From: Alphaproteobacteria bacterium | GTDB lineage: Bacteria; Pseudomonadota; Alphaproteobacteria; UBA828 | Reading direction: 5' to 3' | Assembly: GCA_965214705.1 (NCBI GenBank) | Contig: CBDCCI010000002.1 | Location: 512,001 to 576,000 of the forward strand | Length of the DNA: 64,000 nt | Shown: positions 1 to 64,000 of the stretch, one piece after another | Layout of the letters: every line of letters starts with the position of its first letter | Position numbering within the stretch: position 1 is the stretch's first letter | The notes under the pieces: generated by a model | What the model was told of the DNA's origin: nothing | The model's database searches: none | Seen by the model: the letters and a program-made list of their open reading frames with translations, nothing else | Translations under genes and position numbers: made by a program

Positions 1-860
1 GGCGACGGAAAGACCCAACGGCCGGTCCGCGCGATGCCGTCGAGGACGGCCCGCGCGGGCGCGGACAGCCAGACGGTCCTCGGTCCGGTCTTGGAGTCGC
101 GCAGGAACAGGCGGCCCTCGCGGTAGTCGGACCAGCGGAGCGTCAGGATCTCGCTCTTGCGGCATCCGGTCAAAAGGAGCAGGCGGATCGCGGCGACCTG
201 CCCCGGACACGCCTCGGCGTGCGCCGACAGCACCCGGGAGAGCCTCCGGATCTCGTCGTCCGACAGGACCCGCTCGCGCCCCTTGCGGCGGTATCGCCGG
301 ATGCCCCGGCAGGGGTTGGAGCCCTCGGGCCGCAGCCCCATCCGTTCCGCCCCCTTCATGACGACGGAGAGGATCGGCATGGACCTGTCGGCGGCGGCCG
401 GCGTGGCGGCCAGCGAGGCGAACCAGTCGCGCACCGCGCGCCGGTCGATATCGGCGACATTGCGCCCCGCGAAATGGGGCATGATCTGCTTGCGGAGGTA
501 GCCCCGGTTGACAGCGAGCGTGCGCGGCTTCCATGTCCGCTCGTACTGCCGGAATACGGTCTCCGCGACGGCCTCGAAGAGCGCCTCCTCGGGACGGGGC
601 GGCGCGGTGTCGCCCCGCCCGATCGCGGCCAGCATCCCGCTCGCGCGCGAGCGCGCCTCGATCACGCCGACCGCCTCGGCGTCGCCTATGATCTTCCACA
701 CTCGTTTGCCGCGATGCTGGCAGTGGACGAAGAAGCGCTTGCGGCCCGAGGGCAGCACCCGGACGCCGAAGCCCTTGAGCTTGCCGTCGCGGACGTCGTA
801 GGCGGCCTTGCGGGGCTTCAGCGCCCCGATGCGGGCGTCGGTGAGGTTGGTTTTGGGCAT
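1..860 (-). CDS. Tyrosine recombinase/integrase with N-terminal arm-binding domain (runs off window edge)
   Basis: Hand translation from ATG at 860: MPKTNLTDARIGALKPRKAAYDVRDGKLKGFGVRV...LLLLTGCRKSEI...DSKTGPR; paralogous to 25734 and 36655 integrases. Confidence 0.85.
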   Translation of the reverse strand, partial: MPKTNLTDARIGALKPRKAAYDVRDGKLKGFGVRVLPSGRKRFFVHCQHRGKRVWKIIGDAEAVGVIEARSRASGMLAAIGRGDTAPPRPEEALFEAVAETVFRQYERTWKPRTLAVNRGYLRKQIMPHFAGRNVADIDRRAVRDWFASLAATPAAADRSMPILSVVMKGAERMGLRPEGSNPCRGIRRYRRKGRERVLSDDEIRRLSRVLSAHAEACPGQVAAIRLLLLTGCRKSEILTLRWSDYREGRLFLRDSKTGPRTVWLSAPARAVLDGIARTGRWVFPS

Positions 861-973
861 ATCCTCTCTCCCGGTTGCGATTGCAGCCGGGGAACCGGGC
901 GTTGACCGATCCGTCCGGATGCAACAAGATGCGGAAGAAAAAGCGACCCTTAGTCAGATAGTTAGCACCGCAG

Positions 974-1909
974 GTGCGCCGTCAGGTGTGCGTGGCCGAC
1001 CGGGGGATGCTGAGCGCCGACAACCTCGACGCCATGGACGCGATGGACAACGAGTACGTCGTGGGCGCGCGGCTGCGCAAGCTGCCGGCTGCACTGAAGA
1101 AGCAGGTTCTCGACCTGGACGCCTATGGCCCGCTGGAGGGCTCGCAGAGCCGCCAGGTCGGCGAATGGGAGCACAAGGGCCGGCGCCTGATCGTCGTCTG
1201 GTGCCCCGAGCGGGCGCGCAAGGACGCACACGAGCGCCGCAAAGCGGTGGAGCGCCTGCTCGACAAGCTCGAGCGCAGCGACAATCCGAAGGAGCTGCTC
1301 TCCAATCATGGCGCCAAGCGCTTCATCGCCGTCGAGGGCGACGCGCGGCTCACCGTCAACCCGGAGAAGATCGCCGAAGCGGAACGGTGGGACGGGTTGG
1401 CCGGCGTCATCACCAATCTGCGCGACGCGAGCGTCACCGAAGTGCTGTCGCACTACCATGGGCTGTGGCAGGTCGAGGAGAGCTTCCGCATCACCAAGCA
1501 CGATCTCCGGGTACGACCGATCTGGCACTGGACCCCGGCTCGGATCCGCGCCCACATCGCCATCTCCTTCATGGCCTTCGCCTGCGTCCGCCACCTTGCC
1601 TACCGCGTCGCCGTCCAGAAGCGCCGGATGTCCCCGGAAGTCATCCGCTCCGCGCTCGTTCACCGGCAATGTTCGATCCTGCGCTGCCAGCAGACAGGCA
1701 ACCGCTACGTCATCCCATCGAAGCCAACGCCGAAGGCGGAAATGATCTACGCAACCATGGGGCTGCCCCTGACGACCACCCCGTACCAGCTCGCCTGAGC
1801 GCCCGACGAACCCCGGCACGGCGTCGCAGCTCCATCAAATGTTGTGCCTAGCCAGAAATGAGAACCGGGGAATATCAACTACTTACGAAAACAAACCGTC
1901 GAAGTCAGG
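974..1909 (+). mobile_element. IS1634-family remnant (C-terminal transposase 974-1798 plus right end)
   Basis: ADRGM and WQVEESFRITKHDLRVRPIWHW..RIRAHIAISF motifs; N-terminus missing; end ...gtcgaagtcagg at 1909 truncates the neighbouring gene. Confidence 0.8.
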
Positions 1910-2212
1910 AAAGAATTCCTCGCTGGCGACGAAGTCCCGATTTGCAGCCAGTGTTCCAGCACTGCCGAGCAGAGCGGGCTCGTAGCTCAGCCGAACCGCC
2001 GGCGGCCGACGTCGGCGCGCCACATGCGCCTCGACCTGATCGGCGAGGTGGTGAAGGTTGACGAGAACATCGCTGACTCCGGCACGGAGCATTGCATCGA
2101 GCCAAATGTCGACCATCGCGATGCCGCCGATCGTCAGGAGACACTTGGGGGTTTGGTCGGTCAGCGGACGCATCCTGGTGCCGAGCCCCGCCGCCAGAAG
2201 AAATGCCTTCAT
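1910..2212 (-). pseudogene. Sugar-phosphate nucleotidyltransferase, 3'-truncated
   Basis: MKAFLLAAGLGTRMRPLTDQTPKCLL signature; only ~100 aa before the IS end. Confidence 0.85.
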
Positions 2213-2782
2213 GACCTAACCCTCTTGCGCAGGAAATATTGGTAGAGAATCTCACGCAACTTCTCGGCAGCGGAAAAGCCGAGCGGTGCACGGAATGCGA
2301 ATGCGGTGATCGCCGGCACGCTGCCCACGTACGCCAGCCGCCGGGCATTGAGCCTCAATATCGCGACCTCGGCCAGGAACCAGTCTCTCCCCCCGCGGCG
2401 CGCGGCCAAGGACCGGGCATCGGCTCTCAGCAGAGGCGCCCGGGAACCGAAAATACGCTTGCCGTGGATGAGCATCTTGATCCACAAGCAATAATCCTCC
2501 ATCTCCGCCATTCTCGTCGGATAGCCGCCGACAGCCAGAACGTCGTCAATTCGGAACGCGCAGCAATTGCCGTTTACAGGGTTGCGGAAAAAACTGTAGA
2601 GATTCCAGGGTCCAATAGTCCCGCTAGGCACGCGCTTGAGCAACTCCAATCCGTCCTCCTTGATTTCCAGAACCGGGGCGGACGTGGCCGAGATCGCGCG
2701 ATCCTCCAGGATCCGGGCCTGCTCGGCAAACCGCTCCGGCAAGCTGACATCGTCGGTATCGGCCCGAAACACGATCTCACCT

Positions 2783-4116
2783 CACTAGTGTCCCAACGTT
2801 TTCGAAGCTGGTGCGGTTAACAGATTGATATTCGTTCGAGAAATCCTGTTCAAGGGAGTCACCGACTTGAGACCGTAGCGCCGGTTCGGCACGCTTTTCC
2901 TGTCCAACATGTATCAGGAGAGGATGGCGGATGTATTCTGGCAAGCTGGTCTTCGCGCAAATCGTGGATCACCTACCCTGGCACAGTTTCCGTCGCTGCG
3001 TGGCCCGTTACAACGGAAACCGCAAGATCAAGTCGTTCACCTGCGCGGATCAGTACCGATGCATGGCCTTCGCTCAGCTCACTTATCGGGCCAGCTTGCG
3101 CGACATCGAGACCTGCCTGCGCGTTCAACCCACAAAGCTCTATCACATGGGGATCCGTGGCAGGGTCTCGCGCAACACCCTCGCCAATGCCAACGCCGTT
3201 CGCGAATGGCAGATCTACGCCGACTTCGCTCAACATCTCATCCACATCGCCCGAAACCTCTACGCCGACGACAATACGCTCGGCCTTGATCTTGATAACA
3301 CCGTCTATGCCCTCGACTCCTCGACAATCGACCTCTGCCTGTCGCTGTTCCCGTGGGCTCCGTTCCGCAAGACAAAGGGCGCCGTCAAGCTCCACACCCT
3401 GCTCGACCTGCACGGCCACATCCCCGCCTTCATCCACATCTCCGACGGAAAACTCCACGACGTCAATGTGATGGACATGCTGCTGCCGGAGGCCGGAGCC
3501 TTCTATATCATGGACCGGGCCTACCTCGACTTCAGCCGTCTCCATCACCTGCATCACAGTGGCAGCTTCTTTGTCCTGCGCGCGAAATCCAACACCAAGC
3601 TCCGCCGCCTCTACTCCCGCCCTGTCGATCGCACCCGCGGTCTCATCTGCGATCAGGTCGTACGGCCAAGCGGCGTCAACAGCGCGACCGATTATCCCGA
3701 CAAGCTACGGCGGATCCGGTACCGAGATGCCGAGCGCGACAAAACCCTCGTCTTCCTCACCAACAACTTTGTTCTGCCGGCTCTGACGATCGCCGAACTC
3801 TACCGTGCCCGCTGGCACATCGAGTTGTTCTTCAAATGGATCAAGCAGCACCTCCGGATCAAGTCCTTCTTCGGCACCTCGGAGAACGCGGTGAAGACCC
3901 AGATCTGGATCGCGGTGTCGGTCTATGTCCTGGTCGCCATCATCCGCAAGCGGCTGAAGCTGGAGCAGAGCCTCTACACAATTCTACAGATCCTGAGCCT
4001 TACGGTGTTCGAGAAAACGCCTCTCTATCAACTGTTTGACCCAGAGGGCCTGCAAATCGGCCAACTAGACCACCCTAACCAATTGAACTTATTCCGCTAA
4101 CGTTGGGACACTAGTG
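2783..4116 (+). mobile_element. IS4-family element, intact
   Basis: Perfect 18-bp IR cactagtgtcccaacgtt; 9-bp TSD atctcacct at 2774-2782 and 4117-4125. Confidence 0.95.
2931..4100 (+). CDS. IS4-family transposase
   Basis: 389 aa; ALDSSTID, IMDRAY and YRARWHIELFFKWIKQ (YREK) motifs. Confidence 0.95.
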   Translation: MYSGKLVFAQIVDHLPWHSFRRCVARYNGNRKIKSFTCADQYRCMAFAQLTYRASLRDIETCLRVQPTKLYHMGIRGRVSRNTLANANAVREWQIYADFAQHLIHIARNLYADDNTLGLDLDNTVYALDSSTIDLCLSLFPWAPFRKTKGAVKLHTLLDLHGHIPAFIHISDGKLHDVNVMDMLLPEAGAFYIMDRAYLDFSRLHHLHHSGSFFVLRAKSNTKLRRLYSRPVDRTRGLICDQVVRPSGVNSATDYPDKLRRIRYRDAERDKTLVFLTNNFVLPALTIAELYRARWHIELFFKWIKQHLRIKSFFGTSENAVKTQIWIAVSVYVLVAIIRKRLKLEQSLYTILQILSLTVFEKTPLYQLFDPEGLQIGQLDHPNQLNLFR

Positions 4117-4164
4117 ATCTCACCTGTGAAGTGGATCAGTCCGTCATTCAGATCGAGGCCAACA

Positions 4165-4191
4165 TTCTTCTTCTTCTTCTTCTTCTTCTTC
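4165..4191. repeat. (TTC)9 microsatellite giving a poly-Lys tract in the GT2 gene
   Basis: ttc x9 read directly; translates as QKKKKKKKKN on the minus strand. Confidence 0.9.
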
Positions 4192-4469
4192 TGAATTACC
4201 TTCAACGGAAGACGCTGCTTCCAGTGATCGATGACTCTATGCAGTTCCGCTCGGACCTCGCCATCCAAAACCAGAACAATCTCGTCGGCCGGACGGGTTT
4301 GTGCCGCCAACGACGCAAAGTAGGCGTCCAGCCTGTCCGGTCTTTCACCGTCATACGTGACAGACAGAACGGATGTCTTCACCGAACCTCACCCATCTCC
4401 ACAGACCGCATCGCCCGCCCCACCGCCTCCACAGTCTCCAATATCCAAGGTTAGATTTCCTGACCTCGT

Positions 4470-5834
4470 GGCACAAGCGGCTTTGCCCATGCGGTTCGAG
4501 CCGCTTGCAAAATTCCGCATCTGGATCGTGCCGACCATCAAGGCTTCGTTGAGAATCAGCACCGAGCCGCCCAAGGCCTTGCGCGCTTCCCCCGTCTTCT
4601 CCGGCGGGGCGATGCCGTCGCTCACGTCGCGGTAGCGCGTGAGGAACCATTGCAACGTGCGGGCCGGGATATCGGCTTCGCCTTCGAGCACGCGCGCGGC
4701 GCTGGCCGAGGGAGCCAGTCCGACGATTTGCCGCTCGCCCGCCAATTCTGCCAGTCGCGCAACATGGTGGGGTCTTGCCGGAGCCCGCATGGCCTTGCAC
4801 CCCGACCGTGACATGAGGCGAGAGCAGGATTCCGCGTACGGCATCGCGCTGGCCGGGATTCAGCCCTGCCGCGTCCAGCCTGGCCTCGACCGCCTCTGCC
4901 GGCGCCAGGCTTCGTCCGGCGTCAAGCCCCTCGCGCATGCCGGCGATAATCTCGCGCTCGGCGTTGCGTGCCCGGTCGGTGACGAAGGCGAGGTCGCCCC
5001 TCCGCGCCGTCGCTTCGATCAGGTGTCCGTCGCGCCGGAGCTGGGCGATACCGGCGTCCAGCGCTTCGAGCGAGTGCCGCCCGCCCCCGTGCGCCAGCGC
5101 CCAGGCGCGCAGGTCGTTGGCCGGGATCACCGTGCGCCGCTCCTCCAGGTGCTCGACCGCCTGCCGCGCCACCGACAGCGCCGACGGAGGCGCTCGCGCC
5201 TCGCTCGGGGGAAAGGCCGATGCGCTGACCCCGTTGCGGCCCCTAGCGATGTCCCGGTCGAGCGCCGGGCCGAGCTCCTGCGCCCGTTCCTTCCATGTCT
5301 GGTGCAGAACCTGCCGAACCGGCTCCGCCTTGCGCCGCCGCGTGTAGAGCGCTGCCTGCTGCGTCCTGGCGGGGGTGTTCTCCCAGCCTCGTTCAAGCAT
5401 GTAGTCCAGAAGCTCCCGGCGTCGGGTCGAGAACGCGTCCAGCATCGGCTTGCCGCAGCCCGCGATCTCGGACCCCGGCATCCGGCCCACAAGCGTCGGC
5501 ACCGTGGCGTAGCCGATCTTCTCCAGCCCCGTGCGCAACTCGTTGCGGTAGTAGGCGCCGATCAAGCGCTTCGAGCGTTCCACGGCGGTGAACTCGGCGC
5601 TACTCCACTCCACTCCCCGTTCCGGCCGCGCGTCATGTTGGCGAGCACCGCGTGCGTGTGCAGTTGCGGGTCGAGGTTGCGGCTGGCCAGGTGGCGGAAG
5701 GTCGCCGCCGCCATGCCCTGCGCCTGCACCCGAGGCCTTCGCCCGGTCGCCGGATCGAAGCTCCGGGTCTGGAGCAGCTCGTTCTCGATGAAGCCCAGCG
5801 TCCTCGCGCTCCTCGACCGAATTCTGGCTGCCAC
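4470..5834 (-). pseudogene. MobF/TrwC relaxase-helicase fragment, frameshifted
   Basis: HLASRNLDPQLHTHAVLAN (HUH motif III), FSTRR, Walker A GVQGHAGSGKT, VGLAPSASAA, spread over three frames. Confidence 0.85.
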
Positions 5835-5853
5835 AGCGGCTTGTCTGTGCCGG

Positions 5854-6972
5854 GCCTACGGTTCACGAATTGAGCCATAACAAGTAGAGCAGGCCGTCAC
5901 CATATGCTTGACCGGCTAGCCGCGCGGGCCGATGCCCGAGCCGGCAGCATCCGGACGTGTCTGCTTCCCCTGCGCGGCCAAAGCGGATATCGTCGATGCG
6001 TTGGATGCAGCGGGGAGGACTGTCGATGGGCCGTCAAGTTCAGACGAGAGGCGACTGCGTCTACTGTGGCAGAGAGATGACGGCCAACAGATCGACACGC
6101 CATATGCAGAGCTGTGCCGAGCGGCGCAAGGCCATTGAACAGGCGGACGGTGCCGGTGAAACGGCCCAGGTCATGTTCCACCTCAAGGTGCAGGACTCGG
6201 ATGGATTGGGGTACTGGCTCCATCTTGAAATGTGCGGCAGCGCGATTTTGGACGATCTGGACCATTACTTGCGCAAGATCTGGCTGGATTGCTGCGGTCA
6301 TCTGAGCGCGTTCAGCATTCAGGGAGCGCAATACAGGCAGCTCTTTGTCGATTCAGTCTACTTCGAGGACGAACCCGCAATGGATGTCAGCGCTGACTAG
6401 GTATTCACGACGGGGCTGGAGATGTCCCACAAGTATGACTTCGGGTCGACCACCGAACTGGTGATTAGGGTGGTCGGCCAGCGCCGGGGCAAACCGACTA
6501 CGGAGCATCCCATCGCATTGATGGCCCGCAACAAACACGAGCCATTTCAGTGCGAGATCTGCAAAAGACCCGCGCAATTCATGTGCCTTGATTGCCACTA
6601 CGAGGGCGATGGAAAATCGGCGGGTTACATATGCGGGAACGACGCCGTTGCGCACGAGGGCCACGAAGACCACGGCGGCCTGATGCCGATCTTCAATTCA
6701 CCGAGAACCGGGATCTGCGCCTATAGCGGTCCGGCGGAACCACCCTATTGAACCGGGTGTCGGCGCTCGCGGAACGTCCCGCTATCGCGACAACTTAGAT
6801 TGATATCCGTTCCGGGCATTCGGACCGAAGTCGAATCGTCCCAAGGGTCAACGACATTCGCAGTTACATGAGCTTATCGCGGATTATATAGCGGCATGCC
6901 ACGCTAAGAACACAATCCAGCAATCCCCCTGACTTCGACGGTTTGTTTTGGCTCAATTCGTGATCTGTAGGC
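5854..6972. mobile_element. Segment bounded by 30-bp imperfect inverted repeats, no transposase
   Basis: gcctacggttcacgaattgagccataacaa (5854-5883) vs reverse complement of 6943-6972, 3 mismatches; no TSD seen. Confidence 0.5.
6026..6751 (+). pseudogene. pRiA4b ORF-3/TnpR-like Cys-rich protein with in-frame TAG at 6398-6400
   Basis: CVYC, LRKIWLDCCGHLSAF, YDFGSTTEL, CEIC..CLDC, NSPRTGIC; the two ORFs are in the same frame. Confidence 0.7.
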
Positions 6973-6975
6973 ATG

Positions 6976-7110
6976 AGCGGCCAGTTCACCAGCTTTGCCT
7001 TCACCGGGCGCCTGCAGGCGGCCGGCATCCGCATTTCGATGGACGGCCGGGGCCGATGCATGGACAACGTCTTCATCGAGCGGCTGTGGCGCTCGATGAA
7101 GTACGAGGTC
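6976..7110 (+). pseudogene. IS3-family transposase core fragment (repeated at ~48395-48530)
   Basis: QFTSFAFTGRLQAAGIRISMDGRGRCMDNVFIERLWRSMKYE. Confidence 0.8.
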
Positions 7111-7734
7111 GGAGCGACGTCTGCGACCGTGTTCTCGTCCACGCCGTGCAGGCGGACCAGGGGTCGAGGACCACGAGGCGCGGTACGATGCGCTCCACGG
7201 TCTCCATTCCTGCGACGCCGCGATCCGCGGCCACGTCTTCTGCTCGTTTCTGGGTGTTGTCTCCCGCACTACTTAACGCTGGATTTCCCGGATTATTTGA
7301 CGTGATCGCTGCCCGGATTTCGCAGATTGTTCGGTCTTTTCCGGATCGATGCGTAGGTGCTCATAGTGTCTGCGGGCGGTTCGGGCTCGCTGTCTGATTG
7401 AGTTGATGCGCCTTCTGACCTGACCGCCCCCCCCCTTCGGGTCCATCCCTGTCATGCCCGCACGCCCCTCGACGACGGGGGCGCGGAGAGCCACGTTCTC
7501 GTCGCGACGCAGGCGCCGAAATGCACCCGCAACGCTCATGCTTCGTGGAAAAGTACCCCGCCCGCGGCGCTCATGCGCGAGTCGACATGCACGCTCGCCC
7601 GATAGTTCACGCTATATTCGTGCCGTGCCCCTCCTCCTTTCCACCCCAGCCTCCCAACACAAACAGCCCGCGCACAGGACTTTGCAAGGGGCTCTCTTGA
7701 ACACTGAAAGAAGTGATCGTGCATAGACGGCCGC

Positions 7735-8853
7735 TCAGATGCTTGAGTACAATGCTTGATAGCGCTGTGACATTCTTTCCGCCGAGTACTTCTCTATGGT
7801 TCGTTTCCTGATTTGGTCCCTCGGCAGATTCACGATAGTTGCCAAATAGTCCGTCAATCTACTTGCAACTGCATCGGGGGAATCGGACAAGGAGAAAATC
7901 TCTACGCTTCCGGGCGGCATTTCATCCTTTAATTCGAGATGCGGCTCTATGTCAATGTCGGAAAGCACACAAGGAAGTCCCATTGACAACGCCTCCAATA
8001 CGGAACTTGGCAATCCTTCTCCTAAGGACGCACTCATGAAAAACTCGGAGTCACGCAAGTACTTGTATTCATCGTCTTCACCCAGATGCCCGACAAACGA
8101 TATTTCGCTGCCTTCGTAACTTGCAAGATCACTGTATTCCGGCCCGTCCCCAACAACGGTCAGTCGTGCAATGCCGTTATCCAGTCCCTTGAAAACCTCG
8201 CATAAATACCGAACATTCTTCCGAGGAATCAGCCGACCTACCGTCACGCCTCTGAAGTTGGCAACTTCTCTTACACGCGCGTTGACGATATTTGGGGGCA
8301 GTTTTACTCCAGTCGGGATTACCAAAGCATCCTTCATGCCATAGCGTTGTTCATAGTCAAACTTCATTGAATTTGAACAGCATACTACGTTATCGCATTT
8401 TCTCAGAGCTCGTACATGGCTTCTTGCCATGTACGTCCCAAGATACCTCCCGAACTCCAGGGGATAGTCTATATCGGGAATGTTATGGCAGGTTGTAATC
8501 CAGTTGGCAGGCTGGTGTAATTTCGATACAAGTGAGTCGCTTCGCCAGCCGGAACTGTGCATCAGGTCTGGTTGGGCTAATTTAATTACGTCTCGAAAGC
8601 GTTTCATCAGTAGGAATAGACCGAGCGTTCTACTCAGATTAATCGGGTATACCTTAACTGGTAGACGTTTAACTTGACCAACGAGAGAGTCATCGTTCCT
8701 TTCAGGAGAAAGAGTTATTATGGACACGTCGAATTTTGCATAATCGATATACCTCAAGATATTTGCTAGCTGAATAGATGGACCGCATCTCCAAAGTGTC
8801 GACAGCACATAAGCAACTTTGATTTTTCTGAGAGTATTGGAACGGGCTGTCAT
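7735..8853 (-). CDS. GT4 glycosyltransferase (lower GC than surroundings)
   Basis: VGRLIPRKN, VVGDGP, SLGEGLPSSVLEALSMGLPCVLSD; probable ATG at 8853. Confidence 0.9.
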   Translation of the reverse strand: MTARSNTLRKIKVAYVLSTLWRCGPSIQLANILRYIDYAKFDVSIITLSPERNDDSLVGQVKRLPVKVYPINLSRTLGLFLLMKRFRDVIKLAQPDLMHSSGWRSDSLVSKLHQPANWITTCHNIPDIDYPLEFGRYLGTYMARSHVRALRKCDNVVCCSNSMKFDYEQRYGMKDALVIPTGVKLPPNIVNARVREVANFRGVTVGRLIPRKNVRYLCEVFKGLDNGIARLTVVGDGPEYSDLASYEGSEISFVGHLGEDDEYKYLRDSEFFMSASLGEGLPSSVLEALSMGLPCVLSDIDIEPHLELKDEMPPGSVEIFSLSDSPDAVASRLTDYLATIVNLPRDQIRKRTIEKYSAERMSQRYQALYSSI

Positions 8854-8990
8854 GGGCCTTACTGTCCGTTCTATGGTATAGGTGGCAATGCCGGCTGCTG
8901 GGTGGGGATTGTCTGTCGCGCTGCGGCGCGGAACGAGCGAAGCTGATTTGAGCGGCCACGCATGGCGAACCTGACACACCCTGACAGACT

Positions 8991-11570
8991 CAGACTTCCT
9001 GACCTCTTGATGACAGCTGTCCCGGCCCGCGCGCCGGGAACTCCCTGAATTTCGTTATTTTTCGGCTGTTTCAGGCGGGTTTTCGGTGGCCGTCGCGTTG
9101 AACGTCTGGTATTTTAAGTTGACACCATATACGCGGTCTCAGCCATGCCCATTACCCTCCCAATGTGCCCCCCAGAGACGGTTCCAATCGGCAACAGCTG
9201 CTTCGCCGTCCTGATCTCGGACGACAGCTTCACCTACTTTTCCAACCTCAATCCCTTTGACAGCCACGCTGCGGATGACCGCGCGGCCATGCTCTTGCGG
9301 ATCGGCCGCCTCGCGGCGATCGGCGCGGTCTCGCCGCTGGATCTGGCCGACGCTTTCGGTGTCTCGCGGGCAACGGTGCAGCGCGCACGACGGCGCTACC
9401 TTGCCGAGGGCGAAGCGGCGTTTCTGAAGCCCCGGCGCGGTCGCGGACCGTCGGTGTTCACGCCGGAGTTGGCGGCGAAGGCGACGGCGTTGCTGGAAGG
9501 GGGCCTGAGCGGCTCTGCGGTGGCCCGGGTTCTCGGCGTGTCGGCGCCGTCGGTCAACAAGTGGCGCCGCCAGGGGCTGATCGGCAATGCGGAGGCGGAT
9601 CGGGCGCCCGGAAGCTCAGCGGTGCCTGTGCCGCCTGACGCGGGTGCGGCGCCTGAAGGCCGTGTCGATGAAGGGAGTGCCGGTGCCCTCGGGCCGGGGA
9701 CGGGGCTGGAAGCGCAGCCGCCGACGGATCGCAGCGCGCGCGACCGGCGGGACCGGCAGGCGCCGATGGGCCGTGCGGCCTGCGATGTCCCGGCGCGGGT
9801 ATTGGCCAGCTGCGGGCAGACGGGGCCGGTCGAACCGCAGTTCACCGCCGCCGCCTGCGGTGTCCGCTTCGGCGGCGTTCTCGCCGCCCTGCCGACCCTG
9901 CTGAAGGAAGGCCTGCTTTCCGAGACCGGCCTCCTGCCGTTGCTGCCGAAGGGCTATTACGGGCTGAACACGATCCTGCTCTTCCTGGCCTTCATGACCC
10001 TGGCGCGGGTGCGCAACCCCGAGAGCCTGCGCTACCAGGCGCCGGGCGAATGGGGCGCCGTTCTCGGCCTCGACCGCTGCCCCGAGGTCAAGACGCTGCG
10101 GCGCAAGATCGCGCTCATGGCCGACGACGAGGCCGGCGTGCGGGCCTGGCAGCTCGCCCTTGCCAGGCGCTGGCAGGCCGACGAGCCGGCGCTCTGGGCG
10201 ACGCTGGCCGTCGACGGGCACGTCAAGGTCTACACCGGGCGCAAGGGCCGCCTGCCCAAACACTTCGTCTCGCGCGAGAAGCTCTGCCTGCCGGCGAGCG
10301 CGAGCTACTGGGTCAACGCCCTGGGCGGCAAACCCCTGCTCTGCGTGCACAAGCCGCTGGACCCGAAGATGGTCGCCGCCATCGAAGCCGACGTGGTGCC
10401 GGCACTGCAGGCGCTCGGGATCGTCGGCGCCGGGGCGCCCGACCTGAGCGCTGAGCAGCCCGGCCGGCCCGCGCTCACCCTGGTCTTCGACCGCGAGGGC
10501 TGGAGCCCGGATCTGTTCCGCCGGCTGGCCAGGCGCGGCATTGCCTGCCTGACCTGGCACAAGAACTTCGGCGGCGAGGACTGGCCGGCCTCAGACTTCA
10601 GCGCGATGACCGTTCCCATTTATGGACCGGCGGCGAACGGCAGCGCCACCATGCGGCTGGCCGAGAAGCCGGTGACACTGACGAACGGCCTCAGGGTGCG
10701 CCAGATCCGCCGCCTGCTCGACAATGGCCGTCAGGTTCCGCTGATCACCACCGACCCGCACAAGCCGATGACCGAGGCCGCAGGTGCCATGGTCTCGCGC
10801 TGGTCGCAGGAAAACTTCTTCAAGTACAGGCGCGACGAGTTCAATCTCGACGCCCTGCCGACCCGCGAGCTTGAGCCGCTCGATCCCGACACCATGGTCG
10901 TCAACCCGCTGCGGCGGGCCTATGACAAGGCAGTCCGCAACCTGGACCGCCAGCTTGGCCGCCTGCGCAACCGCATCGCCGATGCGGCCCGGAAAAAGCG
11001 GCCCACGGCGGACCTCAGAAAGGAACTCAGGGACCTCGAGGGCGGCCGCGAGATCGTCAGGTCCAGCCGCAGGGAGGTGCCCACGCACTGCCGGGCCGGC
11101 GACCTCGACGAAGCCGAGCAGCTCGATGCCTTGCCCGCGCGCGAGCGCCTCCTCCTCGACGTCATCCGGGTGATCGCCTACCGCGCCGAAACCCGCATGA
11201 TGCTTCCCGTCATGCAGGCGCAGGGCCGCAAGCCCCATCCCCGGAAACTGCTTCGCGCGCTGCTCACCGCCGATGCCGACATCCTGCCGGACCCTGCCAA
11301 CGGCGTCCTGAGGGTCCGCATTCTCGGCCTCGCAAATGACGCCTGCGACCGCCAGCTCGATCCTCTGCTGGCCGAGCTCAACGCCACCGAAACACTCTTT
11401 CCCGGGACCCAACTGCGCATGGTCTATGACGTCGACGGAGCCCCGGAATCCGCGCGGCTCGTGTCACCCAAAATCAGCAGAGGTCAGGAAGTCTGGGTCT
11501 ATGACGTCGACGGAGCCCCGGAATCCGCGCGGCTCGTGTCACCCAAAATCAGCAGAGGTCAGGAAGTCTG
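8991..11570 (+). mobile_element. Large DDE-like transposon (unclassified), copy 1
   Basis: IR cagacttcctgacctct / agaggtcaggaagtctg; homologous to 51094-53628; no TSD here. Confidence 0.85.
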
Positions 11571-11571
11571 A
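9145..11571 (+). CDS. Putative transposase with N-terminal HTH motifs
   Basis: 808 aa filling the IR-bounded unit; AVDGHVKVY, LVFDREG and RWSQENFFKY as a candidate D-D-E triad. Confidence 0.8.
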   Translation: MPITLPMCPPETVPIGNSCFAVLISDDSFTYFSNLNPFDSHAADDRAAMLLRIGRLAAIGAVSPLDLADAFGVSRATVQRARRRYLAEGEAAFLKPRRGRGPSVFTPELAAKATALLEGGLSGSAVARVLGVSAPSVNKWRRQGLIGNAEADRAPGSSAVPVPPDAGAAPEGRVDEGSAGALGPGTGLEAQPPTDRSARDRRDRQAPMGRAACDVPARVLASCGQTGPVEPQFTAAACGVRFGGVLAALPTLLKEGLLSETGLLPLLPKGYYGLNTILLFLAFMTLARVRNPESLRYQAPGEWGAVLGLDRCPEVKTLRRKIALMADDEAGVRAWQLALARRWQADEPALWATLAVDGHVKVYTGRKGRLPKHFVSREKLCLPASASYWVNALGGKPLLCVHKPLDPKMVAAIEADVVPALQALGIVGAGAPDLSAEQPGRPALTLVFDREGWSPDLFRRLARRGIACLTWHKNFGGEDWPASDFSAMTVPIYGPAANGSATMRLAEKPVTLTNGLRVRQIRRLLDNGRQVPLITTDPHKPMTEAAGAMVSRWSQENFFKYRRDEFNLDALPTRELEPLDPDTMVVNPLRRAYDKAVRNLDRQLGRLRNRIADAARKKRPTADLRKELRDLEGGREIVRSSRREVPTHCRAGDLDEAEQLDALPARERLLLDVIRVIAYRAETRMMLPVMQAQGRKPHPRKLLRALLTADADILPDPANGVLRVRILGLANDACDRQLDPLLAELNATETLFPGTQLRMVYDVDGAPESARLVSPKISRGQEVWVYDVDGAPESARLVSPKISRGQEV
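11421..11570 (+). repeat. Exact 75-bp tandem duplication of the transposon right end
   Basis: 11421-11495 = 11496-11570, each ending in the IR. Confidence 0.95.
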
Positions 11572-11650
11572 GGTTCAGAACGAAGCGCTCCGCTCCGCCG
11601 CCGGCCAGACTGGTTATCATGACGCAGACATGGAATTTATCCGATCTCAC
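11571..11650 (-). pseudogene. N-terminal stub of a further GT4 paralog
   Basis: VRSDKFHVCVMITSLAGGGAERFVLN, cut at the transposon end; matches the starts at 60533 and 63454. Confidence 0.8.
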
Positions 11651-12897
11651 CGTGCTCGCTCCCTCACCAGCTTTCGGAATAGTGCCTCGTAGGCGTCAGC
11701 GGCCTTCTCGGGTGAGAAGTCGGCGGCGCGAGCGCGCAGCGCTTCCTCCGTCGGCCGCGCGCCGCGCAGCGTCGCGATCAGCGCCCGCGCCAGCGCTGGC
11801 GCATCGCCCACCGGCGGCAGCTCGCCCCAACCCCCGAGGATCTCCCGCGGACCGTAGGGCGCGTCGGTGCTCACTACCGGCGTGCCGCAGGCCAGCGCCT
11901 CGAGGACCACTGTCGGCAGACCCTCCCAGCGCGAGGACAGCGCAAGCAGCCCCGCCCGGCCCATGTAGCGGTACGGGTTCTCGTCGAAGTCCACGAAGCC
12001 GAGGTCTCCCTCCACACCGTGGCCCTGCGCCAGGGACTTGAGCCTTGCCCGGTACGGCGCCGAGAGCCGGCCGAGGATGACCAGCCGCGCGTCCACCTCG
12101 CGCCTCGCCAGCCCGAACGCCTTCACCAAGGTGGGGTGGTCCTTCTGGGGCGCCTCGCGCCCGACGCTCAGGACCACCGGCGGCTCGCCGTCCGCGAACC
12201 AGGGGTGTGTGACTTCCTCCTGCGCCAGCCGCCGTATGCTGTCGGCGGGAATGGGGTTGTAGATGGCGTGAATGCGCTCGGCGTCCACCCCCAACGATCG
12301 CCGCACAGACTCGCCCACGCCCCTGGACACCGCCACCACCGCGTCGGCCAGCGGATAGAGCGTCCGGGCAGCGGCCAGCCACTCCGGCGCATAGCCCGCG
12401 GTGAGGTTAATGCGTACCGTGACCACCGTCGGAACGGCCCGGTCCGTCAACTGCGCGGCGCAGACCGCGGCGGCGTCGGCGACCCGCAGCGCCGAAACCA
12501 GCACATCGGGACGCGCCTCGCGGAGGTAACGGGTCAGAATGTGGATGGAAGCATAGAGAGAGCGCTTGCGCCGGACCCGTATGCCAGGGTGCAGCCGGCC
12601 GAGAACCAGCCCGGTCCACGCGACCTTGACCGGGTTCACGCAGAGCGCTGTTACTTCCGCGCCCGAACTTTGGACTGCCCGCAAGAACCTCCTGTCGGTG
12701 TGAGGAAGCCGTCCCCGGTACAATCGCAGGCCACGGGGAATTGCGGCCCGGTAGTCGCCCGCGAAGCAGGGAATCACCAAGTCAACCCGGTGCTCGCGCT
12801 TGATGAGCGCCCGCGTCAGACGAAGAATATTGTGCTGCGCACCGCCCCCTTCCAGGTTGGGCAGCACGAACCCGACATGGAGTCTGCCGTCGGCCAA
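11647..12897 (-). CDS. GT4 glycosyltransferase
   Basis: LPNLEGGGAQ, SVGREAPQKDHPTL, SSRWEGLPTVVLEALACGTPVVSTD. Confidence 0.92.
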   Translation of the reverse strand: MADGRLHVGFVLPNLEGGGAQHNILRLTRALIKREHRVDLVIPCFAGDYRAAIPRGLRLYRGRLPHTDRRFLRAVQSSGAEVTALCVNPVKVAWTGLVLGRLHPGIRVRRKRSLYASIHILTRYLREARPDVLVSALRVADAAAVCAAQLTDRAVPTVVTVRINLTAGYAPEWLAAARTLYPLADAVVAVSRGVGESVRRSLGVDAERIHAIYNPIPADSIRRLAQEEVTHPWFADGEPPVVLSVGREAPQKDHPTLVKAFGLARREVDARLVILGRLSAPYRARLKSLAQGHGVEGDLGFVDFDENPYRYMGRAGLLALSSRWEGLPTVVLEALACGTPVVSTDAPYGPREILGGWGELPPVGDAPALARALIATLRGARPTEEALRARAADFSPEKAADAYEALFRKLVRERAR

Positions 12898-12900
12898 CGG

Positions 12901-13300
12901 TCACGCCTTCGCAGGGCGTCGGTCACCGGCGCCGCGCACCGCCCCTATCCCGACGCTCAACCCGGCGAGAAACATGAACGCTTCCTCGCCGAGCAGATGC
13001 GCGAAGGTCATGCAGTACGGGACGATGACGATGACCCAGGCCACGGTCGCATCCCGAGCGAGCGACTTTGGCGCGCCCCATTGCGCGCGCAGCAGCAGGA
13101 AAATGGCGCACAGAAACAGAAGCAGAGGGACGATACCGGCCTCTCCCAGCAACATAATGAACAGATTGTGAGGGTCGGGCAGGTCGCCGCTATGTGTGAC
13201 GGGGGCGCCCTCCAGGTATTTCAGCGCCCTCAGACCGTGACCGAAGACGGGCGCCTCCATGGCCTTCTCGAATCCCAGCCTCCAAAGCAGCGGTCTGTCC
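12901..13300 (-). pseudogene. O-antigen ligase/polymerase C-terminal fragment
   Basis: APVFGHG and PHNLFIMLLGEAGIVP motifs followed by hydrophobic helices; 5' boundary approximate. Confidence 0.7.
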
Positions 13301-13687
13301 TTCGCCAGGGCGGCGCAGATGAAGCCGTCATCGATATCGTGGCGGCGCAGACCGTACAGCTCCCACGGCATGCAGCCCTGGAAGTCGTTATCGGCGACAG
13401 CCAGCGAGAGACCCTTGATTCCGGCCAATTCGGGCGGGACGGAACCGGTGAGACGGCACGGCAAATTCGTTCTGATTTTCGCCGCTGGCTGACGGCACTG
13501 AATCATGCTCCATCCGCTTTCGTTTGGGACCTTGCGGGGGCTGGGCACGGGATTTGGCCGCCATCGCGCCGCCGCATAGCGATGCCCTTGGCCGCGAGAG
13601 TCGAGCACGGCTTCATCTGAACATGACCGCTCGCCCCCAGCGTTCCGAGGGTTGGCGTCGCGGCGAGGGGCACGGCTGGGAGGGGGT

Positions 13688-14010
13688 CAGTCCGGCGCTG
13701 GCCGCGGAGCGACGTTGTCGGTCATTTTCAGGAAGTCGAGAACCCGCCTCGGTTTCCTGGCCAGATTGCGCATGGTCTCGGCGACAGCGAGCCCGCGCCC
13801 CTTGATGACGCCGATGGCGAAGCGCCGCAGCAGGGTCATGTTCTCCGGACCGTAGCCCGAGCGGATACGGCATCGGTCCTCGTCGAAGCTCCAGTCGAGG
13901 ATGTGATGGGCCGCCTCGATGGTCCAGTGCCCGCGATTGAGGGTGAGCAGGCGTTCCGGCGATGCGGCCTGCGCACTCAGGCTGGTGACGCCGTAAGCCG
14001 TCTCGCAGCT
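13688..14010 (-). pseudogene. ISAs1 transposase C-terminal fragment
   Basis: ETAYGVTSL..LNRGHWTIEAAHHILDWSFDEDRCRIRSGYGPENMTLLRRFAIG; homologous to the C-terminus of the ISAs1 ORF ending at 24878. Confidence 0.85.
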
Positions 14011-14013
14011 CCT

Positions 14014-14345
14014 TTTATGAGGCTGTGGAAGTCAAGGAACGAAGCCTCTGTCTACCTCATGTGGAGCCCTCCCTGGGTTGGCAGTATCTTCGGCCGCTTT
14101 CGCCGGGTCGAAACGCTTCTTGCATCGGTCGCGCCTCAAGTACGCATACCCACCTTTTATCCGGGCGGTTGTCGGCAAGGGTGTGCCGAATCCGTCCCCC
14201 CAATCCCGCTTGCTGCGGGCGCAGCGTTCCGGAGGCGGGACCCATCTCTTGCCCGGCGTATTTCAGCCCGCGAGCAACCCGGCCACACGCCACCCGGCCC
14301 AGCGCCTGCCGCGTCCGGCCGGGCTGGAACAGTGCGGTCTCGGTG
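14014..14345 (-). ncRNA. Putative bridge/seekRNA region (identical copy at 21048-21379)
   Basis: Long 3' non-coding end typical of IS1111; motifs shared with 40113-40469; 7-mer matching its own circle junction. Confidence 0.6.
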
Positions 14346-15486
14346 TCAGGCGAGCTTGGCGCCCGTCGGCACGAGACCGGTCCCGGAGAACCGCCACAGC
14401 GCGATGAGTAGCTTGCGGGCGAGCGCCACGATCATCACTCGGCGAATGCGGCCCCGAGCTCCGGCGGTGCGTTCCTCGAACCACTTGCTGAGCGCGCTGT
14501 CGGGTTGATGGCGCAACCAGCGCCACGCCATTTGGATGAGGAGGGCACGGATCCAGGCCGGACCGTCGCGGCCGATCCCCTGATCGCGTTGCACGTCCCC
14601 GCTTGCCCACGGAGCCGGCGTCAACCCGACCCAACTCGCGAGCTCACGGCGGTTGTGGAAGTCGCGGTAGAAGATCTCGTGCTCAAGCAGCGTCACGTCG
14701 TTCGCGCCGATCCCCTTCAGTTGGGTCAACGTCGCGATCTTGGCCGCCGCCTTCTCCTGGCTTCCCTCCGGGGCGACCGGCGCCGGGATAGCCTCGCCCT
14801 GGCGGGCAACCGCATCTCGCTCCGCCTCGACTTCCGCGATCTGCCGCTGCACGAGCGACAGCCGCTCCACAAGCCGAAGGATCTCCTGGCGAGCCCGCGG
14901 CGGGAACGGCGATCCATATGCGGTCACCGTGTCCGCGAACGTCTCCTCGAACCCTTTGGCGCGGGGGTCCAGGTCGAAGATGCCGTGCAGCTTCAGCAGC
15001 CCCTTGATCGAGTTGGTCAGCGAGGTCCGCTCCTTCACCAGGCGCCGGCGCTCGCGAATCAGCCGCTTGCGATCCTCCTCCTCGACGCTCGGAACCCGCA
15101 CACGGCTCAGCACTGCGGCGTCACCCCGGTCATGGGCGAGAAGGGCGCGCACCATCTTCTTCGCATCGATCCGATCCGTCTTGCGCTGCTTCGCCTTCCG
15201 GTTCACCAACAGGCTCGCCGGATCGAGCACCACCGTCTCGATGGACATCTCCCGCTCCAGCCAGCGCTCCAGCCAGAAGCCCTCGTAGCCCGCCTCGTAG
15301 CAGCACAGGACGCGCACCTCTCGGTCGAGAGCCCGTTCAGCCTTGGCCCGCTGCTTCTCGATCAGATCCCTGAGGCCTTCCGTGTCCGCCGGCCCGAGCG
15401 AGTGCAGGCCGATCTTTTCGCTGGTCGGGCTCTTGACCCCAACCACCCAGCTCTTCCGGCTGACCTCAATCGCCACGTACAGCGTG
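14346..15486 (-). CDS. IS110 transposase body (native first ~16 codons displaced to 20854-20900)
   Basis: YVAIEVS, CYEAGYEG, RKTDRIDA, GLTPAPWASG, ALARKL. Confidence 0.9.
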
Positions 15487-16510
15487 TTGAACTGAGCCGC
15501 GTTCCGCGGCGGGGTGTCTTGCCCGCCGGGTAATCGGAGTGACCTCCCCACAGCAGGCAAGTTGATCGGGGCCGTCCGCCTCAGCGCGACGGCGCAGGGT
15601 CTCAACCCGTTTCTCTCTCGTTGATCGATGGTCGTCGACCGCCTGGCCCGCAAGCAAGAGCATGGGCGTGTCTTCGTGACAGATCAGACCAAGAGGGAGA
15701 CGCCCCATGACGCCGCTTCGTCAGCGCATGATCAACGACATGACCGTTCGCGGCTTCGCCGAGAACACCAGGAAGTCCTACCTCAACTCGGTCTCCAGGC
15801 TCGCGGTTCACTACGGCCGCAGCCCCGAGTTGATCTCGGCGGAGGAAGTCCAGGAGTACCTCATCTTCCTTCACGAAGAGCGGGGGCTGGCCTGGCAGAG
15901 CTGCAACAGCGCTCGCCAGGGGATCCGCTTCTTCTATCGCATCACGCTGGGCTTGCCCGAGCCGCACTTCTATCTGCCCTTCGCCAAGACGCCTTCCACC
16001 CTGCCCGTGCTGCTCAACCAAGAGGAACTGGTGCGGCTGTTCAGCGTCACCATCAACCGCAAGCACCGGGCCTTGCTGATGACGGCCTATGCAGCGGGGC
16101 TTCGGGCGAGCGAGCTCGGCCGGTTGCAGGTCGGCGACATCGACTCACAGCGCATGTTGCTGCGCATCGACCAGGGCAAGGGCAACAAGGACCGCTACGT
16201 CCCGCTTTCGCCCCGGCTGCTGGAGGAGCTGCGCGAGTACTGGCGGCGGGTACGGCCCGAGCACTGGCTGTTCCCCAGTCGGATTCTCGGCCGGCCGATG
16301 ACGCGCAGTGGGGCCTCACGCGTTTACAATGGAGCCAAGGACAAGGCCGGGATCGACAAGCCCGGCGGGATCCACACGCTGCGCCATTGCTACGCCACCG
16401 GGCTCCTCGAGGCGGGCGTCGAGTTGCACGGTAAGCGGTACGCAGACCCCATACCGGAATCTGGCTTGACTACGACGGGGATTTCTTGAGGAGCGCCGTG
16501 AGCGCGCGAG

Positions 16511-18253
16511 TCATTTTGCCTCGGGCTGGAAGTTCCACGGCAGAAGCTCCTGGATGCCCGACTGCGGGTGGCCCTTGGCGATCTTCTCGAGCGTGCTCCG
16601 CATCCAGGCGTAGGGCTCGACGCCGTTCATCTTGCAGGTCTCGATCAGCGAGGCGATGCGGGCCCAGGCTTGCGCACCCTCGTCGTTGCCGGCGAAGAGC
16701 GCGTTCTTGGCGGTGAGCTTCAGCGGCCGGATTCGGTTTTCCACCAGGTTCGAGTCGATCTCGACACGACCGTCGTGCAGGAACTCCAGCAGCCCGTCCC
16801 ACTGGTTGGCGATATAGGTCAGCTTCTCGCCGAGACGCGAGCGCGGTGAGACGCGCGAGCGCTGCTCGTCGAGCCAGACACCGAAGGTGTTCACGATCGG
16901 CGCCGACTCCTCCCAACGGATCGCGCGGCGCTCCGCCGGCGGCTTGCCCCGGATCTTCTTCTCGATCGCATAGAGCTTCGCGATCCGATTCAGACCGGCC
17001 AGCGCGATCGGCGATGCGCTCGAGTCGTATACCTCTTTCAGCTTCCGTCTTACATGCGCCCAACAGAGGGCCCGCGTCACAGGGCCTTCCGCCCGGTCCG
17101 GCCGCGCCAGGATGTTGTGGCCCGAGTAGCCGTCGAGCTGCACCGTCCCCGAAAAGCCCTCCATAAGCTCGGCGCCATACTTGCCGCCGCGGCCGGGCGC
17201 ATAGCGATAGACGACGCCCGGCGGGTCCGTGCCGCTCCAGTGGCGCTCGTCACGCACAAGGGTCCACATGTAGCCCGTCTTCGTCTTGCCCCGGCCCGGG
17301 TCGAGAACGCGGATCGTGGTCTCGTCCAGACCCAGGTGATCCGACTTCTTCAGCTCATCCTCCAGGCAAGCGACCACGGGGCGCAGGTGAAACGACGCCT
17401 GGCCCACCCACGTCGCCAGCGTCGCACGGTGAACCTCGATCCCCGAGCGCTCGTAGATCTGCGACTGGCGATAGAGCGGGCAATGATCGCCGTACTTCGC
17501 GATCAGCACCTGCGCCAGAAGAGCCTCGGTGGGAAGGCCGCCCTCGACCAGAGCGGCCGGCGCCGGCGACTGCACCACCCCGCCCCCCTTGCACTTGTTG
17601 CAGGCGTAGCGGGGGCGCACGGTCTCGATGACGGTGAACTTCGCCGGCTCATAGTCCAGCCGCTCGCTGCGGTCCTCGCCGATCTTCGTCATCTCGCCGC
17701 AGCCGCAGGGGCACATGATCGTGTCCGGCTCGATCACCTCCTCGCGCCGGTCGACCTGGGGCCCGAAGCGCACCCCGCTGCGCGACCCCCGGGAAGAGCG
17801 CCGCCGGCGCTTGCCGCCAGCCCCCTCGTCCTGCTCCTGGTCATCTGCCTCGGGCCGACCGCCGGCTTCAGCGATCGCCGCCCAAAACTCCTCGAACGTA
17901 AGCTGGCGCTCGTCCTCGCCGAGCTTCTCGGAGCGCGGACCGAACAGCGCCTTCCTGAGCTCCTTGTTGAGATGCTCAAGCCGGCTGATCTGCTCCGCGC
18001 TCTGCGCGTTCTCGGCCTCCAGCCGTGCCGCCCGCGCTTCCGCCGTCTGCCTCGCCGCCTCCGCCGCGCCGCGTGCCTGCTCCGCTTCGCATAGGGCTGC
18101 TTCCGTCGCCCGGCGCGCCGCGCGCTCGTCGTCAAGCTCCGCATGCAGGGCCGCCAGCGCCGCCGAAACCACCGCAGGCGACGGCGAACCGGCGCTGCTG
18201 AGGGGTGAGGGCGTGACCTTCGGCATGGGCCACCCCTTAATCCGATTCGCCAA
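16511..18253 (-). CDS. tnpC: IS66 transposase TnpC
   Basis: LFGPRSEK coiled coil, Zn finger, LDET, LDGY, CWAH, NLVENRIRP. Confidence 0.95.
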   Translation of the reverse strand: MANRIKGWPMPKVTPSPLSSAGSPSPAVVSAALAALHAELDDERAARRATEAALCEAEQARGAAEAARQTAEARAARLEAENAQSAEQISRLEHLNKELRKALFGPRSEKLGEDERQLTFEEFWAAIAEAGGRPEADDQEQDEGAGGKRRRRSSRGSRSGVRFGPQVDRREEVIEPDTIMCPCGCGEMTKIGEDRSERLDYEPAKFTVIETVRPRYACNKCKGGGVVQSPAPAALVEGGLPTEALLAQVLIAKYGDHCPLYRQSQIYERSGIEVHRATLATWVGQASFHLRPVVACLEDELKKSDHLGLDETTIRVLDPGRGKTKTGYMWTLVRDERHWSGTDPPGVVYRYAPGRGGKYGAELMEGFSGTVQLDGYSGHNILARPDRAEGPVTRALCWAHVRRKLKEVYDSSASPIALAGLNRIAKLYAIEKKIRGKPPAERRAIRWEESAPIVNTFGVWLDEQRSRVSPRSRLGEKLTYIANQWDGLLEFLHDGRVEIDSNLVENRIRPLKLTAKNALFAGNDEGAQAWARIASLIETCKMNGVEPYAWMRSTLEKIAKGHPQSGIQELLPWNFQPEAK

Positions 18254-18319
18254 TGCATGACCAGGGAAAAGTGCAGGCGGGACCGCGACCGAAATCTGCG
18301 GCCCCGCCTGCGTGCCGCC

Positions 18320-18670
18320 TCACTCCGCCGCCAGCGGGCGGCGAACCGGGCGGGCCTTCACCCGGCGCCAGTCCAGACCCTCGAAGAGGGCCTCGAACTG
18401 GCCCTTCGTAAGGCGCATCACACCATCCTCGATCCGAGGCCAGGCGAAGCGGCCCTGCTCCAGACGCTTGTAGGTCATCACCAGACCGCTGCCGTCCCAC
18501 GCAAGGAGCTTGAGCCTGTCGCCGCGGCGCGAGCGGAAGATCACGATCACCCCGGAATAGATATCGAGGTCCAGCTCCCCCGCCGCCGTCGCCGCAAGCG
18601 CGTCGTGGCCGCGACGAAAATCAACCGGCCGCGTCGCCAACACGATGCGAAGCGAGGGGGCCGCGATCAT
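18320..18670 (-). CDS. tnpB: IS66 accessory TnpB
   Basis: PVDFRRGHD..RRGDRLKLLAWDGSG..KRLEQGRFAWP. Confidence 0.92.
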   Translation of the reverse strand: MIAAPSLRIVLATRPVDFRRGHDALAATAAGELDLDIYSGVIVIFRSRRGDRLKLLAWDGSGLVMTYKRLEQGRFAWPRIEDGVMRLTKGQFEALFEGLDWRRVKARPVRRPLAAE

Positions 18671-19122
18671 GACGACGCCCGGCCCAGGCCCGAGGCCACC
18701 GCAACAATCCGATCGACCGCGCTCTCCACCGGAAGGCGAACGACCACGCCTAGCGCCTCGATCGCCACCGTCCGCTCGGACGTCACGCTATCAACCACCA
18801 CGGGAACAAATGGCGGTGCAGAGCCACCAATCCGAGCGCCCGGAAGAGTTCCCTCCCGCGCGCGCCGCCGCCACTTGGTCAGGGTCGTATCGCTGACGCC
18901 ATGGCGGCGCGCGACCGCCGCAACCGAAGAGCCCGGCTCAAAGCTCTCCGAGACAATCCGCGCCTTCTCATCGTCCGGCCAGCGTCGCATGGGGGCCGGC
19001 TCAGACGGAGCCGGGGCGGCTCCCTCAGAAGCTGGGATCTCAACCGAAGCAACAGCGACACCGTCGCCAGATGCCAAAATCGAATCTGTCATCGCGATCT
19101 CTCCTGTGTGGCTCGTGGTCAA
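18667..19122 (-). CDS. tnpA: IS66 TnpA (HTH)
   Basis: RRWPDDEKARIVSESFEPGSSVAAVARRHG. Confidence 0.88.
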   Translation of the reverse strand: MTTSHTGEIAMTDSILASGDGVAVASVEIPASEGAAPAPSEPAPMRRWPDDEKARIVSESFEPGSSVAAVARRHGVSDTTLTKWRRRAREGTLPGARIGGSAPPFVPVVVDSVTSERTVAIEALGVVVRLPVESAVDRIVAVASGLGRASS

Positions 19123-19324
19123 GGCGGAGAGTCAGCCCCGAAATCAGATCCGCTGGAAGTATGGGGGCCCGATACCGCTTACGTTGCACGTTATCCAACG
19201 CCGCCTCGGGCACACCTCCATCCGCTCCACCATGCGCTACCTGCACCTGGCCCACGACAAGACGTCGGCCACACCGTCTCCTCTGGACCTGCTGGAGTTC
19301 CCGCGTCCCGCCCAGGCATGACCG

Positions 19325-20542
19325 GTGGCCTGCCACCCTCCAGCGCCGGCCAAACGGCCGGCGCTGGAGGTTGCGGACATCCTGCGCGAGCGCGGAGATG
19401 CCTACGGTGAGACCCATCGGCTCTCGGCCCAGCAGCAGAGGGTCATCGACGCGCTGGTGAACTGCCGCACCGCCGCGCTCGGAGGATTCAAGGCGGAATG
19501 CGATCACTGCGGGGCGGTGAGGATCCAGTACGCCTCGTGCCGCAACCGTCACTGCCCCAAGTGCCAGACCCTCTCGCAGACCAGATGGGTCGAGCGTCAG
19601 TGCGCCGACCTGCTCGACATCGACTACTGGCATGTCGTCTTCACATTGCCCCACGAACTCAACCCCGTGGCCCAGGGCAACCCCGCGCTCATCTACAGCC
19701 TGCTCTTCAAGGCCGCCTCCCGGACCTTGCTGGAGTTCGGCCGCAATCCCCGCTGGCTCGGCGGCGAACTGGGGATCACCATGGTGCTGCACACCTGGGG
19801 GCAGAACCTGGGACAGCACATCCATGTCCACTGCATCGTCACCGACGGCGGCCTGAGCCCGGACGGACAACGCTGGCTCAGCCCTGCGCGCAAGGGCTTC
19901 CTGTTCCCCACGGCCGCGCTCTCGAAGGTCTTCCGCGGCAAGTATCTCGACTTCCTCGACACCGCGCACCGCGACGGCGAACTGCGGCTGCAGGTCGCCG
20001 GCGGCGGCGACGACAGCCGCGAGTTCGAGTGTCTGAAGACCGCGCTGCGCTCGCACGACTGGGTGGTCTACACCAAGGCCCCGTTCGCCGGCGCCGAGCA
20101 CGTTCTGGCCTACCTCGGGCGCTACACCCACAAGAGCGCCATCGCCAACCACCGCCTCGTCGACTACGACGGCGAGCATGTGCGCTTCCGCTGGCGCGAC
20201 TACGCCGACGGCAACAAGGTCAAGGTGATGCGTCTCGACGCCGACGAGTTCATCCGCCGCTTCCTCCTGCATGTCCTCCCGCGCGGCTTCACCCGCCTGC
20301 GCCACTACGGCTTGCTCGCCAACCGCTGCCGGGCTCGCAAGCTCGCCCTGTGCCGGGACCTGCTCGGCCAGCCCGCCCCCGAACCGCGAGAGCCGGAAAC
20401 GACGCAGGAGATGATGCTGCGACTGACGGGGATCGACATCACCGTGTGCCGGCAGTGCGGCGAGGGAACGCTACGGCAGATCCTCATTCTCGAGCCGCAG
20501 CCCCAAGCAGCGATGCAGGCGACGAAGACCCGACCGCCATGA
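19325..20542 (+). CDS. IS91-family Y2 HUH transposase with Zn-binding domain, intact
   Basis: CRTAALGG..SCRNRHCPKC, HVVFTLP, HIHVH, YLGRY, FIRRFLLHVLP. Confidence 0.93.
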   Translation: MACHPPAPAKRPALEVADILRERGDAYGETHRLSAQQQRVIDALVNCRTAALGGFKAECDHCGAVRIQYASCRNRHCPKCQTLSQTRWVERQCADLLDIDYWHVVFTLPHELNPVAQGNPALIYSLLFKAASRTLLEFGRNPRWLGGELGITMVLHTWGQNLGQHIHVHCIVTDGGLSPDGQRWLSPARKGFLFPTAALSKVFRGKYLDFLDTAHRDGELRLQVAGGGDDSREFECLKTALRSHDWVVYTKAPFAGAEHVLAYLGRYTHKSAIANHRLVDYDGEHVRFRWRDYADGNKVKVMRLDADEFIRRFLLHVLPRGFTRLRHYGLLANRCRARKLALCRDLLGQPAPEPREPETTQEMMLRLTGIDITVCRQCGEGTLRQILILEPQPQAAMQATKTRPP

Positions 20543-21379
20543 CGATGCGCCAGAGCCGAACAAGGTCCGATGACAGCCCGCCGGTCACCGCGCTGCGGTC
20601 GCTGCCGAGCACGCTTCGTGCCGTGCAGCGGCGGAACATCGTCGTGAGCTGCTGCACAGACGCGTCGCATTCTGCCGAGTTGAGATTCAGAGTGCCGGCG
20701 CCTCCAGGGAGACCAAAAAGCTGTACCGCTTCGGTCTGATTGACTTCCAAGCAGCGGTTACTTTCCCCATAGCCCGGCACCACGGCCGTGCCGCGCGGCT
20801 CAGCTCAATGCCTTTATCGGTCATGCTGCGCACGACCGATAAAGGCCAATTCATCATGCTCCGCCTCGGCCGGCGCAGCGGTCTCGTTCAATGAGGACAT
20901 ATCGTGTCTCCTTATGAGGATTGGTCAGAACGGCACCGTAGCGCCGGTCTTCGAGTCGCCTCATAGGATCTCTTGGGGTGCGTGACGCCGCGCCGGACAT
21001 GAATGGCCGGGCAAACGCATCGGCTTTGTTCGTGAGGTCCCGCACCTTTTATGAGGCTGTGGAAGTCAAGGAACGAAGCCTCTGTCTACCTCATGTGGAG
21101 CCCTCCCTGGGTTGGCAGTATCTTCGGCCGCTTTCGCCGGGTCGAAACGCTTCTTGCATCGGTCGCGCCTCAAGTACGCATACCCACCTTTTATCCGGGC
21201 GGTTGTCGGCAAGGGTGTGCCGAATCCGTCCCCCCAATCCCGCTTGCTGCGGGCGCAGCGTTCCGGAGGCGGGACCCATCTCTTGCCCGGCGTATTTCAG
21301 CCCGCGAGCAACCCGGCCACACGCCACCCGGCCCAGCGCCTGCCGCGTCCGGCCGGGCTGGAACAGTGCGGTCTCGGTG

Positions 21380-22520
21380 TCAGGCGAGCTTGGCGCCCGT
21401 CGGCACGAGACCGGTCCCGGAGAACCGCCACAGCGCGATGAGTAGCTTGCGGGCGAGCGCCACGATCATCACTCGGCGAATGCGGCCCCGAGCTCCGGCG
21501 GTGCGTTCCTCGAACCACTTGCTGAGCGCGCTGTCGGGTTGATGGCGCAACCAGCGCCACGCCATTTGGATGAGGAGGGCACGGATCCAGGCCGGACCGT
21601 CGCGGCCGATCCCCTGATCGCGTTGCACGTCCCCGCTTGCCCACGGAGCCGGCGTCAACCCGACCCAACTCGCGAGCTCACGGCGGTTGTGGAAGTCGCG
21701 GTAGAAGATCTCGTGCTCAAGCAGCGTCGCGTCGTTCGCGCCGATCCCCTTCAGTTGGGTCAACGTCGCGATCTTGGCCGCCGCCTTCTCCTGGCTTCCC
21801 TCCGGGGCGACCGGCGCCGGGATAGCCTCGCCCTGGCGGGCAACCGCATCTCGCTCCGCCTCGACTTCCGCGATCTGCCGCTGCACGAGCGACAGCCGCT
21901 CCACAAGCCGAAGGATCTCCTGGCGAGCCCGCGGCGGGAACGGCGATCCATATGCGGTCACCGTGTCCGCGAACGTCTCCTCGAACCCTTTGGCGCGGGG
22001 GTCCAGGTCGAAGATGCCGTGCAGCTTCAGCAGCCCCTTGATCGAGTTGGTCAGCGAGGTCCGCTCCTTCACCAGGCGCCGGCGCTCGCGAATCAGCCGC
22101 TTGCGATCCTCCTCCTCGACGCTCGGAACCCGCACACGGCTCAGCACTGCGGCGTCACCCCGGTCATGGGCGAGAAGGGCGCGCACCATCTTCTTCGCAT
22201 CGATCCGATCCGTCTTGCGCTGCTTCGCCTTCCGGTTCACCAACAGGCTCGCCGGATCGAGCACCACCGTCTCGATGGACATCTCCCGCTCCAGCCAGCG
22301 CTCCAGCCAGAAGCCCTCGTAGCCCGCCTCGTAGCAGCACAGGACGCGCACCTCTCGGTCGAGAGCCCGTTCAGCCTTGGCCCGCTGCTTCTCGATCAGA
22401 TCCCTGAGGCCTTCCGTGTCCGCCGGCCCGAGCGAGTGCAGGCCGATCTTTTCGCTGGTCGGGCTCTTGACCCCAACCACCCAGCTCTTCCGGCTGACCT
22501 CAATCGCCACGTACAGCGTG
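21380..22520 (-). CDS. IS110 transposase body, copy 2
   Basis: Same protein as 14346-15486. Confidence 0.9.
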
Positions 22521-22932
22521 TTGAACTGAGCCGCGTTCCGCGGCGGGGTGTCTTGCCCGCCGGGTAATCGGAGTGACCTCCCCACAGCAGGCAAGTTGAT
22601 CGGGGCCGTCCGCCTCAGCGCGACGGCGCAGGGTCTCAACCCGTTTCTCTCTCGTTGATCGATGGTCGTCGACCGCCTGGCCCGCAAGCAAGAGCATGGG
22701 CGTGTCTTCGTGACAGATCAGACCAAGAGGGAGACGCCCCATGACGCCGCTTCGTCAGCGCATGATCAACGACATGACCGTTCGCGGCTTCGCCGAGAAC
22801 ACCAGGAAGTCCTACCTCAACTCGGTCTCCAGGCTCGCGGTTCACTACGGCCGCAGCCCCGAGTTGATCTCGGCGGAGGAAGTCCAGGAGTACCTCATCT
22901 TCCTTCACGAAGAGCGGGGGCTGGCCTGGCAG

Positions 22933-25134
22933 CAGGGCGAATTTGTCCAAGCCTGATTTTTGAGTTCTGCGCTACGAGTTGACCTTGGGTCTGGTCAGCG
23001 CGCGCCAACCCTGCTATGGATTGAGGCGACTGGATTCGCGGTGTTCTGCTGCGGATCGGCTTCGAGCAGGGGGACGGTTTCTACGGTGGATCTTTCCGAG
23101 GTCGATGTCGCTGCTGTCCGGCCGGAGGACGAGGCCCGGTTCCGCGCGCTGATGGAGGGGCATCACTACCTGGGTGCGTCTGCGAAGGTGGGGGCGACGG
23201 CGTGGTACGTCGCCCATCGGCGCGGCGAGTGGCTGGCGCTGGCCGTGTTTTCGGCTGCGGCGCGCAAGTGCCGGGCGCGGGACGAGTGGATCGGCTGGGA
23301 CTTCCGCACGCAGCACGGGCGGCTGCATCTGATCGCGAACAACGCGCGCTTCCTGATCCTGCCGGGACGGGGTGTTCCGAACCTCGGCTCGCGGGTGCTG
23401 GGGCTTTGCGCGCGGCGCTTGGCGCGCGACTGGCCGGCCCGCTTCGGCCACCCCGTGCTGATGCTGGAAACATTCGTGGACGCGGCGAGGTTCCGGGGCA
23501 CGGTCTACCGGGCGGCTGGATGGCTGGCGGTCGGCCAGACCCGCGGCTTCCGGCGCCACCGCTCGGGCTATGTCGCCGGCTCGACGCCGAAGCTTGTGCT
23601 GCTGCGCCCCCTGGTTCCCGACGCCTGCCGCCGGCTGTCCGCTGCCGGGCTGGATCGGGAGTTGTGGAAGAAAGGAGTTCCGAGAACCATGATCAGCGCC
23701 GCTCAGCAAGAGTCGCTCTACGCCTACTTCAAGGACATCGACGACCCCCGCACGCGCAAGGGACGGCGGCATTCGCTGCCCAGCGTGCTCGCGCTTGCGA
23801 GTGGCGCGACGCTCTGCGGCATGCGAGGCTGGAAGGCCATGTCCGAGTGGGTCGACGATCTCGGCGAGAAGGCGCTGGCCCGCTTCGGCGTGCGGCTGCG
23901 CGACGGGGTGCGCCGGCCGCCTTCGATGTCGACCATCCGCAATGTGGTGATCCGGGTGGACCCGGACCAGTTGGACGAGGCGTTGCGCAAGTGGCAGGAG
24001 GCCCACGGCTCAGGCGACGCGGCGCTTGCCATCGACGGCAAGACCCTGAGGGGGGCCATCGACGAGGACGGGACCCAGGCTCATGTCATGAGCGCGGTCG
24101 GGCACGAGACCAAGGCCACGCTCGCCCAAAAAAACTTCTCCTGAAAGTCGGGGCCGACGAGGAGACAAAGCGCACCAACGAGATCGGCACCGTGACGGCG
24201 CTGGTGGACCTGATCCCGAACATCGCGGGCAAGACGGTCACGACGGACGCGCTGCTAACCCAGCGCAAGTTCGCCCGCTACCTGCTCGACCGGGGCGCGC
24301 ACTTCATGTTCATCGTGAAAGGGAACCAGAAGACCATGCGGGACGATGTGACGCTGCTCTTCGAAGAGGCGCCGGAGCGTGAGCCTGACTTCGAGGAGGA
24401 GGCCGCGCTGTCGCACGGACGCATCGAGCAGCGGGCAATCTGGACGAGCACGGAGTTGAACGGCTTTCTCGACTTCCCGGGCGTCGGCCAGGTCTTCATG
24501 ATCGAGCGCTCCCGCCAGGACAAGAAGACCGGCGAGACCGGCACCGAGACCGCCTACGGGATCTCCAGCCACACGCCCGGCACGGCCAACGCGCAGAGCC
24601 TGCTCGCCCTCAACCGCGGCCACTGGTGCATCGAGAACAGCTCGCACCACTGCCTCGACTGGACCTGGGACGAGGACCGCAGCCGCATACGCACAGGCTT
24701 CGGCCCCGAGAACATGACCCGCCTGCGGCGCTTCGCCATCGGCCTGATCAAGGGCCGGGGGCTCGAGGTCGCCTCGACCGTGCGCAGGCTCGCCCGCAAC
24801 GTCCGCGCCGTCCTCGACTTCCTGAAAATGACCGGGAACACCCAGCCGAGGACCGCAAAGCGCGCCGCGCCGGCCTGAACCCCGGCGCCCGGCAAGCCGG
24901 GCGCAAAGATCGTACCTGCCTCGCTCCCGACCACGCCGGTGGCGCGATCCATCATGTCGGGGCACCGCCAAATCGCGACGGCACCGCCCGCACCGCCCAC
25001 ACGGTAATGCCAGAACCCTCTGACCGAACCGGATGCTCGGCCAGACCCCGCCGCAAACCCCGCAACAAAGCCGATCCGCACAACCCGTGGCCAGAACTCA
25101 ACTGCCTACCAGCCGCTTGGACAAATTTGCCCTG
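22933..25134 (+). mobile_element. ISAs1-family element
   Basis: IR cagggcgaatttgtccaagc / gcttggacaaatttgccctg; 10-bp TSD ggcctggcag. Confidence 0.93.
22960..24878 (+). CDS. DUF4338/DruA-like domain fused to ISAs1 transposase, -1 frameshift at A7C (24128-24135)
   Basis: HHYLG, ANNARFLILP, LETFVD..GTVYRAAGW; then DPR..RH, AIDGKTLRG | TTDALLTQ, VKGNQ, RGHWCIEN; true start uncertain. Confidence 0.8.
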
Positions 25135-25658
25135 GGCCTGGCAGAGCTGCAACAGCGCTCGCCAGGGGATCCGCTTCTTCTATCGCATCACGCTGGGCTT
25201 GCCCGAGCCGCACTTCTATCTGCCCTTCGCCAAGACGCCTTCCACCCTGCCCGTGCTGCTCAACCAAGAGGAACTGGTGCGGCTGTTCAGCGTCACCATC
25301 AACCGCAAGCACCGGGCCTTGCTGATGACGGCCTATGCAGCGGGGCTTCGGGCGAGCGAGCTCGGCCGGTTGCAGGTCGGCGACATCGACTCACAGCGCA
25401 TGTTGCTGCGCATCGACCAGGGCAAGGGCAACAAGGACCGCTACGTCCCGCTTTCGCCCCGGCTGCTGGAGGAGCTGCGCGAGTACTGGCGGCGGGTACG
25501 GCCCGAGCACTGGCTGTTCCCCAGTCGGATTCTCGGCCGGCCGATGACGCGCAGTGGGGCCTCACGCGTTTACAATGGAGCCAAGGACAAGGCCGGGATC
25601 GACAAGCCCGGCGGGATCCACACGCTGCGCCATTGCTACGCCACCGGGCTCCTCGAGG

Positions 25659-25730
25659 AAATACACACACATGTCCGACCTCACAGTGCTCGAGGCCGTC
25701 GATACCGTCGGCGCCGTCCTGGAGGGTTGA
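25659..25730 (+). pseudogene. C-terminal stub of an upstream tandem integrase
   Basis: KYTHMSDLTVLEAVDTVGAVLEG*, ending 3 nt before the next integrase. Confidence 0.55.
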
Positions 25731-25733
25731 GAC

Positions 25734-26894
25734 ATGGCCGCGAAGAGGCGGCGTCTGACCGACGCCAACGTCGCGAGGCTGGCGCCGATGGCCCGCGAGC
25801 ACACCGTCTGGGACACGCGCCAGGCGGGTCTCGGCGTGCGGGTTCGGTCGTCGGGGCACCGGAGCTATGTCTATTGCCGGAAGGGCGAGGGCGGCGCGCG
25901 CAGGATCACGCTCGGGTCTGCCGCGTTGATGACGGTGGAGGAGGCGCGCGCCAAGTGCCTCGCCGTCGAGACCGACGCGCGGTCCGGCAGGCCGAGAAGA
26001 GGAGCTGTCCCGACCTTCGCGGAATTCGCCGCAGGTCCGGCGCGGGCGCGTCTCGACAGATGCAAACCATCGACACGAAAGACCGCAACCTGGATCCTGA
26101 GAGCACACTTGCTTCCAGCGTTCGGGGCCTTGCCCCTGGACCGGATCACCCGGGCCGGCGTGACCCGCTGGTTCGACGAGTATAGCCGGTCCGCGCCCGG
26201 CGCGGCCAATCGCGCGCTGAGCCTGCTTCGCCAGATCCTGAACCATGCGGCCGGTTACGGCCATCTCCAGACGAACCCGGCGCGTGGCATCAAGCGCAAC
26301 CCCCGCCCGAAACTCACACGTTTTCTGTCGCGCGAGGAGATCCGCCGCCTTCACCGCGTGCTGGACCGCTACGCCGGCGCGCGGGCCTCACACGCTCGAC
26401 AGGCGGACATCATCCGCTTTCTCCTGCTGACCGGCTGCCGGAAGAGCGAGATCCGGACCCTTCGCTGGCAGGATGTGGACGAGGACACGCTCAACTTGAG
26501 CGACGCCAAGACCGGGCCGAGACGGGTCTTCCTGAACGCGCCGGCCCGCGCCGTCCTGGAACGGCAACCACGATCCGGGTGCGCGTATGTCTTCCCCTCG
26601 CCGTCGAACCCCGGGCGGCCGTTCTCGTGCGATCTGAGGCTCTGGTACTCGGTGCGCGGGGAAGCGGGGATCGAGGACGTGCGCCTGCATGACCTTCGCC
26701 ATACGTTCGCCAGCCACGCCGTGCTACAAGGCATCCCTCTACCGGTCGTCTCCCGGCTGCTTGGCCATAAGTGCCCGAGCATGACGCTGCGCTATGCTCA
26801 CGTCGGCGATAGGGAGACCGAGGCGGCGGCGGAGCGCATAGGTGCAGCAATCGCGCGGGCATTGGCCGGCACGGCCAACTCCACCACCAGTTGA
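25734..26894 (+). CDS. Arm-type tyrosine integrase, intact
   Basis: TGCRKSE, DAKTG, HDLRH, LLGH, TLRYAH: complete catalytic set. Confidence 0.92.
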   Translation: MAAKRRRLTDANVARLAPMAREHTVWDTRQAGLGVRVRSSGHRSYVYCRKGEGGARRITLGSAALMTVEEARAKCLAVETDARSGRPRRGAVPTFAEFAAGPARARLDRCKPSTRKTATWILRAHLLPAFGALPLDRITRAGVTRWFDEYSRSAPGAANRALSLLRQILNHAAGYGHLQTNPARGIKRNPRPKLTRFLSREEIRRLHRVLDRYAGARASHARQADIIRFLLLTGCRKSEIRTLRWQDVDEDTLNLSDAKTGPRRVFLNAPARAVLERQPRSGCAYVFPSPSNPGRPFSCDLRLWYSVRGEAGIEDVRLHDLRHTFASHAVLQGIPLPVVSRLLGHKCPSMTLRYAHVGDRETEAAAERIGAAIARALAGTANSTTS

Positions 26895-27287
26895 CCGCGC
26901 GCCTATAGCCGGATTGATGCGCTAAAGTTGGATGACAAACACTTCGGATGAGATTCACCGGCTACATTGGTGAGATTGGGCAAGAGAATCTGTTTCACGG
27001 CAATTCCGCCCTGTGGAGGCCCATTGGGCGCGTGGCCGCGAGTACTGGCAGCCCATACCTGCGGATCACGAATTGAGCCAAAGGCTTATCCCTTTGGTTC
27101 CGGCTTCCCAAGATGCTGTACCGGCCGCGTCGGCAAAATCATTCGTCATGGTCCCGGTTCTTTCCCTGTTTCAAGGATTTACCCGCCGAATGGCGGGTGA
27201 CCCGGTGCCCCACATATTGAGAAGCCGTGCTCAACGGGATAAGCCTTTTGAGCCATTCTGAAAGCCAATTGACACCCTCAGCCGCGG

Positions 27288-27770
27288 TTAAGAATTGTTC
27301 CCGCGTCCGCCCGGCAGTTTCAAGCTGGCAAATGGCGCCCGTAAGATCGCGGCCAACCGTTCCTGAACCCTCTGAGCTAGCAATAGTTCCAAAGAATAGA
27401 AAAGACAGACGAGCCCGAACAGATACTCCTGCACCTCGATTATGTCCTCGTTTCGGAACATCTCAACATTCTTGTGGATATACGACGAAGCAAAAACGAG
27501 GGTCGCGGTTGCAGCGGCGACAATGAACAACTTGGTTTGCCTTGAAAACAAAGCATAGATGACAAAAAGAAGAAGAAATCCATTCCCACGATATGTAATG
27601 TAAATTGGGTCAAAAAAGAAAGCTATATTTCCACGATCACTGTATTGCCCATAATGGGATAACACCAGCAGGAAACCGAACATCACGGGTATCGACGGTA
27701 GCGGAATTCCGAGGACAGTGTCTTTCCGACAAAAGAAGGCGGCGCAGGTTACGGCGCACAACAACAGCAT
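27288..27770 (-). pseudogene. Low-GC multi-pass membrane protein fragment
   Basis: Hydrophobic ORF; probably once continuous with 27889-28345. Confidence 0.5.
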
Positions 27771-27888
27771 TCCGATCCAAACGAAACGTTTAACGTCAAA
27801 GGCTTATCCCTCTGGCTCCGGTTCCCCAACATATTGTACCGGCCACCTCGGCGGCGGTATCCGACACGGTCGCAGTTCCTTCCGTGTC

Positions 27889-28345
27889 TCAATGGGTTGC
27901 CCGTAAAGTGCCCAACGATCCGGCACCCCACATATGGAGAAGCCGGATGTAAGGGGATAAGCCTTTAACGTCAATACCCAGAAAGATTATATTATGAACG
28001 TTGAATTTGTCCTTGTAATTCAACCCGCTCAAGACTTCAGGTGTGGCAAATCCGAATAGACGCTGCGCCCAACTGATTTCCTCTCCCGCGCCGATAATTA
28101 GTGCAATACCGCCGAGAATATAGACGCAGCGCTGGAACGAACGTTGCTCCGCCGAAGCCGTAACGAACAGCAAGAGACCAGTCAAGAGAAGCAAAACCGC
28201 CGTGAGGTACTCCACCCAAAAGTCCTCTCGAGTCAATGCATTGTAGCCTGACGGGTCGATAACGGCGAGACAGTCGAAGAAAATTACGTTGAGGCACACG
28301 CAGAGGTAACCGAAGACGGCTATTCTGCTGCCGAGGCCGTTTCGC
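27889..28345 (-). pseudogene. Membrane protein fragment (ED..VE / GEEISWAQR / FNVHN motifs)
   Basis: Hydrophobic helices with LTREDFWVEY, GAGEEISWAQRLFG, FNVHN; 5' end cut by IS. Confidence 0.55.
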
Positions 28346-28355
28346 GGGGGGGGGG

Positions 28356-29707
28356 CATAAGCGCTAACTTGTTTGTCATGTCGGCGATCCGTATCGTGGG
28401 TTGGTGCGCGATGCGGGGAGGCTTGACGGATGGTTGAGGACTGGAACGTGGTGTTGTCGTTTCTGCCCGAGGACTGGCGGGAGTTGGCGCAGGAGACCGG
28501 GGCCTTGAAGGGTCTGCGCAAGGACAAGTCGGTCGACGCTCTGCTGCGCACGCTGTTGCTGCATCTGGCCTGCGGACACTCGCTGCGCGAGACCGTGGTG
28601 CGGGCCAGGAAGGCGAACCTGGCCGATTTGTCCGACGTGGCCTTGTTGAAGCGTCTGAGGAAGTCGGGGGGCTGGCTGCACGCGTTGTGCGTCGCGCTGT
28701 TTCGCGAACAGGGGATCGCGATGTCGGCCGATGGTGGGTTCCAGGTCAGGGCGTTCGACGCGACGACGGTGAAGGAGCCGGGCAGGACCGGGGCGCTGTG
28801 GCGCCTGCACTAGAGCGTGCGTCTTCCATCGCTGGCGTGCGACTTCTTCAAGCTCACGCCGACCGAGGGATGGGGCACGGGCGAGGCGTTCGCGCAGTTT
28901 CCGATCGGCGACGGCGACTTCGTGCTCGCCGACCGGGCCTACTCGACCGCTGCGGGCCTCCGCCATGTGGTGTCCGCGGGCGGTCATGTCACCGTGCGCG
29001 TGAACACCGGGTCGCTGCCGCTTCGAACCCGCGACGGCGCGCCGTTCGACCTGCTTGCGCACGTCACGGCGCTGAAGCGGGTCGGCAGCGTGCGATCCTG
29101 GCCCGTGCTGGCGGTCGGGGACGGCATCGCGGTGCCGGGGCGCGTGTGCGCGATCAGAAAGACGCAGGAAGCCATCAAGCTCGCGCAGCGCAAGCTGCGC
29201 AAGGAGGCCGCGCGAAAAGGCAAACAGGTTCAGCCGCGAACCCTGGAGTTCGCGCGCTACGTCATCGTGTTCACGACCTTTCCCGAAGCGGCCTTCAGCG
29301 CGGCGCAGGTCCTGGAGTGGTATCGCACCCGCTGGCAAGTCGAACTGGTCTTCAAGCGCTTCAAGTCTCTGGCGCAGTTGGGGCATCTGCCCAAATACGA
29401 CGACGAGAGCGCCAAGGCGTGGCTCTACGGCAAACTTCTGGTGGCGCTGCTGGTGGAAAAGCTGATCCGTCATGCCAGCGCGGCTTCCCCCTGGGGATAC
29501 AGCCTGGAGGCGCTGCCGGCCGCACAGCGCCTGGCGTGACTTCAGGTTCATGCTCAACCAGGTCGTGCGAGCCATCGAACCCCATCTGCCCCTCGTCCGG
29601 GTGATCGAATGGAACCAGATCTCCAAGGCTCTCTCCGAACCACCCCGACGGCGCCTGCCCCAGATCGCGAAACGCTTCATCGACGCCCAAACAAGTTAGC
29701 GCTTATG
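28356..29707 (+). mobile_element. IS4-family, IS186-like element
   Basis: Perfect 20-bp IR cataagcgctaacttgtttg; flanked by G10 and C15. Confidence 0.85.
28430..29539 (+). pseudogene. IS4 transposase with in-frame TAG at 28811-28813
   Basis: FDATT, LADRAY, YRTRWQVELVFKRFKS; WRLH*SVRL. Confidence 0.85.
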
Positions 29708-29722
29708 CCCCCCCCCCCCCCC

Positions 29723-30699
29723 GCGTGCGGAAGAAAGAATCCGGCTCCCCAACTCAAGTGCATGGTTGCTAGGATCACCGGGAGAATGAACGCGGTGTAG
29801 GAACGGCGACGGATCCCGACCGTCAGGGACCCCATCATCAGGACGAAGAGGTAAGCGAGCGGCAACGCTACTGCCGCCTCCCAAGGGGCTCCAGCCGGAG
29901 CCAGGAGAGCCGAGACAGCCAGCCCCGACACCAGCAGCGGGGCGGCGAGATGCCGAATCCGCAGCGACGCGGGGTGCTGCCGCAGCATCGATATCTTCAT
30001 CCGGCCATAGTTGAAATATTGCTTGGCCAAGGCGCGCAGCGTGCCGCGGGGCCGGTATTCGACCGCGAGCTCGGGATCGAACCACACCGTCTCCCCTCGT
30101 TGCCGCAACCGGTAGTTGACCTCGTAGTCTTCGTTGCCATGCAGGGAGCGGTTGAAACTGCCCGCCGCTTCCAATGCTTCGCGTCGAAAGACGCCCAGGT
30201 AGACGGTGTCGGTCGGCCCCGCAGGGCCGCCAAGCCGATAACGCGCGTCGCCTGCCCCAAGTGGGGTGGTCATCGCGGTCGCTACCGCCCGCTCGAAGAA
30301 CGTGGTCCCGACCGCCCGTTGCCGGCCGCCCACATTCGCGGCCCCCGTTCTCTGAAGCGTCTCGACCGCGCCGCGCAGATATCCGGGCAGGAAAAACGCA
30401 TGGGCGTCGCAACGCACGATCACACACCCCGTCGCGACCTGCAGCGCTGCGAGGATGCCGGGGACGTGCAACTGGTCGGGGTTGGGGATCAGTCGCACCG
30501 ACGGGAAGAGTCGTCGAATCAGCTCCGCGGTAGCAGGGGTGTCGGAACCGTCGGAGACAATCACCTCTACCGGGCCCGGGTAATCCTGGGATATCACCGA
30601 ATCGAGACACTCCGCGATGGTCGCTTCAGCGTTGCGGGTCGGTATGATAACCGACACTGCGGGAAGGCGATTGGCGACGGCTGCTACTGGCTGCTTCAT
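29723..30699 (-). CDS. GT2 glycosyltransferase (ExoA-like), extreme 3' end replaced by IS
   Basis: VSVIIPTRN, SDGSD, VRCDAH, DTVYLG, NEDYEVN, HLSWGAGF. Confidence 0.88.
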
Positions 30700-30858
30700 G
30701 GGATGATCTTGGACATGCCCCTTGCGCTCAGAAGGCGATCAAAATACTCGATCACCTTCTCGAGTCCAGTTTCCAAAGGCGTGGCCGGCGTCCAATCGAG
30801 GTCATTCTTGGCTTTCGTGATGTCGGGCTGCCGCCGTCGCGGATCGTCTTGCGGCAAT
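30696..30858 (-). pseudogene. UDP-glucuronate decarboxylase/NAD-epimerase C-terminal remnant
   Basis: LPQDDPRRRQPDITKAKNDLDWTP..LETGLEKVIEYF. Confidence 0.8.
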
Positions 30859-31160
30859 CTTTAGGGTTGAGCAGGTTCGCGAGAGCGATCCTGCTCAACC
30901 CGTTTGAACGAAGCCGCGGGCCCCGAGACTGGACGTTGGATATGTGGAAAGTGCGCCGGTGGCGCGCTTAGGAAGGGATGACTGGCGGGATGCCTGTTGT
31001 CGCGGCTGCTGTTTCAGTCCGGGCTGGGCCGGCCTTCGGCACGTGAATCGGGGAGATCGATCGGGTCGAGCGGCGCGCCTGCGTGCATGATCGGGATCGA
31101 GCACGAGTTGCCCGGCTTGCCGGCGAGACGGCGCGGACGCACGAAGCTGAAGCGAAGGGA

Positions 31161-34100
31161 TTACCCACGGCTGCGACCCGTGTTCGGGCACCCGTCGGGT
31201 GGCGCCCGGCTCGCGTGGGCGGGACGCTGGCGAGGGATCTGGCGGACGAGGCGCAGCGGCGCTCCGCAATCGGGACAGGCCACGGGAGCGGTTCCGGGGT
31301 CCGCTATTTCGTCGCGCTCGCGCTCGCCTTTGGGCGCATCGTCATCGACACACTCGTCGTCGGGACAGCCGATAGGGCCGAGGGCTTCGCGCGCGCGCTC
31401 CAGCGTCCTGGCGCGGCATCCGTTGGCGAGGATGCCGAAGTGACGGATGCGGTGCATCCCGTCGGGCAGGACATGGAGCAGGAAGCGGCGGATGAACTCG
31501 TCGACGCTGACGGTCATGGTGCCGTAGCGGGGCTTGCTCTGCCCTGGCCCCTTGGGCTTTCGGTGCCGGAAGGAGACGGTCTCGCCGTCGAAGGCCGTGA
31601 TGCGGCTGTCGGAGATTGCGATCCGGTGGGTGTAGCGGGCGAGGTATCGGAACACCTGCCCAGGCCCGCGGAAGGGCCGCTTGGCGTAGACCACCCAGTC
31701 CCTGCTGCGTGCGGCGGCGAGTGTGGCGTGGAACTCGCCGGGGTTGGCGAGATGGGCGACGGTGCCGTGGAACTCCAGCTCGCCGCGGCCATGGGCGAGA
31801 GCCAACTCTTCGAGGAAGCGGCGGCGAAAGAAGCTGGCCAGGACCTTGACGGGGGCGAAGAAGGTGCCGCTCCCGGTCTTCCACTCGCCGCTCTCGACAT
31901 CGAAGCCCGCGTTGGGCACCACCACGTGCAGATGGGGATGGAAGCGGAGCTTCTGGTCCCAGGTATGGAGAACCGCGGTTCCGCCGATGCGCATGCCCCC
32001 ATGCCGGGGATCGGCGGCGATGGTGCGCAGGGTCTCGGCGACCGTCTTGAACAGGATGCCGAAGACGACCCTGCGGTTGCCGAAGCCGATGGCGGCGATC
32101 TGGGCTGGCAGGGTGAAGACCGCGTGGAAGTAGGGCACCGGCAGGAGCTCGGCGGCGCGTGCCTCGCTCCATCGGTTGGCTGCCAACCCCTGGCAGCTCG
32201 GGCAGTGGCGGTTGCGACAGGAATTGTAAAGCGGATGCTCGCGCCCGCAGCCCTCACAGGCGTAGATGTGCCCGCCGAGCACGGCGGTGCGGCGTAAGCG
32301 GTACGCAGACCCCATACCGGAATCTGGCTTGACTACGACGGGGATTTCTTGAGGAGCGCCGTGAGCGCGCGAGTCATTTTGCCTCGGGCTGGAAGTTCCA
32401 CGGCAGAAGCTCCTGGATGCCCGACTGCGGGTGGCCCTTGGCGATCTTCTCGAGCGTGCTCCGCATCCAGGCGTAGGGCTCGACGCCGTTCATCTTGCAG
32501 GTCTCGATCAGCGAGGCGATGCGGGCCCAGGCTTGCGCACCCTCGTCGTTGCCGGCGAAGAGCGCGTTCTTGGCGGTGAGCTTCAGCGGCCGGATTCGGT
32601 TTTCCACCAGGTTCGAGTCGATCTCGACACGACCGTCGTGCAGGAACTCCAGCAGCCCGTCCCACTGGTTGGCGATATAGGTCAGCTTCTCGCCGAGACG
32701 CGAGCGCGGTGAGACGCGCGAGCGCTGCTCGTCGAGCCAGACACCGAAGGTGTTCACGATCGGCGCCGACTCCTCCCAACGGATCGCGCGGCGCTCCGCC
32801 GGCGGCTTGCCCCGGATCTTCTTCTCGATCGCATAGAGCTTCGCGATCCGATTCAGACCGGCCAGCGCGATCGGCGATGCGCTCGAGTCGTATACCTCTT
32901 TCAGCTTCCGTCTTACATGCGCCCAACAGAGGGCCCGCGTCACAGGGCCTTCCGCCCGGTCCGGCCGCGCCAGGATGTTGTGGCCCGAGTAGCCGTCGAG
33001 CTGCACCGTCCCCGAAAAGCCCTCCATAAGCTCGGCGCCATACTTGCCGCCGCGGCCGGGCGCATAGCGATAGACGACGCCCGGCGGGTCCGTGCCGCTC
33101 CAGTGGCGCTCGTCACGCACAAGGGTCCACATGTAGCCCGTCTTCGTCTTGCCCCGGCCCGGGTCGAGAACGCGGATCGTGGTCTCGTCCAGACCCAGGT
33201 GATCCGACTTCTTCAGCTCATCCTCCAGGCAAGCGACCACGGGGCGCAGGTGAAACGACGCCTGGCCCACCCACGTCGCCAGCGTCGCACGGTGAACCTC
33301 GATCCCCGAGCGCTCGTAGATCTGCGACTGGCGATAGAGCGGGCAATGATCGCCGTACTTCGCGATCAGCACCTGCGCCAGAAGAGCCTCGGTGGGAAGG
33401 CCGCCCTCGACCAGAGCGGCCGGCGCCGGCGACTGCACCACCCCGCCCCCCTTGCACTTGTTGCAGGCGTAGCGGGGGCGCACGGTCTCGATGACGGTGA
33501 ACTTCGCCGGCTCATAGTCCAGCCGCTCGCTGCGGTCCTCGCCGATCTTCGTCATCTCGCCGCAGCCGCAGGGGCACATGATCGTGTCCGGCTCGATCAC
33601 CTCCTCGCGCCGGTCGACCTGGGGCCCGAAGCGCACCCCGCTGCGCGACCCCCGGGAAGAGCGCCGCCGGCGCTTGCCGCCAGCCCCCTCGTCCTGCTCC
33701 TGGTCATCTGCCTCGGGCCGACCGCCGGCTTCAGCGATCGCCGCCCAAAACTCCTCGAACGTAAGCTGGCGCTCGTCCTCGCCGAGCTTCTCGGAGCGCG
33801 GACCGAACAGCGCCTTCCTGAGCTCCTTGTTGAGATGCTCAAGCCGGCTGATCTGCTCCGCGCTCTGCGCGTTCTCGGCCTCCAGCCGTGCCGCCCGCGC
33901 TTCCGCCGTCTGCCTCGCCGCCTCCGCCGCGCCGCGTGCCTGCTCCGCTTCGCATAGGGCTGCTTCCGTCGCCCGGCGCGCCGCGCGCTCGTCGTCAAGC
34001 TCCGCATGCAGGGCCGCCAGCGCCGCCGAAACCACCGCAGGCGACGGCGAACCGGCGCTGCTGAGGGGTGAGGGCGTGACCTTCGGCATGGGCCACCCCT

Positions 34101-35174
34101 TAATCCGATTCGCCAATGCATGACCAGGGAAAAGTGCAGGCGGGACCGCGACCGAAATCTGCGGCCCCGCCTGCGTGCCGCCTCACTCCGCCGCCAGCGG
34201 GCGGCGAACCGGGCGGGCCTTCACCCGGCGCCAGTCCAGACCCTCGAAGAGGGCCTCGAACTGGCCCTTCGTAAGGCGCATCACACCATCCTCGATCCGA
34301 GGCCAGGCGAAGCGGCCCTGCTCCAGACGCTTGTAGGTCATCACCAGACCGCTGCCGTCCCACGCAAGGAGCTTGAGCCTGTCGCCGCGGCGCGAGCGGA
34401 AGATCACGATCACCCCGGAATAGATATCGAGGTCCAGCTCCCCCGCCGCCGTCGCCGCAAGCGCGTCGTGGCCGCGACGAAAATCAACCGGCCGCGTCGC
34501 CAACACGATGCGAAGCGAGGGGGCCGCGATCATGACGACGCCCGGCCCAGGCCCGAGGCCACCGCAACAATCCGATCGACCGCGCTCTCCACCGGAAGGC
34601 GAACGACCACGCCTAGCGCCTCGATCGCCACCGTCCGCTCGGACGTCACGCTATCAACCACCACGGGAACAAATGGCGGTGCAGAGCCACCAATCCGAGC
34701 GCCCGGAAGAGTTCCCTCCCGCGCGCGCCGCCGCCACTTGGTCAGGGTCGTATCGCTGACGCCATGGCGGCGCGCGACCGCCGCAACCGAAGAGCCCGGC
34801 TCAAAGCTCTCCGAGACAATCCGCGCCTTCTCATCGTCCGGCCAGCGTCGCATGGGGGCCGGCTCAGACGGAGCCGGGGCGGCTCCCTCAGAAGCTGGGA
34901 TCTCAACCGAAGCAACAGCGACACCGTCGCCAGATGCCAAAATCGAATCTGTCATCGCGATCTCTCCTGTGTGGCTCGTGGTCAAGGCGGAGAGTCAGCC
35001 CCGAAATCAGATCCGCTGGAAGTATGGGGGCCCGATACCGCTTACGGTGCGGCACGCCTCGATCGCAGCCATGACCTTGAGCCGGGCGGCGTCGATGCGC
35101 CCCTTGCAGCGCTCACGGAAAGCGAGGCCGGCGCGGCGGAAGATGTCCGCCACGCCGACGTTCTGGCGATCCAC
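31161..35174 (-). pseudogene. IS91-type Y2 transposase split by IS66
   Basis: CRT|AVLGG..NSCRNRHC, HPHLH, YLARY. Confidence 0.9.
32294..35045 (-). mobile_element. IS66 copy 2 (tnpC 32374-34116, tnpB 34183-34533, tnpA 34530-34985)
   Basis: Identical proteins to copy 1; TSD ggtgcggc. Confidence 0.95.
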
Positions 35175-35180
35175 GCCGGA

Positions 35181-36056
35181 TCAGCGGCGAAGCAGCGGAA
35201 AGTCCGAGATGGGGTGATCGAGGCCCTCGAACATCCTGGCGGTGGAGCGCGCGTACTCGCGGGTCGTGTCCGCACGACGATGGCCGAGCATGTCGCGGAT
35301 CACCTCCATGTTGCCGCCCCGCTCATGAAGATGGGTGGCGGCCGAATGACGCAGGCAGTGGAAGGTGTGGCGGCTGTCGACGCCGGCCCGCTCGCGCGCC
35401 TTCTTGAAGGCCACGTGCAGGTCCCCTGTCCGGATGGGCACGTCGGGCGAGGCGCCATAGAAGAGCCAGCTCTCCGGCTCCGGCCAGATGTTCTTGTAGT
35501 AGCCGCGCAGGTAATGGATGACGGCTTCCGGCATCGGTGCCATCCTCTCGGTGCCGCCCTTGCCGGAAGGGATGTGTAGCAGCTTCTGGTCCGACTTGAT
35601 GTCGCCGATCTTGATGGCCACGGTCTCGGAGATGCGAAGCCCGACACCGTAGGCGGTGACGATGGCGGCGCGGTACCGGAGGTCGGGCGTTGCGAGGATG
35701 ATGCGCTCGACCTCCTCCTCCATGTGTCGCGGCAGCTTGCGGGGCTTCTTGCGGGCGCGCAGCCCGGCCACGCGCTCAGGGCATCCCAGGGTCTCGGCAT
35801 AGAAGAACTTCAGGGCGGCGACGGTGACGTTGGTCGTCGCCGGCTTCAGGCCGCGATCGATGCCGGACAGGACCCAGGCGCGCACCTGGTCGGCGTCGAG
35901 GTCGGCCGGCGAGGCCTTGTAGTGCTTGGCAAGCTGCGCGATCTCGCCGATGTAGATGGTCTGCGTGCTCTCGGCGAAGTTGGCGATGCGCATCTGGTCG
36001 ATCATGCGCTGGCGAAGAGGGCTGCCCGTTGTCCCCTCGGCTGTGGTCTCGGTCAT
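35181..36056 (-). CDS. XerD/IntI-like tyrosine recombinase
   Basis: SPLRQRMI, YGVGLRISE, GKGG, HCLRHS, MLGH, TREYA. Confidence 0.9.
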   Translation of the reverse strand: MTETTAEGTTGSPLRQRMIDQMRIANFAESTQTIYIGEIAQLAKHYKASPADLDADQVRAWVLSGIDRGLKPATTNVTVAALKFFYAETLGCPERVAGLRARKKPRKLPRHMEEEVERIILATPDLRYRAAIVTAYGVGLRISETVAIKIGDIKSDQKLLHIPSGKGGTERMAPMPEAVIHYLRGYYKNIWPEPESWLFYGASPDVPIRTGDLHVAFKKARERAGVDSRHTFHCLRHSAATHLHERGGNMEVIRDMLGHRRADTTREYARSTARMFEGLDHPISDFPLLRR

Positions 36057-36288
36057 CGTCGATCTCCCGTGATCGCGACGGCGAGCCGCCGGACCGTTCC
36101 GACGACGGACCGTCTCGGGGATCGATGCTAACCACTGGTGATCGGGAACATGCCGGCCACTCGCCCGACCGGCGCTGCGCCAATGGACGCAATCTGAAGC
36201 GCGCGCGACACCTGCCAGCAGCGCACCCCGCACATCGAGGAAATGAACGAACGCTAGGCCGCCAACTCCGCGTAGCGGCTTCGTTCAA

Positions 36289-36502
36289 CTCCACATGGAT
36301 CCCGCGCCCGGCGCTCGCCTCCGTTCGAGAAAACCTCCGCCAGTCCCTCGATCGCCTGGCGCCTCCAGGCGCCGACTTGGTTCGGATGCACCTGGTGACG
36401 CGAGGCGATCTCTTGGAGCGTCCGATCCCCCCCAAGCGCCTCAAGCGCGATCTTCGCCTTCTGCTCCCCCGAAAACCTGCGTCGCTTGCCGCTGATCTGC
36501 AT
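36289..36502 (-). pseudogene. IS3-family OrfA fragment
   Basis: KRRRFSGEQKAKIALEAL..IASRHQVHPNQVGAW; cut by variant A end. Confidence 0.8.
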
Positions 36503-36654
36503 TCCTCCGTCAGACGGTGGAATACACCTTAACGCGTACCTCCGGTGCTATGACACTGATATAGCGTTGTTTTTTCTCTCTCGCAAAGGAGGATCGGAGC
36601 GGTTTTCAGAGCCGTTTCCGCCCCGGCTGCAACCGTCCAGGGGAGGAAAAGTAC

Positions 36655-37502
36655 ATGCCCACCGTCAAGCTCGACCAGCGCCGGGTCGATGCCCTGATAC
36701 CCCGCAAGTGCGCCTACGACGTGCGCGACAGGGACCTCAAAGGCTTCGGCCTGCGGGTCTGGCCGTCGGGAAAGAAGCGCTACTTCGTCCACAGCCAATA
36801 CGAGGGCCGGCGCGTCTGGAAGACCGTCGCCAGCGCCGAGAGCGCGAGCGCTGGCGAAGCCCGCGCGCGGGCATCCACGATGCTCGCCGCGATCCGGCTA
36901 GGCGGCGACGCGCGCCCGTCGCACGAGGAAGCCGTGTTCGAGGCCGTCGCCGACGAGGTCTTCACGCGCTACGCGCGAAACTGGAAGCCCGGAACCCTCA
37001 AGGTCAACCGGAACTACTACCGCAACCACATCCTGCCACGCTTCAAGGGCCGCCCGATCACCGGCATCGACAGCCGCGACGTTCGGCAGTGGTTCGCATC
37101 GCTCCACGCGACGCCCGCTGCAGCGGACCGGTCCGCTCCGATCCTGTCCGTCATCATGCGTCAGGCCGAGATCTACGGCTATCGCCCGGAAGGCAGCAAC
37201 CCGTGCAAGGGCATCAAGCGATACCGGCGCCAAGGGCGCGAACGGTTCCTGTCGGCGGCGGAGATGCGCAGCCTGGCTGCGGCACTCGGCCGCTTCGAGG
37301 CCGACCGTCCACAGCAGGTCGCCATCATCAGGCTGCTGTTGCTGACCGGGTGTCGCGGTAGCGAGGTTCGCACGCTGAAGTGGCGCTACCGGCGCGAGGG
37401 CAAGCTGTTCCTGCCCGATAGCAAGACCGGGCCGCGAACGGTCTGGCTGTCGTCCGCCGCTGGCGCGGTCCTGGACCGCGTACCGCAAACCGCAAGCTGG
37501 AT
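36655..37502 (+). pseudogene. Arm-type integrase truncated by variant B
   Basis: Paralog of 1-860; lacks HxxR and Tyr; ends at ttgaac 37503. Confidence 0.85.
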
Positions 37503-37733
37503 TTGAACGAAGCCGCTACGCGGAGTTAGCGGCGTAGAGTTCATTCATTTCCGAGGCGTCGCGGGTGCCGTTTGCCCTGTGCGTTCGCTTCCCGGTTGCG
37601 TCAGTGGCGCTCCGCCCGTCGAGTGGCGGATCCCCGGCAGCCTCCCGATCACCAGTGGTTAGCATCGACCCCTGCGACGGACCGTCGCCGGATCGGTCCG
37701 GCGGCGCGCCGTCGCGATCCAGGGAGATCGATA

Positions 37734-38612
37734 ATGACCGGGACCGCGTGCGACACGAACACCGTCACCCCTCTTCGCCAGCGCATGGAGGAGCAGCTCC
37801 GCATCGCCAATCTGGCCGCGAGCACGTCCAAGGCCTACATCTGCGAGATCAAGAACCTGGCCAGGTACTACGACGCCTCGCCGGACGAGCTCGACGCCGA
37901 GCAGGTGCGCCAGTGGTACCTGGGGCGGATCGACAAGGGGCTCAGTCCGGGCACGACCAACGTCTCCTTCGCCGCGCTGAACTTCCTCTACATCGACACA
38001 CTCGGCTGGCCTGACCACGTCGCCGGCCTGCGCTCCCGCAAGAAGCCCGGCAAGCTGCCGCGCTACATGTCGGAGCAGGAGGTCGAGCACCTCATCCTTG
38101 CGACGCCCGACCTCCGCCACCGTGCTGCCATTGTCACCGGCTATGGCGGCGGGCTCCGCATCTCCGAGACCTTGGCCATCAAGGTCGGCGACATCCTGTC
38201 GGAGAAGAAGCTGCTGCACATCCCCTCCGGCAAAGGCGGCACCGAGAGAATGGCACCGTTGCCGGACAGCGTCATCCACTACTTGCGCGCCTACTACAGG
38301 AACATCTGGCCGCGTCCGACGAGCTGGCTCTTCTACGGCGTCTCGCTCGACAGGCCCATCGCAACGGAGACCTTGCAGGCCGCCTTCAGGAGGGCGCGCG
38401 ACATTGCCGAGCTCGACCGCAGCTACACCTTCCATTGCCTGCGCCATTCGGCGGCGACCCATCTCCTCGAGCGCGGCGGCGATATCGAGGTGATCCGGGA
38501 CATGCTCGGCCATCGAAGCGCGAACACGACCCGTCACTACGCCCGCGTCACCGGCAAGATGTTCGAGGGCCTCGACCACCCGATCTCAGGCTTCGCAGCG
38601 TTGCGCAACTGA
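37734..38612 (+). CDS. XerD/IntI-like tyrosine recombinase
   Basis: TPLRQRM, GLRISE, HCLRHS, MLGH, TRHYA. Confidence 0.9.
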   Translation: MTGTACDTNTVTPLRQRMEEQLRIANLAASTSKAYICEIKNLARYYDASPDELDAEQVRQWYLGRIDKGLSPGTTNVSFAALNFLYIDTLGWPDHVAGLRSRKKPGKLPRYMSEQEVEHLILATPDLRHRAAIVTGYGGGLRISETLAIKVGDILSEKKLLHIPSGKGGTERMAPLPDSVIHYLRAYYRNIWPRPTSWLFYGVSLDRPIATETLQAAFRRARDIAELDRSYTFHCLRHSAATHLLERGGDIEVIRDMLGHRSANTTRHYARVTGKMFEGLDHPISGFAALRN

Positions 38613-38915
38613 CGGCGCGTGGAGGCCGAACGCGCGGGCGTGGCGGAGATCCTCCGCCGCGCCGGCGCCGCTTTCCGTGAGCGCCACAAAGGGCGCATCG
38701 ACGCCGCCCGGCTCAAGGTCATGGGCGCCATCGAGGCGTGCCGCACCGCCGTGCTCGGCGGCCACATGTACGCCTGCGAGGGCTGCGGGCGCGAGCATCC
38801 GCTCTTCAGATACCATGAGCACGGTGGCATCGAATCGCGTCTGGCAGTTAGAGAAGCTCGGAGAGAAGGCCAGCACCTTCTCTCCGAGCGGAATCGTCAA
38901 CAACGGAGTGGACGG

Positions 38916-40112
38916 ATGTCGGATGGTCCAGACACGACCGCGCTGACAGGCGCAAGTAGTAGCACGATTTATGTCGCGGTGGAGATCAGCCTCAAATCGT
39001 GGATTGTGGGCGTGCATTGCCCGGATGCCTCGGGTGGCAGCATCAGCATCCACACACTGGCTGCTGCCGACACGGCGGGACTGTTGGATCTCGTCGGGTC
39101 GGTGCGGGAACGGGTGGCGAGGGAGCTCGGCGCCCGTCCTCGGGTGATGCTGACCTACGAGGCGGGCTACGAGGGGTTCTGGCTGGCCCGCGATATCGAG
39201 CGCCGTGACGCGGAGATCGATATCTTCATGAACGATCCGGCGAGCCTGCGGGTGAACCGGCGCGCCAAGAAGAAAAAGACCGACCGCATCGACGCGAGGA
39301 GAATGGTTCGGGCTCTGAAGGCATGGGACCAAGGCGATTCGGAGGCCATGTCCTGGGTGCGCGTGCCCGACGTGGACCGGGAGGACGCCAAGCGCCTGCT
39401 GCGCGAGAGGGACACGCTGATCAGCGAGCGTACCCGCGTCAACAACCGGATCAAAGGGCTCTTGCAGTTGCACGGCATCTTCGATCTGGCGCCGCGCAAG
39501 CCGGACTTCCTCGAACGCCTCGCGGCCGCGCGGACGGGCTATGGGGCGCCGTTGCCGCCGCGGGCGCGTGCGGAGATCGAGAGGGCGGTGCGGATGCTTC
39601 GCCTGGTTGAGGACCATATCGAGATGATCGAGGCCGAGAAGAAGGCCCTGCTGAAGGCTGGCCGGAAAACCCAGGACGCGACCGACGGTGACGGGACGGC
39701 GATGATCGCGGCGCTTACGCGCATCCACGGCATCGGCCTCAATGACGCCACACTGCTGGCTGGCGAGGTGTTCTATCGGGACTTCCGCAATCGCCGGGAG
39801 TTGGGCAGCTGGGCCGGGTTGACGTCGGTGCCGTGGGCGAGCGGAGATGTCGACCACGATCTTGGCATCAGCAAGGCCGGCCCCTCGCATGTCAGGAAGC
39901 ACATGATCCAGATGGCCTGGCGCTGGTTGAAACTGCAACCGGAAAGCGCGATCACGAAGTGGTTCCATGCCTACGTCGCCAGGGATGCCGGTGGCGGGAG
40001 GGACCGGCGAGCGAGGAAGCGGGCGATCGTGGGGGTCGCGCGCAAGCTGCTGATCGCGCTGTGGCGCTATGCCACCCAGGGACTGGTGCCCGAGGGCGCC
40101 ATCGTCTCCTGA
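38916..40112 (+). CDS. IS110 transposase
   Basis: YVAVEIS, YEAGYEG, KKTDRIDA, GLTSVPWASG. Confidence 0.92.
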   Translation: MSDGPDTTALTGASSSTIYVAVEISLKSWIVGVHCPDASGGSISIHTLAAADTAGLLDLVGSVRERVARELGARPRVMLTYEAGYEGFWLARDIERRDAEIDIFMNDPASLRVNRRAKKKKTDRIDARRMVRALKAWDQGDSEAMSWVRVPDVDREDAKRLLRERDTLISERTRVNNRIKGLLQLHGIFDLAPRKPDFLERLAAARTGYGAPLPPRARAEIERAVRMLRLVEDHIEMIEAEKKALLKAGRKTQDATDGDGTAMIAALTRIHGIGLNDATLLAGEVFYRDFRNRRELGSWAGLTSVPWASGDVDHDLGISKAGPSHVRKHMIQMAWRWLKLQPESAITKWFHAYVARDAGGGRDRRARKRAIVGVARKLLIALWRYATQGLVPEGAIVS

Positions 40113-40469
40113 GGACAGCAGCCGAACGAACAGGAGAATACAGGAGGTTCCGACGTGGTCGGACGCGGCCGCGGAGGATGCCGGGCAAGGCGTGTGACCG
40201 GGCAAGAGTTGGGTCGCCGCTTGGCACCGTTCTACAGATGGGTCCCGCCTCCCGGAACGTCGTTACCGCTTGGATGCGGTATTGGGGTCACGGAGCCGGC
40301 AAGCGCCGGAGTTCCGAACCGGATAAGAGCTGAGCAGCGTGACGAATCGCTGCGTGGGAAGGACGTTCTGCCTGGCCATCAACCGCGGAAAACGGAAAAA
40401 GACTCGAAGGGGAGAACAGGAATGCCATTGACGTAGATGAAGCCGGGCCTTGCGGAGAGAGCTCATAAG
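40113..40469 (+). ncRNA. Putative bridge/seekRNA region
   Basis: Long 3' non-coding end with motifs shared with 14014-14345. Confidence 0.6.
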
Positions 40470-41773
40470 AACTCCTGCCGCAACCGCCACTGCCCCACCT
40501 GCCAGGGTCTCGCCGCCAACCTCTGGAGCGAGGAGCGCGCCGGGGACATCCTGCCGGTGCCCTACTTCCATGTGGTCTTCACCCTGCCCAAGGAGGTTGC
40601 CGCCATTGCCTTCTGCAACCGCAGGGTGGTGTTCGACATCCTCTTCCGGGCCGTCGCCGAGACCCTGCGCACCATCGCCGCCGATCCCCGCCACGGCGGC
40701 ATGCGCATCGGCGGCACCGCGGTCCTCCATACCTGGGATCAGAAGCTCCGCTTCCACCCGCACCTGCACGTGGTCGTGCCCAACGCGGGCTTCGACGTAG
40801 ACAGCGGCGAGTGGAAGACGGGGAGCACCACCTTCCTCGCCCCCGTCAAGGTCCTCGGCAGCCTGTTCCGCCGCCTCTTCCTCGAGGAGCTCGCCCGCGC
40901 CCACGGCCGGGGGGACCTGGAGTTCCACGGCACCCTCGCCCCACCTCGCCAATCCCGGCGAGTTCCACGCCACGCTTGCCGCCGCCCGGGCCAGGGACTG
41001 GGTGGTCTACGCCAAGCGGCCCTTCCGCGGGCCTGAGCAGGTCTTCCGGTACCTGTCGCACTACACGCACAGAATCGCCATCTCCGACAGCCGCATCGTC
41101 TCCTTCGACGGCGAGACGGTCTCCTTCCGCCACCGCAAGCCGAAGGCGCCGGGGCAGAGAAAGCCGCGCTACGGCATCGCCACCGTGAGCGCCGACGAGT
41201 TCATCCGCCGCTTCCTGATGCACGTCCTGCCGGACGGCATGCACCGCATCCGCTACTTCGGCATTCTCGCCAACGGCTGTCGCGCCAGCACGCTGGAGAG
41301 AGCACGCCAGACTCTCGGCGCCCTCGGCTGCGCCGTCCCCGAGGAAAGCGTGGGCGGCGCTCGGGCCGAGCCCGACGAAGAGACCGTGATCGACACCGCG
41401 CCCGTGGCCTGCCCCCACTGCGGCGGCGTCATGCGCCTCGTCCGCGAAATCCGCCGCCGCCATCAGCCCCGCTCGACGCGCGGTCCGCCGGCCGTGCCGC
41501 CGACCCACAGGGGGAAACCGTGAGACGCCCGCTCGCTTCGGCCCCGCGCAACGGCGCCAAAGCGCCGACGCACGACCGAACCTGTCTCCGCTTGGGCCGG
41601 GCTGACAGCCCTCGGCTCACACCCCGCTCAGTCCTCGCAGCGTGCGCCCGCATGCCTGCCGAAAGGCCGGCGCGAGCGTCGATCTCATGCGCAACTCTGC
41701 TGCCGGTGGATGCCTGTCAATCGGCTTTCAAAATTGACCCCCTATCGGCGTCCAAAATTGACCCCCCTGAGTG

Positions 41774-44525
41774 GTAAGCGGTATCGGGCCCCCATACTTC
41801 CAGCGGATCTGATTTCGGGGCTGACTCTCCGCCTTGACCACGAGCCACACAGGAGAGATCGCGATGACAGATTCGATTTTGGCATCTGGCGACGGTGTCG
41901 CTGTTGCTTCGGTTGAGATCCCAGCTTCTGAGGGAGCCGCCCCGGCTCCGTCTGAGCCGGCCCCCATGCGACGCTGGCCGGACGATGAGAAGGCGCGGAT
42001 TGTCTCGGAGAGCTTTGAGCCGGGCTCTTCGGTTGCGGCGGTCGCGCGCCGCCATGGCGTCAGCGATACGACCCTGACCAAGTGGCGGCGGCGCGCGCGG
42101 GAGGGAACTCTTCCGGGCGCTCGGATTGGTGGCTCTGCACCGCCATTTGTTCCCGTGGTGGTTGATAGCGTGACGTCCGAGCGGACGGTGGCGATCGAGG
42201 CGCTAGGCGTGGTCGTTCGCCTTCCGGTGGAGAGCGCGGTCGATCGGATTGTTGCGGTGGCCTCGGGCCTGGGCCGGGCGTCGTCATGATCGCGGCCCCC
42301 TCGCTTCGCATCGTGTTGGCGACGCGGCCGGTTGATTTTCGTCGCGGCCACGACGCGCTTGCGGCGACGGCGGCGGGGGAGCTGGACCTCGATATCTATT
42401 CCGGGGTGATCGTGATCTTCCGCTCGCGCCGCGGCGACAGGCTCAAGCTCCTTGCGTGGGACGGCAGCGGTCTGGTGATGACCTACAAGCGTCTGGAGCA
42501 GGGCCGCTTCGCCTGGCCTCGGATCGAGGATGGTGTGATGCGCCTTACGAAGGGCCAGTTCGAGGCCCTCTTCGAGGGTCTGGACTGGCGCCGGGTGAAG
42601 GCCCGCCCGGTTCGCCGCCCGCTGGCGGCGGAGTGAGGCGGCACGCAGGCGGGGCCGCAGATTTCGGTCGCGGTCCCGCCTGCACTTTTCCCTGGTCATG
42701 CATTGGCGAATCGGATTAAGGGGTGGCCCATGCCGAAGGTCACGCCCTCACCCCTCAGCAGCGCCGGTTCGCCGTCGCCTGCGGTGGTTTCGGCGGCGCT
42801 GGCGGCCCTGCATGCGGAGCTTGACGACGAGCGCGCGGCGCGCCGGGCGACGGAAGCAGCCCTATGCGAAGCGGAGCAGGCACGCGGCGCGGCGGAGGCG
42901 GCGAGGCAGACGGCGGAAGCGCGGGCGGCACGGCTGGAGGCCGAGAACGCGCAGAGCGCGGAGCAGATCAGCCGGCTTGAGCATCTCAACAAGGAGCTCA
43001 GGAAGGCGCTGTTCGGTCCGCGCTCCGAGAAGCTCGGCGAGGACGAGCGCCAGCTTACGTTCGAGGAGTTTTGGGCGGCGATCGCTGAAGCCGGCGGTCG
43101 GCCCGAGGCAGATGACCAGGAGCAGGACGAGGGGGCTGGCGGCAAGCGCCGGCGGCGCTCTTCCCGGGGGTCGCGCAGCGGGGTGCGCTTCGGGCCCCAG
43201 GTCGACCGGCGCGAGGAGGTGATCGAGCCGGACACGATCATGTGCCCCTGCGGCTGCGGCGAGATGACGAAGATCGGCGAGGACCGCAGCGAGCGGCTGG
43301 ACTATGAGCCGGCGAAGTTCACCGTCATCGAGACCGTGCGCCCCCGCTACGCCTGCAACAAGTGCAAGGGGGGCGGGGTGGTGCAGTCGCCGGCGCCGGC
43401 CGCTCTGGTCGAGGGCGGCCTTCCCACCGAGGCTCTTCTGGCGCAGGTGCTGATCGCGAAGTACGGCGATCATTGCCCGCTCTATCGCCAGTCGCAGATC
43501 TACGAGCGCTCGGGGATCGAGGTTCACCGTGCGACGCTGGCGACGTGGGTGGGCCAGGCGTCGTTTCACCTGCGCCCCGTGGTCGCTTGCCTGGAGGATG
43601 AGCTGAAGAAGTCGGATCACCTGGGTCTGGACGAGACCACGATCCGCGTTCTCGACCCGGGCCGGGGCAAGACGAAGACGGGCTACATGTGGACCCTTGT
43701 GCGTGACGAGCGCCACTGGAGCGGCACGGACCCGCCGGGCGTCGTCTATCGCTATGCGCCCGGCCGCGGCGGCAAGTATGGCGCCGAGCTTATGGAGGGC
43801 TTTTCGGGGACGGTGCAGCTCGACGGCTACTCGGGCCACAACATCCTGGCGCGGCCGGACCGGGCGGAAGGCCCTGTGACGCGGGCCCTCTGTTGGGCGC
43901 ATGTAAGACGGAAGCTGAAAGAGGTATACGACTCGAGCGCATCGCCGATCGCGCTGGCCGGTCTGAATCGGATCGCGAAGCTCTATGCGATCGAGAAGAA
44001 GATCCGGGGCAAGCCGCCGGCGGAGCGCCGCGCGATCCGTTGGGAGGAGTCGGCGCCGATCGTGAACACCTTCGGTGTCTGGCTCGACGAGCAGCGCTCG
44101 CGCGTCTCACCGCGCTCGCGTCTCGGCGAGAAGCTGACCTATATCGCCAACCAGTGGGACGGGCTGCTGGAGTTCCTGCACGACGGTCGTGTCGAGATCG
44201 ACTCGAACCTGGTGGAAAACCGAATCCGGCCGCTGAAGCTCACCGCCAAGAACGCGCTCTTCGCCGGCAACGACGAGGGTGCGCAAGCCTGGGCCCGCAT
44301 CGCCTCGCTGATCGAGACCTGCAAGATGAACGGCGTCGAGCCCTACGCCTGGATGCGGAGCACGCTCGAGAAGATCGCCAAGGGCCACCCGCAGTCGGGC
44401 ATCCAGGAGCTTCTGCCGTGGAACTTCCAGCCCGAGGCAAAATGACTCGCGCGCTCACGGCGCTCCTCAAGAAATCCCCGTCGTAGTCAAGCCAGATTCC
44501 GGTATGGGGTCTGCGTACCGCTTAC
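41774..44525 (+). mobile_element. IS66 copy 3 (tnpA 41834-42289, tnpB 42286-42636, tnpC 42703-44445)
   Basis: Identical proteins; TSD cctgagtg. Confidence 0.95.
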
Positions 44526-44621
44526 CCTGAGTGGCACGTCGGAGGTTGTCCCGGTAGCCAATAGGGGGGTTCCTGTTGGCCCACCGGGGCAAGCGGGCCG
44601 CAGGGGAGGCCCGCGTTGGGG

Positions 44622-45350
44622 TCAGGAGCGGTTCTTGAAGCGCCAGCTCTCGTTGCCGGTCTCGATGATCTCGCAATGGTGAGTGAGCCGATCGAGCAGG
44701 GCCGTGGTCATCTTGGGGTCGCCGAAGACGGACGGCCACTCGCCGAAGGCGAGGTTGGTGGTGATGATGGTGGAGGTGCGCTCGTAGAGCCGGCTCATGA
44801 GGTGGAAGAGCATCTGCCCGCCGGTCTGAGCAAAGGGCAGGTAGCCGAGTTCGTCGAGGATGACGAAGTCGCGGCGGCCGAGCTGGTCTGCGGTGCGGCC
44901 CTGGCGTCCGGCGCGGACCTCGGCCTCGAGGTGGTTGACCAGGTCGACGACGTTGAAGTACCGGCCGCGCGCGCCCTTTCGGATGCAGGACCGCGCGGTG
45001 GCTGTGGCAAGATGGGTCTTGCCGGTGCCGGTACCGCCGACCAGGACGATGTTGCGCTTGCTCTCCAGGAAGCCGCCCGTGGCGAGCTCCCGGATCAGGG
45101 GCTCGTTGACCGGCGAGGCGGCGAAGTCGAAGTCGGCCAGCTCCTTGGCGGTGGGCAGCTTGGCGGAGGCCATCTGGTACTTGATCGAGCGCGCCTTCTT
45201 GTCGGCGATCTCGGCCTTCAGCAGCGCACCGATGATCTGTTGCACCGGGTGACGGCGCTTGAGGCCGTCGGCGAGGATGTCGTCGTAGACGGCGCGCATG
45301 CCGGCGAGCTTGAGCCGGGTCATCATCTCCAGCACCTCATGACGCTCCAT
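44622..45350 (-). CDS. istB: IS21 helper ATPase
   Basis: [30 protein letters not shown]. Confidence 0.95.
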
Positions 45351-48209
45351 GACCGGCCTCCCTCAGGCTGTCGTAGCGCTGACAATCGGCAACCGGGGTG
45401 TGGCGAAGCTGCAGGCGCTCGGGCGTCGGAATGTCTGCCGGCGGCGCCGGCTCACGCTGCCGGGCGAGGATGTTGAGCACGACGTCGGCACTGCAGACAC
45501 CAGCGGCCAGCGCCTCGGCACAGGCCGCGTCTACCGCCTCCAGCCCGTCCTCCAGCACCGCCGCGAGGATCCTCACGATCTGCCTGTCTCCGTCGTCGCG
45601 GCCGGAAAGCCGCACTCGCATGCGCCCCAGCGCGCCGGGCAGTTCCCAGCCCTTGAAGGGCGCGCCGTTGCGCAGCGCGCCGGGCTTGCGCGCCAGGATC
45701 GGCACGTAATGCCACGGATCGTAGGCGATCTCCCCGCGTCCGAAGCGCCGGGAGTGTTCGGCGACGCTCTCGCCATCCTGGCGGATGACGATCCGATCGG
45801 CATAGGCCCGCACATCCACCGGCCGGCCTACGGCGCGGGCGGCAACGCTGTAGTGGTTGTTGTCGAAGCGCACCAGGCAGGTCTTGGAGACAGACGCCTC
45901 GCTGGCATGGAAGCCGTCGAAGGGGCCGCGGTAGGCCATCAGGACGCGCCGCTCCTCCTCGAACACCTGCCACACCGTCTTGCCCGCAATCGTCGGATGC
46001 GGCCGCTTCTTGGCGTCCTCGATGCATCGATCCATAAGCCAGGCGTTGATCTCGTCGTAGGAGCAGCCCCGCGGGCTGGGCACGAACATGCGGCCGCGGA
46101 CGTGGTCTACCTGCTTCTCGACCTGACCCTTCTCCCACGCCGCGCCAGGCGTGCAGGCCACCGGCTCGACCAGATGATGCGAGCACATCTCAAGGAAGCG
46201 GCGGTTGAAGACGCGCTCCTTGCCCACGAACACTGTCTGCACCGCCGTCTTCATGTTGTCGTAGATGCCCCGGGTGCAGACCCCGCCGAAAAAGCGGAAG
46301 GCTCGTTCGTGCGCCTCGAACACCATCTCCTGACCTTCGCGGGGAAAGATCTGGACCAGATCACTAGTGTCCCATTAAAACTACAATAGAATCAGTTGCT
46401 TATCTTCTTGGCTCTGGCCCACCGGGAGTGCCTCATGCGTAAGTAGCGCATTTAGCGGGATTTTTTCGAACAGGGTGAGGCTCAGGGTCTGGAGAATTGT
46501 GTAGAGGCTGGCGTCGAGTCTCAGCCTCTTCTTGATGATGGCGACCAGGACGTAGACGGAGACAGCGATCCAGATTTGTGTCTTTACGGCATTTTCGGAG
46601 GTGCCGAAGAATGCCTTGATGCGGAGGTTTTGCTTGATCCATTTGAAGAAGAGTTCGACCTGCCAGCGATAGCGGTACAACTCTGCGACGGTGAGGGGCG
46701 GAACGACAAAGTTGTTGGTCAGAAAGTTGAAGGTCTTGTTGGTTTCCGGATCTTTGTAGCCGACTCTACGGAGCGGCTTCGGGTAGCGTATTTTGCTCAT
46801 TTTGCCGGTCAAGACGATGGTCTGATCGCAACGCAGTCCGGCGTCTTTGTCGATGGTACGGGAGTATTGGCGCCGGTATTGCGTGTTGGCCTTTGCGCGG
46901 ATGATGAAGAAGCTTCCCGCCATGTCCAGGGTGTCGAGGCGCTTGAAGTCGAGGTAGGCGCGATCCATGATGTAGAAGGTGCCGGGCTCCGGAATGATCA
47001 TGTCCAGAACATTCACATCGCCGAGCTTGCCGTCGGAGATGTGAATGAAGGCCGGGATGCTGCCTTGTAGATCAAGGAGAGTGTGAAGGTTGACGGCCGA
47101 CTTGGTCGAGCGGAACAGAGCCCAGGGGAAGACCGACAGGCACAGATCGATGGTCGACGCGTCGAGAGCGTACACAGTATTGTCGAGTTGAAGTCCGAGG
47201 TCCTCGCCGGCATAGAGCGGGCGTGCGATGGCGATCAGTTCCTGGGCGTACTCGGCATAGATGCGCCAGTCGCGTTGCGCGTTGGCGTTCGCCAAAGTGT
47301 TGCGCGAGACCGTACCCCGAATGCCCATGTGATAAAGCTTGTTGTTTTGGGCGCGCAGACAAATCTCGATGTCGCGCAGACTTTCTCGATAGGACAACTG
47401 TGCGAAGGCCATGCAGAAAAACTGGCTCAGGCATGAGAACGATTTTACGTACCGATTTCCATCGTACTGTTCGACGCATTTGCGGAACGAATGCAGGGGC
47501 AGATGGTCCATCAGTTGCGAGAAAACAAGTTGTCCCGTGGACATGACCGGGCTCCCTCTGGATCGGAGCATCCAGCCTCGGCACTCGCGCTGGCCACTTC
47601 AAGTCGATAACAACGTGAAATGCCATTTAATCGCGCCTTGCCAATGACTTAACAAGGGTCGCGCCAATTTTCTTGGGACACTAGTGGGACCAGATACATC
47701 CGGCTGTGGCACAGCCGAATGTGCGCCGCCTTCACCCGGGTCGTGGTGCCCGACAGAACCGCGTACTCGTGGCTCCAGTCGAACTGGTAGGCCTCGCCGG
47801 GATCGAAGACCAGCGGCACACAGGCCTGAGACGGCGTCAACAGCCGCCGCTGCCGCCGCCACGCCTTGGCATAGCGGCGTACCGCGTCATAGCCGCCCTC
47901 ATAGCCCAGCGCCGCAAGGCCCTCATGAAGCCGCAGAAGAGACAGCCGATCACGGCGCTTCTTCTTCTCGTTGGCCTCCAGTTGCCGCTCAAGCTCGTCC
48001 ACCCACGGCCCCAGCTTCGGCATCGGCTGGATCGCGCGCGCGTAGCTCGACGAGGTCTCGTCGCCGCGCAAAACCTTGCGCACCGTGTTCCGGGAAACCC
48101 TCAAATCCCGAGCGATCTTCTTGATCGGAACGCCCTTCACAAAATGATCCCGACGGATCCGTGCAATCGTCTCCACAGTCAGCATCTCCCCCTCACCTCG
48201 TCCGTCCAA
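45337..48209 (-). pseudogene. istA: IS21 transposase split by IS4
   Basis: YQFDWS | YDNMKT, EKGQVE. Confidence 0.92.
46362..47686 (-). mobile_element. IS4-family element (relative of 2783-4116); transposase 46381-47544
   Basis: IR cactagtgtccca; 9-bp TSD ggaccagat; YRYRWQVELFFKWIK. Confidence 0.95.
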
Positions 48210-49168
48210 CGACGAGGCGGGTTCATGGTCACCAATCCAAGGGGGGTCAATTTTGGACGCCGATCACCCCCAAGAGGGGGTCACTTTTCCACGCTTAACA
48301 ACATACATAACGGCATGCCACGCTAAGAACACAATCCAGCAATCCCCCTGACTTCGACGGTTTGTTTTGGCTCAATTCGTGATCCGTGGGCATGAGCAGC
48401 CAGTTCACCAGCTTTGCCTTCACCGGGCGCCTGCAGGCGGCCGGCATCCGCATTTTGAGGGACGGCCGGGGCCGATACATGGACAACGTCTTCATCGAGC
48501 GGCTGTGGCGCTCGCTCAAGTACGAGGTCGGAGCGACGTCTGCGACCGTGTTCTCGTCCACGCCGTGCAGGCGGACCAGGGGTCGAGGACCACGAGGCGC
48601 GGTACGATGCGCTCCACGGTCTCCATTCCTGCGACGCCGCGATCCGCGGCCACGTCTTATGCTCGTTTCTGGGTGTTTGTCTCCCGCACTACTTAACGCT
48701 GGATTTCCCGGATTACTTGACGTGATCGCTGCCCGGATTTCGCAGATTGTTCGGTCTTTTCCGGATCGATGCGTAGGTGCTCATAGTGTCTGCGGGCGGC
48801 TCGGGCTCGCTGTCTGATTGAGTTGATGCGCCTTCTGACCTGACCGCCCCCCCCTTCGGGTCCATCCCTGTCATACCCGCACGCCCCTCGACGACGGGGG
48901 CGCGGAGAGCCCACGTTCTCGTCGCGACGCAGGCGCCGAAATGCACCCGCAACGCTCATGCTTCGTGGAAAAGTACCCCGCCCGCGGCGCTCATGCGCGA
49001 GTCGACATGCACGCTCGCCCGATAGTTCACGCTATGTTCGTGCCGTGCCCCTCCTCCTCTCCACCCCAGCCTCCCAACACAAACAAGCCCGCGCACAGGA
49101 CTCTTGCAAGGGGCTCTCTCTTGAACACTCTTGAACACTGAAAGAAGTGATCGTGCATAGACGGCCGC

Positions 49169-50281
49169 TCAGATGCTTGAGTACAATGCTTGATAGCGCT
49201 GTGACATTCTTTCCGCCGAGTACTTCTCTATGGCTCGTTTCCTGATTTGGTCCCTCGGCAGGTTCACGATAGTTGCCAAATAGTCCGTCAATGTACTTGC
49301 AACTGCATCGGGGGAATCGGACAAGGAGAAAATCTCTACGCTTCCAGAGGGCATTTCATCCTTTAATTCGAGATGGGGCTCTATGTCGGAAAGCACACAA
49401 GGAAGTCCCATTGACAGCGCTTCCAATACGGAATTCGGCAATCCTTCTCCTAAGGACGCACTCATGAAGAAATCGGAATCGCACAAATATTTTTGCACAT
49501 CGTTTTTGCCCTGATGCCCGACAAAAGATATTCCGCGGCCCTCGTAACCTGCAAGATCACTGTATTCTGGCCCGTCGCCGACAACGGTCAGTCGTGCAAT
49601 GCCGTTATCTAGTTTCTTGAAACTCTCGCACAAAAACCGAACATTCTTCCGAGGAATCAGTCGACCTACCGTCACGCCTCTAAAGTTCGAAATTGCTTTT
49701 GTACGCGCATTGACGATGATTTGGGACGGTTCTACTCCATTCGGGATTACCAGAGCGTCCTTCATACCGTAGCGTTGTTCATATTCAGCTTTCATCCAAT
49801 TTGAACAGCAGACAACATTGCTGCATTTTCTCAGAACTCGTACATGGCTTCTTGCCATGCATGCTCCAAGAGCTCTGCCGAACTCCAGGGGATAATCTAT
49901 ATCGGGTATGTTTCGGCACGTTGCAATCCAGCCGGTAGACCGGTTCAATGTCGATACGAGAGAGTCGCTTCGCCAACCGGAGCTATGTATCAGGTCTGGC
50001 TGGACTAATGAAATTACGTCTCGAAAGCGTTTCTTCAACAGAAATAGACCGAGCGTTCTACTCAGATTAATCGGGCATACCTTAACTGGTAGACGTTTAA
50101 CTTGGCCAACGAGAGAGTCATCGTTCCTTTCAGGAGAAAGAGTTATTATGGACACGTCGAATTTTTCATAATCGATATACCTCAAGATATTTGCTAGCTG
50201 AATAGATGGACCGCATCTCCAAAGTGTCGACAGCACATAAGCAACTTTGATTTTTCTGAGAGTGTTGGAACGGGCTGTCAT
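49169..50281 (-). CDS. GT4 glycosyltransferase, paralog of 7735-8853
   Basis: EGLPNSVLEALSMGLP; colinear with copy 1. Confidence 0.9.
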   Translation of the reverse strand: MTARSNTLRKIKVAYVLSTLWRCGPSIQLANILRYIDYEKFDVSIITLSPERNDDSLVGQVKRLPVKVCPINLSRTLGLFLLKKRFRDVISLVQPDLIHSSGWRSDSLVSTLNRSTGWIATCRNIPDIDYPLEFGRALGACMARSHVRVLRKCSNVVCCSNWMKAEYEQRYGMKDALVIPNGVEPSQIIVNARTKAISNFRGVTVGRLIPRKNVRFLCESFKKLDNGIARLTVVGDGPEYSDLAGYEGRGISFVGHQGKNDVQKYLCDSDFFMSASLGEGLPNSVLEALSMGLPCVLSDIEPHLELKDEMPSGSVEIFSLSDSPDAVASTLTDYLATIVNLPRDQIRKRAIEKYSAERMSQRYQALYSSI

Positions 50282-51093
50282 GGGCCTTACTGTCCGTTCT
50301 ATGGTATAAGTGACAATTCCGGCTGCTGGGTGGGGATTGTCTGTCGCGCTGCGGCGCGGAACGAGCGAAGCTGATTTGAGCGGCCACGCATGGCGAACCT
50401 GACACACCCTGACAAACTCCACAATCCCGCCTTGGACTTGTGCGGCGTCTGTCACGGGCAATGACACGGCCCATGGAGAGCGCGGCATGTGCGGCATAGC
50501 CGGTTTTCTTGCAAGAGGACCTCTCACGTCGGAGGTAGCGTCCTCGATCGCCCATGAGATGGCGGACACAGTCGTGCATCGAGGTCCCGACGATGCTGGG
50601 GTCTGGCTGGATCTCGAGGCGGGAGTCGCTCTCGCGCATCGCCGTCTGGCCGTCGTCGATCTGTCGCCGGCCGGTCACCAGCCGATGCTGTCCGGTTCCG
50701 GGCGAAGGGTGATCGTCTTCAATGGCGAGATCTACAACCACCGGGAGCTCAGACGACGGCTCGACGCCCATCGTCAGAGCATCTTCTGGAGGGGGTATTC
50801 CGATACGGAAACGTTGCTGGCAGGCATCGAGTGTTGGGGATTGGAGGAGGCGTTGCGGGCATCCACCGGCATGTTCGCCTTTGCCCTCTGGGATCGCGGG
50901 GACAGGGCCCTCTATCTGGCCCGCGACCGGGTCGGCGAAAAACCGCTCTACTACGGTTGGCAGAACGGTGTGTTCCTGTTCGGGTCAGAGTTGAAGGCGC
51001 TCGCGGCGCATCCTGCGTTCGCGGGAGACATCGACAGAGGCGCGCTCGCCCTGCTCTTGCGCCACGGTTATGTTCCATCCCCTTGGTCCATTT

Positions 51094-53628
51094 CAGACTT
51101 CCTGACCTCTTGAGGTTGACGCTGCCGGGCGGCGTGCCGCAAACCCCTTGAAATCTGCCGCTTTTCGGCCGTTACGGGCCGATTTTCGGTGGCAGTCGCA
51201 GCCGGGTTCGTATATTTTAATATGACACTATATACGCGGCCTCAGCCATGCCCATGACCCTCCCACTGTGCCCCCCAGAGGCGGTTCCGATCGGCAACAG
51301 CTGCTTTGCTGTCCTGATCTCGGACGACACCTTCACCTACTTTTCCAACCTCGTTCCCTTCGACAGCCACCCCGCCGATGACCGTGCCGCCATGCTCATG
51401 CGGATCGGCCGGCTCGCGGTGATCAGCGCGGTCTCGCCGCAGCATCTGGCCGACGCGTTCTGTGTCTCGCGCTCGACCGTGCAGCGAGCACGGCGGCGCT
51501 ACCTGGCCGAGGGTGAAGCGGCGTTTCTGAAACCCCGGCGCGGCCGCGGGCCGTCGGTGTTCACGCCGGCGTTGGCCGAGAGGGCGACAGCGTTGCTGGA
51601 AGCGGGCCTGAGCGGCGCTGCGGTGGCCCGGGTTCTCGGCGTGTCGGTGGCGTCGGTCCACCAGTGGCGCCGGCGGGGGCTGATCGGCAAGGCGGTGAGC
51701 GGGCAGGAGCCCGCAGGCTCGGCCGTGGGTGCGCCATCCGAACGGCCTGTCGATAACGAGGCTGACGATGCGGGCCGGGCTGAGGCGAGCGACGCGCAGC
51801 CCTTGACGGAACCGGCGCAGAGCCGCTCACCAGGCCCCATCGACGCCGGGCCGCAGACCGATCGCAGCGCACGCGACCGGCGCGACCGGCAGGCGCCGAT
51901 GGGGCGCGCGACCTGCGATGTTTCGGGCCGGGTGCTGGCCAGTTGCGGGCAGGCGGGGCCGGTCGATCCGCAGTTCGGCAGCGCCGCCCGCGGGGTGCGC
52001 TCAGGTAGCGTTCTCACCGCCCTGCCGGCTCTGCTCAAGGAAGGCCTGCTGGCCGCGACCGAGGTCCTGCCACCGCTGCCGAAGGGCTATTACGGCCTGA
52101 ACACGCTCCTGCTCTTCCTCGCCTTCATGACCCTGGCGCGGGTGCGCAATCCCGAGAGCCTGCGCTACCAGCCGCCGGGCGAATGGGGCGCCATTCTCGG
52201 CCTCGACCGCTGCCCCGAGGTCAAGACGCTGCGGCGCAAGATCGCGCTGATCGCCAACGACGAGGCCGGCGTGCGGGCTTGGCAGCTCGCCCTTGCCAGG
52301 CGCTGGCAGGCCGACGAGCCGGAGCTCTGGGCGACGCTGGCCGTCGACGGGCACGTCAAGGTCTACGCCGGCCGCAAGGGACGCCTGCCGAAACACTTCG
52401 TCTCGCGCCAGAAGCTGTGCCTGCCGGCCAGCGCCAGCTACTGGATCAATGCCCTGGGCGGCAAACCCCTGCTCTGTCTGCACAAGACGCTGGATCCGAA
52501 GATGGTCGCCGCCATCGAAGCCGACGTGGTGCCGGCGCTGCAGGACCTCGGGATCGTCGATGCTCAGGCGCCGGACCTGACCGCAGAGGCGCCCGGCCAC
52601 CCCGCGCTCACCCTGGTCTTCGACCGCGAGGGCTGGAGCCCGGAGCTGTTCCGCCGGCTGGCGAGGCGCGGCATCGCCTGCCTGACCTGGCACAAGAACT
52701 TCAGCGGCGAGGATTGGCCGGTCGAGGACTTCAGCGCGACGACCGTTCCCATTCACGGACCGGCGACGAGCGGCACCGCCACCTTGCGGCTGGCCGAAAA
52801 GCCGGTGATGTTGCCGAACGGCTTCAGGGTGCGCCAGATCCGCCGCCTGCTGGACAACGGCCGCCAGATCCCCTTCATCGTCACCGATCCGCACAAACCG
52901 ATGGGCGAGGCCGCAGGCGCCATGGTCTCGCGCTGGTCGCAGGAAAACTTCTTCAAGTACATGCGCGACGAGTTCAACCTCGACGCCCTGCCGACCCACC
53001 AACTCGAGCCGCTCGCGCCCGACACCATGGTCGTCAACCCGCTCCGGCGGGCCTACGACAAGGCAATCCGCAGCGCCGAACGCCGGCTCGCCCGCCTGCG
53101 CAACCGGATCGCCGGCGCGGCCAGGAAAAAGAGGCCGACGGCGCAGCTCAGGAGCGAGGTCAGGGACCTCGAGGGCGCCCTCGAGATCGCCAAGGCCAGC
53201 CGCAGGAACGTGCCGAAGCACTGTCGGGCCGGCGACCTCGACGAAGACCGACAGCTCGATGCCCTGCCCTCACGCGACCGTCTCCTCCTCGACGTCATCC
53301 GCATGATCGCCTACCGCGCCGAAACCCGCATGATGCTCCCCGTCATGCAGGGACAAGGCAAGAAGCCTCATCCCCGGAAACTGCTTCAGGCTCTCATGGC
53401 CGCCGATGCCGACATCCTGCCGGACCCCGCCAACGGCGTTCTCCGGGTCCATATTCTCGGCCTCGCAAATGACGCCTGCGACCGCCAGATCGATGCCCTC
53501 CTGAGCGAGCTCAACGCCACCGAAACCGTCTTCCCCGGGACCGAACTGCGCATGCTCTACGAGGTCGCCGCAGCCCCGGAATCCACGCAAACCGCATCAC
53601 CCCAAATCAGCAGAGGTCAGGAAGTCTG
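51094..53628 (+). mobile_element. Large DDE-like transposon, copy 2 (transposase from 51248)
   Basis: Same 17-bp IR as 8991; 5-bp TSD cattt. Confidence 0.92.
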
Positions 53629-54597
53629 CATTTACGAAGGCGTTCGAAAGCTGCCGCCGGGCACGTACGTCAGGATGGCCGTCGGCGCTTCAGGCCAGCA
53701 TGCGGGCGAACTGACGGAACCGCGGCCGTACTGGTCTTTGCGGGACGTGATGACCGCGGGCCGGGCCGAACCGTTCGAGGGCGCTCCCGAAGAAGCGGTG
53801 GACGTCCTGAACGACCTGTTGCTGCGGGCGGTCCGCCGGCAGATGGCAGCGGACGTTCCGCTTGGCGCGTTCCTGTCCGGTGGGATCGATTCGTCGGCCG
53901 TCGTCGCATTGATGCAGGCGCAATCCACGCGGCCGGTGCGGACGTTCACCATCGGATTCGATGAAGTCGAATACGACGAAGCGCCGTACGCCAAGGCTGT
54001 GGCAAGCCATCTGGGAACCGAACATACGGAGTTGTACGTCTCGGCGCGCCAGGCGCTGGACGTCATTCCGCGCTTGCCGAATCTATTCGACGAGCCCTTT
54101 GCCGATGCCTCGCAGATCCCGACCTTTCTTGTCGCCGCGTTGGCGCGCCGGCAAGTGACCGTGGCCCTGTCCGGGAACGGTGGTGACGAGCTGTTCGGCG
54201 GCTATGATGATCGTTATTCTTTGACGTCACGAATATGGACGTCACGGCGCAGGCGCTGGATGTCCAACGTGCCGTTGCCGCTACGCCGCATCGGCGCGGG
54301 CACGATCCTGACGTTCGTCGCCCCGGAATCGCACACCACGTTGCCGGGCCGCTTGCTTCGCCGGCTACCCGCAGCTTATGGGCGGCGCTGGACACTTGGC
54401 AGGATCCGCAAGCTGGCGGCACTGGTCACCTGCCGGACACGGGAAGAGTTTTATTGGCGCAGCCTCTCGCACTGGCTGAATCCGGCCGTGATCGTCCGCG
54501 GAACTTCCTTACCCGAAACCGTTGTGAGCGAAGCTACAAGCTGCGCGGATGCGTTGGAATTCGCAGAGTGGATGATGGCAGCCGACACCCTGAGTTA

Positions 54598-55407
54598 TAC
54601 CAAGCGCGTTCCAAATTGACTCACCGGCCCACTATGTTGTGGTGACGAGCTGGACCACCTCCATAGACTGTGGTGGTCGACTCACCAGCGTCGGAGGAGG
54701 ACGATGAGTGCGGCAACGCCGATAACCTGGACGGAACACACGGCGGACGAGGTCCATGAGCTGGCAAAGCACTGCGGGGACGCCAAGCAAGCCTCGCGCG
54801 CGCGTGCGATCGCGATGATCATGGATGGCGCGTCTCGTACGGAGGCGGCGCGGGCGCAGGGCATGGAGCTTCAAATCCTGCGCGACTGGGTGTTGCGCTA
54901 CAACGCGGAGGGCTTCGACGGCCTTGCGGATCGTCCTCGCGGCGGGAGCGAGGGCCGGTTGACGGAGGCGCAAATCGCCGAGGTCGGCGCGTGGCTCAAG
55001 GCGGGTCCCGATCTTGAGCGGGACGGGGTGACGCGCTGGCGGGTTCAGGACATCGTCGGGAAAATCGAGGAGGCCTTCGGGGTCATCTATACGGAGAGCG
55101 GCGCCCGTATGATGCTCCGGAGGGCCGGGTTTCGCTTTGTCTCGGGACGACCGGTCCACCCCAAAGCCGATCAAGAGCGGCAGAAGGAGTTCGTGACGGA
55201 CTTCGAGGCAACGTTGGCGTCGATGCTCAGCCCTGAGGCGCTGGCGGGTCCGATCGAGATCTGGTTCAAGGACGAAGCGCGCGTCGGCCAGAAGGGGATG
55301 ACGACGCGGGTGTGGGCGCATGGGAAGCAGCGTCCGCGCATCGTGCGCGACCATCGCTATGGCTACGTCTATCTGTTCGGCGCCACCTGCGCACAGCGCG
55401 GCGTCGG
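54598..55407 (+). mobile_element. IS630-family element, 3'-truncated
   Basis: Begins after TA; HTH, WFKDEARVGQKG, YLFGA. Confidence 0.85.
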
Positions 55408-55739
55408 CACAGTCTCGAGACGCGCGCACCACTCCTGGATCACCAGGTCATGGAATTCGTCTGGCGTTTGCCGTTGTCGTTCAGGATCCGCAGCAACGAG
55501 AGCAAATGGATCCTGCGGCAGGTGCTCTTCAGGTACGTGCCGATGCGGCTCGTCGATCGGCCGAAAGCGGGATTCGGTGTGCCGCTCGCCTCGTGGCTGC
55601 GTGGTCCTCTCCGGGACTGGGCGGAAGCCTTGCTCGACGAACGGCGGCTTCGGGAGGAGGGGTTTTTCGATCCCGCCCCGGTTCGCCAAACGTGGGGCGC
55701 ATTCCTGAGAGTGCACGATAATGCGGAGCAACGCCTCTG

Positions 55740-57899
55740 CCCAAGTTGGCACTTTTTCCGACCAGCCGAGCCTGTTCGAGCCAGTTTTGCGGCGCTGAAC
55801 CACTAGATGTTGGGGTTGGAGGACACCTGAGACCCACATTTGCCATTCGTGGTCCTGGAAGCCAATTGTGGGGCCAGGACTTTGGAGTTGAGTCGATATC
55901 CCTCTTGCCAGATGCCGCGAACGCCGTGTATGCGAAACAGGCATCGCAGAAACGGCGCCGCCATGTACATCAAGGCAACCAGGACACACACCGACAAGGC
56001 CGGCCAGCCGGTCCGAAGCCATCGCCTCGTGCTCGCCCAGCGCGTCGGCGACAAGGTGCGCCACAGGACGCTGCTCAATCTCGGCACCGACTATCCGGTG
56101 CCGCGCGAGAAGTGGAAGGCCGTCACCGAACTCGCCGAGGCGCTGCTTCACGGCAAGCCGCCGCTGTTCGAGGGCGAGGCGGATGTGCGGGCCGCAGCCG
56201 AGGACATCGTCGCCAAGCTCAGGGCCAGGGGGTTCCGCGTCGAGGCGATGCAGGAAGAGGCGCGCAAGCCCGACATCGCCACCGTCGACCTCGATACCCT
56301 GGAGCACGAGAACCCGCGCACGGTCGGCTGCGAGCGCCTGTGCCTCAAGGCCCTCGACGCCCTCGGCTTCGCCGAAATCCTCCACGGCCTCGACATCAAG
56401 GGCCGCGACGGGCGCATCGCCAGCGCGCTGATCGTCGCCAGGATGGTCCATCCCGCCAGCGAGCGTGATACCAGCCGCTGGCTCCGCCACGACAGCGCGG
56501 CCGCCGAGCTCCTGGGCCTGGAGGGCGACCGCAAGGCGCTGCGGCGCAAGACGCTCTACCGCATCGGCGACCTGCTCTGGCGCCACCGCGCCGCCATCCA
56601 GCGGGAGCTGTTCAACCGTGAGCGCGCACTGCTCGACCTGCCCGAGACGATCGCCTTCTACGATCTCACCAACGTCCACTACCACGGCCACACGGGCGGC
56701 GAGCTTCCCAGGTTCGGGCGCTCCAAGCAGAAGCGCGACGACTGTCCCCTCATCACGCTGGCGCTGGCGCTCGACGGCGCGGGCTTCCCGCGCAGTTGCG
56801 AGATCCTGCCGGGCAACGTGAGCGAGCCGGGCACGCTGCACGAGGCGCTGGCGCGGCTCGAGGCGGTGTGCGGCGGCACGGCGCCGAAGCCCACGGTGGT
56901 CATGGACGCGGGCATCGCCACCGAGAAAAACATCGCGTGGCTGGGCGAGCAGGGCTACGACTGGATCGCGGTCAGCCGCGGTGCCAGGCCTGCGCCGCCC
57001 GAGGGCGGACCCGAGGCCCTGCTGATCACCAGCGCGCGCCACGAGGTGCGGGCCTGGCGGCTTGCCAGCGAGGACGGCGAGGCGCGGCTCTACGTCGTCA
57101 GCGAGGGCAAGAAGAAGGCCGAGAACGCGATCATCGGCCTGAGGCGGAACCGCTTCGAGGCGGCGCTGGAAAGGCTCCACGGCGGCCTTGCGGTCAAGGG
57201 CCGCCTCAAGCGCTACGACAAGGTGCTGGAGAGCATAGGCCGCCTCAAGCAGCGCTTCTCCGCCGTCGCCAGGCACTACGAGATCACGGTCGAGAGGGCG
57301 AAAACCGGCCCCAATGCCACCGCCGTGCGCTTCAAGCGCAGGCCGCGATACGACGAGGCCGATGAGGGCGCCGGTGCCTATGTGCTGCGCACCAGCCACG
57401 TCGACTGGGACATCGAGACGGTCCTGCGGACGTACTGGCGGATCACGGATATCGAGGCGACATTCCGGAGCCTGAAATCCGAGCTCGGCCTTCGCCCGAT
57501 CTGGCACCAGCTCGACCGGCGCATCGCGGCCCACCTGCTGATCGCCGTGCTGGCCTACCACGCCGTGCATCTGATCCGTACCCGGCTGGCCGCGCGCGGC
57601 ATCCACAAGTGCTGGGCGTCGATCCGCGAGAGCATGCGGACCTGGGTGCGGATCACCACGCGCCTGCGCCAGACCGACGGCACCTTGATCGTCAACCGCC
57701 AGGACACGCGCCCGGCCGCCGAGGTTGCCGCAATCTCCTCGGCGGCGGGCGTGGACCCCGCCATCCACCGCACGAGGACCCGTCTGATGAGCTGACAGAA
57801 TCTCACAAAATGTGGGGCCATGTTGGAATCGACCGAGAAAAATATCGCGTTGAATCAAACCAATAGGGAACACAGGCAGCGGAAAAGTGCCAACTTGGG
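55740..57899 (+). mobile_element. IS1634-family element; transposase 55963-57795
   Basis: IR cccaagttggcactttt; 4-bp duplication tctg; FYDLTN, VMDAGI, IEATFRSLKSELGLRPIWHQ. Confidence 0.92.
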
Positions 57900-57937
57900 T
57901 CTGGAACATCCTGATGTTCCAGGCATGGCTGGAACGT

Positions 57938-59269
57938 TCACCCGCTGCCGAGCGCGGCGCGGAATGCCCGCCAGGCGGAGACCGCGTCGCCGGGTCGCGG
58001 CAGCCAGATTGAGAGCCAGCCCATTCCAGTCGCTCTTCCGAACGCCGCCGCGAGAAGGAGGAATCGGCAGCTCATGCCGAGGGTCAGCCCCCAGGCCGCG
58101 GCTTCGACGCCGACCGCCGGATAGAGCGCGGGAATCGCAATGAGGTTCGCTACCAAGCCCAAGGAGACAGCCCAGGAAACGACGCCCGGACGGTCGATGG
58201 CCTTGAAATAGGTTCCAAGTATGCCGGCGCAGGCGTTGGCGAGCACTCCGGGGGCGACGATCCACAGCAGCGGGACCGCCGGCAGGAAGGCCTCCGAGAA
58301 CAGGATCCGGACCAGCGGCTCGCTTACCGCCAGCACGGCGAGACTCGCGACCGCGGTGCCGCACAAGACGACGCGCAGGCAGAGCGTCGTCAGTTCCGGG
58401 CGGCCGCTGCCGGCGATGCGGGGCAGCAGCGCGTTGCCGACCGCGTCCGAGATCATTTTCAGCCGGAACACGAGAGCGCTCGCGGTTGCGAACAGGCCGA
58501 TTTCCGTCTGGCTTGCGAACAGCCCGAGAATGAGAACCCCCGCGCTCATCTCCAGCGCGCCGCCTAGGCCCGCGGGATGGAACCGCAGGCCATAGCCGAC
58601 GATACGCGCGGAAGGGGCGTGGAACGGATTGGCCAGAACCAGCCCGTGACGTCGCCGCAGGAGCCGCGCGCACAAGGCTATCGTGCAGCCATGCGCGGCA
58701 ATGACCGCCGCGACGGCGCCGTCCACCCCCAGCCGCCCGGCCCAGAGGAGGACCAGCAGAATGAGGATGTTCACGGCGACATGCAGCAGGGAGAACGCCG
58801 CGAGATGTCCGAAGCGCCGTAGCGCGGCGAGTTGGCGCTCCATGGCCATTGAGAACGCCATGACGGGAACCAGGGCGAGCGCCACGTAGAACGAGCGCGT
58901 CTCGGCCTGCTGGAAGAACGTCATCTCGCTGTGGACGAACGGAGCCGCCAGTGCGATCGCGAAGACCCCGCCGGCGAGGCAGATCGCCAAGGCGGCGCAG
59001 ACGCCTTCCGAGACGGTCGCCTGATTCGTCATGACAAAATATTGCGCGCCTTCTCGCGCCCCCGGCGTGAAGAGCACGCCGAGAACACCTGCGAACACCA
59101 CGCACAGGGCGAAGCTGCCTCGTCCTTCCGGCAACAGCGTGTAGGCCAGAATACTCTGGATCGCGAGGCCGAAGATGACCTTGCCGACACCGGTCGCGAA
59201 CACGATGGCTGTGTCCCGTCCGCCGCTCGTGCGCGGATCGGGCGGCCTGTCCGGCTCTTGCGGCGTCAT
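57938..59269 (-). CDS. wzx: Polysaccharide flippase (Wzx/MOP family)
   Basis: Many TM helices; LLPEGRG, EIGLFATA, ILFSEAFLPAVP; context among GTs. Confidence 0.8.
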   Translation of the reverse strand: MTPQEPDRPPDPRTSGGRDTAIVFATGVGKVIFGLAIQSILAYTLLPEGRGSFALCVVFAGVLGVLFTPGAREGAQYFVMTNQATVSEGVCAALAICLAGGVFAIALAAPFVHSEMTFFQQAETRSFYVALALVPVMAFSMAMERQLAALRRFGHLAAFSLLHVAVNILILLVLLWAGRLGVDGAVAAVIAAHGCTIALCARLLRRRHGLVLANPFHAPSARIVGYGLRFHPAGLGGALEMSAGVLILGLFASQTEIGLFATASALVFRLKMISDAVGNALLPRIAGSGRPELTTLCLRVVLCGTAVASLAVLAVSEPLVRILFSEAFLPAVPLLWIVAPGVLANACAGILGTYFKAIDRPGVVSWAVSLGLVANLIAIPALYPAVGVEAAAWGLTLGMSCRFLLLAAAFGRATGMGWLSIWLPRPGDAVSAWRAFRAALGSG

Positions 59270-59282
59270 GGCTTCGACAGCA

Positions 59283-60533
59283 CTATCGCCTCGCCAGCTT
59301 CCGGAACAGCGCGACGTAGGCCTCGGCGGCCTTTTCGGGGGAGAAGTCGGCGGCGCGGCGCGTAAGCGCTTCCTCCGTCGGGTGAGCGCCGCGCAGCGTC
59401 TCGACCAGTGCCCGCGCCAGCGCCGGCGCGTCGCCCACCGGCGGCAACTCGCCCCAATCCCCAAGGATCTCGCGCGGACCGTAGGGCGTGTCGGTGCTGA
59501 CCACCGGCGTGCCGCAGGCCAGTGCCTCGATGACCACGGTCGGCAGACCCTCCCAGCGCGAGGACAGCGCGAGCAGCCTCGCCCGCCGCATGTAGCGGAA
59601 CGGGTTCTCGTCGAAGTCCACGAAGCCGAGGTCTTCCTCCGCGCCATGGCCCCTCGCCAGGGACTTGAGCCTTTGCCGGTAGGGGGCCGAGAGCTTGCCG
59701 AGGATAACCAGCCGCGCGTTCACCTCGCGCCGCGCCAAACCGAACGCCTCCACCAAGGTGGGGTGGTCCTTCTGCCGCGCCTCACGCCCGACGCTCAGGA
59801 TCACCGGCGGCTCGCCGTCCGCGAACCACGGATGCGTGACTTCCTCCCGCGCCAGGCGCCATATGCTGTCGGCAGGGATGGGGTTGTAGATAGCGTGGAC
59901 ACGACCGGCGTCCACGCCCACGAACCGCCGCACGGACTCCGCCACGCCCCTGGACACCGATACCACGGCGTCGGCCAGCGGATAGAGCGTCCGGGCCGCC
60001 GCCCGCCAATGCGGCGCATAGCCGGCGGCAACATTGTTGCGCACTGTGATCACCGTCGGGACGGCCCGGCCCGTCAGTTCGGCGGCGCAGACCGCAATGG
60101 CGTTGGGGCCCATATTCGCCGACACCAGCACATCGGGACGTTCCTCGCGAAGGTAGCGGGCCAGAACATGGGCGTAGGGATAGACGGAGCGCATGCCGCT
60201 GCCGCGTATGACCGGTATGCCGGGATGCTTCCGGGCGAGAGCCAGCCAGTCGCGCGCGGCGCCGACGGGGTTGACGGTCATTGCTTCCACCTCGATTCCT
60301 GCCCGCTGAAGCTCCCGCAAATACGCCCTGTCTGTGCCGGGAACCCGCGCCCGCCAGACACGCATTCCACCGGGTATCGCCGCCAGGTAGTCTCCTGCGA
60401 ACCGGGGGATCACCAAGTCCACCCGATATCCTCGTTCGATGAGTGACCGCGCCAAGCGGAGAATGTTGCGCTCCGCTCCGCCGCCGGCCAGACTGGTCAG
60501 CAGGAAGCAGACATGGAGTTTGACCGACCTCAC
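59283..60533 (-). CDS. GT4 glycosyltransferase (tandem array member)
   Basis: SLAGGGAER, SSRWEGLPTVVIEALACG; GTG start overlapping the upstream TGA. Confidence 0.9.
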   Translation of the reverse strand: MRSVKLHVCFLLTSLAGGGAERNILRLARSLIERGYRVDLVIPRFAGDYLAAIPGGMRVWRARVPGTDRAYLRELQRAGIEVEAMTVNPVGAARDWLALARKHPGIPVIRGSGMRSVYPYAHVLARYLREERPDVLVSANMGPNAIAVCAAELTGRAVPTVITVRNNVAAGYAPHWRAAARTLYPLADAVVSVSRGVAESVRRFVGVDAGRVHAIYNPIPADSIWRLAREEVTHPWFADGEPPVILSVGREARQKDHPTLVEAFGLARREVNARLVILGKLSAPYRQRLKSLARGHGAEEDLGFVDFDENPFRYMRRARLLALSSRWEGLPTVVIEALACGTPVVSTDTPYGPREILGDWGELPPVGDAPALARALVETLRGAHPTEEALTRRAADFSPEKAAEAYVALFRKLARR

Positions 60534-63454
60534 CGCGCGCGTTCCCTCACCAACTCCTCGAACAGCGCGACGTAGGCCTCGGCGGCTTTTTCGGGGGAGA
60601 AGTCGGCGGCGCGGCGCGTAAGCGCTTCCTCCGTCGGGTGAGCGCCGCGCAGCGTCCCGACCAGCGCCCGCGCCAGCGCCGGCGCGTCGCCCACCGGCGG
60701 CAGATCGCCCCAACCCCCAAGGATCTCGCGCGGGCCGTAGGGCGTGTCGGTGCTGACCACCGGCGTGCCGCAGGCCAGTGCCTCGATGACCACCGTCGGC
60801 AGACCCTCCCAGCGCGAGGAGAGCGCGAGCAGCGCCGCCCGCCGCATGTAGCGGAACGGGTTCTCGTCGAAGTCCACGAAGCCGAGGTCTCCCTCCACGT
60901 CATGGCCCCGCGCCAGGGACTTGAGCCTTGCCCGGTAGGGTGCCGAGAGCCGGCCGAGGATGACCAGTCGCGCGTTCGCCTCCCGCCTCGCCAGCCCGAA
61001 CGCTTCCACCAGGGTGGGGTAGTCCTTTTGTAACTGCCCAGGTCGCTTACTGAGGTGATTCCGGTGTTGGGGAGTTCTTGCCCGGTAGGCTCACGCGCAC
61101 TTGACGGTGGCGATGAGTTGGTCCGATGGGCTGATCAGGGCTTCGATGATGTTCCAGCCCTGCTTTCTGGCGGTGGTGATCACGCTGCGCAGGATGGCGA
61201 AGTTCTCGGCCCCCTTTGCGGATCGGAAGCCGCCGGAGATCTTCTGGCGCAGCTTCATCATCCGCAGGTCGCGCTCGGCCTCGTTGTTGGTAAACGCCAC
61301 TTCGGGGTCGGTCAGGAAGCGGAGAACCGCGCATTTTCGATCGCGCAGGCGCAGGGCGAGGTTGTGGCCGATCCGCCGCTTCTTGCGTCCCCGCTTTCCG
61401 GGCTTGGGAGGCGAGAGCGGCGGCTGGCTCTCGTGGAAGGCCAGCGCCTCGGCAATGATCTCGTCGTATCGGCGCTCGATCAGCGCCACAAGCGTCGCCG
61501 GAACGGCGATATCCTTGTCCTGCGCGATCCGGGCGGCGCGATTGGCCCGGCGCAGGAGCTGCTGCATGCGTCCGGCCCAGCCTTCCCCTTCGATGTCCAC
61601 CAGCGCCTGCAACTCCCGCAGGTGGTGGGCGTTGCACAAGCCGTGCTCCACCCCCTCCAACGTGAAGTACGGCTTCCAGTGATCGTGAACGACGATACCG
61701 GAAACACCCAAGAGCAGGTCGCCGCGCTTGGCGCTGACCCGGAATGCCGCCAGATGCGGCGTGCAGATCACATGGAGCCACTGCGTTTGCCCGCCAATCC
61801 GGAACCCGGTCTCGTCGAGGTGCTTCACCCGCGCCGTGCCCGCCGCAAGCTCCTGTATGTGGGTGGCAACTCCCCGCAGCCGATCGGCCGCCCTCTCGCT
61901 CATCGCCGCCAGTGTCGCAGCCGTCACCGGCGCGCCGAACAGCTCCGCCATCACCTGCGACAGCCGGTCCTCCGGCAGGAAGTGGGCGTGCTGAAGGTAG
62001 ACCGCCACGCCTGCAATGCGCGACCCGTACTGCACCGGTGCCGACACCCCCTCGGGGAACGCTGCACGGGTCAGCGTGCCGCAATGCCCGCAGCACTTGG
62101 CATGCGCCCGGTGCTCGGTCACCTCCAGCGCACGCGCCTCGGGCAGGTCGAAGACCTGGCGGGCGTGCGACACCCCTGCCGTGGCCGCCGCCGACAGGGA
62201 CGAACCGCATCCCTCGCAGGCAGCCGGAACGTGGTTCTCCACCCGGTCCGGGTGATCCGTGCGGCGCAACGTCTCGCCCTTGTGGCCGGGCTGACCGCCC
62301 GGCTTGCGCCCCGATTTGCCCCGCTGGCTTTGGGTCCGCCGCTTGGCCCTCGGCTTCTTCAACCCATCGCTCGACGGCGGCTTGGCGCTGTTGCGACTGC
62401 TCAGTCCGAGACGGCGTTCCAACTCCTCGATACGCTCGACAAGACGCGTGTTTTGTTCCTCCAGCCGCGCATTCTGCTGCCGAAGCCAGGCGTTCTCCTC
62501 CTCCAGGCGAGCGATCTTCTGCTCGGAACTTTCGGGCCGTGCCCCCGTTGAAGGGCCGCGCGGCGACTCGGGATTGCTCATGTCGTTGTTGAGTCATTTT
62601 CCGAAACTTCCGTCAACCCCCTCGTGTCAACTCCAAACTGGCCGTGCCTCAACCCCAAGGTTCAAAATGACAAATCAGACAACCTGGGCAGTTACGTCCT
62701 TTTGGGCCGCCTCGCGCCCGACGCTCAGAATCACCGGCGGCTTGCCGTCCGCGAACCACGGATGCGTGACTTCTTCCTGCGCCAACCGGCGTATGCTGTC
62801 GGCGGGTACGCCGGTGTAGATGGTGCGAACGCGCGCGGTGTCCACCCCCAACGATCGCCGTACGGAGTCGCCCACGCCTCTGGACACCGCCACCACCGCG
62901 TCGGCCAGCGGATAGAGCGTCCGAGCAGCGGCCAGCCACTCCGGCGTATAGTCGGCGACGACGTTGGTGCGCACCGTGACCACCACCGGAACGGCCCGGT
63001 CCGTCAGCTCCGCGGCGCAGACCGCGGCGGTGTCGGCGCCCGGCAGCGCCGACACCAGCACATCAGGGCGCGCCTCACGAACGTACGTCGCGATCATGTA
63101 TGCATACGCATAGACGCGGTGACGACTTCGAACGGGTAGGTTGAAGTCTTTCCCGGCGAGAGCCAGCCAAGTGCGGGCGACACCGATGGGGTTGACGGTC
63201 GTCGCTTCCACCTCGACTCCCGCCTGCTGCACCTCCCGCAGCAGCTTCCTGTCGGTGCCGGGAAGCCGCGCCCGATAAACGCGCATTCCGCTGGGGACCG
63301 CGGCCCGGTAGTCTCCCGCGAATTTGGGGATCACCAGATCCGCCCGATGTCCGCGCTCGATGAGCGACCGCGCCAAGCGGAGAATATTGCGCTCCGCCCC
63401 GCCGGCGTTCAGGCTGGTGAGCATGAAGCCGACATGGAGTTTACCCGATCTCAC
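60530..63454 (-). pseudogene. GT4 glycosyltransferase split by IS66-type element
   Basis: SVGREAAQKD | YPTLVEAF restored after removing the IS. Confidence 0.9.
61030..62695 (-). mobile_element. Single-ORF IS66 (ISBst12-like); transposase 61091-62581
   Basis: IR gtaactgcccaggt; TSD gtcctttt; NSAKPPSSD, HLDETG, CNAHHLREL, NNEAERDLR. Confidence 0.92.
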
Positions 63455-64000
63455 CGCGCGCGTTCCCTCACCAACTCCTCGAACAGCGCGACGTAGGCCT
63501 CGGCGGCCTTTTCGGGGGAGAAGTCGGCGGCGCGGCGCGTAAGCGCTTCCTCCGTCGGGTGAGCGCCGCGCAGCGTCTCGACCAGTGCCCGCGCCAGCGC
63601 CGGCGCGTCGCCCACCGGCGGCAACTCGCCCCAATCCCCAAGGATCTCGCGCGGACCGTAGGGCGTGTCGGTGCTGACCACCGGCGTGCCGCAGGCCAGT
63701 GCCTCGATGACCACGGTCGGCAGACCCTCCCAGCGCGAGGACAGCGCGAGCAGCCTCGCCCGCCGCATGTAGCGGAACGGGTTCTCGTCGAAGTCCACGA
63801 AGCCGAGGTCTTCCTCCGCGCCATGGCCCCTCGCCAGGGACTTGAGCCTTTGCCGGTAGGGGGCCGAGAGCTTGCCGAGGATAACCAGCCGCGCGTTCAC
63901 TTCGCGCCGCGCCAGCCCGAACGCCTCCACTAGCGTGGGGTGGTCCTTCTGCCGCGCCTCACGGCCGACGCTCAGGATAACCGGCGGCTCGCCGTCCGCG
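63451..64000 (-). CDS. GT4 glycosyltransferase C-terminal half (runs off window)
   Basis: Near-identical to the 3' half of 59283-60533. Confidence 0.88.
   Translation of the reverse strand, partial: ADGEPPVILSVGREARQKDHPTLVEAFGLARREVNARLVILGKLSAPYRQRLKSLARGHGAEEDLGFVDFDENPFRYMRRARLLALSSRWEGLPTVVIEALACGTPVVSTDTPYGPREILGDWGELPPVGDAPALARALVETLRGAHPTEEALTRRAADFSPEKAAEAYVALFEELVRERAR

Follow-up and report, generated by a model that had tools for sequence, protein, structure and literature searches.

What does a mobile element that encodes both a rolling-circle transposase and an integron-like tyrosine recombinase do with its two ends? This question is raised by an element at 15487-20853 of the 64,000-nucleotide stretch of alphaproteobacterial DNA that was analysed here (the window). 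The element is an ISAzo26-type member of the IS91 family, in a copy interrupted by another insertion. Its genes encode an integron-like tyrosine recombinase and, starting 3 nt further on, a Y2 HUH transposase, and the same 3-nt gap separates the two genes in its paralogs. A reading made from the sequence alone had held that such gene pairs are catalogued as IS91 relatives and, indeed, the Y2 protein shares 49% identity with the NCBI 'IS91-like element ISAzo26 family transposase', the ISAzo26 record itself having adjacent recombinase and Y2 genes. In 77 of 80 fetched loci the Y2 gene is immediately preceded by a recombinase gene in the same orientation. This type of mobile element, in which a rolling-circle transposase is accompanied by the closest relative of integron integrases, is widespread. 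The sequence-only reading knew of no mechanistic description, and our literature search, which had ISfinder and TnPedia outside its scope, likewise found none of the ends, targets or mechanism of the ISAzo26 group. Members of the group are listed in both ISfinder and TnPedia.

The element interrupts an IS110-family element on the minus strand, whose 3' part lies at 14008-15486 (DEDD_Tnp_IS110 and Transposase_20 in Pfam, transpos_IS110 in NCBIfam; the outer limit 14008 is approximate, being set by the extent of a repeat) and whose 5' part lies at 20854-21041. An uninterrupted copy of this IS110 elsewhere in the same genome (G000:C3:1763744-1763943) provides the empty site. Its sequence is 100% identical to the left flank through window position 15487 and to the right flank starting with 20854, the two matches overlapping by 1 nt, so the element is either 15487-20853 or 15488-20854, a T being common to both. 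There is no target-site duplication beyond this shared T (1 nt in the empty-site comparison), and joining the flanks gives the IS110 reading frame AEHD-TLYV. The boundaries, the lack of a duplication and the restored frame had all been proposed from the interrupted gene; the intact IS110 copy on C3 bears them out, and 11 paralogous copies place the boundaries likewise (15487/8, 20853/4). All 11 paralog left ends begin (N)TGAACTGAGCCGCG, and 10/10 right ends stop at GGCCAATTCA, one of them reading TTTA. A second IS110 copy with the same insertion directly adjoins the 5' part, 14008-15898 being repeated at 21042-22932. It contains a second, truncated left-end copy of the element (22521-22932, plus strand), which is interrupted by an ISAs1-like insertion (22933-25134; transpos_ISAs1, NCBIfam, 22960-24144) and resumes at 25135-25658.

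The sequence-only reading had missed that the recombinase gene is split by an IS66-family element on the minus strand (16431-19182; assigned by Pfam, inverted repeats and sequence). This insertion carries genes at 18667-19122, 18320-18670 and 16511-18253, is bordered by an 8-bp duplication, GTTGCACG (16423-16430 and 19183-19190), and has further identical copies in the window at 32294-35050 and 41774-44526. The 5' part of the recombinase gene (15707-16430, plus strand, approximately codons 1-241; Phage_integrase 4.7e-27 and Phage_int_SAM_4 2.6e-17 in Pfam) carries the catalytic Arg, Lys and His-x-x-Arg, as judged by alignments that include an intact paralog, and the 3' part (19183-19321, plus strand) carries the last His and the nucleophile Tyr (..LGHTSIRSTMRY..). 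Without IS66 the element would measure about 2.6 kb; intact paralogs are 2610 bp. The window copy is an IS66-broken representative of a new subfamily with paralogs 93% identical to it; since it cannot make its own recombinase, it could move only with the help of these paralogs. The Y2 gene is intact (19325-20542, plus strand; Y2_Tnp 9.4e-61 and Zn_Tnp_IS91 1.5e-29 in Pfam; transpos_IS91 in NCBIfam 4.1e-133, 443.8 bits versus a cut-off of 125), and encodes a zinc-binding N-terminus, the motif H-I-H-V-H, and Tyr263 and Tyr267. H165, H167, H169, Y263 and Y267 are invariant in an alignment with IS1294, IS91 and an IS801-like protein, and the catalytic residues are conserved in the aligned recombinases as well. 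Among solved structures the best match of the recombinase is IntI4 (7e-31), and a published classification groups IS91-borne recombinases beside IntI. By these comparisons the recombinase is the closest known relative of integron integrases. It lacks the IntI additional domain, having 29 residues where IntI4 has 71 (an insert of about 42 residues), an absence also published for IS91-borne recombinases, and it scores 124 bits against the NCBIfam integron model, below the cut-off of 265.

The ends are where the element departs from its classical relatives. The left end (15487-15510, plus strand) consists of TT, GAAC and then a GC palindrome, GCCGCG-TTC-CGCGGC (15496-15510). A terIS is recognised by a cleavage tetranucleotide, GTTC or CTCG on the bottom strand, adjoining a subterminal palindrome at the gene-upstream end, and both tetranucleotide and palindrome are found here upstream of the gene, with the terminus 2 nt past the tetranucleotide. 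Set against GAAC-CACG-GCAGCC-TGGC-GGCTGC of IS1294, the window element reads TT-GAAC-TGA-GCCGCG-TTC-CGCGGC, and the left-end hairpin of ISAzo26 has the same TGGC loop as IS1294 and IS91. The left end is homologous to the terIS of the classical IS91 family, with two extra bases outside. At the other side, an oriIS-like motif, ACTTTCCCCATAGCC (20760-20774, plus strand), resembles the terminal motif (A)ATTCCTAT(A)C of IS1294, IS91 and IS801, but here it is not terminal, lying 79 nt inside the end of the element. Beyond it, at the positions that the sequence-only reading had claimed, follow three plus-strand features. A subterminal inverted copy of the left end (20785-20808; 24 nt, 79% in a repeat search) contains a core 15-mer, CGCGGCTCAGCTCAA (20794-20808), that matches the left end at 14 of 15 positions, the single mismatch being A.C on the top strand and G.T on the bottom strand. 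It is followed by a hairpin (20810-20846) with arms GCCTTTATCGGTC and GACCGATAAAGGC, a 13-bp stem and an 11-nt loop, and by an unpaired 7-nt tail, caattca (20847-20853), after which come the right end and the T shared with the target. The left end forms one arm of the terminal pairing, and this terminal-to-subterminal inverted repeat spans 14-24 nt in the window element and up to 44 nt among relatives. When the ends are joined computationally, they fold into one long imperfect stem-loop, as had been predicted, on either strand (top, -40.5 kcal/mol, z -7.9; bottom, -40.9 kcal/mol, z -7.7); next to its real flank, the right end folds at -28.3 kcal/mol (z -3.2).

The same end layout recurs in family B of this genome (about 100 copies, with 94 left and 88 right ends), in families C and D, in ISAzo26, and on Legionella and Vibrio plasmids. 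In a survey across many phyla, an automatic test detected the design in at least 39 of 64 assessable loci; some of the 25 that failed plainly have it, and AT-rich clostridial loci are not settled by this test. The origin motif lies 60-90 nt inside the end, and stretches of 60-130 nt of inverted copy, hairpin and tail were seen beyond it. The outer boundaries mapped by empty sites hold, and none of the 88 family B right ends is at the origin motif, where a contrary placement of the ends would have put it. IS1294, IS91 and the IS801-like element, the three classical elements examined, terminate 2-4 nt after their own origin motif and lack the inverted copy, hairpin and tail. This module beyond an internal origin-like motif is new in the ISAzo26-type clade. 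In paralogs, the hairpin is kept through a compensatory change from T:A to G:C. This change and the recurrence of the design in unrelated sequence of other families indicate that the end design is not a product of chance.

The sequence-only reading had proposed testing whether inverted repeat and hairpin covary among homologs, and the pairing proves to be conserved across phyla with compensatory changes. Of 39 loci, 34 have the more stable hairpin on the bottom strand and 4 on the top strand, with one tie, and the hairpin G.T pairs number 73 on the bottom strand versus 17 on the top strand. In the end-to-end pairing, 529 cells are Watson-Crick; wobbles account for 32 on the bottom strand and 5 on the top strand, and another 51 cells are mismatched otherwise (p 7e-6), with several pair types per alignment column. 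Such an excess of bottom-strand wobbles implies that the ends and the hairpin pair as single-stranded DNA, and these alignments thereby show selection for their pairing in the bottom strand.

The target sites provide a further clue. Insertion occurs at x|TT, one edge of the 6-bp spacer in AA-N6-TT sites, without adding a duplication, and specificity is mainly adjoining the right end. Among 88 unique family B sites, TT occupies +1/+2 in 65 and AA occupies -8/-7 in 24 (about 2.4 expected), the left-arm signal being AA alone at approximately 0.45 bit per position. Complementarity within these sites is not above that of shuffled pairings (2.24 vs 2.37), which makes the target a consensus and not a hairpin. 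Family A targets are dif-like, AACATAA-N6-TTATGTT: 5 of 11 flanks start exactly with TTATGTT, a type of word that occurs 85 times in the whole genome, and most of the others are near variants. Several family A sites have ACATAA-N6 on the opposite side, and one core was used at both edges in mirrored orientation. The targets look like tyrosine-recombinase core sites. The dif candidate of the genome itself, CCATAA-TATATC-TTATGCG (C3:1885744), lies at the GC-skew maximum of C3 and holds none of the 11 family A insertions. Orientation relative to replication is weakly biased on C1 (30 vs 14) and unbiased on C3.

The scenario that we favour, giving it an even chance, is that the HUH enzyme makes bottom-strand circles whose folded junction is then integrated by the recombinase, in the manner of integrons or CTX phage. 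The Y2 enzyme would nick at the origin motif, and rolling-circle replication of a tandem or an excised circular copy would yield bottom-strand circles. The circle junction would then fold into an attC-like pseudo core site, its arms being provided by the paired ends and by the hairpin foot with unpaired bases between them. The element's own recombinase would carry out a single-strand exchange with a core-like target at x|TT, leaving replication to complete the integration, on the pattern of integron attC x attI recombination and CTX phage integration at dif. Head-to-tail tandems joined exactly at tail|TTGAAC do exist, one in this genome and one in a Kuenenia MAG; circle junctions were not found in the assembled contigs, to which the search was confined. 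On a Vibrio plasmid, a cassette-like arr unit is joined to the element at the same x|TT point, and ISShvi3 has been reported beside an attC site. Of the hybrid mechanism put forward by the sequence-only reading, the ends, the conserved single-strand pairing, the attC-like topology, the kinship with IntI and the core-like targets all speak in its favour, but the recombinase of the window copy is broken. Several findings argue against the hybrid mechanism itself. The recombinase is without the IntI-specific domain that reads extrahelical bases, the TTATGTT arms of family A targets are unlike the element's own terminal arm TTGAACT, and the left-arm signal of family B is weak. Moreover, retention of the terIS-like and oriIS-like motifs implies that Y2 remains active close to each end, and the module would be left behind by a run that began at the origin motif and finished at the left end. 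The 25 loci that failed the automatic test and the weakness of the replication-orientation bias count on the same side.

It is possible, though we consider it rather doubtful, that transposition is purely of the HUH rolling-circle type, as in IS91, with the recombinase serving an accessory role such as tandem or multimer resolution or copy-number control. Y2 would make two bottom-strand cuts, one on the left after ..GTTCAA and one at the outer right boundary, within a few bases of the hairpin; the inverted repeat would hold the ends, and the bottom-strand circle would be inserted after a target resembling the last bases of the left end. The intact catalytic residues of Y2, the GAAC and GC hairpin of a clear terIS homologue, the absence of a target duplication and a specificity chiefly beside the right end are in line with this scheme, and the bottom-strand wobble bias and folded bottom-strand junction fit it equally well. 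For IS91 the bottom-strand circle alone is functional, subterminal palindromes also occur at classical origin ends, and the predicted likeness of the target beside the right end to the last bases of the left end has its counterpart in the GTTC found at both places in IS1294 and IS801 (PMC13181058). However, no copy ends at the conserved origin-like motif, which is internal, and the spacing from hairpin foot to end varies from 4 to about 10 nt across families B, C and D (80% identical), which is unexpected of an enzyme measuring from the hairpin. Families A and B share the last six left-end bases, GTTCAA, yet prefer different targets; an HUH cut would leave unread the side holding AA at -8/-7 and the ACATAA-N6 arm, and individual targets are not palindromic. 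Nor does the scheme explain why the module is seen in recombinase-bearing relatives alone (0/3 classical elements), or give a role to a recombinase kept intact in about 100 copies.

Classical site-specific recombination of double-stranded DNA strikes us as unlikely. Here a double-stranded circle would be excised and integrated through a short common core, TT in this element and 4-6 bp in other families, the hairpin being a cruciform or accessory site and Y2 just replicating the excised circle from the internal origin, like the relaxases of excised integrative elements. An internal origin would suit such replication, the target arms are separated by a 6-bp spacer, and acidobacterial relatives repeat 4-6 bases resembling an att core (CGTTT, GATTT, CGTTA, GACTT, GCGAC) at the left terminus and after the tail. 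Yet families A and B have just 1-2 bases common to junction and target, which cannot accommodate two staggered strand exchanges, the junction arms are 45-130 bp apart in double-stranded form, and the bottom-strand wobble excess is left without explanation. That host XerC/D or a resident integron integrase, and not the element's recombinase, integrates at dif-like or attC-like targets is very improbable: the family A targets, the C3 dif candidate and the cassette-like neighbour on the Vibrio plasmid hint at it, but 77/80 loci retain their own catalytically complete recombinase, family B targets are degenerate and unlike dif, and the C3 dif candidate was spared by family A.

Several known systems can be compared with the element. 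With classical IS91, IS801 and IS1294 it shares a Y2 HUH enzyme with two Tyr, a terIS-like left end, the lack of target duplication, an origin motif downstream of the gene and the use of the bottom strand (PMC13181058). Classical elements have two unlike ends and, as the sequence-only reading stated, no terminal inverted repeats, but subterminal palindromes do occur in them (PMC13181058). They end at their origin motif, have no long terminal pairing and no recombinase, and insert at a bare tetranucleotide; the window element has neither a terminal oriIS with an adjacent target tetranucleotide nor ends free of inverted repeats.

Elements of the IS200/IS605 type also transpose as single strands, with a Y1 HUH enzyme, subterminal hairpins and no duplication; their ends are not mutually complementary, they show a strong replication-strand bias and they have no recombinase. 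The window element resembles them in its proposed single-strand HUH transposition, its hairpins and its lack of duplication, and differs in its Y2 enzyme, recombinase, complementary ends and lack of a strong strand bias. In CTX-type phages, an HUH replication protein makes single-stranded circles from tandems, the folded strand mimics a core site, and host Xer recombinase exchanges one strand at a site with a 6-bp spacer before replication finishes the process. The dif-like family A targets and the tandem copies recall this system, but the element is not a phage and, instead of integrating at chromosomal dif through host XerCD, has dispersed targets (0/11 at the dif candidate) and encodes its own recombinase.

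In integrons, a folded bottom strand presents paired R''/R' arms (RYYYAAC/GTTRRRY), a second paired box and unpaired bases, and crossover takes place before the TT of TTRRRY. The element shares this topology, an inverse-core-like arm, a hairpin, unpaired bases and then x|TTGAAC, in which the terminal TTGAAC fits TTRRRY and the subterminal GTTCAA(C) fits RYYYAAC. Like attC x attI recombination, it combines an x|TT junction, the putative crossover point, and a bottom-strand fold with the nearest relative of IntI. It differs from an integron in having a 'cassette' that encodes a recombinase and an HUH enzyme of its own, in using dispersed targets, in lacking both an attI platform and a promoter, and in a recombinase without the IntI insert. 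The closest match is the ISAzo26 group, which has the same gene pair, order, spacing and end design as the window element.

An IS110-family element in the window (contig C3 of the source genome G000, positions 512001-576000) is host to the whole of the studied element at 15487-20853, a member of the ISAzo26 group of the IS91 family that we call family A. The sequence-only reading rightly saw here a recombinase gene next to a Y2 HUH transposase gene, but it overlooked an IS66-family insertion (16431-19182; three genes, minus strand; 8-bp duplication GTTGCACG) that separates the two pieces of the tyrosine recombinase gene (15707-16430 and 19183-19321). The Y2 gene (19325-20542; both genes matched in Pfam and NCBIfam) is intact, and the non-coding right end spans about 310 nt. 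Minus the IS66 insertion the element would measure about 2.6 kb, and intact paralogs measure 2610 bp. An uninterrupted IS110 copy (C3:1763744-1763943) is 100% identical to both flanks, the left match ending at 15487 and the right match beginning at 20854, with an overlap of one T between them, so that the boundaries proposed from sequence hold to within one base and the absence of a target duplication is borne out, one common T apart. All 11 paralogous left ends begin (N)TGAACTGAGCCGCG and all 10 mapped right ends stop at GGCCAATTCA, one with TTTA; the paralogs are about 91% identical to the studied element in nucleotide sequence and 93% in the Y2 protein. The assembled contigs of four runs, compared with an intact paralog, hold a 2611-bp collapsed contig whose ends fall exactly as mapped and no joint of right end to left end, which has no bearing on the absence of circles. 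Runs whose labels name marine, sponge and coral metagenomes contain the same element.

The right end carries a module lying beyond an internal oriIS-like motif: an inverted copy of the left end (14 of 15 positions), a 13-bp hairpin and a 7-nt tail, all present as first described. When the two ends were joined by script and folded, they gave the one long imperfect stem-loop that had been foreseen, at -40.5 kcal/mol (z -7.9) for the top strand and -40.9 kcal/mol (z -7.7) for the bottom strand, whereas the right end followed by its actual flank reached -28.3 kcal/mol (z -3.2). In the paralogs a T:A pair of the hairpin is replaced by G:C, a compensatory change.

The neighbourhood is one of nested insertions. 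A second IS110 copy follows directly after the first, and the same left end breaks into it at the identical point (22521-22932); this second, partial copy of the studied element is cut by an ISAs1-like element (22933-25134; 10-bp duplication) and resumes at 25135-25658. The stretch 14008-22932 holds two head-to-tail IS110-family copies with the same element in each at the same base, and looks like a duplicated IS110::element unit. A 394-aa ORF at 22960-24144 matches both Pfam DruA (Druantia) and the DDE_Tnp_1-associated/ISAs1 N-terminal domain. A near-identical IS66-family element occurs three times in the window (16431-19182, 32294-35050 and 41774-44526), once inside a recombinase-Y2 element of another family, D (30856-36292, minus strand).

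Across the 7.9-Mb genome the Y2 protein has 142 matches and the recombinase 148, most of them in a further family, B (43% and 36% protein identity), whose recombinase and Y2 genes are adjacent in every case. For family B, 94 left ends and 88 right ends were mapped: the left end reads TTGAACGAAGCCGC.. and the right end ..CGCGGCTTCGTTCAA, followed by a 19-bp-stem hairpin of unrelated sequence and then AACC. The B-like families C and D have different hairpins and tails; their apparent start 2-5 nt before TTGAAC was discarded as chance flank identity on the evidence of a third D copy. No short non-autonomous derivatives that would define minimal ends were found, paired family B ends lying at least 2.6 kb apart. 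The orientation of family B with respect to replication is 30 versus 14 on C1 and unbiased on C3, in a rearranged genome of low GC skew. A 1.65-kb insert in the Y2 gene was considered as a sign of mobilisation in trans; since it is a site-specific IS110-family element that went into many of the family's copies, it permits no such inference. This 1649-bp element lies near codon 65 of the Y2 gene at G000:C1:39200-41200 and in about 18 other family B copies, which points to site-specific homing into that gene. The reverse relation is seen in family A, itself inserted in an IS110 element.

The layout recurs in other genomes. The closest relatives on public plasmids, those of Legionella antarctica (54% identity), Aromatoleum EbN1 plasmid 2 (49%; the protein is named by NCBI 'IS91-like element ISAzo26 family transposase') and Vibrio parahaemolyticus (42%), all have the recombinase gene directly upstream and are laid out as here, with a left end of (G)TTGAAC or TTGGAC plus a small GC hairpin, and a right end in which a CCCCATAG motif is followed by the inverted left-end copy, the long hairpin and a short tail. 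In a one-genome-per-species collection, 586 of 592 candidate stretches encode a relative. Among the 80 loci kept, the recombinase gene lies directly upstream in 77, the other three being one contig end and two 5'-truncated loci; these two (L078 and L090), considered as natural Y2-only forms, were set aside, as both retain the right-end module. Sixty-four loci had sufficient flank for a strict automatic test: a site 60-320 nt upstream of the recombinase gene had to share 12 or more paired bases with one lying 100-400 nt past Y2, and a hairpin of at least 8 pairs had to start within 8 nt of the latter. Thirty-nine pass, from Acidobacteriota, Planctomycetota, Proteobacteria, Spirochaetota and others; among the 25 that fail, L015, L038, L045, L059 and L089 plainly have the design, and AT-rich clostridial loci are not resolved by the test. 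Pairing is conserved among homologous gene pairs, as the sequence-only reading had proposed to check.

The pairing of the left end with its inverted copy is preserved by compensatory changes across loci: at the second base of GAAC, 37 distinct loci show A:T 19 times, G:C 9 times, T:A 4 times and C:G once, and pairing continues up to 5 nt outside GAAC. Covariation alone is ambiguous, because one protein binding both duplex ends could also yield it. However, what forms a G.T wobble on one strand becomes a C.A mismatch on its complement, and the strand asymmetry excludes such a duplex-binding account. In 34 of 39 loci the bottom strand gives the more stable hairpin, in 4 the top strand does, and 1 is a tie (mean difference 2.75 kcal/mol, Wilcoxon p 5e-7), with 73 G.T pairs in bottom-strand folds versus 17 in top-strand folds. 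Between the ends, 529 cells are Watson-Crick, 32 bottom-strand wobbles, 5 top-strand wobbles and 51 other mismatches (binomial p 7e-6); bottom-strand wobbles predominate in 19 loci and top-strand wobbles in 2. The loci are related, so these p-values are generous, but the direction is consistent, and the sole mismatch in the window copy is of the bottom-strand wobble kind. The ends pair as single-stranded DNA of the bottom strand.

According to the main text of PMC13181058, IS91-family elements have two different ends that are not inverted repeats: terIS, on the left, with one subterminal palindrome adjoining the cleavage site, GTTC (or CTCG in IS91), and oriIS, on the right, with one or two palindromes and the target tetranucleotide adjacent to it; insertion of IS91 is described there as occurring only by a bottom-strand single-stranded circle, and that main text makes no mention of a tyrosine recombinase or integrase. 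We mapped IS1294 in an E. coli plasmid by the extent of its copies (L009:1051-2763) and also read the ends of IS91 and an IS801-like element. Their left ends, GAAC or CGAG followed by a GC hairpin with loop TGGC, are by sequence clearly homologous to that of the studied element, the ISAzo26 left hairpin being CCGC-TGGC-GCGG. Their right ends stop 2-4 nt past a conserved motif, reading CAATTTCCTATACGT, TAAATTCCTATCGAT and GAAATTCCTATACAT up to the end. A similar motif is kept in the recombinase-bearing clade (ACTTTCCCCATAGCC in the studied element, (T)TCAATCCCCATAG in many relatives; found in 26 of 39 loci by a regular expression that was too strict), lying 60-90 nt inside the end in G000 and deeper in some relatives. 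Whereas the classical elements end there, the recombinase-bearing clade continues with the inverted copy, hairpin and tail. The sequence-only reading had placed the terminus beyond this motif, and none of the 88 family B right ends lies at it. Every recombinase-bearing relative whose ends are resolved has the module, and the three classical elements all lack it.

Joined ends occur naturally as tandems. A Kuenenia MAG contig (L079) carries two identical 2633-bp copies head to tail, with the junction ..hairpin-CTATACA/TTGAACTAAACCGC (the slash marks the joint, or the insertion point below), and G000 has one B-B tandem (C2:643961 and C2:646631). Both junctions fold as predicted (z -5.1 to -15.0). 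At the B-B junction (G000:C2:646570-646660, L092:121-195) four additional bases, GGTT, find partners in the otherwise unpaired tail, which makes the junction a perfect palindrome with a 37-bp stem; these bases may reflect repair of the bulge, the sole explanation we offer. In three cases a family B copy exactly abuts a family A left end.

The targets are core-like. Among 88 unique family B sites the strongest positions are T at +2 (1.80 bit) and T at +1 (1.22 bit), followed by C or T at -1 (0.51 bit; G in just 2 of 88), A at -7 (0.47 bit) and -8 (0.45 bit) and C at +6 (0.34 bit). TT is found in 65 of 88 sites and AA in 24 (2.4 expected); the consensus, (C)AA-N5-Y/TTG..C, is a dyad AA-N6-TT with the insertion point at the right edge of its 6-bp spacer. 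The right arm matches the element's own terminal TTGAACG at 3.7 of 7 positions (random words, 1.7). The two arms of a single site pair no better with each other (2.24 of 7) than arms whose pairings were shuffled (2.37 of 7), so the target is not a hairpin but a consensus that is read on each side. In family A the right flanks are TTATGTT (5), TTATGTG (2), TTACGTT (2), CTATGTT and ATATCGC, with TCATGCT in the window; the word TTATGTT occurs only 85 times in G000, counting both strands. In several left flanks ACATAA or ACATAG is followed by 6 nt, giving AACATAA-N6-/TTATGTT, and no unoccupied ACATAA-N6-TTATGT site is left in the G000 genome. Some copies are duplicates of larger repeats, which leaves about eight independent events; family A copies with a non-T base, duplicates among them, suggest both A/TT and AT/T as the crossover. 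One repeated locus, where a nine-copy element that encodes other recombinases ends, has family A at either edge of one core, in mirrored orientation. The nine-copy repeat (G000:C1:1593969-1594568 and eight other places) opens with reiterated TTATGTTGCG words, adjoins other tyrosine recombinase genes (for example, C1:1592248-1592733) and may be an element of the recombinase-in-trio type; its end is a favoured family A target. The family A target resembles dif. A single CATAA-N6-TTATG site exists in the genome, CCATAA-TATATC-TTATGCG at C3:1885744, and was compared with the dif sequence of E. coli. It lies at the cumulative GC-skew maximum of C3 and is probably the dif site of that replicon. In acidobacterial relatives, 4-6 bases are common to the left terminus and the position just past the tail (CGTTT, GATTT, CGTTA, GACTT, GCGAC), and these co-vary from family to family.

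Both enzymes retain their catalytic residues in alignments: the HUH histidines and both tyrosines of Y2 (against IS1294, IS91 and the IS801-like protein), and Arg, Lys, His-x-x-Arg, His and Tyr of the recombinase. The solved structure that best matches the recombinase is the Vibrio cholerae integron integrase IntI4 (2a3v, 7e-31), ahead of XerA, XerC-like and XerD structures; where IntI4 has 71 residues the recombinase has 29, so that the IntI-specific domain is absent. Its top NCBIfam matches are integron integrase and XerA, both under the cut-off. A preprint that classifies these enzymes, 10.1101/542381, places recombinases 'found in IS91 and IS3 transposons', without the IntI insertion, in an 'Integron-like subgroup', so the kinship to IntI is already in print there. 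A link to cassettes is seen on the Vibrio parahaemolyticus plasmid (NZ_OQ622008.1; L008:3887-4498), where the element right end ..AAAACG is immediately followed by TTAGAT and arr (rifampin ADP-ribosyltransferase) and then by an attC-like stem-loop opening with ATCTAAC, the complement of GTTAGAT. Judged by its sequence, the arr unit is cassette-like and joined at the same x/TT point; no integron integrase is annotated in the 22 kb inspected (record positions 1-22000). ISShvi3, an element that carries a recombinase as well, has been reported beside an attC site.

Beside the demonstrated ends, module, bottom-strand pairing, x/TT junction, dyad targets, intact catalytic residues and tandems, we regard one working as the likeliest, about as apt to be right as wrong: Y2 would make bottom-strand circles and the recombinase would integrate their folded junction. 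Rolling-circle replication by Y2 would start from the internal motif, and on a tandem or circular copy a run from origin to origin would take in the entire junction. CTX phage uses the same tandem, origin-to-origin scheme. The junction would fold into a pseudo core site, with the paired ends (GTTCAA/TTGAAC) as one arm, the hairpin foot as the other and the tail unpaired; the foot, CGATAA in family A and CCCAA in family B, matches the left arm of the respective targets. The element's recombinase would then exchange one strand at x/TT with a core-like target, and replication would resolve the product.

It is possible, but we think doubtful, that the HUH enzyme completes the cycle alone with shifted cut sites and that the recombinase is an accessory. 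This main rival accounts for the terIS homology, for the missing target duplication and for the likeness of target to left end. However, it is not evident from it why the origin motif should be internal, why the hairpin-to-end distance varies among close relatives, why family A and B targets differ though the last left-end bases are identical, why there is a signal on the far side of the spacer, or why all resolved recombinase-bearing relatives have the module and none of the three classical elements does. A fully double-stranded pathway fits the 4-6-bp cores of some families, but neither the one or two common bases here nor the strand bias, and we consider it improbable. A bottom-strand RNA as the source of the same wobble bias is unlikely, the two sites being 2.6 kb apart.

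Within its catalogued group the studied element forms a new subfamily. The gene pair (ISAzo26) was known, as the sequence-only reading had it, and so was the recombinase-IntI kinship; in the literature searched we found no description of the end module, strand-biased pairing, targets or mechanism. The comparative data provide a concrete, testable architecture: a module absent from three classical elements, ends that pair on the bottom strand and targets shaped like Xer and integron cores. The group is widespread, can number about 140 gene copies in a single genome and can adjoin resistance cassettes. We raise only tentatively, and with more doubt than belief, that ISAzo26-type elements are 'cassettes' that live freely and mobilise themselves, and that the integron recombination system evolved from them. 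HUH bottom-strand circles would supply an attC-like junction that the insert-less IntI-like recombinase may join to core-like x/TT sites, the same junction may take up true gene cassettes (compare the arr unit of the Vibrio plasmid), and integrons may descend from a recombinase of this kind that became immobilised next to one fixed site. Provided that the recombinase really acts on the folded junction, the element would be the first insertion sequence in which an HUH enzyme that generates single strands is coupled with a tyrosine recombinase; it would parallel CTX phage integration with an enzyme of its own, and attC recombination could plausibly derive from it.

Follow-up and report, generated by a model that had tools for sequence, protein, structure and literature searches.

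A repeat-and-hairpin pattern in an alphaproteobacterial contig as the ends of a probable IS91-family element with a tyrosine recombinase

Element A and its genes

Positions 30859–36288 of the window (the whole 64,000-nt stretch of DNA analysed here) probably hold one copy of an IS91-family insertion sequence of the tyrosine-recombinase-carrying subgroup, here called element A. The repeat and hairpin pattern at its borders is that of the two ends of this element, which a second mobile element, of the IS66 family, has split. Before this damage A measured about 2.67 kb (2670 nt without IS66). Within the IS91 family it is a new, unremarkable member of the branch that also bears an integrase. A Xer/IntI-like tyrosine recombinase gene lies directly upstream of the gene for a Y2 HUH rolling-circle transposase. 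The features are as follows.

30859–30863, minus strand: short tail (TAAAG on this strand) between hairpin and host DNA; likely ori-side terminus, uncertain by about 3 nt
30864–30901, no strand assigned: ori-side hairpin with a perfect 12-bp stem (GGGTTGAGCAGG / CCTGCTCAACCC) and, within its 14-nt loop, an inner stem of 4 bp
30904–30917, minus strand: ori-side inverted repeat copy, GCGGCTTCGTTCAA on the transposase-sense strand
30938–30950, minus strand: TTTCCACATATCC, degenerate counterpart of the box CCCCATA[AG], which relatives conserve on the inner side of the ori-side repeat
31161–32293, minus strand: 3′ part of the IS91-family Y2 HUH transposase gene (Pfam Y2_Tnp, 4.1e-56; Zn_Tnp_IS91, 8.9e-25)
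32286–32293 and 35046–35053: 8-bp target duplication of the IS66 element, GGTGCGGC
32294–35045, minus strand: inserted IS66-family element with tnpA/B/C, 2752 bp, foreign to element A and interrupting the transposase gene in its 5′ part
35046–35174, minus strand: 5′ part of the transposase gene
35181–36056, minus strand: Xer/IntI-like tyrosine recombinase gene (Pfam Phage_integrase, 2.8e-33, and Phage_int_SAM_4)
36268–36278, no strand assigned: ter-side mini-hairpin, CCGC gta GCGG on the plus strand; 4 bp in A and in variant B
36275–36288, plus strand: ter-side terminal repeat with GTTC at 36283–36286; the integrase-proximal end, with the true end perhaps up to 5 nt further right

The transposase can be read across the IS66 insertion, as the translation of its 5′ part (..GVADIFRRAG..AIEACRT) runs on into ..AVLGGHIYACEGCG of the 3′ part. 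The translation contains the HUH-type motif HPHLH and the two-tyrosine motif YLARY. Both Pfam transposase families match A as well as the two further variants in the window, B and C, and the NCBIfam model NF033538 (IS91 family transposase) scores 355.4 bits in A and 443.8 bits in C against a cut-off of 125. The recombinase reading frame is open to 36233, with a likely ATG start at 36056. Its best PDB match is the XerC-like protein 4a8e (1.6e-26). The protein stays under every NCBIfam cut-off, whether for XerA, XerC, XerD or integron integrase.

The two genes stand in tandem in 51 of the 83 fetched loci, and the loci L001, L003, L085 and L086 are annotated with an 'integrase' followed by an 'IS91 family transposase', in the same order as in A. 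The recombinases of A, B and C have no more than 41% identity to any one of the top 80 genome loci, and less than 39% to any plasmid match. Their transposases reach at most 54% among the 45 spread matches listed, and one further record falls in the 60–80% band. By these identities, the three variants form a distant lineage among the recombinase-carrying IS91 elements.

Two different ends

Element A has a perfect 14-bp inverted pair, TTGAACGAAGCCGC at 30904–30917 and its exact reverse complement at 36275–36288, without inward extension past 14 bp. The first-pass annotation had reported this pair and the adjacent hairpin, and rereading the sequence bears out both coordinates and letters. The right-hand repeat forms a terIS-type end, in which a GTTC box is followed after 4 nt by a small hairpin. 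Its inverted copy on the left lies close to the transposase-distal (oriIS-side) end. The pattern TTGAACNNAGCCGC, with at most one mismatch allowed, gave six matches where 0.41 were expected, a number reached in none of 100 shuffles. A wider imperfect palindrome at 36244–36286 folds with a z-score of –3.30.

Read in the sense of the genes, the anatomy starts with a terminal repeat of the form NN-GAAC-N4-(N)CCGC; its final 5 nt pair with the bases that follow to give a 5-bp mini-hairpin. The anatomy continues with the recombinase, the transposase, the box CCCCATAG, 9–39 nt, the inverted repeat, 0–12 nt, a variable hairpin and a 5–8-nt tail before host DNA. The hairpin with its tail is likely the true transposase-distal terminus. 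In locus L024, two copies at two unrelated sites are identical for 8 nt past the hairpin and then diverge, and the contigs L005, L025 and L036 stop 5–6 nt past their own hairpins. In the window, a stretch of 47 codons running leftward from 30860 on the minus strand is similar to the C-terminal end of UDP-glucuronate decarboxylase (E 1e-9, over residues 271–311 of 336). This UXS-like host frame resumes at or before 30860, and element A therefore ends at about 30858–30863.

Folded as single-stranded DNA, the hairpin of A gives z-scores of –5.85 (plus strand) and –5.26 (minus strand), with none of 200 shuffles as good, and that of C (20810–20846) gives –4.53 and –4.26. They rank fifth (A) and fourth (C) among the 40 short-range inverted repeats of the 64-kb window. 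By a permissive hairpin-energy measure neither is exceptional, as three of six random sites in the same sequence matched A and four of six matched C. Folding energy alone is weak evidence in the GC-rich DNA here.

The hairpin of A follows the transposase stop at a distance of about 260 nt, on the transcribed strand, and might thus merely terminate or insulate transcription where that gene ends, or else be a host repeat beside a chance landing site. We consider either very improbable. No T run follows the hairpin on either strand, and a terminator scan of 30500–36600 lists eight sites without it. The hairpin is symmetric and holds a fixed place relative to repeat and terminus across phyla and insertion sites; it therefore travels with the element. 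The two L024 copies have the hairpin in common, whereas their flanks differ. Taken together, the missing T runs, the fixed placement and the L024 copies already largely refute both readings. The first-pass annotation had itself raised the possibility that such hairpins behave only as terminators, and the lack of T runs after them argues otherwise.

Conservation of the layout in relatives

The same layout of terminal repeat, inverted copy, outside hairpin and short tail occurs in Proteobacteria, Acidobacteriota, Gemmatimonadota and Bacillota, with hairpin stem sequences that are unrelated between clades. By eye, the inverted repeat with a hairpin after it is visible in 40 of the 42 loci whose transposase is complete, so that most homologues do have the hairpin whose absence would have counted against the annotation. 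Of the remaining two, L004 stops at the end of its contig and L012 lacks the pattern, which is weak in L008 and L028. L085, a Legionella plasmid, has the ter end, but neither an ori repeat nor a hairpin is clear there (z +0.22). The inverted copy lies 223–270 nt past the transposase stop in 27 of the 40 sites picked by an automated scan, A and C of the window included. On the ter side, the stem of the mini-hairpin counts exactly 5 bp in 33 of the 38 elements, at least 4 in 36 and 6 in none, and its fifth pair is A-T in 16, G-C in 10, C-G in 9 and unpaired in 3. The box CCCCATA[AG] is exact in 30 of 45 elements and within one mismatch in 41; C carries it exactly (20765–20772), and A is among the four without a match.

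Within one clade, 81.3% of cells in the hairpins pair, against 28–51% when slid, and 8 of the 14 stem pairs change on both sides, with none of 500 shuffles reaching any measure. For the eight ends from which the covariance model R1 was built, 6 of 14 pairs change on both sides; none of 500 shuffles reached the observed values on four measures, and 9 of 500 did so on the fifth. The earlier idea that pairing is kept despite sequence change has thus become measurable as covariation, and the recurrence of the layout in four phyla with unrelated stems supports its corollary that structure conserved over sequence points to function.

A search with R1, likewise suggested at the outset, recovered nine further ends at E ≤ 0.001 (ten matches, L024 twice) and six weaker ones. 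Element A is among the latter, at 30857–30917 over the full model length (14.8 bits, E 0.43). A further seven ends received tool z-scores between –2.66 and –6.79. Compared with six random sites of the same locus, 17 of 42 ends beat all six where 6 were expected by chance (Mann-Whitney p = 5e-6). Folding energy in 100-nt windows placed only 3 of 23 ends in the bottom 5% of the values for their locus, and 12 of the 23 in the bottom 25%.

A different role for the hairpin would be that of a single-strand origin-like or stabilising structure, which primes the complementary strand or protects a single-stranded circle and is not a recognition element of the transposase. Such a circle is expected for this element, as excerpts on IS91 indicate (PMC13181058, PMC5714925), and the hairpins differ greatly in sequence and in length (28 to about 95 nt), as they should if only foldedness counts. 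Against this, hairpin foot and following tail keep recognisable sequence within clades, and the kept distances of 0–12 nt to the repeat and 5–8 nt to the terminus look like those of a positioned recognition element. Moreover, the single-stranded circle of IS91 is reported, in part of one account, to insert directly (PMC13181058). We therefore regard this role as improbable.

A proposed IS91-like mechanism and the terminal repeats

The analogy with IS91, IS801 and IS1294 would make the two ends functionally different terIS and oriIS regions, read by the transposase in single-stranded form. GTTC, preceded by the small hairpin, would mark the cut in the displaced strand that ends a round, and the large hairpin near the other terminus would position the enzyme at a start or joining point only a few bases from it. 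A single-stranded circle would result, to be inserted elsewhere without target duplication. The strand cut in A and the position of the cut would likewise be those of the analogy. Hairpins at one or both ends are described as general for Rep/HUH transposons in part of a published account (PMC10288648). As for the canonical target rule, it is not seen here, because no GTTC/CTTG-type tetranucleotide adjoins the ori-side terminus of A and no consistent flank was found in the relatives.

The 14-bp repeat itself is a departure that the IS91 model leaves unexplained, since canonical IS91 members are described, in excerpts of two accounts, as lacking terminal inverted repeats (PMC13181058, PMC5714925). 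In the putative circle the two repeats would flank the hairpin and could pair into one long interrupted stem. This geometry, read straight from the sequence, is reminiscent of integron attC sites, folded from the bottom strand and recognised by IntI, and of the XerCD-dependent single-strand integration of CTX phage: one stem half lies at the far end of the element, and the other half, an inner hairpin and a few bases lie at the near end. Conceivably, then, the HUH transposase peels off a single-stranded circle, and the repeat-hairpin-repeat junction is a folded recombination site, with the element's own Xer/IntI-like recombinase exchanging a single strand at the stem foot. This would explain the integrated form, with one repeat at the start and the inverse repeat, hairpin and few bases at the end, as in an integrated gene cassette. 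IS91-element recombinases have been placed in an 'integron-like' subgroup as the closest homologues of IntI (bioRxiv 10.1101/542381, in part), IntI4 is among the PDB matches of the A recombinase (3e-19), and an integron-integrase model is its third-best NCBIfam match. In addition, the inverted repeats occur in this recombinase-carrying clade and are reported absent from IS91 members without recombinase, its transposases form a separate identity class (44–54% against 24–31% for the enterobacterial type), and an excerpt describes an IS91-like element forming 'a new gene cassette structure' beside an attC site (PMC9229058).

Nevertheless, we consider such a site unlikely. Insertion has occurred at diverse places (a gene for a sugar-nucleotide decarboxylase, another for a P4-type integrase, a position beside an IS110 element and the two unrelated L024 sites) with no core shared at the junctions, which fits transposition better than site-specific integration. 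The recombinase remains under the cut-offs of the integron-integrase models (117.4 against 265 and 70.2 against 435), and the IntI-specific insertion is given as absent from IS91 recombinases in the same partial source (bioRxiv 10.1101/542381). Pairing of the repeats in a circle is not independent evidence, because inverted repeats pair by nature, and the two ends of an insertion sequence commonly co-vary because one protein reads both. In a comparison with gene cassettes and CTX phage, A also differs in encoding its own HUH transposase.

Comparison with known elements

ISfinder and TnPedia list IS91 members with a tyrosine recombinase ('phage integrase') reading frame upstream of the transposase, such as ISAzo26, ISMno23 and ISWz1. 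The last is also named as an IS91-family member in part of a published account (PMC11322121). Recombinase-carrying elements share with A the gene pair and its order, a length of about 2.5–2.75 kb (whole-element contigs of 2491–2769 nt) and the end features, from the ter repeat and its mini-hairpin to the inverted copy with hairpin and tail outside it. Neither L024 copy shows a target duplication. Element A differs in its degenerate box and in its 4-bp mini-hairpin (5 bp in most relatives), and all three copies in the window are interrupted. The first-pass annotation had left the identity of the element unsaid; its ends correspond to the terIS and oriIS regions of an IS91-family element with an added tyrosine recombinase.

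Canonical IS91, IS801 and IS1294 resemble A in their Y2 HUH transposase with a zinc-binding N-terminus and in a ter end made of a small palindrome beside GTTC. The same ter layout lies left of a canonical enterobacterial IS91-type gene pair in L084, and palindromes near the ori end without target duplication are a further likeness (PMC13181058, in part; L084). Unlike A, the canonical elements are described without a recombinase gene (excerpts of PMC13181058 and PMC5714925), and their ori end adjoins a GTTC/CTTG/GTCC target. In L084 the conserved box TTTCCTATAC is directly followed by GTCC, whereas in the clade of A a related box lies 9–39 nt inside the repeat, with hairpin and tail beyond.

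Helitrons and IS200/IS605 elements also have a hairpin a few bases inside one terminus that is read on single-stranded DNA; in Helitrons the 3′ hairpin acts in termination. However, their transposases belong to unrelated subfamilies (helicase-bearing RepHel and Y1 TnpA, respectively), and they have neither a recombinase partner nor a 14-bp terminal inverted repeat.

Variants B and C

The two further variants in the window have the following ends.

15487–15500, plus strand: ter-side terminal repeat of C, TTGAACTGAGCCGC; duplicated at 22521
20795–20846, plus strand: ori-side end of C, with the repeat at 20795–20808 (one mismatch) and the hairpin at 20810–20846
37503–37516, plus strand: ter-side terminal repeat of B, a third copy of the A repeat

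That A repeats the end architecture of C in different sequence had been noted before, and repeat, inverted copy and outside hairpin are indeed found in both. The integrase gene of C runs from 15707 and is cut by an IS66 element at 16427–19182; its transposase gene lies at 19325–20542. Variant B is inverted relative to A, with its integrase at 37572–38612, a transposase split by an IS110-family element at about 38809–40469 and its ori-side end missing. As A, B and C are all interrupted by other insertion sequences, none is expected to move by itself.

Variant B was said to begin at 37503 and to truncate an integrase exactly there. It does carry the A repeat at this position and adjoins a P4-type integrase fragment (36655–37506). 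The homology of the fragment to a full-length paralogue reaches residue 279 (base 37491). Since TGGA, one base past the repeat, is common to A and B, the ter-side boundary of both is uncertain by about 5 nt. The IS66 target GGTGCGGC is present once in variant B, at 38740–38747.

Three broken IS91-family copies and their termini

Elements A (30859–36288, genes on the minus strand), B (from 37503, inverted relative to A) and C (15487–20846, plus strand) each carry a tyrosine recombinase gene followed by a Y2 HUH transposase gene. The recombinase-proximal end is termed the ter side (terIS), and the end downstream of the transposase the ori side or far end (oriIS). Element A is a new, damaged member of the known IS91 family, and all three copies are broken. 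The first-pass annotation had described a perfect 14-bp inverted pair in A with a hairpin outside one repeat, and re-reading of the sequence confirmed both letters and coordinates. It had also placed the start of B at 37503, with the 5' end of A and truncating an integrase at exactly that point. This was borne out by a third copy of the 14-mer at that position and by a P4-type integrase gene that B truncates, its homology to a full-length paralogue extending up to base 37491.

Terminal repeats and hairpins of elements A, B and C
30864–30901: A, hairpin outside the left repeat, 12-bp perfect stem
30904–30917: A, ori-side repeat TTGAACGAAGCCGC, 14 bp
36275–36288: A, ter-side repeat, exact reverse complement of TTGAACGAAGCCGC (perfect pair)
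37503–37516: B, ter-side repeat, third copy of the A 14-mer
15487 (start): C, ter-side repeat TTGAACTGAGCCGC, duplicated at 22521
20795–20808: C, ori-side repeat, inverted, one mismatch
20810–20846: C, hairpin outside the right repeat, 12–13-bp stem, sequence other than that of A

A degenerate form of the repeat pattern, with at most one mismatch, matches the window six times against 0.41 expected, and none of 100 shuffles gave as many. Folded as single-stranded DNA, the hairpins of A and C gave z-scores of –5.85/–5.26 and –4.53/–4.26 respectively, and for each, none of 200 dinucleotide shuffles was as good. Among the 40 short-range inverted repeats of the whole window, the A hairpin ranks fifth and the C hairpin fourth. 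At the ter end, the plus strand of A reads CCGC-gta-GCGG-CTTC-GTTC at 36268–36286, and two bases later the flank begins. Both A and B have TGGA one base past the 14-bp repeat (4 of 5 positions; 36244–36293 and 37498–37568), and the ter-side terminus of the two may lie up to 5 nt beyond the repeat. A further hairpin of 18 nt and 94% complementarity is found at the very start of the C transposase gene (19334–19373) and has no counterpart in A. The result accounts for a striking pattern in a region ridden with insertion sequences and helps annotation by assigning exact ends to three divergent, broken copies of the IS91 family.

Genes of the elements

The recombinase of A is encoded on the minus strand (35181–36233) and has Phage_integrase and SAM_4 domains. 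The 5' piece of the transposase gene comes after its stop codon, and the transposase, directly downstream, has the Pfam domains Zn_Tnp_IS91 (PF14319) and Y2_Tnp (PF04986), with HPHLH and YLARY motifs in the translation. The NCBIfam model for IS91 family transposases, NF033538 (cut-off 125), yields 355.4 bits for A and 443.8 bits for the intact C gene. A and C thus share with the IS91 family a Y2 HUH transposase with an N-terminal zinc-binding domain. Since the family is defined by its transposase, the terminal repeats do not exclude A from it.

The recombinase is of the simple Xer/IntI kind, yet it falls under every curated cut-off. Its scores are 137.5 for XerA (equivalog cut-off 220), 128.8 for XerC (335) and 110.1 for XerD (330). 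It likewise differs from integron integrases, with scores below the cut-offs of both NCBIfam models (TIGR02249, 117.4 in two stretches, cut-off 265; NF011946, 70.2, cut-off 435). Recombinases linked to IS91 are placed by a survey (bioRxiv 10.1101/542381) in an 'integron-like' subgroup, the closest homologues of IntI but without the IntI-specific insertion. A recombinase-in-trio (RIT) element, initially considered from three long plus-strand ORFs, was dropped, because those ORFs lack Pfam domains and the real genes lie on the minus strand. Moreover, each element has one recombinase gene, whereas RIT requires three in tandem.

Relatives in plasmids and genomes

Relatives of the A recombinase occur in 284 plasmid records (E ≤ 1e-30), all with at most 39% identity. 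Scanning one genome per species gave 582 relatives among 595 candidates, and none of the best 80 exceeds 41% identity to A. From genomes and plasmids we fetched loci with relatives (handles L001 and following). The annotation of L001 and L003 reads 'tyrosine-type recombinase/integrase', then 'IS91 family transposase', and the same gene order is seen in one Legionella and one Clostridium plasmid. In 51 of the 83 loci the recombinase is followed by a same-strand transposase match, complete in 42 of them. Several whole contigs are of element size (2491–2769 nt); A measures 2670 bp once its IS66 copy and one target duplication are subtracted. Two recombinase-only relatives considered as possible carriers of the ends without a transposase were uninformative: L057 has another context, and an ISL3 element interrupts L017.

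Transposase identities across a spread sample of 2472 plasmid records split into two classes, 44–54% versus 24–31%. The former is recombinase-linked where examined, whereas the latter is of the enterobacterial IS91/IS1294 type. Exact copies of the A 14-mer are found at the ter end of L001, L006 and L010, and in the clostridial L027 one occupies the far end; the C 14-mer reappears in the Gemmatimonadales contig L013. This is so even though protein identity stays below 55%. Searching plasmids for near-identical DNA turned up nothing closely related: matches to the ori half of A were short, 74–87% identical and confined to transposase genes, the IS66 copy reached at most 82% identity, and the host flank of A was unmatched.

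A shared end anatomy

Judged by sequence comparison, the end anatomy of A is common to many relatives. In gene sense, the ter end reads NN-G(A/G/C)AC-N4-(N)CCGC, 3–9 nt, GCGG(N'). Of 38 elements, 33 have a mini-hairpin of exactly 5 bp here, 36 have one of 4 bp or more and none has 6 bp; the fifth pair is A-T in 16, G-C in 10, C-G in 9 and unpaired in three (A, B and the relative L015). At the other end, a box CCCCATA[AG] lies about 220–300 nt past the transposase stop codon; of 45 elements, 30 match it exactly and 41 with no more than one mismatch. C has this box, and A only TTTCCACATAT. An inverted copy of the terminal repeat follows 9–39 nt beyond the box, with 12–14 of 14 positions matching in relatives. 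The hairpin begins 0–12 nt further on (length 28 to about 95 nt) and is followed by a tail of 5–8 nt (CTTCAC, CTAAAC, CTCAGAC, CTATAC; CTAAAG in A) and then unrelated DNA. This boundary is visible in locus L024, whose two copies agree through 8 nt past the stem and diverge beyond, and in the short contigs L005, L025 and L036, which end at the tail. No target duplication was seen around the full L024 copy. The second, identical far end in this locus (repeat, hairpin and tail, 495–583) is situated upstream of the full copy, 3.7 kb from its near end, and may either stand alone or belong to an adjacent copy.

Of the 42 loci whose transposase is complete, 40 show both inverted repeat and hairpin in a tally made by eye and partly with a covariance model of the ori-side end. 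When the best inverted 13- or 14-mer was chosen automatically, chance pairs were taken in several loci; 17 of 40 failed the position and mismatch filter, and those loci were re-read by eye. L004 is cut inside the hairpin by the contig end; L012, with a frameshifted transposase, shows neither feature; L008 and L028 have weak stems. The Clostridium plasmid locus fits the anatomy (hairpin z-score –2.66), and the Legionella one has a ter end and no clear second repeat or hairpin (+0.22).

Evidence for a conserved hairpin structure

The first-pass annotation had argued that a pairing kept while the sequence changes suggests function. The stems are wholly different between clades, for example ACTTTCG../..CGAAAGT, GGTTTTCC../..GGAAAACC and GGAAATCA../..TGATTTCC; the stem is GGGTTGAGCAGG in A, CCTTTATCGGTC in C and AAACGAAAGGGCAGT in two Bacillota contigs. 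Within one alignable clade, from which both alignments below derive, pairing exceeded shuffled expectation; the larger alignment was fitted to the model and is hence biased toward structure.

Covariation in the ori-side hairpin
MAFFT training alignment, 8 sequences: 79.5% of cells paired (27–44% with the partner slid); 6 of 14 pairs changed on both sides; as good in 0 of 500 shuffles on four measures and 9 of 500 on the fifth
Model-fitted alignment, 17 distinct sequences: 81.3% of cells paired (28–51% with the partner slid); 8 of 14 pairs changed on both sides; as good in 0 of 500 shuffles on all five measures

The covariance model, R1, was built from the ends of 8 relatives and searched over 638 kb. 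It recovered nine further ends with ten matches at E ≤ 0.001 (L035, L037, L023, L024 twice, L002, L019, L009, L018 and L005), and L051, L055, L036, L076 and L020 gave weaker full-length matches where an end was expected. A itself is matched weakly (30857–30917, minus strand, 14.8 bits, E 0.43). A match at 6349–6378 of the window covers the repeat part only (11.8 bits, E 2.6) and was dismissed as chance.

Seven more ends gave folding z-scores of –2.66 to –6.79. Folding energy of 100-nt windows relative to the own locus proved too blunt a test, placing 3 of 23 ends in the lowest 5%, 7 within the bottom 10% and 12 within the bottom 25%. By the energy of the best single hairpin, 17 of 42 ends beat all six random sites of the same locus (6 expected) and 29 fell under the mean of the controls (p 5e-6 by Mann-Whitney and 3e-5 by Wilcoxon); three of six controls equal A and four of six equal C. 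Energy alone is weak evidence, so the case for the hairpin is built on position, covariation and retrieval by R1 and not on stability. The functional inference of the first-pass annotation is supported.

A role solely in transcription termination was also considered. A terminator scan of 30500–36600 listed eight terminator-like sites, none at 30864–30901. Unlike an intrinsic terminator, the A hairpin has no T run after it on either strand (tails TAAAG and GTTTG).

Comparison with canonical IS91 elements

As set out in PMC13181058, the two ends of IS91, IS801 and IS1294 differ in function: an oriIS with one or two subterminal palindromes, and a terIS with one palindrome beside the cleavage site GTTC (CTCG in IS91). 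The same paper names CTTG, GTTC and GTCC as target tetranucleotides, with no target duplication, and describes a single-stranded circle intermediate of which the bottom strand alone inserts. The recombinase-proximal end of A, as read from its sequence, resembles terIS in having a palindrome beside GTTC, and its subterminal palindrome downstream of the transposase gene (30864–30901) resembles oriIS. Unlike canonical IS91, no GTTC/CTTG-type tetranucleotide adjoins the ori end; the flank past the tail is ATTGCCGCAAG in A, and TCTG and GTCT in the two L024 copies. In the relatives' flanks, with termini uncertain by 1–3 nt, we found no convincing target consensus or common core at both junctions. 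The right flanks of L033, L044, L029, L002, L076, L015, L016 and L032 share ..AGCGGAC.. or an initial GTTTG, which could stem from a target preference or from a second palindrome that is part of the element.

PMC5714925 describes IS91 as devoid of inverted repeats, unlike A with its perfect 14-bp terminal pair and its relatives, which likewise have repeats. The inverted repeat, hairpin and tail beyond the box are what sets the recombinase-carrying clade apart from the canonical description. L084, a locus with a canonical enterobacterial gene pair, has the same GAAC-N4-palindrome layout upstream, in a comparison by layout only. Downstream of it, TTTCCTATAC is followed at once by GTCC, whereas in the recombinase-carrying clade the related box is internal. 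Past TTTCCTATAC, this E. coli plasmid also shows GTCC-N4-palindrome TGCCGC gcca GCGGCA (2770–2800), a ter-end-like layout. We found no description of this end anatomy in the papers searched. Two-gene IS91 members (recombinase and transposase) are listed in ISfinder/TnPedia.

A possible role for the recombinase

Most likely, the Y2 transposase uses the two ends as its cis sites in rolling-circle transposition. The ter mini-hairpin with GTTC would be the termination or cleavage site, and the large hairpin, a few bases off the other terminus, would position the enzyme on single-stranded DNA. Enzyme-positioning hairpins are presented as general in HUH transposons in PMC10288648.

The canonical IS91 model leaves the inverted repeat unexplained, and three readings can be offered. 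The same protein module may read both ends. The two repeats may pair in the single-stranded circle, a pairing that is guaranteed by construction at a ter–ori junction. Alternatively, the repeats may be binding arms of the recombinase: the integrated element has integron-cassette geometry, in which one terminus holds half of a stem and the opposite terminus holds the second half together with an inner hairpin and a few bases, but insertion sites are varied and share no common junction core. We consider it improbable that the work is split between two enzymes, with the HUH transposase making a single-stranded circle and the IntI-like recombinase acting on the folded repeat-hairpin-repeat junction. 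If so, these elements would be cassette-like units able to mobilise themselves, and might connect rolling-circle transposons in evolution with single-strand recombination of the integron type. The inverted repeats at their termini, reportedly missing from canonical IS91, would then be recombinase binding arms.

More broadly, the comparison gives the recombinase-carrying branch a compact, testable anatomy: a GAAC box and 5-bp mini-hairpin at one end, and a conserved CCCCATAG box, inverted repeat, co-varying hairpin and short tail at the other. With this anatomy, what the recombinase does in such widespread elements becomes directly testable.

Insertions and damage in the window

Mobile elements in and around A, B and C
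16427–19182, 32294–35045 and 41774–44529: IS66-family copies, 100% identical, 8-bp target duplication where checked
14008–15486 and 21042–22520: IS110-family element, adjoining the C terminal repeat exactly (..gtacagcgtg, then TTGAAC)
~38809–40469: related IS110-family element

The IS66 copies interrupt the C recombinase gene, the A transposase gene (a 2752-bp insertion with the 8-bp target duplication GGTGCGGC, a site that B has once) and the end of an IS21-like element. Their identity points to a recent burst. In B, the related IS110-family element splits the transposase gene, and the far end is lost to the IS21-like end that holds the third IS66 copy. The block of IS110 and the start of C is present twice, the second C copy holding an ISAs1-like insertion (22960–24878). 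The flanks of A are unrelated genes, with the 3' end of a UDP-glucuronate decarboxylase gene (final ~44 codons, E 1e-9) on the left and an IS3-type orfA fragment on the right.

Other duplications were noted in the window. A 75-bp unit forms a perfect tandem duplication at 11421–11570, and a third copy with 83% identity lies 42 kb off (53554–53628). Paralogous blocks at 6885–12900 and 48304–54620 (74–99% identity by segment) encode GT4 glycosyltransferases and a PF21804 'Transposase_29' protein, whose ORF in the second block (51248–54619) continues into an asparagine-synthase domain.
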